A DNA stretch of 41,286 bases from Nemertoderma westbladi (GCA_032718475.1 JAUCBJ010007498.1:1-41286), one strand, 5' to 3'. Positions 1 through 41,286 are shown, numbered from the stretch's first letter. The notes: generated by a model from the letters alone, not told the origin. Program-made: numbers and translations.

Positions 1-1
1 A

Positions 2-661
2 CAGTTGTCTCTCTACTCGCTCCATAGAGCTGAAGAATCCCTGTGCGTATCCGGCTGCGGACCTCTTCCATACAGCTGGATCGATGGTTTCCTTGGCTAC
101 TCCCATCCGGTGTATGTCTTCCCAGGCAGCTTCTGATAAATCAAACGGGAGTCCGGGTCCGGGGAAGTTCCATTGCGACTCGACAATAGACTTCAGTTCT
201 TCACTAGTGTAGCCCGCGTAGCTATCTCTAGTTGTCCGTTGACTCTTCGCCCAATCGATCTGGTGTTCTTCCACCGCGATCAATAACCCGGCGAGCACGG
301 CTGCAGGAAGGATGAGAAGGGGATCCGTATAAACCGCATCCGTCATCTCTGCTCCGCTCTCGGGTGTCAGCTCTACAGTATCATCACTACTGGAGCTGCT
401 GGGCCTCTGAGGAATAAGTTCTTGACTAGCGGGTTGTTGCTGTTCCGCTGCCTTTTGGTCTCGCTTGACCTGAGCTCGAGTGCCTATGATAGACCTACGA
501 TGTTGGACTAGCCTAGGTTCTGTTATTACTACTGGAGGGATGACCTTCCTCACAGTGGGAGGTGAACTGGATTTACGACCAGACGTTTGTACGTCTCTAT
601 CTGAGTCGCAGATAGTTACATCTAATAAACTGTCTGACAGGTTCTGCTTAGTATCAGACAT
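2..661 (-). CDS. 5' part of a long open reading frame running off the left window edge (at least 220 aa); possibly gag-like ORF of an LTR-type retroelement
   Basis: Manual minus-strand translation from ATG at 661 has no stop up to the edge: MSDTKQNLSDSLLDVTICDSDRD...PLLILPAAVLAGLLIAVEEHQIDWAKSQ...QWNFPGPGLPFDLSEAAWEDIHRMG...FFSSMERVERQL. GC is higher than in the flank. It is absent from the ORF track because its stop lies outside the window. The product identity is inference; no diagnostic motif was recognised. Confidence 0.55.
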   Translation of the reverse strand, partial: MSDTKQNLSDSLLDVTICDSDRDVQTSGRKSSSPPTVRKVIPPVVITEPRLVQHRRSIIGTRAQVKRDQKAAEQQQPASQELIPQRPSSSSSDDTVELTPESGAEMTDAVYTDPLLILPAAVLAGLLIAVEEHQIDWAKSQRTTRDSYAGYTSEELKSIVESQWNFPGPGLPFDLSEAAWEDIHRMGVAKETIDPAVWKRSAAGYAQGFFSSMERVERQL

Positions 662-2037
662 GACTATGTATACTGTTGAATGTCTACTGCTGTATTACAG
701 TCTGAGTAAGTCTAGTAACTCAGTATTACCTGCTAGTCTAGTAATTAATTACCGGTACTGCTACTCAGTATAGCGTGATATATATAATATATTAGACTAC
801 CGGTATACTTTATAGTATATATAACTATATAAGTATTATTACAGACTAGGTTTATCACAGAATACCGGTATAATTTTAGCACAAATATATATAAATATAT
901 AATAGGCCTATCGGAATACCGGTATACAGCTTACAGTTTGTAGGATATATAATTCTAAAATAGAATTAATTACAAGTACCGGTATAATTTCAGCCTAGAT
1001 TTATAGAAATAAAGATAATAGGCCTATCGTAAATACCGGTATATCAATTATTTTAGAATAATTGAATTTCTGAACTTTAGGGTTACTTGGTTACTTTAAC
1101 TTACTTTATTACCGTTATTTAAGCAGTAATCCAACTTATATTGAGGCCTAATGGTTGTATGGTAGGCCTACGATTTATAAATCGTTAGATTTGATTTATA
1201 ATATATATATACCCGTTTTAATGGGTTTTGTCAATGTTTGAAATAAATGTTATTATTTCTGGGGAGTAATCACTACACAAAGCGGTACGCTTTCAGTGAA
1301 GTGTTACGTACAGGACACTAAAACAAATAATACTAATTTACCTAAGTTACTTAATACTACAAATTACGTACAATTCGGGTGAGATTACAATCTCTAAATA
1401 AACACAAAAATTTACAAAAACACAAATACGAATTTTTAGGGTAATTTTACAAGAAGTCTACAAACCAGCCTAACAAAGGGTTAGAAAACTGATTATTACA
1501 GCGGACAGGGTACTACGGTATTTGAAATAATAAGTAGTAGTAAATACACTGCGTTGTCTAGATAGGAAAATACCACCGCCTGACGACCTATAGCCGTATC
1601 GCTATAGGTTCTACGTTATGTATCACGGAGTGTTCCTACCTAGAAGTTAATAGAGCTAATCGAATGTGCCTATCAACCACTTTACAACACAAATATAATG
1701 TCTACAATAATTACTTCGGAAAGTACTGTACACTAAACCCTAAATTAGGTACGAGTACTTGTACAACAGATAATCAGTAGTTAAATATACTTGAACAGCT
1801 AAAAGAACCACGGCATCTGCTGGAGTGACCGATGCACAAAATCACCAGTCTTTACCTACGCCGAGCAGCCCGTGTAGTACCGGGGTTAATTTAACTATAG
1901 CGGTATGTATAACAAACACAATTACTGTAGGAACAAACTTGGGGACTTGAATGTTGCGAATAATCGCATAAACTCTGAATAATAAATATTACGCTACGCG
2001 TACAAACTACTCAAACAAAATACAGACCGAACACTGA

Positions 2038-2547
2038 CAGACTACTATCAAGCCTAAACAAACCACGGTATATGCAGACTCCGAAATGATTAGGGAGTAT
2101 GCGCTCTAACCCAGTAGTGCGACTTATTCTTTAGTTGGGGTTTACCTTACAGCATTCGCTGCCCTTACTGCCTAATCGTACTTAATCGGACAGATGATCT
2201 ACACACGCGGCAATCCGTTCAGACCTAATAACAGCCAGACAACTATCCAGCCTACAAATTATTTAAATAAAATTATACGCTACCTGTACAGACTTACACA
2301 AACAGAGTACAGACTAAACGATGGCAGACTACTCTCAAGCCTAAATAAACTACAGGACATGCAGACTCCGAAATGATTAGGGAGTATGCGCTCTAACCCA
2401 GTAGTGCGACTTATTCTTTAGTTGGGGGTTTACCTTACAGCGTTGCTGCCCCTACTTCCTAACCGTACTTAATCGGACAAGTGCTCTACACACACTGCAA
2501 TTCGTTCGGACTTAACAGCAATCAGACAACAGCTCAGCCTACAAATT
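2038..2547. repeat. Direct duplication, about 220-bp copies with about 287-bp period
   Basis: CAGACTACT(A/C)TCAAGCCTAAA...CAGCCTACAAATT at 2038-2260 and 2325-2547. The central ~80 bp (ATGCAGACTCCGAAATGATTAGGGAG...TTTACCTTACAGC) is nearly identical. Confidence 0.9.
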
Positions 2548-4291
2548 GTCTGTACAATCTGATCAGGTTTACACGCCTTCTGTTCAATACTGGCCTACAA
2601 ACAAATAAAACTTGACAGAAATAAGTAAAAATCTCAATAAAAAACCAGGGCTGCAGTCCCTGATTAATTATTAAGGCCTACTGGTATATAATAATCAAAA
2701 TCGAATAATACTGCTGTAGGTACCGGTCCGGATGATCAGGCAGTCAGGCCTACTGGTTACCGGTCGACCGGTACTTTCGACTTTATTGCTTACTGCAATA
2801 AAGAAGCTATATCCTTTAATGTTCGCGCTTTCAGACCTTTGGCAGTTTAACCCGCCAAATTAGAATGTCTTCTAGATAATAAATCGCTTTTTAGTCTATG
2901 ACAAGTATTTGATTCACTACACTAGTCGAAACCAATCCGTGCGCGACCATTCACCCGCTGGATATTCCCGGGAGATTGGGTTCGACGGTTTAATTTTATT
3001 GCTATGTAAGCCTAATGTATTATTCGACTGACAGTATTATATAATCTCTGACAATATTATTCACCTTCGGTAATATTAACAGTTCCTTTAGGACGTGGCG
3101 CTTTATCTATATAAACAGAGTTATGACTTAAACTACTCACAACGATATGGCTTAATTATAATCCACATATATGACGCATTCTTTAGGAATTGCTTCTTTA
3201 ACAGACTCACTCATACACTATGCTGCACAATACTGCACACCAATCTGCCAATCTTCACTGATTTTAGTCACATATAAAAGGAACACAGGCTGACTCATGT
3301 AGGGTCTATCAAATAACATTAGATTCACTTCAAACCACTTTAACATAAGTCACAATCGTTTATCTGTAACCCTTCTCTCTTACCTTCGGTATATCAAGAA
3401 CATTGGGTTTCGGGGTTGTTTATCGTTATTCCAAATATAATAATTCATCAACCATATTATGAAGAACTGACGGTAAATAGCAGTATAAAACAACAATGAA
3501 AACACTGATTGTTATGAGTTTGCAATGTTTCAGCAGTCAGCATGTATGATCAGTCAGCAGTCATCAGGTGCGCAGTATGCAGACATCAGTCATTTGTTAA
3601 AGGATATATGCCCTTTATAATTAAACCTACTAGTGTACGACTAAAAAGCAGTACAGCACAAAAATACTTCCAAGCCGTTCTTTCTTTGGCTCAAGACTGA
3701 ATGTCAACACTGCCCATAGGCATTGCGTCATTTCTCGGAAATTTTCTGTACAAGGAGCCACAAAAACGCTCTCATTGGCTGACTGAACTGAGAGACGCCG
3801 TAGAACAAAGGAAATCAACACGTATGAATGTCAGCTGTTAACCGTAGTCATAGTAACTACTGTTCAAGAGTAGCTATCACCCCTTTGCATCACGAATTGC
3901 CATAGAATCACAAAATATGCCTTTCACAGTACACATACGGAGGAAATAGGTCTTAGATCCTCTAAAAACACCGATACAGCAATAATACGGTCTCTTACAC
4001 TTATTAAATCAACTACAGAGTATTTTAATGTAAAAGATAATAAAAATAACGGGGCAATTCAGCAAAGGCTTTTACAGAACTGGAAATAATAGTGTTTGAA
4101 ATATCGGAAAAATGTTCACTATTTAAGTGCATTTTGCACTAAGTGCCCATATGTCTTTTCCCAAGTTTTATCCCATTTCACACACTACAATCTATCCTCT
4201 ATCCAATGAAAAAAGTTTCAGATTAAACGGCCCTGTAGAACCGAAGTTATTGATGTTTAAAAATAGTCACTCGAAAATTTCAAATTCTCTT

Positions 4292-4365
4292 GGTCAGATA
4301 GTCTAGTGGTTATCAATCACGTTAATGAAACCTACGTTCGCGGGTTTGAAATCCAATATTGACCA
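4292..4365 (+). pseudogene. Degenerate tRNA-like sequence (tRNA pseudogene or tRNA-derived repeat head)
   Basis: GGTCAG/TTGACC acceptor-like stem, A-box-like TAGTCTAGTGG, B-box-like GGTTTGAAATCC, 74 nt. The D and anticodon stems pair poorly. Confidence 0.45.
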
Positions 4366-6199
4366 TTCTTAATTTTTTGCAAAAAAAAATATTTTTATTT
4401 TTTTACTAAAATCGCTCTAACTTCGGTTCTGGTGGTCCAAATTCGATAAAATTGGTATATTCTTTGCCGTAATTTTTTTCTTAATCTTTTGAGAAGGGGT
4501 TATTATTGGCCCCAATAAAATTAAAATAAAGGGCCAAAATAACGCGATATTTTTCGACCCTTAAAATTCGTAATTTTAATTATATATGTTAAGATAAAAG
4601 ATAGCGGAGTTAATTTGATACCTTTTACAGGTACTTTTGGCGCAATACGCTAAACTATAATGGAGTAGCGATTTGTTAAAAAAAAAATTTTTCGTCCCTT
4701 TTTAAAAATATTATATTTCACACGATCGCCTGCCGCTCCAGTTTTATAATACCTCCGGCGCTGTAATTAACGCTGTTAGATAGATAATTTAACGCACTAT
4801 AAGTCTGTGTAAACAAATCTCCCGTAAGTTAAGTAGTTTTCGAGCTAGACGATTCCCCCCAAAGCGAGTTTGAAGCGCGAAATTATAATTTTGGCCCTCA
4901 TTTTTTTAATATCATCCTTGGAGCAAAACCGATAGCATATTTGAATTCCCCGTATCGATATTGACCGCATAGAATGTACCTTAACCAACTAAAGTTAAAA
5001 ATAAAAAAATATTCGATAAAAACTACTTTACAAATTCTGGCCCTTTTTGGCCCCTATTGCCGACATATTTTTTGTACCCCCACTCGATAGGAACGTAGCC
5101 CCAATGGTCTTCTACGAGTTTCATAAAAGAATTAGTGGATTCCTACCCGCGTTGTCGAATTAAACATTTCGGAAATAAGTGTTCCAAAAAAGACGGACAA
5201 AAACGTACAAATTTACGGCCCCTTTTTCCACCCGAAATTTTAATAAATATCTTACCCCCATTCGATACGAAGGTAGTACCACTCTTCCCCTTTCCAACCG
5301 CGTTACTTTCGTCCCCGTGCGATTAATATTAGCCGAGTTATAGCGGATCCCGCAAAGCCATTTTGTCCGTTTTTTCAACTTTGACGGACAATTTCGGGAA
5401 AAAGGCGTGGTAATCTTTTTTGAAAAAAAAAACGAATTCACCAATTAATCCCTTCTATCGTATCCCGGCGTCGCCTAAGCAATAACCTAGGGTTTTTTCG
5501 AGCCACTGTAGAGCGCCTTTCAAAAAAATTTTAAAAAAGTCGAAAAAATGACGGTTTTTTGTCCGCCGTGTCCGTCGAGGGGATAGATTTGCTAATGTTA
5601 GAGTTGCTAATATCTTAGAATTCCGAGCCGCTCCCCTGGTGCGAAAATAAAAAAAATTGGTCTGTTCCTTCATCGAAAAGTCCCCCAGAATCCCAAGTTA
5701 ACCTATATAGTTAGCGATGGCCTGCGGCTTTAGGAGCGGCCGCGGTATTCACCTCCCTCATAGCGGCCGCGGCGGTGTTGCGTCAAATGGAGAAATATTT
5801 ATCCCACCAAGGACCACACCAATTTGCTTTCCACCCGGTGAGTGCTGACTGTAACCTGTCTATAATAGATTCGGTTCATTTAGTGCGAGTGTGTGCTTCC
5901 GTAATACTGCAATATTATTCCCCAACTTGTAACTATAATCTATCGCTACTATAATGTGTTCAGTACGAGTGAACCGTGAGCTTACCACGCACTAGATTCA
6001 ATATAGCGTTCTACTTGTAATATAAAAAAGTCACACGTACATTTGCCCGCCAACAACACAACATAATGGAACAGTCTACACGTAGATATTACACTATTCC
6101 CTTGAAGCAGTTTATAGAGCCGAAAGGCATTTGATAGTACTCACAAGGGCTACAACCAAACTCCTTTGCCCGATGTGGGTTAGCCTCCTGTAAAAGCCT

Positions 6200-6700
6200 T
6201 GACAATATCCTACCCTTAAAAATATTTAAATCGCTTTACCACACATTCATACATCCATCTATCATACGGAATAATTTTATGGGGAAACTCAAGTGCAAGA
6301 AACATAAATCCAACTAGAATTATTAAAATAAAAGAATTAATACAGGCGATAAAATTCAACCACTACTACCAAGCACAAGCTCCATCAATTTACAAACTAC
6401 TTAACATTCCAGCTGTAGAAAAACTACAAGAACTGGAAACGGCCAAACTTATGTGGAAAATTATTAACCACAACAAAACAAGATTACATTACATCGCTGT
6501 TTAAACCAACAAGTCTCATTCACTCATCACACGTTCTACGTCTACCTGTAACTACTCTACTGTATTTCATACATCGAACCAGATTACAGCAAACGCAAAT
6601 GGGGCAATAATCTGGAACTCACTAGGCCTACCCATAGAAATCAAAAATCAAAACAATATTTTTCAAAAGCATTAAAAGAGATACTCATAGAAGAACTGAT
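6200..6700 (+). mobile_element. Decayed 3' fragment of CR1/L2-group LINE ORF2
   Basis: Frameshifted translation KSLYHTFIHP / YGIILWGNSS / QAPSIYKLLNIPAVEKLQELETAKLMWKI matches the typical C-terminal region of CR1-group ORF2. It resembles 41060-41286 in this window. Confidence 0.7.
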
Positions 6701-9518
6701 ATAAGCTACATGCTACAATAGACTGTTAATATCGACATTTAACCGTTATTTAACTACACCATATGACGGAATTAGTGCATGCAATAAGGCACAACTTTAA
6801 TGGAATTAAATTAAATCAAAACAAAACAAATCTAAATCAAACGAAAAAAACATCCGCTCCAGCTGGCTTTGCCCCCCCCCCCCCCCCCCCTCCAAGGCAC
6901 CCTTTGCTAACTAAAGGTCGCCTTACCCCCCTCCCCCTCCCGCCACTCCAACATCAATTTACTTCAACTAACAGCCAGACTGGAAAACTGGCCCCAGAGA
7001 AGAAATTTCCACCCCACATCCAATGCTAGATTGTATTTCCGCGGAATGGAGCGCACTTTTGGTTGATGCTATCTTCTCACCGGGAAGATAGCATGAGGAG
7101 AGTGTTAGCGGATCCATCCGTTGCACGCCACCTACCGAGAGAATAGGGAATAGAGTGATTTACGAATCACACCAAGGTATCCAATATCCTATATAATATT
7201 GGATTCAAAGGAATATTATGAGGCAATGTGGTGCTAGCTGGGAGATGGTTAATAACTCATATCTTTGAAGAAGCTAGCATAGGGCCAAAGGGAACAAGAA
7301 ATGAAAGGGGGAGAAAACCAACCAATAGCGGGGCAGCACATGGCCAGTAACGCGTATCTATTGGTAGGTCGACATGTAGGTAGAAATGTGTAATAAGTTT
7401 TCTAAGCAATCTGTATAAATCCATTACCCAATATTAATTGCGTTCAGTTGGCTATTAATTACTGTGGAAGTCACCCGTGTGCTACATACAGATTTTGCTG
7501 TTGTTTACCGGTACTTATATATATATCAGCTATTATTAACAACGATGAACCATTAACTCTTATATTCAAACCGGCCTTTCAACAACAACAAACAGGCGAC
7601 GCGTACTAAACACGACATAAACACACCAGTCGGGCGGGATCGCACATCTGTATCAATCAATAATCAACCATGCTTGTGCGCCTGTACTTAATGTATATTG
7701 GTAATGCAGGCTGTTGAGCTTCGTGCAAACATTATTTTGTATATGGCGTATATGTATATTATTCTGCATACAAGAAATCGATAATGTACATACATACATT
7801 GTGTGAATGCGTTTGTGAAAACAATCTCCGCTATAGCTGTAGTATTTAATCCTCCCGTTTGTCCCCTTACTTATGAGTATTCTTAGCTCTATGTAATAAA
7901 GCAACGCCACTCCAACAACTCCACGTGTATGTTTCATTCGAAGATTTGCACGAGTTGTTATAAAGTACATTATTACCCTGCCTAGGGGACGAAATATCAC
8001 ATTATAGTTGTACCCTACATTTAGTAACCTAGTGCGTGATATAGTCTATACAATAGCTAGGCGATCAACTGTAAAATTAAACTGAACTTGAAACTTTAAA
8101 GCAGGCAAATCCCGTTAATTTAAATACTAAGCTAACAGCAACTGGACGCTGTACAGTAAGTGTAAAAGCTAAAATTATAAAAAAAAGCGATGAAACTATT
8201 TATTATTATGTCCAAACTTTTTCTACTTTGATTGATGCTATATTAATTCCTATAACGAAATTTTAAAAGTTCCATCAAAAGTTGTTTTTTTCCACAGGGT
8301 CAAGTATTGCACACATTATTTTAACAATTTTTTTAAGACTTATCAAAACTTCCACACCATGGTTCAATGGTTCCTCAATGAACATTTTCATTTTAATATG
8401 GTCATACAGTAGCTAGATAAGATGATTCATGTCAGTAGCACTATACTGTATCAGCTATGGCACAAGATTCCTAACTATTTTAGTCTACCGGCCAACTCCG
8501 AAAATAAAGGTTCGAATGGCATTTTTTGTTAATGGTTGACATCCACATCATTTTTGTGTAACCACATCTGTATTATTGATCTAGTGTCTTTTTAAAACTT
8601 AATCTGCTCCAAATAAGGGCCCTTGACTGCGCGATTAGACTCGATTTGACACCATATTACCCTTTCCCAAGATGGTACCGGTATACGTTGTGTGATTTTT
8701 TGTGTTTTTGAATTTTAAATCATTTTGATGATTTTCTCACAAAACGCAAAGCAAACAAAACAATTGAAAATTTAAATTAAATTTAAATTTAAAAAATTAA
8801 ATTTAAATTTAAATTCAATTCAATTTGTTGGGGCTGTTACTAGGACCGGGTTGGCGGACTGGAAAAAGATATCGTAAACTTTATTTCTTCCAAAATGTTT
8901 ATAACAGTTTCAGGAAAACATTGATGCATCGGAAGACTTAGTCTTCGCGCTACCAGACCTAGCGAATCTACCTTGCCATTCCATGATTGGTCTTTTATTG
9001 TTGCACAGCACAGTGTGACAATGAACTATACACTACCGCTGATTAACAGACCGTTGTCACTGACCAAACAGACCTGGCCATACTGCCTTCACAAAGGTAG
9101 TTGTCAGGTCACAAAGGAAACAGCTGCAGAAACCGTTCCGGTTTCTGACACAGGAACAGAAAATATGATGAACCCAGGACTGACCACTACACTGATACAC
9201 TGAGACGGGCAAGGAAATGCTGTAAACAGATATACTCATCGGTAATATCTCCTTGGTCGAAGGCAATACTGCTGAAAAGATCATTAAGACCAATAGTGCC
9301 AGTGAGGTGTAGACCCCCCCCCCCCCCCCCCCCATTGAGTGTTTGGATCTCATTGATCCTATCATCATAGACATGTATAGAGCAAACAAATTGAGTCCCA
9401 CGCGAAATGAATAAGTTGGTCACAGTTCCAAAGAAGTGCAACCTAACACTCTTTGGATATATAAAATTATATTAAAACTAACTGCTGATGTAGACATTAA
9501 ATTGTGGATGTGGCACTT

Positions 9519-9754
9519 AACCAGTTTCGGACCCCACACCCGTTTGTTCTAGAACAAACATAACCAGTTTCGGACCCCACAACCGTTAGTTCTAGAACAA
9601 AATATAACCAGTATCGGACACCACATCCGTTAGTTCTAGAACAAAATATGAACAGTTTCGGACCCCACACCCGTTTGTTCTAGAACAAAATATAACCAGT
9701 TTCGGACCCTACATCCGTTAGTTCTAGTCCAATCCAGTTCTAGTTCTAGAACAA
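9519..9754. repeat. Minisatellite, 43-44 bp x5, with GTTCTAGAAC palindrome
   Basis: AACCAGTTTCGGACCCCACACCCGTTTGTTCTAGAACAAAATAT units start at about 9519, 9562, 9606, 9650 and 9694; the fifth is interrupted. Confidence 0.92.
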
Positions 9755-10431
9755 TTTAAAAAAAAATAAATAGATAAAATGTTGTAGATCATTTTCAAAA
9801 AAGTAACGTTTCAGCATGAATACTATAAAGGGACTAGCCGCAGGGCGTATCTCTCTCTACCTTGCACCCTCGGTGACACATATGTATACTATAGGTTGGT
9901 AGAGTATTAGTAAAAAATTAATAGTTAATAAATTAATATAGTTTGCTATTGCGTGTAATAAATAAAAACTAAAAAATATTGATTAAAATATTGTATCGCA
10001 CACAAGTTGTGTAGAGAAAATATAATGAAACAGATACAGTACATGAAATATAAAGCGTGGCACATTGAAGGTTATTTTCCTCGCGCAAATAGCTAGTAGC
10101 TTCGCGGCCAGTAGCTACCGGTTTCGCGGCAAGTAGCCAGAACCAAAGGTCCAGTAGCTAGTGGCCGCGGTTATACCTATTGGCGATGAGACAGTAGCTA
10201 ATAGATCGAAGCTCGAAGCTTCTAGCTATAATGCATCATGGAAACCGGAAATAAAATTATATGCTAAATAACAACTCATTGCATTAATTAAGCTAACTAT
10301 TATTCAATTTAGAACACTGACTTAGCTATCTATGTTAATATTAACATCTTGTTATCAACATTTTAGAATCATAATAATAATATTTGCCAATAATTGCCGG
10401 ATTCGATAGCTTGCTTACACTTCCAGTTAAG

Positions 10432-10476
10432 ATGAATATTCTTTATCTCTCTGTGTCGATAATTGCCGTGATCGTC
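10432..10476 (+). CDS. First coding exon (signal peptide) of a small putative GPI-anchored or secreted protein
   Basis: ATG at 10432 gives MNILYLSVSIIAVIV, followed by donor GTGAGA at 10477. Phase-0 splicing to the acceptor at 17288 gives MNILYLSVSIIAVIV-PAGAYA|VQM, a signal peptide with an A-X-A cleavage site. An acceptor-like CTTACACTTCCAG ends at 10426. Confidence 0.55.
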
Positions 10477-10836
10477 GTGAGAATATGGTGTATTTATTAA
10501 AAATAATCTCCACCGGATTCATCAACTCTACTTCAGTATACTAAATTTTGACCCTTTACAACGAATGTTACTATAAGCAGATAAGGAACCTTAATATGAT
10601 ATAGGCATATTATAATGATGATAATAGTAAACTTTTAACTAAAATAATTGTGACTTAGAGGAAGTTGGGGAATTTATCCTGTATATAATAGTGTGTGAAA
10701 GACACACATACAGACTGCCTAAACCCATCCGTCAAACAGACTGCGGACTGCAAACTGCCTGCATAGCGGAAAGGAGTATATACCGGACCGCGAGCGGCGC
10801 GATAACTGTGTGAACTGCGCATCACGGCCAGATGAC

Positions 10837-13800
10837 ATGGCGCCAGTACAGCACTCACCAAAACACGAACCCCAACCACTCCCGCACCAGCGCCTGGCTG
10901 GAGGCAGCCCTTCGCCTACCCCACCTGACAGTCACATGTCTGACCCTCTGAATCAGATGACGCCAAATGAAGAAACCGAACCTGACTCTCTCGCAATGGA
11001 GGAAAATACGGGTCACAACAGACTGATGGGTTCGAGTATGCCCCCCATAAACACACAAACTGACACTACCAGTATAAATACAAAAAAAAACAAAAAATTA
11101 AAGTCATCAACCAACACTCCAAAAAAACATGAACATACAAAACAAAACACCTCAACTTTGGAACCAAAAGAGAAGTCAAAAAAAAAGAATTTATCCAACA
11201 CACACAGTAACAAAATTAATGTAACCTTCTCTACCACCAGCGATACTCTAAACGACATTAGCATATCTGAAATAGAGGAGTCAATGGGCTTTTTTGCCGA
11301 TTCTTCAAAAAACCTATCATCAACGCAGAATGCGCCAACAGCTGAAATCGTCAAAGCCATAACAAAACCAAAGAGAACCAATCCTAGAACCCTAATCCCC
11401 CCCCTACCTAGAGAAATACACCTAATAAAAATACCTGATCCTACTTCACGAGAGAAAACAATCACAACTAGAGGGGATAAAGAATTATATATCAGTGACC
11501 ATATAATAGAATATTTCTTTGGAATATTGGAGATACAGTTTTCACACACCATAACCATCCCCATTGAATTAAGTAAAAAGCTACACCAAAAGGAGTGGGA
11601 TATTTCAGCTGCCCTTAGACATATCACAAGTTCCTGGGATCCAACGACTCAGCAAAACTCAATCATACTCATACCAGACATCGACGATGAACATAAACAT
11701 TTCACACTTCATGTAGCAGATCCAACAAAAAAAATAGTATATACCCTAGATCCCTTGGACGACAATCCAACATCGTCAATTGCTGCCACAATAACCAATT
11801 TATTCAACCTCATACATAAAGTGAAAAACCCTAATAATCTGCAAGAATCACCATGGATCACAAAGCAAAACACGAGACAATACCCGGGACAAAAAAACGG
11901 TTATGACTGTGGGATATACATTTGTCTCTATGGCTTAGCCCTAGCTCAGAAATCTTCATCAATAAGAGAAGACCATGAAAATAGTCCAGAGATCCGTGCA
12001 TGGTTCAAGAGATCTGTAGAAGACTGTCGCATTGAAATAACCGCAACACAACAAGAACCAACCTTCTCAATAGACCCTAACTTGAACAACCTGAATCTAC
12101 TAATGAATGCATCAACAACTGAAGAAATAATGTCTATAATACGTGCTGAAAAACTAATAAACAACCCCAAAGACATTTTCATTAAGACATTGATTCCCTT
12201 GGGATCTGGAACACTAAATAGATTGCAAAAAATTCTGCTAGACCACATAAAACTCTACATTTTAGGAAATAATCCCAGTCTTAGTATAACCGCGGTCAAT
12301 AGACGTTCCATGGAAGAATTATCCACAGATGTGGCTGAGTTTGCTCTCGCTATAGAGAATAATACCATCTCTCAATCGTTTAAAAAGCGTGTAAATTTAG
12401 ATACAATGGATTGTTTCAGCATACTTCAACTGACAGACCTTGTTGCAAATCTACAGCTTGAGGTGAAATCCCTTTCTGGAGCTCATAATGCTGCAATCGA
12501 AACCATTCACCTGCTACAGAACTCAATCACAAATATGACCCTAGAAATAAATGACCTGCAGAAATCAGTAGCATCCGGAACAAAACAACAAAATAAAGCA
12601 GCAAAGAGGCGAACAAAAAAGGAGAAAAAACGGAAGCGCAAACAGAAAAACCAACAGACAAATATTAATAATACTGAAACCTCAATCCAAGACAGCGATG
12701 AATCGCAGGATGAGTCCCAAAGCATCTCAGACTCAGATGACTATGATAGTGATAATTCTACTCCCACCCCGACCCCGACTGATAGCAACGGGGCGAGTTG
12801 CCCAGCCTCCGAAAGTGATGATACCTTTCAAACATGGGATCAGATTGAAACTCCAGAAAAGGAACTTCTTGAAGTCGATATTGATACTGCAAACCTTGTC
12901 TACAATGGACACATTTCAGAATCGAAACCAACTGTAGTCAGACCAAGAACGCTGGAGGAAGTGACATATAATCCAAATGCCTGGACATCTGTACATCATT
13001 CAAATGGGAGGCCTAGCTCTAAACAACAAACAACAAAAGAAACAGCAATACCAATTAGCAACTTATTCAGTAATCTGGATCATGATTCCAAAATAGCAAT
13101 GCTACTTGAGAGACAAAATGTAATCCTACAAAACATAGAGAAGAGCAATAAAAAAGAACACATTCCGACTACAAACCCAGAAGTAACTAAAAAGAAAACA
13201 GACTTGAAAAATAATGAACAAGTGCAAACAATACTAGTGTCAGGTTTACCAAAAAATACAGGATCGGTCAGCCTCTCTCAATTTTGTTACAAACAAACTG
13301 GAATATATCCGGTCCACGTTTGGGTTAGAGGCAATAAAGGAGAAATCAAAGAAGCCATAATAACAGTGCAGCCAGCTGACTACCACATCTTTATAAACAA
13401 CCATATGTGGCCTGGAGACAACCCAACAACATGCAATTACCATAGAAATAGACAAGACAGAAACCGACAAACTACAACTCATAACCCGTATAGTAACAAC
13501 GAACATGACCTTAAAGATAATCATGAGGGAACCAACCACAAAAACTACCAAAGACAATCATATGCTTGGAGCAACAAATCACAATGTCAATCGTGGAAAC
13601 CAACAGACAACTACGGATACAGAGAATCACGAAACAAACCAACAGACAACTACAGATATACATCACACAATTATAGGGGACACAGGGGTAACCTGCTGAA
13701 CAACAACAAACAAAACTCCCGGAACTATTATTGCGATGGAAGCCAATATGACCACAGAGACAAACAACCAGCCTGGAAAGATGGGAACAGAACTCAACGA

Positions 13801-13914
13801 GAAATAAATATTAATGCTTCCGATGAGCAACAAACTATGAACAATGGTTTCATCAACTCTGGGAACTATCGGAAAGAACGGTCCCACACAAGGGACTACA
13901 ATCGGTATTTTTAA
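10837..13914 (+). CDS. LINE ORF1 protein (1025 aa): disordered N-terminus, peptidase C48/Ulp1-like domain, coiled coil, basic NLS-like tract, acidic tract, RRM-like domain, N/R/Y-rich tail
   Basis: First ATG in good context (GACATGG) at 10837; the track start at 10810 is a GTG. Motifs: YISDHIIEYFF, ILIPDIDDEHKHFTLHVAD, VYTLDPL, PGQKNGYDCGIYIC. Heptad region about 12430-12570, KRRTKKEKKRKRKQK, and TILVSGLP...MWPG at 13228-13420. Confidence 0.9.
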   Translation: MAPVQHSPKHEPQPLPHQRLAGGSPSPTPPDSHMSDPLNQMTPNEETEPDSLAMEENTGHNRLMGSSMPPINTQTDTTSINTKKNKKLKSSTNTPKKHEHTKQNTSTLEPKEKSKKKNLSNTHSNKINVTFSTTSDTLNDISISEIEESMGFFADSSKNLSSTQNAPTAEIVKAITKPKRTNPRTLIPPLPREIHLIKIPDPTSREKTITTRGDKELYISDHIIEYFFGILEIQFSHTITIPIELSKKLHQKEWDISAALRHITSSWDPTTQQNSIILIPDIDDEHKHFTLHVADPTKKIVYTLDPLDDNPTSSIAATITNLFNLIHKVKNPNNLQESPWITKQNTRQYPGQKNGYDCGIYICLYGLALAQKSSSIREDHENSPEIRAWFKRSVEDCRIEITATQQEPTFSIDPNLNNLNLLMNASTTEEIMSIIRAEKLINNPKDIFIKTLIPLGSGTLNRLQKILLDHIKLYILGNNPSLSITAVNRRSMEELSTDVAEFALAIENNTISQSFKKRVNLDTMDCFSILQLTDLVANLQLEVKSLSGAHNAAIETIHLLQNSITNMTLEINDLQKSVASGTKQQNKAAKRRTKKEKKRKRKQKNQQTNINNTETSIQDSDESQDESQSISDSDDYDSDNSTPTPTPTDSNGASCPASESDDTFQTWDQIETPEKELLEVDIDTANLVYNGHISESKPTVVRPRTLEEVTYNPNAWTSVHHSNGRPSSKQQTTKETAIPISNLFSNLDHDSKIAMLLERQNVILQNIEKSNKKEHIPTTNPEVTKKKTDLKNNEQVQTILVSGLPKNTGSVSLSQFCYKQTGIYPVHVWVRGNKGEIKEAIITVQPADYHIFINNHMWPGDNPTTCNYHRNRQDRNRQTTTHNPYSNNEHDLKDNHEGTNHKNYQRQSYAWSNKSQCQSWKPTDNYGYRESRNKPTDNYRYTSHNYRGHRGNLLNNNKQNSRNYYCDGSQYDHRDKQPAWKDGNRTQREININASDEQQTMNNGFINSGNYRKERSHTRDYNRYF

Positions 13915-16900
13915 AACAAACAAAGCAAGCATCTTTATACCTCCGGCAACCACATGTAATACTGAAGCAAAAGTAAACTCTGACCCTGATAGAAACTTTC
14001 ATACAAACCCATTAGGTTTGAACATCATAACATTTAACTGCCAAGGCTACACAAGAAATAAAAAGTACATTTACTCCCTCCTACATAATGAAGACCCACA
14101 CATTCTGGTACTACAAGAGCATTGGCTCAGCTGTAGAGAAGCTCAGTTCAACTTTAACAAAAAAAACCTACCAGCCGGCTACACCTGTTATACCTTTTCT
14201 GTAGCCGAAGGAATGAAGTCAAATAAAAAACGAGTACGTGGAGAAGGTGGTCTAGCCTTCCTAATTAAAGATGATATCTGCACATACTGTTCATCTGTTA
14301 CCACTACCTCTGACCGACTGATTGCGATGACAATTGATGATCACTTCCACTGCAATATCACTATCATAGGAACATATATGCCCTTTGATAATAAATCAAA
14401 CTACTCACGAACCAACTATTTAGAGGAATGCGGAAAGCTTACATCAATAATTGATGATTTAATACAAAATGGAAATGAAATAATCATAGCCGGAGACATA
14501 AATGGTGATATAACCCACAACGAAGACCATAATGAAGAAAATAAAAGATCTACCTTTGGAACAATTTTTCACACACAAATTGTCGGTCCCTATAAATTAC
14601 AAGCCTTTTCAAGCACACACTCCAAAACAACAGGCGGAAACGCAACCTATTTTTTCAAATCAAGAACAGGAATCACAATAAGAAGCTCCCTAATAGATCA
14701 TATAATATCCTCAGAAAACATTACTAATTGTTTAGAAGAACGCCATATCTTCCAACAAAACGATGATAACATTTCTGATCATACACCTGTCTCCTGCAAC
14801 TTCAACATTCCTCAAATGGAGCACAAACAAAAATTACAAAACAAACCGGCGTGGAGGAATACTAGACCTCGCTTCTTTCTATTTAAAGAAGCAACAACAG
14901 AACAGAAAGAAGCCTATAGAAAATCTGTTAATGACGAGCTACTGAGCTTTAGCAAAATCTTGCTTAACGATGATGGTGTTTCGTACTCAACAAACAAATT
15001 GCTACCAGAAGAGATGGTTAAAAAGATTAACCATACAATACTACAATCTGCCAAACACCACATCCCGTCCATAATACCCAAAAAATTGAAACGCTGGAAG
15101 AACCATGGAAACAATGGCAAGACACTCCCAACTCGGTCTACTATATCACTGAAATCTCTAGAAATGATAAAAATTAAACGAACTTCCAACAACAACTTAA
15201 CGTTGAAAGACGCCTCCCTTCAGAGACTACAAGAGGGTCGTATAAGAGCCAAATTAGCACATAGAGCATACCATGAACATATTTTGAGTCTCGCCCAAAC
15301 ATGTGCAAACGACACAGACAAATTCTGGAACAAACTCAAACGTGAGGAAACCAATCATACTACCATCACAGAAGCGAATGCGAATAAACTCTATACCCAC
15401 TATAAAGATTTCTTTGAGACAGACAGTAGTGATAAAAATAGCCACCAACAAACCACCAACGACGAAACTCAAGTCGACGGGGAAAACCTAGAAAGTAGTC
15501 CAACTAGTGAGCTCTTCAATGCCAAACTCTTTACAATCCAAGACATAAAGACTGCAATAGAATCACTTAATAAGGGAAAGGCGTCCGATTTTGCTAACAT
15601 AACAACAGAGCACCTAATTAATGCATCATCAAATACTATGTGTAAATATATTGCTTTCCTTTTCAACAGCATGACCCATTGTGGAGTCTTTCCGGACAAC
15701 CTATGTGCGAGTCTCTTACTACCACACATCAAGAATGCTACTAGAAAGAAAAACGATACAACAAATTACAGAGGAATTTCAATCTCATCAATCTTCGTCA
15801 AGCTGTGGGAAATTGTAGTTCTGAGCGAATTCACTCGAGAAGCAACTAGCCATCTCCAAATGGCATACAAGAAAGGAATCAATGGAGAAATCCCCTACAT
15901 GGTAGCCAATAAACTAATTAAGCGTTTTAATGCAGGTGGCTCAGACGTCCACGTGCTCTCAATAGACTTATCTGCGGCTTTCGACTGCGTAAACCACAAA
16001 TCTCTCTTTAGTAAGCTTAGGGAAACAAATATCGATAAACCCTGGTTACAACTACTCGAATCACTCTACAAAAAATCTACAGCTTATGTAAGAACAGGAC
16101 GACGTTTATACACACAATCAATCAAACTATCCAAAGGCGTAAGACAAGGGGGAGTATTATCTGCCTGGCTCTTTAATTTTTATCTAAAAGAATTATTCGT
16201 CAACATAGAATCATTAGGATTAGGTATACACATCAACAAGCACTCCTACCCTATAATTGGGTATGCAGATGACATACTGCTTCTAGCAAACCTAAAGAGC
16301 GATCTACAGAAGTTAACAACAGTCTGTACTACCTACTTCTCTGCACATGGCCTAAAAGCGAACCCAACAAAATCCCATTATGTTATCTGCTCACCAACAA
16401 CAAAGACAACCACTAAACAAACCCTGAAAGTTGGTCACACTACCCTAGAACACGAAAATAGTTGTCGATACCTAGGACTGCCCTTCCCCTTAACTCAGGA
16501 CAGCCTAAAAGACAACTTCGTCAAAAGGTGCTGGTGGAATGTGGCGCGATTAAAGAACCGGGGGTTATCAACTTCTGATGTGCCCCTGATAGTTACGAAG
16601 ACCATATGGAAAACCATTTGCACCCCATCAATCCTATATGGAACAGCAAATTACACAGATGCTATCACCAACGATTTTGAAGTCTTTTTTCGAAAGGCTA
16701 TGAGATCAATATTAGGTGTCAAAAACTACGTATCAAACAATACCCTGTACCTTCTCCTAGGACAAGAAACCCTATCATCCCTAGTGGCATACAACAAATG
16801 TAGGATCATATACAGTGCTTTCAACTCTCGCAATCCAAAAATAATATACCTCTTCGCCTGGCTTCTAGCGCAGCATAGCCTTAATATATATAAAGACCCC

Positions 16901-17152
16901 CTATTTGATGACTACAACGCTGCGTCGTGGATTTACGGACTACCATGCATAACCAGCCTAGTAACGGCATCCTACAGCACCAAACATACCATAAAGAATG
17001 CGAAAGAACGCAACAAGCCAACAGCCAAATATAAGGACATTTTCAATGCGCTGTTTTTAAATAGTATCCTAAACAACATCAACTCAGAAAACCACGTAAG
17101 GCATGAATGTATCCTTGATTTTTATGGAATCGAAAAATCAACCACACAATAA
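13844..17152 (+). CDS. LINE ORF2 protein: apurinic-like endonuclease plus reverse transcriptase (1102 aa)
   Basis: APE motifs: IITFNCQG, LVLQEHWL, GGLAFLIK, GTYMP, IAGDING, IDHII, ISDHTPV. RT motifs: NYRGISISS, DLSAAFDCVNH, GVRQGGVLS, YADD (16262-16273), GLKANPTKS, RYLG. Confidence 0.96.
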   Translation: MVSSTLGTIGKNGPTQGTTIGIFKTNKASIFIPPATTCNTEAKVNSDPDRNFHTNPLGLNIITFNCQGYTRNKKYIYSLLHNEDPHILVLQEHWLSCREAQFNFNKKNLPAGYTCYTFSVAEGMKSNKKRVRGEGGLAFLIKDDICTYCSSVTTTSDRLIAMTIDDHFHCNITIIGTYMPFDNKSNYSRTNYLEECGKLTSIIDDLIQNGNEIIIAGDINGDITHNEDHNEENKRSTFGTIFHTQIVGPYKLQAFSSTHSKTTGGNATYFFKSRTGITIRSSLIDHIISSENITNCLEERHIFQQNDDNISDHTPVSCNFNIPQMEHKQKLQNKPAWRNTRPRFFLFKEATTEQKEAYRKSVNDELLSFSKILLNDDGVSYSTNKLLPEEMVKKINHTILQSAKHHIPSIIPKKLKRWKNHGNNGKTLPTRSTISLKSLEMIKIKRTSNNNLTLKDASLQRLQEGRIRAKLAHRAYHEHILSLAQTCANDTDKFWNKLKREETNHTTITEANANKLYTHYKDFFETDSSDKNSHQQTTNDETQVDGENLESSPTSELFNAKLFTIQDIKTAIESLNKGKASDFANITTEHLINASSNTMCKYIAFLFNSMTHCGVFPDNLCASLLLPHIKNATRKKNDTTNYRGISISSIFVKLWEIVVLSEFTREATSHLQMAYKKGINGEIPYMVANKLIKRFNAGGSDVHVLSIDLSAAFDCVNHKSLFSKLRETNIDKPWLQLLESLYKKSTAYVRTGRRLYTQSIKLSKGVRQGGVLSAWLFNFYLKELFVNIESLGLGIHINKHSYPIIGYADDILLLANLKSDLQKLTTVCTTYFSAHGLKANPTKSHYVICSPTTKTTTKQTLKVGHTTLEHENSCRYLGLPFPLTQDSLKDNFVKRCWWNVARLKNRGLSTSDVPLIVTKTIWKTICTPSILYGTANYTDAITNDFEVFFRKAMRSILGVKNYVSNNTLYLLLGQETLSSLVAYNKCRIIYSAFNSRNPKIIYLFAWLLAQHSLNIYKDPLFDDYNAASWIYGLPCITSLVTASYSTKHTIKNAKERNKPTAKYKDIFNALFLNSILNNINSENHVRHECILDFYGIEKSTTQ

Positions 17153-17213
17153 TAACTCATGACTAGGTACACACAGAGCTAACTATCACCATGGTGTCTT
17201 TGAGTGACCTGAC

Positions 17214-17270
17214 TTTTATTGATTTATTGTTTTATTGATTTACTGATTTATTGATTTATTTTTTGATTAT
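17214..17270 (+). repeat. LINE 3' microsatellite tail (TTTATTGA)n
   Basis: About 7 degenerate copies of TTTATTGA directly after the 3' UTR. Confidence 0.85.
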
Positions 17271-17288
17271 TGACCGTTTTAATTATAG

Positions 17289-17599
17289 CCTGCCGGGGCG
17301 TATGCCGTGCAAATGAATGAATGATCGGAGGCACTATCGCAGAGGATTGGGATATGCTTTACAACAAGGGGTTGATATCAGAGGAGTTCTACAACGCAGC
17401 CAAAGAAAAGAGAGTGACCGGGGAGTTATGCGACAGCATGGCAGAAGAATTCGCGCAGGGGGACGCGAAGATTGAGGAAAAGATTGCCAAAGAATGCAGG
17501 GAGGATGCAAAGAAAGATGGGGTGTTCAGTGCAGCGCCAATTACCCCCATTGCTAAATCTCTGATCATCCTTGCCATTATTACCATTGGACTATTCTAG
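17289..17599 (+). CDS. Last coding exon of the small putative GPI-anchored protein; contains a 1-nt frameshift near 17320 (pseudogenised allele or assembly error)
   Basis: Acceptor TTTTAATTATAG at 17288. The exon reads PAGAYAVQMNE* in the spliced frame; the 92-aa ORF from 17321 is in another frame and ends DGVFSAAPITPIAKSLIILAIITIGLF* (small residues, then a terminal hydrophobic tail). Composition is coding-like and purine-rich. Confidence 0.55.
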
Positions 17600-17763
17600 A
17601 ACTAGAATTATGTAGACTGTACTCATACAGTTCGCTACATATGCCAAACTGTGGTCTATACTTTAGTATTATTTCTTTGGGTTCATCACTAAACTTAGTA
17701 CATCTATACTGTAATACCGGAAACTGTATTTACACACAAGTATATGTGTTGAGACACGTCAGT

Positions 17764-17825
17764 TATAATTATTATTATTCATACTTATTACTTCGTGGGG
17801 CCTTCGCGCAGCACGAGGCGCAGTT
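17764..17825 (-). mobile_element. Possible very short 3' end of an RTE-type LINE or SINE
   Basis: Minus strand GCCTCGTG...CACGAAG hairpin followed by a TAATAAGTATGAATAATAATAA tail. Confidence 0.3.
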
Positions 17826-17969
17826 ATGAATTGAGCGATTCTATCTCAAAGTCGGTATTTAACAAATTTAGTGCAGGCGACACATTTGTAAGAAATATTA
17901 AAAATATTCTTAAATTATTTTACCATGTCAATGCCTCAACGAAATTTATTTAGCTTCTAGTCCCTTCTA

Positions 17970-19150
17970 CTAGGTCGTGCGAACTCGGACAGTGGAAATG
18001 AGATCCTTCCAGGCTTCCCGATTCTCCATAGTTGTCGCAATTTCGTTTCTCCCAAGTTCAGTATCCCTTTCAAGTTGATCTATATATGTTATGGCCGCTC
18101 GTCCACGAGTACGCTTTCCAGGAGTTGGTTGCCAGAAAAGTAGATCTGGTATGACCTCGTCTTTACTTCCCCAGCAGTGCCCACTGAATCTTAATCTGCG
18201 TTCACTGAGGGTGGTTACAGGTGGTATTGTACCATAGAGCTCGGCGTGTTGTCTCCAGCTGATGTTTAGGGCTGCCCTTAGTAGTCTTGTGCAGCAACCA
18301 TCAATTCGGTTTTCAAGTGATTTAGTCAGTGTCCAGGTCTCACCCCCGTATAAAAATACACATTCCACTGTGGCTCGAATGAACTTAGTCTTCAGGTGCC
18401 TGGAGAGATCTGATTTCCAGATGGTATCCATTTTTGATGGAGCTACCCAAGCCTTTGCTTTCCTAACTTCTATGTCTTTTTTGCTACTCTCTATCCATGA
18501 TCCAAGGTACTGGAAGTCATCGACCTTCCTTAGTTGATTATTATCAATGGTTGTCAAGTTACCATTTACATTACAAGTCATGAATTCGGTCTTGGTAGCA
18601 TTTATATGCAATCCAACCTCCTTAGCAGCCCTCTCCACTTTATTCAGTAGAAGTTGTGCATCTGCTAGCGTATTAGAGAGCAGGGCGATGTCATCCGCAA
18701 AGTCGGTCTCTGTGACTGTAGTTGCCGGATATCTACTACTTCTGCGTTCTTGTAGTATGAATCCCAGATCTTTACCCTTTGTAGCCAACCTCATTGCGTA
18801 ATCCAGTACAATTACAAACAGTAATGGTGCTAATGTGTCACCTTGCAGTACGCCAGCCGGGATTGAGAAGAACTCAGTTACACTATTTGGTGAGAGTACC
18901 AGCGCTTCTGTGTCACAATATAACAATCCAATGCCAGCGACAATTACCTCTGGTATTCCATAAGCTCTTAGGATTTCAAGCATTTTACCTCTATGGATGG
19001 AGTCGAATGCCTTCTTGAAGTCCACAAAAGTCATGACTGCGGGGAGATTCTTTGACTTAATTCCCTCAATCAGTCTCCGAAGCGCAAGTATCTGAGCTTC
19101 GTTGATCTATTTGGGCGAAATCCGTTTTGACTCTTACACAGCAGTTTCTA
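17970..19150 (-). pseudogene. RTE reverse transcriptase, C-terminal part
   Basis: 354-aa ORF 17970-19034, plus an upstream frameshifted SQNGFRPNRST / QILALRRLIEG. Confidence 0.88.
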
Positions 19151-19151
19151 T

Positions 19152-19793
19152 ATTTCGGCCAATTTGAGCATTCAGGTCACCAGCAATGACTTTGACGTTT
19201 TGTGTCGGAATGTCCTCTTTATAAGTCCTGTCAGATCTTCATAAAACTTGACTGCTTGTTCTGGCTCTGAGGCATTGGTTGTACTGTAGCAACATATAAC
19301 TGTTGCCTTGGGATTCCACTCTAATGCTGCAACCATGAGCATGAGCAGTGGAATTTATAGATTCGATGCTGTTTAGGGTCTGAAGTGCAAATGGGTTTAG
19401 CAGAATTCCTACTCCACCAATTGATGCATTGGGCGGATATCGTACTGCTGAGCTTGTTACTAACGTCCAGCCATTTCCAATGTCATTGTACTTCATGGCA
19501 GTATTTTCATGACAAATCCGATGTTCTTGGATACAGATGATGTCGATGTTATATTCCATTGCCAGAGCGACTATGTCACCCTGTTTGTTATGTGCTTTCA
19601 GCGTGCATGCGTTCATTGTGGCAATATTTTGTGTCTTTTTACATTTCAACAGGTTGGTTCTTCTTTCTTCTCTGTCTTTTGTTCCAGTAGCCGATTTTTC
19701 GACCCTAGTCTGGTGTACCACTGAGGGTCGCGGTCCTTGTTGACCCGGGCGACGACCGAGCCGGTATTTCTCCTGGAGGGTTCTCATGCTCAT
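19152..19793 (-). pseudogene. RTE APE endonuclease, N-terminal half
   Basis: ORF 19239-19793 has APE motifs and continues through frameshifts to KVIAGDLNAQIGR at about 19155-19193. Confidence 0.85.
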
Positions 19794-20527
19794 ATCTTTC
19801 AGTTGCGAGAGTAAACCGCTTGTGGTCGCAACTCTTACAAGCGTCTTCGCAGTAGGTCGCCGTTGGTTGATTACCTTCCGCCGACCTTGTCAGCATGTCT
19901 AGCCGTTGGTTGATTACCTTCCGCCTATCCATGGCCTACAGCCCTGCTGCTGACTCTAGGGGACCTTTTGTTACACCCTGAACCAAGTGTGCCTCATGGG
20001 TTAGGATACCTAACATTGGTAAAGGAGCATCCAGTATAGACTGAGGGGCATTGCAGATGTATGCTCAAGCCTTTGCCTTCAATGGTGCCCTAGGCGCTAT
20101 AGCCCTCAATGACTTATTTAGGTGATGGGGCTAACCAACCCACTCTTGATCAACTAAATAATGAATATGCTATGCTTATCGGGCCTGCCCTACTGGGCTG
20201 ACAGCTACAGGTAGTACCACATTACTGCCATACATAGTGGTAGCAGGATCTGGGGACCCTGACCTGACACTATTTAATTAGCTAATTCTAAGGAATCACC
20301 ATTAAATACCCAAACCAGTCATTTTGCGAAATAAACAATAAGCAAGCTGTCTTATTATCGTAGTCTGTCTCCTTTTGATGCTTGTTCTATAGATGTAATT
20401 ACCCCCCCCCCCCCCCCTGCCCCTCCCCCACTTTCTAAATGTACGATGTCACCATTATTCCATTACAATTTACAGAGTCTCACTTCCCTATCTTTACTAT
20501 TGACCTTATTACTTTTATTATTTATTG

Positions 20528-23500
20528 CAGTCTGTTGCTGTTCATATATTATGTTACCATACTTCACACAGGTCTAGTCCCCCAGTCTGTTGCTGTTCAT
20601 ATATTATGTTACCATACTTCACACAGGTCTAGTCCCCCAGTCTGTTGCTGTTCATATATTATGTTACCATACTTCACACAGGTCTAGTCCCCCAGTCTGT
20701 TGCTGTTCATATATTATGTTACCATACTTCACACAGGTCTAGTCCCCCAGTCTGTTGCTGTTCATATATTATCTTACCATACTTCACACAGGTCTAGTCC
20801 CCCAGTCTGTTGCTGTTCATATAATATGTTACCATACTTCACACAGGTCTAGTCCCCCAGTCTGTTGCTGTTCATATAATATGTTACCATACTTCACACA
20901 GGTCTAGTCCCCCAGTCTGTTGCTGTTCATATATTATGTTACCATACTTCACACAGGTCTAGTCCCCCAGTCTGTTGCTGTTCATATATTATCTTACCAT
21001 ACTTCACACAGGTCTAGTCCCCCAGTCTGTTGCTGTTCATATATTATGTTACCATACTTCACACAGGTCTAGTCCCCCAGTCTGTTGCTGTTCATATATT
21101 ATCTTACCATACTTCACACAGGTCTAGTCCCCCAGTCTGTTGCTGTTCATATAATATGTTACCATACTTCACACAGGTCTAGTCCCCCAGTCTGTTGCTG
21201 TTCATATAATATGTTACCATACTTCACACAGGTCTAGTCCCCCAGTCTGTTGCTGTTCATATATTATGTTACCATACTTCACACAGGTCTAGTTCCCCAG
21301 TCTGTTGCTGTTCATATATTATGTTACCATACTTCACACAGGTCTAGTCTCCCAGTCTGTTGCTGTTCATATATTATGTTACCATACTTCACACAGGTCT
21401 AGTCTCCCAGTCTGTTGCTGTTCATATATTATGTTACCATACTTCACACAGGTCTAGTCCCCCAGTCTGTTGCTGTTCATATATTATGTTACCATACTTC
21501 ACACAGGTCTAGTCCCCCAGTCTGTTGCTCTTCACACAGGTCTAGTCCCCCAGTCTGTTGCTGTTCATATATTATGTTACCATACTTCACACAGGTCTAG
21601 TCCCCAAGTCTGTTGCTGTTCATATATTATGTTACCATACTTCACACAGGTCTAGTCCCCCAGTCTGTTGCTGTTCATATATTATGTTACCATACTTCAC
21701 ACAGGTCTAGTCCCCCAGTCTGTTGCTGTTCACACAGGTCTAGTCCCCCAGTCTGTTGCTGTTCATATATTATGTTACCATACTTCACACAGGTCTAGTC
21801 TCCCAGTCTGTTGCTGTTCATATATTATGTTACCATACTTCACACAGGTCTAGTCCCCCAGTCTGTTGCTGTTCATATATTATGTTACCATACTTCACAC
21901 AGGTCTAGTCTCCCAGTCTGTTGCTGTTCATATATTATGTTACCATACTTCACACAGGTCTAGTCCCCCAGTCTGTTGCTGTTCATATATTATGTTACCA
22001 TACTTCACACAGGTCTAGTCCCCCAGTCTGTTGCTGTTCATATATTATGTTACCATACTTCACACAGGTCTAGTCCCCCAGTCTGTTGCTCTTCATATAT
22101 TATGTTACCATACTTCACACAGGTCTAGTCCCCCAGTCTGTTGCTGTTCATATAATATGTTACCATACTTCACACAGGTCTAGTCCCCCAGTCTGTTGCT
22201 GTTCATATATTATGTTACCATACTTCACACAGGTCTAGTCCCCCAGTCTGTTGCTGTTCATATATTATGTTACCATACTTCACACAGGTCTAGTCCCCCA
22301 GTCTGTTGCTGTTCATATATTATGTTACCATACTTCACACAGGTCTAGTCCCCCAGTCTGTTGCTCTTCACACAGGTCTAGTCCCCCAGTCTGTTGCTCT
22401 TCACACAGGTCTAGTCCCCCAGTCTGTTGCTGTTCATATATTATGTTACCATACTTCACACAGGTCTAGTCCCCCAGTCTGTTGCTGTTCATATATTATG
22501 TTACCATACTTCACACAGGTCTAGTCCCCCAGTCTGTTGCTATTCACACAGGTCTAGTCCCCCAGTCTGTTGCTGTTCATATATTATGTTACCATACTTC
22601 ACACAGGTCTAGTCCCCCAGTCTGTTGCTGTTCATATATTATGTTACCATACTTCACACAGGTCTAGTCCCCCAGTCTGTTGCTGTTCACACAGGTCTAG
22701 TCCCCCAGTCTGTTGCTATTCACACAGGTCTAGTCCCCCAGTCTGTTGCTGTTCATATATTATGTTACCATACTTCACACAGGTCTAGTCCCCCAGTCTG
22801 TTGCTGTTCATATATTATGTTACCATACTTCACACAGGTCTAGTCCCCCAGTCTGTTGCTGTTCATATATTATGTTACCATACTTCACACAGGTCTAGTC
22901 CCCCAGTCTGTTGCTGTTCATATATTATGTTACCATACTTCACACAGGTCTAGTCCCCCAGTCTGTTGCTGTTCATATATTATGTTACCATACTTCACAC
23001 AGGTCTAGTCCCCCAGTCTGTTGCTGTTCATATATTATGTTACCATACTTCACACAGGTCTAGTCCCCCAGTCTGTTGCTGTTCATATATTATGTTACCA
23101 TACTTCACACAGGTCTAGTCCCCCAGTCTGTTGCTGTTCATATATTATGTTACCATACTTCACACAGGTCTAGTCCCCCAGTCTGTTGCTGTTCTTATAT
23201 TATGTTACCATACTTCACACAGGTCTAGTCCCCCAGTCTGTTGCTGTTCATATATTATGTTACCATACTTCACACAGGTCTAGTCCCCCAGTCTGTTGCT
23301 GTTCATATATTATGTTACCATACTTCACACAGGTCTAGTCCCCCAGTCTGTTGCTGTTCATATATTATGTTACCATACTTCACACAGGTCTAGTCCCCCA
23401 GTCTGTTGCTGTTCATATATTATGTTACCATACTTCACACAGGTCTAGTCCCCCAGTCTGTTGCTGTTCATATATTATGTTACCATACTTCACACAGGTC

Positions 23501-26500
23501 TAGTCCCCCAGTCTGTTGCTGTTCATATATTATGTTACCATACTTCACACAGGTCTAGTCTCCCAGTCTGTTGCTGTTCATATATTATGTTACCATACTT
23601 CACACAGGTCTAGTCTCCCAGTCTGTTGCTGTTCATATATTATGTTACCATACTTCACACAGGTCTAGTCCCCCAGTCTGTTGCTGTTCATATATTATGT
23701 TACCATACTTCACACAGGTCTAGTCCCCCAGTCTGTTGCTGTTCATATATTATGTTACCATACTTCACACAGGTCTAGTCCCCCAGTCTGTTGCTCTTCA
23801 CACAGGTCTAGTCCCCCAGTCTGTTGCTGTTCATATATTATGTTACCATACTTCACACAGGTCTAGTCTCCCAGTCTGTTGCTGTTCATATATTATGTTA
23901 CCATACTTCACACAGGTCTAGTCCCCCAGTCTGTTGCTGTTCATATATTATGTTACCATACTTCACACAGGTCTAGTCTCCCAGTCTGTTGCTGTTCATA
24001 TATTATGTTACCATACTTCACACAGGTCTAGTCCCCCAGTCTGTTGCTGTTCATATATTATGTTACCATACTTCACACAGGTCTAGTCCCCCAGTCTGTT
24101 GCTGTTCATATATTATGTTACCATACTTCACACAGGTCTAGTCCCCCAGTCTGTTGCTGTTCATATATTATGTTACCATACTTCACACAGGTCTAGTCCC
24201 CCAGTCTGTTGCTCTTCACACAGGTCTAGTCCCCCAGTCTGTTGCTGTTCATATATTATGTTACCATACTTCACACAGGTCTAGTCTCCCAGTCTGTTGC
24301 TGTTCATATATTATGTTACCATACTTCACACAGGTCTAGTCCCCCAGTCTGTTGCTGTTCATATATTATGTTACCATACTTCACACAGGTCTAGTCTCCC
24401 AGTCTGTTGCTGTTCATATATTATGTTACCATACTTCACACAGGTCTAGTCCCCCAGTCTGTTGCTGTTCATATATTATGTTACCATACTTCACACAGGT
24501 CTAGTCCCCCAGTCTGTTGCTGTTCATATATTATGTTACCATACTTCACACAGGTCTAGTCCCCCAGTCTGTTGCTGTTCATATATTATGTTACCATACT
24601 TCACACAGGTCTAGTCCCCCAGTCTGTTGCTCTTCACACAGGTCTAGTCCCCCAGTCTGTTGCTGTTCATATATTATGTTACCATACTTCACACAGGTCT
24701 AGTCTCCCAGTCTGTTGCTGTTCATATATTATGTTACCATACTTCACACAGGTCTAGTCCCCCAGTCTGTTGCTGTTCATATATTATGTTACCATACTTC
24801 ACACAGGTCTAGTCTCCCAGTCTGTTGCTGTTCATATATTATGTTACCATACTTCACACAGGTCTAGTCCCCCAGTCTGTTGCTGTTCATATATTATGTT
24901 ACCATACTTCACACAGGTCTAGTCCCCCAGTCTGTTGCTGTTCATATATTATGTTACCATACTTCACACAGGTCTAGTCCCCCAGTCTGTTGCTGTTCAT
25001 ATATTATGTTACCATACTTCACACAGGTCTAGTCCCCCAGTCTGTTGCTCTTCACACAGGTCTAGTCCCCCAGTCTGTTGCTGTTCATATATTATGTTAC
25101 CATACTTCACACAGGTCTAGTCCCCCAGTCTGTTGCTGTTCATATATTATGTTACCATACTTCACACAGGTCTAGTCCCCCAGTCTGTTGCTGTTCATAT
25201 ATTATGTTACCATACTTCACACAGGTCTAGTCCCCCAGTCTGTTGCTGTTCATATATTATGTTACCATACTTCACACAGGTCTAGTCCCCCAGTCTGTTG
25301 CTGTTCATATATTATGTTACCATACTTCACACAGGTCTAGTCCCCCAGTCTGTTGCTCTTCACACAGGTCTAGTCCCCCAGTCTGTTGCTGTTCATATAT
25401 TATGTTACCATACTTCACACAGGTCTAGTCCCCCAGTCTGTTGCTGTTCATATATTATGTTACCATACTTCACACAGGTCTAGTCCCCCAGTCTGTTGCT
25501 GTTCATATATTATGTTACCATACTTCACACAGGTCTAGTCCCCCAGTCTGTTGCTGTTCATATATTATGTTACCATACTTCACACAGGTCTAGTCCCCCA
25601 GTCTGTTGCTATTCACACAGGTCTAGTCCCCCAGTCTGTTGCTGTTCATATATTATGTTACCATACTTCACACAGGTCTAGTCCCCCAGTCTGTTGCTGT
25701 TCATATATTATGTTACCATACTTCACACAGGTCTAGTCCCCCAGTCTGTTGCTGTTCATATATTATGTTACCATACTTCACACAGGTCTAGTCCCCCAGT
25801 CTGTTGCTGTTCATATATTATGTTACCATACTTCACACAGGTCTAGTCCCCCAGTCTGTTGCTCTTCACACAGGTCTAGTCCCCCAGTCTGTTGCTCTTC
25901 ACACAGGTCTAGTCCCCCAGTCTGTTGCTGTTCATATATTATGTTACCATACTTCACACAGGTCTAGTCCCCCAGTCTGTTGCTGTTCATATATTATGTT
26001 ACCATACTTCACACAGGTCTAGTCCCCCAGTCTGTTGCTATTCACACAGGTCTAGTCCCCCAGTCTGTTGCTGTTCATATATTATGTTACCATACTTCAC
26101 ACAGGTCTAGTCCCCCAGTCTGTTGCTGTTCATATATTATGTTACCATACTTCACACAGGTCTAGTCCCCCAGTCTGTTGCTGTTCATATATTATGTTAC
26201 CATACTTCACACAGGTCTAGTCCCCCAGTCTGTTGCTATTCACACAGGTCTAGTCCCCCAGTCTGTTGCTGTTCATATATTATGTTACCATACTTCACAC
26301 AGGTCTAGTCCCCCAGTCTGTTGCTGTTCATATATTATGTTACCATACTTCACACAGGTCTAGTCCCCCAGTCTGTTGCTGTTCATATATTATGTTACCA
26401 TACTTCACACAGGTCTAGTCCCCCAGTCTGTTGCTGTTCATATATTATGTTACCATACTTCACACAGGTCTAGTCCCCCAGTCTGTTGCTGTTCATATAT

Positions 26501-29500
26501 TATGTTACCATACTTCACACAGGTCTAGTCCCCCAGTCTGTTGCTGTTCATATATTATGTTACCATACTTCACACAGGTCTAGTCCCCCAGTCTGTTGCT
26601 GTTCATATATTATGTTACCATACTTCACACAGGTCTAGTCCCCCAGTCTGTTGCTGTTCATATATTATGTTACCATACTTCACACAGGTCTAGTCCCCCA
26701 GTCTGTTGCTGTTCATATATTATGTTACCATACTTCACACAGGTCTAGTCCCCCAGTCTGTTGCTGTTCATATATTATGTTACCATACTTCACACAGGTC
26801 TAGTCCCCCAGTCTGTTGCTGTTCATATATTATGTTACCATACTTCACACAGGTCTAGTCCCCCAGTCTGTTGCTGTTCATATATTATGTTACCATACTT
26901 CACACAGGTCTAGTCCCCCAGTCTGTTGCTGTTCATATATTATGTTACCATACTTCACACAGGTCTAGTCCCCCAGTCTGTTGCTGTTCATATATTATGT
27001 TACCATACTTCACACAGGTCTAGTCCCCCAGTCTGTTGCTGTTCATATATTATGTTACCATACTTCACACAGGTCTAGTCCCCCAGTCTGTTGCTGTTCA
27101 TATATTATGTTACCATACTTCACACAGGTCTAGTCCCCCAGTCTGTTGCTGTTCATATATTATGTTACCATACTTCACACAGGTCTAGTCCCCCAGTCTG
27201 TTGCTGTTCATATATTATGTTACCATACTTCACACAGGTCTAGTCCCCCAGTCTGTTGCTGTTCATATATTATGTTACCATACTTCACACAGGTCTAGTC
27301 CCCCAGTCTGTTGCTGTTCATATATTATGTTACCATACTTCACACAGGTCTAGTCCCCCAGTCTGTTGCTGTTCATATATTATGTTACCATACTTCACAC
27401 AGGTCTAGTCCCCCAGTCTGTTGCTGTTCATATATTATGTTACCATACTTCACACAGGTCTAGTCCCCCAGTCTGTTGCTGTTCATATATTATGTTACCA
27501 TACTTCACACAGGTCTAGTCCCCCAGTCTGTTGCTGTTCATATATTATGTTACCATACTTCACACAGGTCTAGTCCCCCAGTCTGTTGCTGTTCATATAT
27601 TATGTTACCATACTTCACACAGGTCTAGTCCCCCAGTCTGTTGCTGTTCATATATTATGTTACCATACTTCACACAGGTCTAGTCCCCCAGTCTGTTGCT
27701 GTTCATATATTATGTTACCATACTTCACACAGGTCTAGTCCCCCAGTCTGTTGCTGTTCATATATTATGTTACCATACTTCACACAGGTCTAGTCCCCCA
27801 GTCTGTTGCTGTTCATATATTATGTTACCATACTTCACACAGGTCTAGTCCCCCAGTCTGTTGCTGTTCATATATTATGTTACCATACTTCACACAGGTC
27901 TAGTCCCCCAGTCTGTTGCTGTTCATATATTATGTTACCATACTTCACACAGGTCTAGTCCCCCAGTCTGTTGCTGTTCATATATTATGTTACCATACTT
28001 CACACAGGTCTAGTCCCCCAGTCTGTTGCTGTTCATATATTATGTTACCATACTTCACACAGGTCTAGTCCCCCAGTCTGTTGCTGTTCATATATTATGT
28101 TACCATACTTCACACAGGTCTAGTCCCCCAGTCTGTTGCTGTTCATATATTATGTTACCATACTTCACACAGGTCTAGTCCCCCAGTCTGTTGCTGTTCA
28201 TATATTATGTTACCATACTTCACACAGGTCTAGTCCCCCAGTCTGTTGCTCTTCACACAGGTCTAGTCCCCCAGTCTGTTGCTGTTCATATATTATGTTA
28301 CCATACTTCACACAGGTCTAGTCCCCCAGTCTGTTGCTGTTCATATATTATGTTACCATACTTCACACAGGTCTAGTCCCCCAGTCTGTTGCTGTTCATA
28401 TATTATGTTACCATACTTCACACAGGTCTAGTCCCCCAGTCTGTTGCTGTTCATATATTATGTTACCATACTTCACACAGGTCTAGTCCCCCAGTCTGTT
28501 GCTGTTCATATATTATGTTACCATACTTCACACAGGTCTAGTCCCCCAGTCTGTTGCTGTTCATATATTATGTTACCATACTTCACACAGGTCTAGTCCC
28601 CCAGTCTGTTGCTGTTCATATATTATGTTACCATACTTCACACAGGTCTAGTCCCCCAGTCTGTTGCTGTTCATATATTATGTTACCATACTTCACACAG
28701 GTCTAGTCCCCCAGTCTGTTGCTGTTCATATATTATGTTACCATACTTCACACAGGTCTAGTCCCCCAGTCTGTTGCTGTTCATATATTATGTTACCATA
28801 CTTCACACAGGTCTAGTCCCCCAGTCTGTTGCTGTTCATATATTATGTTACCATACTTCACACAGGTCTAGTCCCCCAGTCTGTTGCTGTTCATATATTA
28901 TGTTACCATACTTCACACAGGTCTAGTCCCCCAGTCTGTTGCTGTTCATATATTATGTTACCATACTTCACACAGGTCTAGTCCCCCAGTCTGTTGCTGT
29001 TCATATATTATGTTACCATACTTCACACAGGTCTAGTCCCCCAGTCTGTTGCTGTTCATATATTATGTTACCATACTTCACACAGGTCTAGTCCCCCAGT
29101 CTGTTGCTGTTCATATATTATGTTACCATACTTCACACAGGTCTAGTCCCCCAGTCTGTTGCTGTTCATATATTATGTTACCATACTTCACACAGGTCTA
29201 GTCCCCCAGTCTGTTGCTGTTCATATATTATGTTACCATACTTCACACAGGTCTAGTCCCCCAGTCTGTTGCTGTTCATATATTATGTTACCATACTTCA
29301 CACAGGTCTAGTCCCCCAGTCTGTTGCTCTTCACACAGGTCTAGTCCCCCAGTCTGTTGCTGTTCATATATTATGTTACCATACTTCACACAGGTCTAGT
29401 CCCCCAGTCTGTTGCTGTTCATATATTATGTTACCATACTTCACACAGGTCTAGTCCCCCAGTCTGTTGCTGTTCATATATTATGTTACCATACTTCACA

Positions 29501-30023
29501 CAGGTCTAGTCCCCCAGTCTGTTGCTGTTCATATATTATGTTACCATACTTCACACAGGTCTAGTCCCCCAGTCTGTTGCTGTTCATATATTATGTTACC
29601 ATACTTCACACAGGTCTAGTCCCCCAGTCTGTTGCTGTTCATATATTATGTTACCATACTTCACACAGGTCTAGTCCCCCAGTCTGTTGCTCTTCACACA
29701 GGTCTAGTCCCCGTCTGTTGCTGTTCATATATTATGTTACCATACTTCACACAGGTCTAGTCCCCCAGTCTGTTGCTGTTCATATATTATGTTACCATAC
29801 TTCAAACAGGTCTAGCCCCCCAGTCTGTTGCTGTTCATATATTATGTTACCATACTTCACACAGGTCTAGTCCCCCAGTCTGTTGCTGTTCATATATTAT
29901 GTTACCATACTTCACACAGGTCTAGTCCCCCAGTCTGTTGCTCTTCACACAGGTCTAGTCCCCCAGTCTGTTGCTCTTCACACAGGTCTAGTCCCCCAGT
30001 CTGTTGCTGTTCATATATTATGT
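20528..30023. repeat. 55-bp satellite array 1 (about 175 monomers) with interspersed 33-bp deletion monomers
   Basis: Monomer TCTGTTGCTGTTCATATATTATGTTACCATACTTCACACAGGTCTAGTCCCCCAG, near-perfect head-to-tail, with no unique spacers. Confidence 0.99.
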
Positions 30024-30719
30024 GGGGCGAGACACGTATGGCGAGCCATCAGCGAACTGATATAATTATACTATGGCCGTTTTTCAAAAGTCTGTGTGTG
30101 TGTGTGTGTGTGTGACGTGTGTGTGTGTCGGTAGCCATAAATGTCGGAAGCCATAATCTAAATTAATATGAATATTAATATGAGCGAATGATACATCGGT
30201 TAGCAAGGCAGCTAGCTACTTGCAGACCAATCATAGGTGGCCTGCAGCAGGCTGGGTTGGTTAAGTAGTAATCTCAATAAATAGGACCCAGCAGGAGAGT
30301 GGAGTGGATCTACTGTGATTGGTTCTTGACTTACATTGGTAAGAACCAGCAGTGAATCTTAGATTAGCTTTTTTCAGTTCACATATTGTTTATAATCATA
30401 AACACAAAATGATTCAATTATTCATTTTTGCAATGTACCGGATGGGTGCTAGCGAGGTAGGCCTAGCAGGTCGTCAGTCCGTCATCCTACAAGTTGGATC
30501 TTGACTCTATCATGTGCGTTCATCTATATGATGCAGACCATCCTGAGCCCGTGAACATGAATTGTAAAGGCTATCTCGAGGCTGATTATTTTACACATTT
30601 ACTTGATACTTGCATGAATGCGTCTTTGAGGTAAAATTGCATTATTCTGCAGTTGTTTTGTTATCTGAGAAATTACTGATCAGCAAGCAGGAAATTATAA
30701 CAGCATCATCGTAACCACT

Positions 30720-31260
30720 CTGCTGACACTTTGCAGAATAAATTCTACCAGACCATAGCTGCGTGTTGGGAGGACGCCGACCAGTTTGCGGTTCTTCAGT
30801 CTGCCACTAGGAGGCGAAATGTCTGAAAGTGAAAATCTTATCCTATTTTGTTATTAATAATGATTTTTAGCTGATACTTAGGTCCTTTACACAATATGTT
30901 TATAATGTTTTTTTTTGCTGATACCAAGCAGAGTATACTACACCGTAAGGGTGTGTATTTGGGCTTGGGGAGACGATGACCAATCTACAGTTCCCCAGTC
31001 TGCCGCTATTAGGGGATGAAATGTCTGAATGAGGAAACCTACAATTTTGTTGTTTATGAATGCTTTTTTGCTGATACTTGGCACTTGGCAGGCAGTCTGT
31101 CACTAGGGGGCGAAATGTCTGAAATTACAACCTTCCATTTTAATACGATAGAGTTGCTGCAGTGACCTACTGCACTACAGGTTGTTTGCGAGGACGCTGA
31201 CCACTACTCTGCAGTTATACAGTTTTCCACTAAGGGGAAAATATCACACAGTTTAAACCT
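30720..31260. repeat. Degenerate tandem repeat, about 4 copies of 100-200 bp
   Basis: Recurrent GCTGATACTT...GGACGC(C/T)GACCA...CAGTCTG(C/T)CACTAGG(A/G)GGCGAAATGTCTGAA. Confidence 0.75.
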
Positions 31261-32771
31261 TTTCCCATTTTATTATTTATCTATTACAACATAAAGCCTT
31301 ATGTTTATTATTGTATGTAGCTGCAACTAAAGCGGCATCAGTCTGTTTGTTTGAGAGAATGCTCACTTATGTAAAGTTTTGTTAAGTTAATTAATTAATT
31401 TATTTATGTTTGATATTGTCCATTGATTGATTTACTGTATAGAAGCTTGTGAACTAGAAGGTTTCTAGTGTTATATATAAATATGCATTGTCTGTCTGTG
31501 AGTCTATGAGTCTGTGAGTCTGTCCAAGCTATACGCTCCGACACACGAGCACCAATCTGAGCAAATGATCGAAAGCTCTCTTCCCGAGCACATAAACTAT
31601 CGCTATCTCGAGGCTAATTTTACTTGTTTGTTTGCGTGAATGCGTATTTTGTGTGGGGCGAGACACGAATGGCGAGCCATCAGCGAACTGATATACTGTA
31701 ATTATACTATGGCCGTTTTTCAAAAGTCTCTGTGTGTGTATGTGTGTGTGTGACAACAAGGCACGAACAAGGGCAGCCGTGCCCAATAATATTTCTTGAA
31801 GTTGTACATTACTAAAATGGCAGCTAAAGCTAAAGTCATTGACCAAGCCAGTGCCTAGGCTAGCACACAAGGACATGGCCTAACCTGTAGTAGTCTAGTA
31901 GAAGGAATAGTGCTCCTTCAATACATCTCAACAGACATCAATTCATTTGCCTGTGCCTACCATAACATAACATATATGCTTGATTTCCAATCACCTCTCA
32001 CCACAATTATTATTAGTAATTAAAAGTTTCAATTCGATTTGTCTTTCCGTTATCTGGTTATTCAGTTATTGCATTATTAATAAATAAATGTTGAAAAATA
32101 TATCTTAGGCCAGTATTGGTTGACAGAAGGAGATACGCAATGCGTATCCCATTGCGCCTCATAATAGCCTCTCGTCAACAAGTCAACCCCACCGACTAGC
32201 GGCACTGGCTGTTTCAGCTGACGGGGCTCTGTCGAAAAACGCGTCCCTGATGCAGTAAGGGCCCTCTTTTGAGGAGCAATGGAGCAATATTATTATTGCC
32301 GCGGAACTGCTTCTACTCTAGGCCAGACCTAGCCAGAAGTAGAATCCTCACCAACCATCAACACGAATAGATGAATCTGACACTTGCCCCAACACACCCC
32401 CCCCCCCCCCCCCCCCCGCCCCAATGACGCAGAGGCAGACCAACAACACACCTCTTCACCTCTACCGATGTCGGAGAGTAAAATACCACGCATTATAGAA
32501 TACAGGATAAGTTTGATCCAAGCAATGCAACGAAACCTGTAAGTTAGAAAATGCATGGTCCCAATATTTGCAAAATAATTACAAAGTCCTAGTCCGAGTG
32601 GCCCACACCCGCTCAGGTGTGCCCACTGCGGATCTTCCGTAGTAAACCAATTTGGTCAGGTCAAATCCAAACATTCACTGGAGATCACCAAATGGGGCGC
32701 TATGTGAAATACCGTGCAGACACGATGATGAAATATATCTTACGAAATATGGTTAATAATTAAAACGTGTC

Positions 32772-33320
32772 GCTAACATTCTCGCTGTGGGGGTTTTAAG
32801 GGGTGCTGATTACATTTCTGATGTCAGTTTTCACGTTTACATAAATCTAGTCTGTCTGTCTGTCGGTAATTCTGTTAGTCAGTCTGTCAAAACATAAAAA
32901 ATAATTCAAATTAACTAACATTCTCGCTATGGGGGTTTTAAGGGGTGCTGATTTCATTTCTGATGTCAGTTTTCAGGTTTACATTAATCTAGTTTGTCGG
33001 ACTGTCGGTCTTTCTGTCAGTCAGTCAGTCTGTCAAAACTTTAAAAAGAATACAAACTAACTAACATTCTCGTTATGGGGGTTTTAATGGGTGCTGATTT
33101 CATTTCAGATGTCAGTTTTCACGTTTAATAAATCTAGTCTGTCTGGCTGTTGGTCTGTCGGTCTTTCTGTCAGTCAGTCTGTCAAAACTTAAGAAAGTAT
33201 ACTAACTAACCAACATTCCCGCTATGGGGGTGTTAAGGGTTGCTGATTTCATTTCTGATGTCAGTTTACACGTTTACATAAATCCAGTCTGTCTGTCTGT
33301 CGGTCTTACTGTCAGTCTGT
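32772..33320. repeat. Tandem core repeat, about 145-150 bp x4, with (GTCT)n microsatellite
   Basis: CTAACATTCTCGCTATGGGGGTTTTAAGGGGTGCTGATTTCATTTCTGATGTCAGTTTTCACGTTTAC at about 32772, 32915, 33060 and 33210. Confidence 0.92.
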
Positions 33321-33499
33321 ACTACTGTACTGTGGTTGGCATTACGCCATATACCTAACATTGATAATACAGTCTACAATAAAGCCTATCCTATCTACAG
33401 TACAGAATGGATTTTTTGCCATGAAGAGCACTAAATGTCTTTAATACTATCCACCAGTATACCTAGACCAAGAGCCTTCCAATAAAACATGTATTGCAG

Positions 33500-33572
33500 C
33501 ATGACGTCCACTGCATGTCTTAGTGTTGTCCATGGTGACATGCACTGGACGTCATAGGCTCTAAGGGGTTAA
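33500..33572. mobile_element. piggyBac-type terminus (solo end)
   Basis: Ends AAGGGG+TTAA (33569-33572), with a subterminal hairpin ATGACGTCCA-C-TGCATGTC...GACATGCA-C-TGGACGTCAT. No partner end was found. Confidence 0.5.
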
Positions 33573-33652
33573 GCAACACGGTCCCTACTTCGCCCTGTCG
33601 ACACCCCAGCCATTCTTCACCAATCCTTTTTTAGAGTTTTTAAATTTTTTTG

Positions 33653-33891
33653 TTATTGGTGAAAGTTCTAGAACATTAGTAGATATGTTCTTTATGATAG
33701 CTACCGGTAGTGTTTTTTGCTAGCTAGTATTTTTAGAAATTATAAAAAATGTGAAAGTCCATGATATTTCAGGTTAAACTGTTGAAGAATATATTAATGA
33801 CCAAAATAATTTCCAAAAATTACTAGCTAGTAAAAAATACTAGCTATATACCATAAAAAATCTACTAAGGTTCTAGAACATTCACTAATAT
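33653..33891. repeat. Imperfect inverted repeat, arms about 85-100 bp
   Basis: TATTGGTGAAAGTTCTAGAACATTAGTAGAT...CTAGCTAGTATTTTTAGAAATTAT versus ATAATTTCCAAAAATTACTAGCTAG...ATCTACTAAGGTTCTAGAACATTCACTAATA. Confidence 0.8.
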
Positions 33892-34467
33892 AAAAAAGCA
33901 ATCAAAATCACAAAGAAATAAAAGTTAAAAAACTCATTCGGGACACTTTTGCTTAAGGAGTCAAAATTGTAGAAAAAATTACCGAAGTTTGCGACGTTTG
34001 CGAAATTCGCGACGTTTGCGAAATTCGCGAAGAATCCGTCAGTTTCTGTGCCCTAATGGGTTCGTGCCAAAACAATCAAATCTTACACACTTAACACACA
34101 CGAACTAATTTAAAGTGGGTATTAGTATGCCTGAATAATTAAATAGAAATTAAGTTAATGAACGCTATTTCAACATGAAATCTACGGAATCAATACACAA
34201 CACACGCACACTACTGAATTTAAAAATTTATATAGATTGCAACTTATATTTGCCTACCTTTTAATGGGTGACTAATTTAATTATTCAACCCTATATATTT
34301 GTAGCCTTTTTAATTTGTGCCTTTAATTGAATCAAACATTAAACTAAAATATATGTCACAATATTGGTCTGTCTGTAGCTGGTCAATGAATCCCTCATAA
34401 ATTTGTTAATTAGTCGCTGCTCAGTCATTGAACATTTTAACACGTGCTGCTCGAAGACCCCACAACG

Positions 34468-36184
34468 TGTTACCATACTTCACACAGGTCTAGTCCCCCA
34501 GTCTGTTGCTCTTCACACAGGTCTAGTCCCCCAGTCTGTTGCTGTTCATATATTATGTTACCATACTTCACACAGGTCTAGTCCCCCAGTCTGTTGCTGT
34601 TCATGTATTATGTTACCATACTTCACACAGGTCTAGTCCCCCAGTCTGTTGCTGTTCATATATTATGTTACCATACTTCACACAGGTCTAGTCCCCCAGT
34701 CTGTTGCTGTTCATATATTATGTTACCATACTTCACACAGGTCTAGTCCCCCAGTCTGTTGCTGTTCATGTATTATGTTACCATACTTCACACAGGTCTA
34801 GTCCCCCAGTCTGTTGCTGTTCATATATTATGTTACCATACTTCACACAGGTCTAGTCCCCCAGTCTGTTGCTGTTCATATATTATGTTACCATACTTCA
34901 CACAGGTCTAGTCCCCCAGTCTGTTGCTGTTCATATATTATGTTACCATACTTCACACAGGTATAGTCCCCCAGTCTGTTGCTCTTCACACAGGTCTAGT
35001 CCCCCAGTCTGTTGCTGTTCATATATTATGTTACCATACTTCACACAGGTCTAGTCCCCCAGTCTGTTGCTGTTCATATATTATGTTACCATACTTCACA
35101 CAGGTCTAGCCCCCCAGTCTGTTGCTGTTCATATATTATGTTACCATACTTCACACAGGTCTAGCCCCCCAGTCTGTTGCTGTTCATATATTATGTTACC
35201 ATACTTCACACAGGTCTAGTCCCCCAGTCTGTTGCTGTTCATATATTATGTTACCATACTTCACACAGGTCTAGTCCCCCAGTCTGTTGCTGTTCATATA
35301 TTATGTTACCATACTTCACACAGGTCTAGTCCCCCAGTCTGTTGCTGTTCTTATATTATCTTACCATACTTCACACAGGTCTAGTCCCCCAGTCTGTTGC
35401 TGTTCATATATTATGTTACCATACTTCACACAGGTCTAGTCCCCCAGTCTGTTGCTGTTCATATATTATGTTACCATACTTCACACAGGTCTAGTCCCCC
35501 AGTCTGTTGCTGTTCATATATTATGTTACCATACTTCACACAGGTCTAATCCCCCAGTCTGTTGCTGTTCATATATTATGTTACCATACTTCACACAGGT
35601 CTAGTCCCCCAGTCTGTTGCTGTTCATATATTATGTTACCATACTTCACACAGGTCTAGTCCCCCAGTCTGTTGCTGTTCATATATTATGTTACTATACT
35701 TCACACAGGTCTAGTCCCCCAGTCTGTTGCTGTTCATATATTATGTTACCTTACTTCACACAGGTCTAGTCCCCCAGTCTGTTGCTGTTCATATATTATG
35801 TTACCATACTTCACACAGGTCTATTCCCCCAGTCTGTTGCTGTTCATATATTATGTTACCATACTTCACACAGGTCTAGTCCCCCAGTCTGTTGCTGTTC
35901 ATATATTATGTTACCATACTTCACACAGGTCTAGTCCCCCAGTCTGTTGCTGTTCATATATTATGTTACCATACTTCACACAGGTCTAGTCCCCCAGTCT
36001 GTTGCTGTTCATATATTATGTTACCATACTTCACACAGGTCTAGTCCCCCAGTCTGTTGCTGTTCATATATTATGTTACCATACTTCACACAGGTCTAGT
36101 CCCCCAGTCTGTTGCTCTTCACACAGGTCTAGTCCCCAGTCTGTTGCTGTTCATATATTATGTTACCATACTTCACACAGGTCT
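34468..36184. repeat. 55-bp satellite array 2 (about 32 monomers)
   Basis: Same monomer and orientation as array 1, with more single-base variants. Confidence 0.99.
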
Positions 36185-36322
36185 TATAAATATTTATGAC
36201 GAGTAAGGGTCTTGAGCCACGGCTAATATAAAATATTGTTAGTTTACCATATAGCTATTTCACGCTTCCCGCGCGTCTTCAGTGGTATATTATTAAACAC
36301 AATATTAATAAAATTTAACTAA

Positions 36323-36353
36323 TACCATACTTCACACAGGTCTAGTCCCCCAG
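36323..36353. repeat. Isolated partial satellite monomer
   Basis: TACCATACTTCACACAGGTCTAGTCCCCCAG, an exact 31-bp match to the monomer. Confidence 0.9.
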
Positions 36354-36677
36354 CATGAAACGAGTATACAGTACCACCCATGAATATGAAAAATATATTA
36401 TTATAAAACGCACTGTATGAATTATTAATAAATAATAATAATAATAATATGAATAATAATAATAATAATGATATAATATGACATTTTAATTGTTGATATT
36501 TTAATTTGAATTTAATTACTGTACATTAGGACCTATTATTGATTATTCAAGTTAGTGTTATACTGCAGTTAGTACAGTATATCAGCGAGTATATTTATCA
36601 GGTTATATGTTTAATATCAGTAAATAATTGGAGCAAAATATATTAATCATCCAATTTATATTGGTGTGGTGGATACG

Positions 36678-36954
36678 ACGGGGCAGGTGGAGCCTGGGAC
36701 TGTGGGGCCAGGGTCAGGGTTGGCCAGGATAAGGCCTGTGGGGATAGGGCCTGCAGGCCGGCGGTGCCAGGATCGGCTAGGCTAAAAGGTATGTAGGGCC
36801 CGGGTCGGTGGTATAAGGTTCAGTGGGGCCATGGTCAGCCGGGCTAAGGTTAAGGGGGTTAGGGCCGGTGGGTCAGGGTCGGCGAGGCTAAGGTCAGTGG
36901 GGCCAGGGTCGGCTGGGTTAATGCCTGAGTGGCCAGGGTTGGATGAGCTAAGGC
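36678..36954 (+). repeat. G-rich degenerate minisatellite
   Basis: Recurrent GTGGGGCCAGGGTCGGC(T)(A/G)GGCTAAGG-like units with strong G skew. Confidence 0.7.
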
Positions 36955-37293
36955 ACTTCCTTTATGCTGCATGGAGGTGGCAAGTTTTCTTGATCAATGA
37001 CTTATAATACCAGTCTTGCAGCGGCATGACTGGTCCTCTCTGTTGCCACAGCCCAGATAGAGATCCAGCTTCACACTACAGCTGAGCAAAAGGTATGAGG
37101 CTCTTGCCTCTGAGGAGGCAGATAACTGCGAGGGCTATACTGCCTTTACAGGAGCAGTTAAATTAGAGGCTGCAGAAACAGCTCCTGTATACCCTCGAAA
37201 CAGGAAAAAGGCCCCCTGTACTGACCACAAAATTCGCAAGTGCCGAAATGACCTCTATAAGGCGCAGAAAGAGTCCCGACCCAAACAGACAGA

Positions 37294-38668
37294 CTACAGC
37301 GGTGTTAGCAATTGAATGGAATTCATATAAATTAATTTAGAAATTTCAAACTTGTTTTTTTCTGCGGGTGCCAAATTTTGGTGCCAGCACCAAATTTTGA
37401 AATATGTCAATTTTGTCAATTGATTATTTGAAACTTGCATTTTACGCAAATGTTTTTTTTTTTTGGGTTCTGGTTTCGATGGAATATATACGAGTTGCAC
37501 CTAGCGTATCAAACTTGTATTTTTCGGTGCTGTGTGCAAATTTTGGTGCTACAGTAGCACGAAATTTTGAAAAATCCATTCAATAGATAAAATTGCTTGT
37601 GACAATTTATTTCTTGCGTTTTGGAGGTTTATGTCTGTTCTGAATTCAATGGAATATATAATTATCGAAGTAGACATCTCAAACTTGTATTTTTCGGAAG
37701 TGGGTGCAAAATGTGGTGCTAGCACCAAATTTTGAAAACCATCAAATATATCAATTGATTGTGTCACCTTGTTTCTTGCGTTATACGGGTTTGTGAGGGT
37801 TCTGAATTCAATGGAATCAGTAAAAATTTCATAAGAGTTTTCAAACTTGTATTTTTCGCCGATGGGTGAAAATTGTTCAAATTTTTGAAAATAAGCAGAT
37901 TGATCAGTAGATAGTATCATCTTGTTTCTTACGTTATACGGTTTTATGGGGGTCCTGAATCCGATGGAATCAATAAAAACAGCACTGGACATCGCAAACT
38001 TGTACTTTTTGGTAATGGGTACGAAATTTGGTGCTAGCGGAGCACCAAAATTTGCCAAGTTACGCCGAAAAATACAAGTAGCAATGATCTGGCATATTAG
38101 AAATGTATTCCATTTGAATCAGCGCCGATAAAACCTGAAAATGTGAAATTATAGCGTCGTATAAGTGAATTAAAAATTTTGTGTTCAAACTGAAAAGTGC
38201 TGGTTACTTGTTTTTTTCATTTTTTTCCTACGCAGAGAGGACTAAACAACCATTTATAGTAATCATATCATTTTTAAATATTTTGCAATGTATTTTGCGC
38301 CCAAGAAAACCTGTATTGAAAAACAATTACCCGAAAAATGTAACTTTCAAATTTTGTGAAAATTGTGCACTACTTGTAATTTTGGTGCTGCAATATAACC
38401 ACTCCATTCCATTTTTTCGAAATTTTTTTTTTCGATCGGATCCAGACTAGTGGTACCTACGTACAAACAAAAAAACAAAAAATCAGACGTTTTCGTAATA
38501 ATTTGTAGATTTGAGAGGGGGGGGGGGGGGGGGTCATATTGACCCCCCCCCCCCCCCCCCCCCCTCCCTCTCAAATCTACAAATTATTACGAAACGTCTG
38601 ATTTTTTGTTTTTTTGTACAACGGTATTTGTACAACATTTTATAGCCCGGTACTACTAATAGGGTTAA
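37294..38668. mobile_element. Non-autonomous piggyBac-like element, left end missing, with 160-180-bp internal repeats and subterminal palindrome
   Basis: Right end ...ACTAATAGGG+TTAA (38665-38668). About 5 copies of (C)TGAATTCAATGGAAT...TCAAACTTGTATTTTTCGG...AAATTTTGGTGCTA at 37300-38050. Palindrome at 38461-38620. Confidence 0.6.
38461..38620. repeat. Near-perfect palindrome, arms about 75-80 bp, centred on G(n)TCATATTGAC(n)
   Basis: AAAAAACAAAAAATCAGACGTTT(T)CGTAATAATTTGTAGATTTGAGAGGG... and its reverse complement, separated by a 3-nt centre. Confidence 0.93.
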
Positions 38669-39359
38669 GGCAGAATCACCAGCCGATCGCCTCAATGGTT
38701 GGAAAGCCCACTTTGAAAAGCTCCTCAATAATGGCACGGTATTGCCTGATAACTTTATAGAAGTAAAAGTGTCTGAGCCTGTAGGCCCACTCACTCCCAG
38801 ATATTAGTTGAAATATTTTATTAACGCCTTTACGGAATTCGATGGGGTTTTTAATTTTTATATTTAAACGCAATATCCTGAATCTCACTAGCCTAGTTTC
38901 ATGTCACCAACGCCAAGACTTCATACTTTTTGAGGAAATTTTTCTAGAATAATTTGTTTTTAATTACATTCATAAGGATTTCTTATTACTGGGTGGATAT
39001 AAATTGATGGAGTTTTCAATTTATTAACTGAACTCGATATCACTCATTGGACCAGCATGGTTTCGAAATTCCAAAACGAGGTCTTCGCTATTTGCAGTGA
39101 AGAATCCAGCAACTGTTGTACAGTATCTACGGTAAAATACCAACAATCGGGCATAAATAATCGATACTAAGTACACAAACTAATACTGGCGAGATCGGTG
39201 CCTGATGTCTTCCACTAAACTTGGGCGAACCAATTGCCCGGTCTAACTTGACATCAGGGTGACCGGTCCCTAACCGGTGAGGCAGATGTACAGTCTACAG
39301 ATACAGACCAAACTCACGGGAAAACAATCCCCGCGTAGCGAATCCTAACTATGTATGTA

Positions 39360-41286
39360 TGTAAGTATAATAACTATGGACCATATACCGACCTGGACAG
39401 TGTACCGAAGACAAATTCCTAGAGGGTCTGCATGATGTACTTAACAAAATTATAGAAAAAAATTTCACTACAATAATCACAGGCGATATAAACATAGACA
39501 CACTAAAGCTATACTCTTCAACAAATAAAATACACAAATATACTCCATACTTTCGGTTTCCAACAACGAATTAAACAAGCTACTAGAATCACACCTCATT
39601 CTAAAATACTGATTGACCACATTTCTACAAATACTACCGATAAATTTATTACAGCCGGAGTGTTCTTAACGGAATTTGGGACAACAGACCACTTAGGTAC
39701 ATTTATTATACTTAATGAATTTGACTGCTACTTATTTTCTTCCGAAACAAAACGAACTACTTATGACTCCAGTAAATTTAACAAACAAAAGTTCCTCTCC
39801 GATTTACAGAATTCAGAAAACTGGACCTACAGAACTGATTCCATCATGACATCCAACGGCCGCAAAACTATCGGAATACAAGGCTTATAGGAATACTCTT
39901 CAGTCAAGAGTTTGACAGAAATAAAAATAACAGCAAAAAAACATGGCAAACAATAAATACTGCCTTACATCGTTCTAAAAAAGTTCCAACTCGCTTTGTT
40001 AATAACTTTAAATCAAACTCATTTATCTACGTAGTCGAACCACGTGAAACAGAAATTATCTTTTACTTATTAGACATTAAAAATAACTGCTCAACTTTTG
40101 ATGATTTTCCTGTAATCCTAGTTAAAATTGCGGCCTATTTGTTTGCAACACATTTAACATATTTAATATGTCTTTCAATCAAAAATGGTTTTTTTCCAGA
40201 TACTTTAAAAAAGGCCAAAATTATACCAATTTTTAAATCCGAAGATCCAACAGATAAAAATAACTACCGTCCCATATCTATTCTACCAATTTTCACCAAA
40301 ATTTACGAACGTGTTATCAACACACAACTAGTAGCTTGCCTAAACAAATACGAATTATTATCTCCATCTCAGCACGGATTCCGTAAACAAATTACTACTA
40401 TCGACGCACTCCTTACAATTACAGAACAACCACAGGAATCTCTAGACAACCAGATCTCCGCCTGCTTAATCCCAGTAAACCTCAAGAAGGATTTTGACAC
40501 AATAGACCACTCGATACTCCTTAAAAAACTCGACTGCTACGGGATACGTGGCCTTCCCCACACTTACGTACACAAAGTAGTTTCCATTGGACGGTATTAT
40601 TTCAGACTCGACTGGCACTGTATGCGGCACCCCCCAGGGAGAAATATTAAGCCCGATCCTATTTTTAATATACATCAACGACCTACCGAACTGTACGAAA
40701 TTGCTGGCCACACTTTTTGCAGACGACACGACCCTACTTTACTGTAACAAATATACTCACACACTTATTTGTACTGTTAATGCTGAACTACGGAAACTTG
40801 ATGAATGGCTCACGGATAATAAACTATCCTTGAATCTAAAGAAAACAGAATACATTACCTTGGACAATCGCAATTCAAATACAATAATTCCGGATGTGAG
40901 CCTTCATTCAACTCCATTAACTAAAACTACGGCATCAAAAATTTTTTGGAATCTACATAGACAATAAAATAAACTGGAAAATTCACTGCAACCATGTATT
41001 AGCAAAAATATCAAAATTATCCGGGATCTTCTTTAAACTGAGACAGATTCTACCTCTTGACATTCTTAGAACTCTTTACTTCGCTCTAGTACATCCTATC
41101 TAATTTACGGAATACCTCTTTTGGAAATAGTCACCACGCATATACTGCTAAAATCAAAGTGCAAGTTAACAAAATAGTTCGAGCCATAACCTTCAATCAT
41201 AATCAATCGCACGCTGCACCAATTTACAAATCCTTAAATATTCTGCATTAGATAAATTATTTAATCTGGAAGTACCGAAATTCATG
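39360..41286 (+). mobile_element. Decayed CR1/L2-group LINE ORF2 (APE C-half plus RT), 5'-truncated and running off the right edge
   Basis: IYRPG, IITGDINID, TRITPHSKILIDHI, TDH; KKAKIIPIFK, NYRPISILPIFTKIYE, SQHGFR, DFDTIDHSILLKKL, GTPQGEILSPILFLIYINDL, LFADDTTL, LSLNLKKT. Multiple frameshifts and internal deletions. Confidence 0.92.

Follow-up and report, generated by a model that had tools for sequence, protein, structure and literature searches.

The locus described here raises the question of whether ORF1 of an APE-type LINE from Nemertoderma westbladi contains an intact Ulp1/SENP-type (C48) protease domain and, if so, what a retrotransposon might gain from it. The DNA analyzed is a stretch of 41,286 nucleotides (GCA_032718475.1 JAUCBJ010007498.1:1-41286), called the window below, and all positions are counted from its first letter.

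Two open frames in the window, 10723-13914 (1063 codons) and 13841-17152 (1103 codons), belong to a full-length two-ORF APE-type LINE of 6.85 kb at 10475-17321 on the plus strand. Pfam searches of ORF2 returned an APE endonuclease (E = 2.5e-12) preceding a reverse transcriptase (E = 2.2e-28), and the start of ORF2 overlaps the end of ORF1 in another frame. The element and its insertion site are arranged as follows.

10432-10474, plus strand: 5' half of an interrupted small host ORF; hydrophobic and signal-peptide-like
10469-10474, plus strand: left target-site duplication of 6 bp, with letters identical to 17322-17327; an X4 contig has its junction at 10474
10475-17321, plus strand: full-length LINE, defined by ORFs, domains, junction and duplication
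10475-10836, plus strand: putative 5' UTR, between the junction and the earliest ATG in the ORF1 frame
10837-13914, plus strand: ORF1, 1025 aa, translated from the ATG at 10837
13844-17152, plus strand: ORF2, with the APE endonuclease at about 14027-14782 and the reverse transcriptase at about 15746-16483
17153-17321, plus strand: 3' UTR with a short tetranucleotide tandem tail, read from the sequence
17322-17327, plus strand: right target-site duplication, matching 10469-10474
17328-17596, plus strand: remaining 3' half of this host ORF (88 codons), with a hydrophobic C-terminus

Contigs of four runs (X1-X4) were compared with the window over 10000-17200. They represent at most three samples from three studies, and one of the runs may be the source of the window itself. 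A contig of X4 departs from the window at 10474 and resumes with letters like those from 17328 onward, and contigs of X1 and X2 likewise end at 10474. The flanks 10432-10474 and 17328-17596 read as two halves of one ORF of about 103 codons. Together, the X4 junction, the 6-bp duplication and the flanks forming one ORF define the element as 10475-17321 and its target as one copy of a small host gene. Uninterrupted relatives of the host site are present in the runs, with 10-11 other letters and six gaps; one of these occurs at high depth in X4. The 3' half of the host ORF matched no Pfam family, and the interrupted ORF, as read from its sequence, possibly encodes a membrane-anchored surface protein. 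The 3' tail of the element consists of three AATG units, the last of which runs into the duplication, and no stable hairpin was found at the 3' end (z = 0.95).

The window contains further repeats. A second APE-RT LINE, broken and in the opposite orientation, lies at 17970-19889 on the minus strand (reverse transcriptase E = 3e-22) and is presumably RTE-like, judging by its motifs. Frameshifted fragments of a third LINE ORF2 were found at 39507-40967 (reverse transcriptase E = 6e-11). A 55-bp satellite with 33-bp variants forms long arrays at 20528-30023 and 34478-36121, which are partly very homogeneous (98-99% matches), and a 44-bp tandem array lies at 9512-9761. A short repeat element rich in an AGTAGCT motif, at 10065-10248, showed contigs of high depth with numerous loose ends. 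An open frame of 231 codons at 2-694 on the minus strand runs off the window and had no Pfam match.

The preliminary description had located a Ulp1/SENP-type domain in ORF1, with catalytic codons at 11698, 11749, 11890 and 11908. The Pfam Peptidase_C48 profile (PF02902), which it had proposed as a check, matched ORF1 at aa 253-373 with 25.9 bits (E = 1e-5), and the excised domain scored 30.4 bits (E = 4.4e-7), against a curated cut-off of 20.7 bits. By phmmer, yeast Ulp1 (1euv_A) was the top match among 12 in the PDB (E = 8.6e-7). In this alignment, to which a Ulp1 numbering offset of 400 was applied, His288, Asp305, Gln352 and Cys358 pair with Ulp1 H514, D531, Q574 and C580; the four codons lie in the ORF1 frame as claimed, and the residues follow the Ulp1 order. 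Q574 of Ulp1 serves in the oxyanion hole.

11452-12036, plus strand: Ulp1/SENP-type C48 protease domain, aa ~206-400, from Pfam, PDB sequence match, homologue search and fold
11698-11700, plus strand: catalytic His288 (Ulp1 H514), from the PDB alignment; invariant in 21 of 21 alignment rows
11749-11751, plus strand: catalytic Asp305 (Ulp1 D531), from the PDB alignment; D in 20 of 21 rows
11890-11892, plus strand: Gln352 (Ulp1 Q574), from the PDB alignment; Q in 20 of 21 rows
11908-11910, plus strand: catalytic Cys358 (Ulp1 C580), from the PDB alignment; invariant in 21 of 21 rows

The presence in ORF1 of a complete C48 domain with all four catalytic residues is confirmed. A search of 1.84 billion protein representatives gave 17 matches, all on the C48 domain, with 24-40% identity, and Pfam C48 was found in all 17; a full-length homologue of ORF1 was found in none of the representatives. 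A separate search with ORF1 aa 200-620 gave no matches among 5209 candidates of near length. Several of the matched proteins form a C48 family (P0004-P0006, P0009, P0010, P0013, P0016, P0017 and P0020), one of which has a hAT dimerisation domain, and P0019 combines C48 with PHD. From their sequences, this family and P0019 look transposon-associated.

The contigs of the four runs also bear on the age of the element and on selection upon it. The element is about 99% identical in contigs of all four runs. The whole C48 domain, with flanks on both sides, is contained in a single contig in each of X1 (11107-13017), X2 (11117-12542) and X4 (11177-13017), with five, six and two other letters, respectively. 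None of these falls in a catalytic codon; the listed pieces of X3 cover three of the four catalytic codons. Among the 40 differences listed of 72, those in ORF1 were silent in 9 of 12 cases, against 21-27% expected (p = 1e-4 to 7e-4), and those in ORF2 in 6 of 13 (p = 0.04-0.12). At least four differences lie inside the C48 domain, two silent and two conservative, which are too few for a domain-level estimate of selection. Because the ends and the duplication enclose it, identity across runs is about 99% and ORF1 shows a silent excess, the C48 domain is taken to travel with a young, selected element.

Loose contig ends within the element were found before 15296 (X1 and X2), 11035 (X3) and 17122 (X4), together with two internal skips. 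In X2, contig depth rises from 5' to 3' (162, 176, 188, 197, 236, 272, 315), against a depth of 10.7 for a flank contig. These observations fit a multi-copy family with 5'-truncated members, as a matter of consistency and not of count, since depth is not copy number. At a further loose end in X4, before 14958, the letters look like a template-switch cDNA adapter. As this run is listed as DNA by guess, this is a weak hint that X4 may be a cDNA library containing the ORF1 region.

Relatives of ORF2 were collected as 84 loci: 80 metagenome stretches, the best of 405 confirmed ones, and four viral-collection contigs. ORF2 has no close relative among the matches (27-35% identity), and in a quick 86-row tree without named references it sits on a long branch (1.88; best identity 34%). 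From its motifs, we assume that the element has an affinity to the RTE group (RTEX/Proto2-like). For 40 loci an upstream ORF was chosen by eye (median 354 aa), with 25 of the 40 frames stop-bounded upstream. Searched with a C48 profile, the 1421 frames of the 84 loci gave no match at E up to 1, while C48 proteins kept out of the profile are recovered by it at E = 1e-44 or better, and Pfam C48 was found in none of the 40 related ORF1s. The relatives thus transpose without a C48 domain. The related ORF2s (L001-L080) pair with at least two types of ORF1 C-terminus: a conserved domain ending in Trp-Pro was present in 33 of 40, and another type in L027, L051 and L055. Neither type has a Pfam family. 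Judged from these sequences, ORF1 modules are apparently swapped within this group of related ORF2s.

ORF1 runs from a low-complexity N-terminus through the C48 domain, a further region, a coiled coil, basic and acidic stretches and an RRM-like domain to an N/R/Y-rich tail. The features downstream of the protease are as follows.

12421-12567, plus strand: predicted coiled coil, aa 529-577, from a heptad scan
12592-12672, plus strand: basic stretch with 48% K+R, aa 586-612, followed by an acidic stretch
13228-13413, plus strand: RRM-like domain ending in Trp-Pro, aa 798-859; weak profile match to related ORF1s

A coiled coil and an RRM had both been ascribed to ORF1. The first was borne out by the heptad pattern at aa 529-577, where L, I, V or M occupies 10 of 12 a/d positions in the best 42-residue windows. 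The second is plausible from the sequence. The segment aa 798-859 is colinear with the C-terminal domain profile of related ORF1s, from which one row with an unrelated Trp-Pro was left out, yet the match is weak (2.7 bits, equalled by 3 of 1000 local shuffles, with an hhalign probability of 10%) and nothing was found for the RRM-like region in Pfam or the PDB. An Atlas search of the region gave a best score of 0.87, which is a lead only, and a sub-threshold RRM_1 match was seen in one of 40 related ORF1s. The basic stretch is a possible nuclear import or RNA-binding signal, as suggested by its composition. No match to ORF1 aa 401-520 was obtained with a profile of the N-terminal domain built from 28 of the 40 related ORF1s.

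To model the protease, AlphaFold2 was run on the C48 domain with the 21-row alignment. The model had a pLDDT of 79.8 and was confident across the core; single-sequence prediction gave 31.7. The Ulp1/SENP fold anticipated for the domain was recovered, with a Foldseek match to Ulp1 at E = 7e-10 and TM = 0.65. TM scores were 0.61-0.67 against Ulp1 and SENP1/2/5, 0.54-0.55 against SENP7/Ulp2, 0.49-0.51 against SENP8/NEDP1, 0.40-0.50 against bacterial CE enzymes and 0.42-0.47 against poxvirus I7L, a ranking that is not independent evidence of substrate because the alignment behind the model is itself SENP1-like. Identity to the closest structures, yeast Ulp1 and human SENP1/2/5, is about 20%. A PDB search with the N-terminal half of the domain found no SENP. 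In a search of viral folds, phaeovirus Ulp1-like proteins ranked first (TM = 0.53-0.66, 16-21% identity), with no sign of a specific viral donor.

The substrate-side residues give a mixed picture. Ulp1 D451, E455 and R489, which have SUMO-contact roles, align to D221, E225 and R261 of ORF1. The two tryptophans with which Ulp1 and the SENPs clamp di-Gly are both replaced by other aromatic residues: W448 corresponds to Tyr218, and W515 to Phe289, where 17 of the 20 other alignment rows have Trp. Ulp1 F474 aligns to Glu244, and aa 238-253 contain no Phe, Tyr or Trp, so the hydrophobic residue expected at F474 in SUMO-specific Ulp1/SENP1-type proteases is missing. According to passages of PMC4822132, Ulp1 needs F474, this residue is changed in ChlaDUBs and SENP8, and the Ubl preference of C48 enzymes is hard to predict from fold.

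With a little under even confidence, we favor the reading in which ORF1p carries a SUMO isopeptidase that would act for the element against SUMO-dependent host restriction or silencing. Activity is argued from a triad that is intact despite the low identity to the closest structures, inside an ORF under purifying selection. SUMO is suggested as the substrate because it is the default of the nearest folds and because the D451, E455 and R489 positions are matched; the exchange of F474 for Glu with no aromatic nearby, and of W515 for Phe, weakens this choice. In the proposed sequence of events, an ancestor of this LINE lineage would have captured a C48 domain. ORF1p would use the coiled coil and the RRM-like domain to assemble on its own RNA, and the basic stretch would carry it into the nucleus. 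The C48 domain, if catalytically active on SUMO, would remove this tag from restriction or silencing factors of the host in the vicinity of the element's RNP or a new insertion, and relief of SUMO-dependent silencing would be the benefit to the element. Since fusion to ORF1p would bring the enzyme to the element's own RNA and new insertion, this benefit would be gained in cis.

Parts of the literature provide a setting for this proposal. In Drosophila, SUMO is described as needed at several steps of piRNA-guided transcriptional silencing (passages of 10.1101/2022.08.15.504007), and transposon-encoded counter-silencing enzymes of other kinds exist (part of PMC12730594). In Drosophila S2 cells, Ulp1 knockdown led to higher R1/R2 expression, as stated in a portion of PMC7676866; deSUMOylation therefore need not favor an element. 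If SUMO is indeed removed from silencing factors, the domain would represent a retrotransposon-encoded counter-defense against a conserved step of piRNA/heterochromatin silencing.

The loss of the F474 equivalent and the W515-to-Phe exchange would equally suit an active ubiquitin or NEDD8 isopeptidase, or a promiscuous one, which might protect ORF1p and ORF2p from degradation or tune cullin ligases and insertion-site DNA repair. According to passages of PMC4822132, ubiquitin or NEDD8 is the substrate of C48 enzymes that do not belong to the SENP1 group, and parts of PMC2836005 and PMC8557442 record OTU or Josephin deubiquitinase domains in other elements. Both sequence and fold rankings, however, place Ulp1 and SENP1/2/5 above SENP8 and the bacterial DUBs, and we consider this explanation unlikely.

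The domain might instead serve to bind SUMO or another Ubl, with little or no activity, or be a recent passenger that has yet to decay. Its identity of only 24-40% to any C48 protein, the altered substrate-side residues, the small number of differences within it and the relatives without C48 are all compatible with this. Nevertheless, the four catalytic residues have been retained despite the divergence, and the core of the model is confident. The silent-site composition of the domain is also like that of ORF2 (p = 0.89), although this test does not separate the domain from the other LINEs of the window either. A binding module or passenger is rather unlikely on balance.

A self-processing role, in which the domain would mature ORF1p or ORF2p in the manner of CE-clan viral proteases acting on precursors, is very unlikely. 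Within the same group, the proteinase of adenovirus does cut virion precursors (a passage of PMC4822132). ORF1 contains one Gly-Gly, at aa 22-23 after Leu-Ala, but 1.06 would be expected by chance, and a cut there would free only 23 residues. The Leu-Ala-Gly-Gly context presumably fits an adenoviral cleavage site. Scans of ORF1 for Gly-Gly and for SUMO sites were at chance level, the fold is nearer to the SENPs than to poxvirus I7L, and the two ORFs, being in different frames, form no polyprotein. As for a host SENP fragment or DNA-transposon remnant joined to a single LINE copy by chance fusion or misassembly, the failure to find a full-length ORF1 homologue would be in keeping with it, but artefactual joining is largely refuted by the single intron-less open frame of 1063 codons, the contigs of three studies that span the domain and its flanks, and the element ends and duplication that enclose it, which leaves this explanation extremely improbable.

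One of the 17 C48 homologues bears on whether a C48 domain may have been captured by an ORF1 more than once. P0014 is a protein of 456 aa on a 4242-base ENA contig, with a C-terminal C48 domain and an intact triad. Its N-terminal part matches a profile built from three ORF1s of another type at related loci (24.2 bits; E = 2.7e-7 in a set of 148 proteins), and the best of 1000 shuffles scored 5.5. The protease shares 33% identity over 94 aa with the C48 domain of ORF1. A homologue search with P0014 returned four matches, namely itself and three C48-only proteins, and among metagenome contigs 228 pattern matches to its locus yielded no confirmed one. The location of C48 at the opposite end of the protein suggests an independent fusion, and P0014 may thus be a lead to a second capture of C48 by a LINE-ORF1-like protein. 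The broader proposal, that a live SUMO protease was joined independently at least twice to the RNA-packaging protein of two-ORF APE LINEs (N-terminally in the element, and C-terminally to a different ORF1 type in P0014) and is used as an RNP-delivered anti-silencing enzyme, is unlikely as a whole.

The architecture was compared with what has been catalogued. The accessory domains described in ORF1 of APE LINEs comprise PHD, esterase, RRM and zinc knuckle, a list to which a protease would now be added. The main text of PMC4120745 does not contain protease, ulp, peptidase or SUMO, and its three supplements do not contain C48, ulp1, peptidase, protease or SUMO. In the portions of PMC5203782 covered, the main text likewise lacks protease, ulp, peptidase and SUMO, and one supplement lacks C48, ulp1, peptidase and OTU as a whole word. 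Nothing relevant occurs in the covered parts of PMC6548132, PMC9017028 and 10.64898/2026.09.24.754024. No APE-LINE ORF1 with C48 was found in the portion of the full-text literature covered; since Repbase Reports, Dfam and subscription journals lie outside this coverage, we hold with moderate confidence that the architecture is probably uncatalogued. An opossum RTE family reportedly has an OTU domain, which, if right, would lower the novelty.

Among known systems, Ulp1 domains are reported in the non-LTR retrotransposons NeSL and Utopia-1_TSP, which are site-specific and encode a single protein with zinc fingers, a reverse transcriptase and a restriction-like endonuclease (passages of PMC4640811). 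In contrast, the protease of the present element is encoded, together with a coiled coil, by a separate ORF1, and the endonuclease of ORF2 is APE; two ORFs and this endonuclease rule out membership in NeSL/Utopia. Ulp1 or OTU domains are also reported in Ginger1 and Mutator DNA transposons, which resemble the element in carrying PF02902 with a function that is proposed only (parts of PMC2836005). Unlike the element, these are DDE cut-and-paste transposons with neither a reverse transcriptase nor an ORF1p. Membership was rejected, as ORF1 and ORF2 matched no transposase family at E up to 1.

Dualen/RandI elements have one long ORF and both endonucleases. A Josephin-like protease is reported in them (a passage of PMC8557442, citing Kojima and Fujiwara 2005), which makes them non-LTR elements with a cysteine protease of the Ubl pathway, although of a different family. 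The SGNH esterase ORF1p of CR1/L2/RTEX also places an enzyme with a preserved active site beside a coiled coil, but it is concerned with esterase activity and lipid binding and not with a Ubl protease (part of PMC3905857). Yeast Ulp1 and human SENP1/2/5 share with the domain the fold, the His-Asp-Cys triad with its Gln and the D451/E455/R489 positions; the domain differs from them in overall sequence, in the W448, W515 and F474 positions, and in being embedded in a retrotransposon protein. Observations of Ulp1 domains in Mutator, Ginger and NeSL/Utopia go back two decades, and their role is a matter of proposals in the parts of the literature covered. In the present case the domain belongs to a separable ORF1 in a LINE that is intact and was apparently mobile in recent times, which makes it possible to test directly what such domains do. 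The capture of Ubl proteases by transposons is a recurring theme, and the element is one more case, in a young APE LINE.
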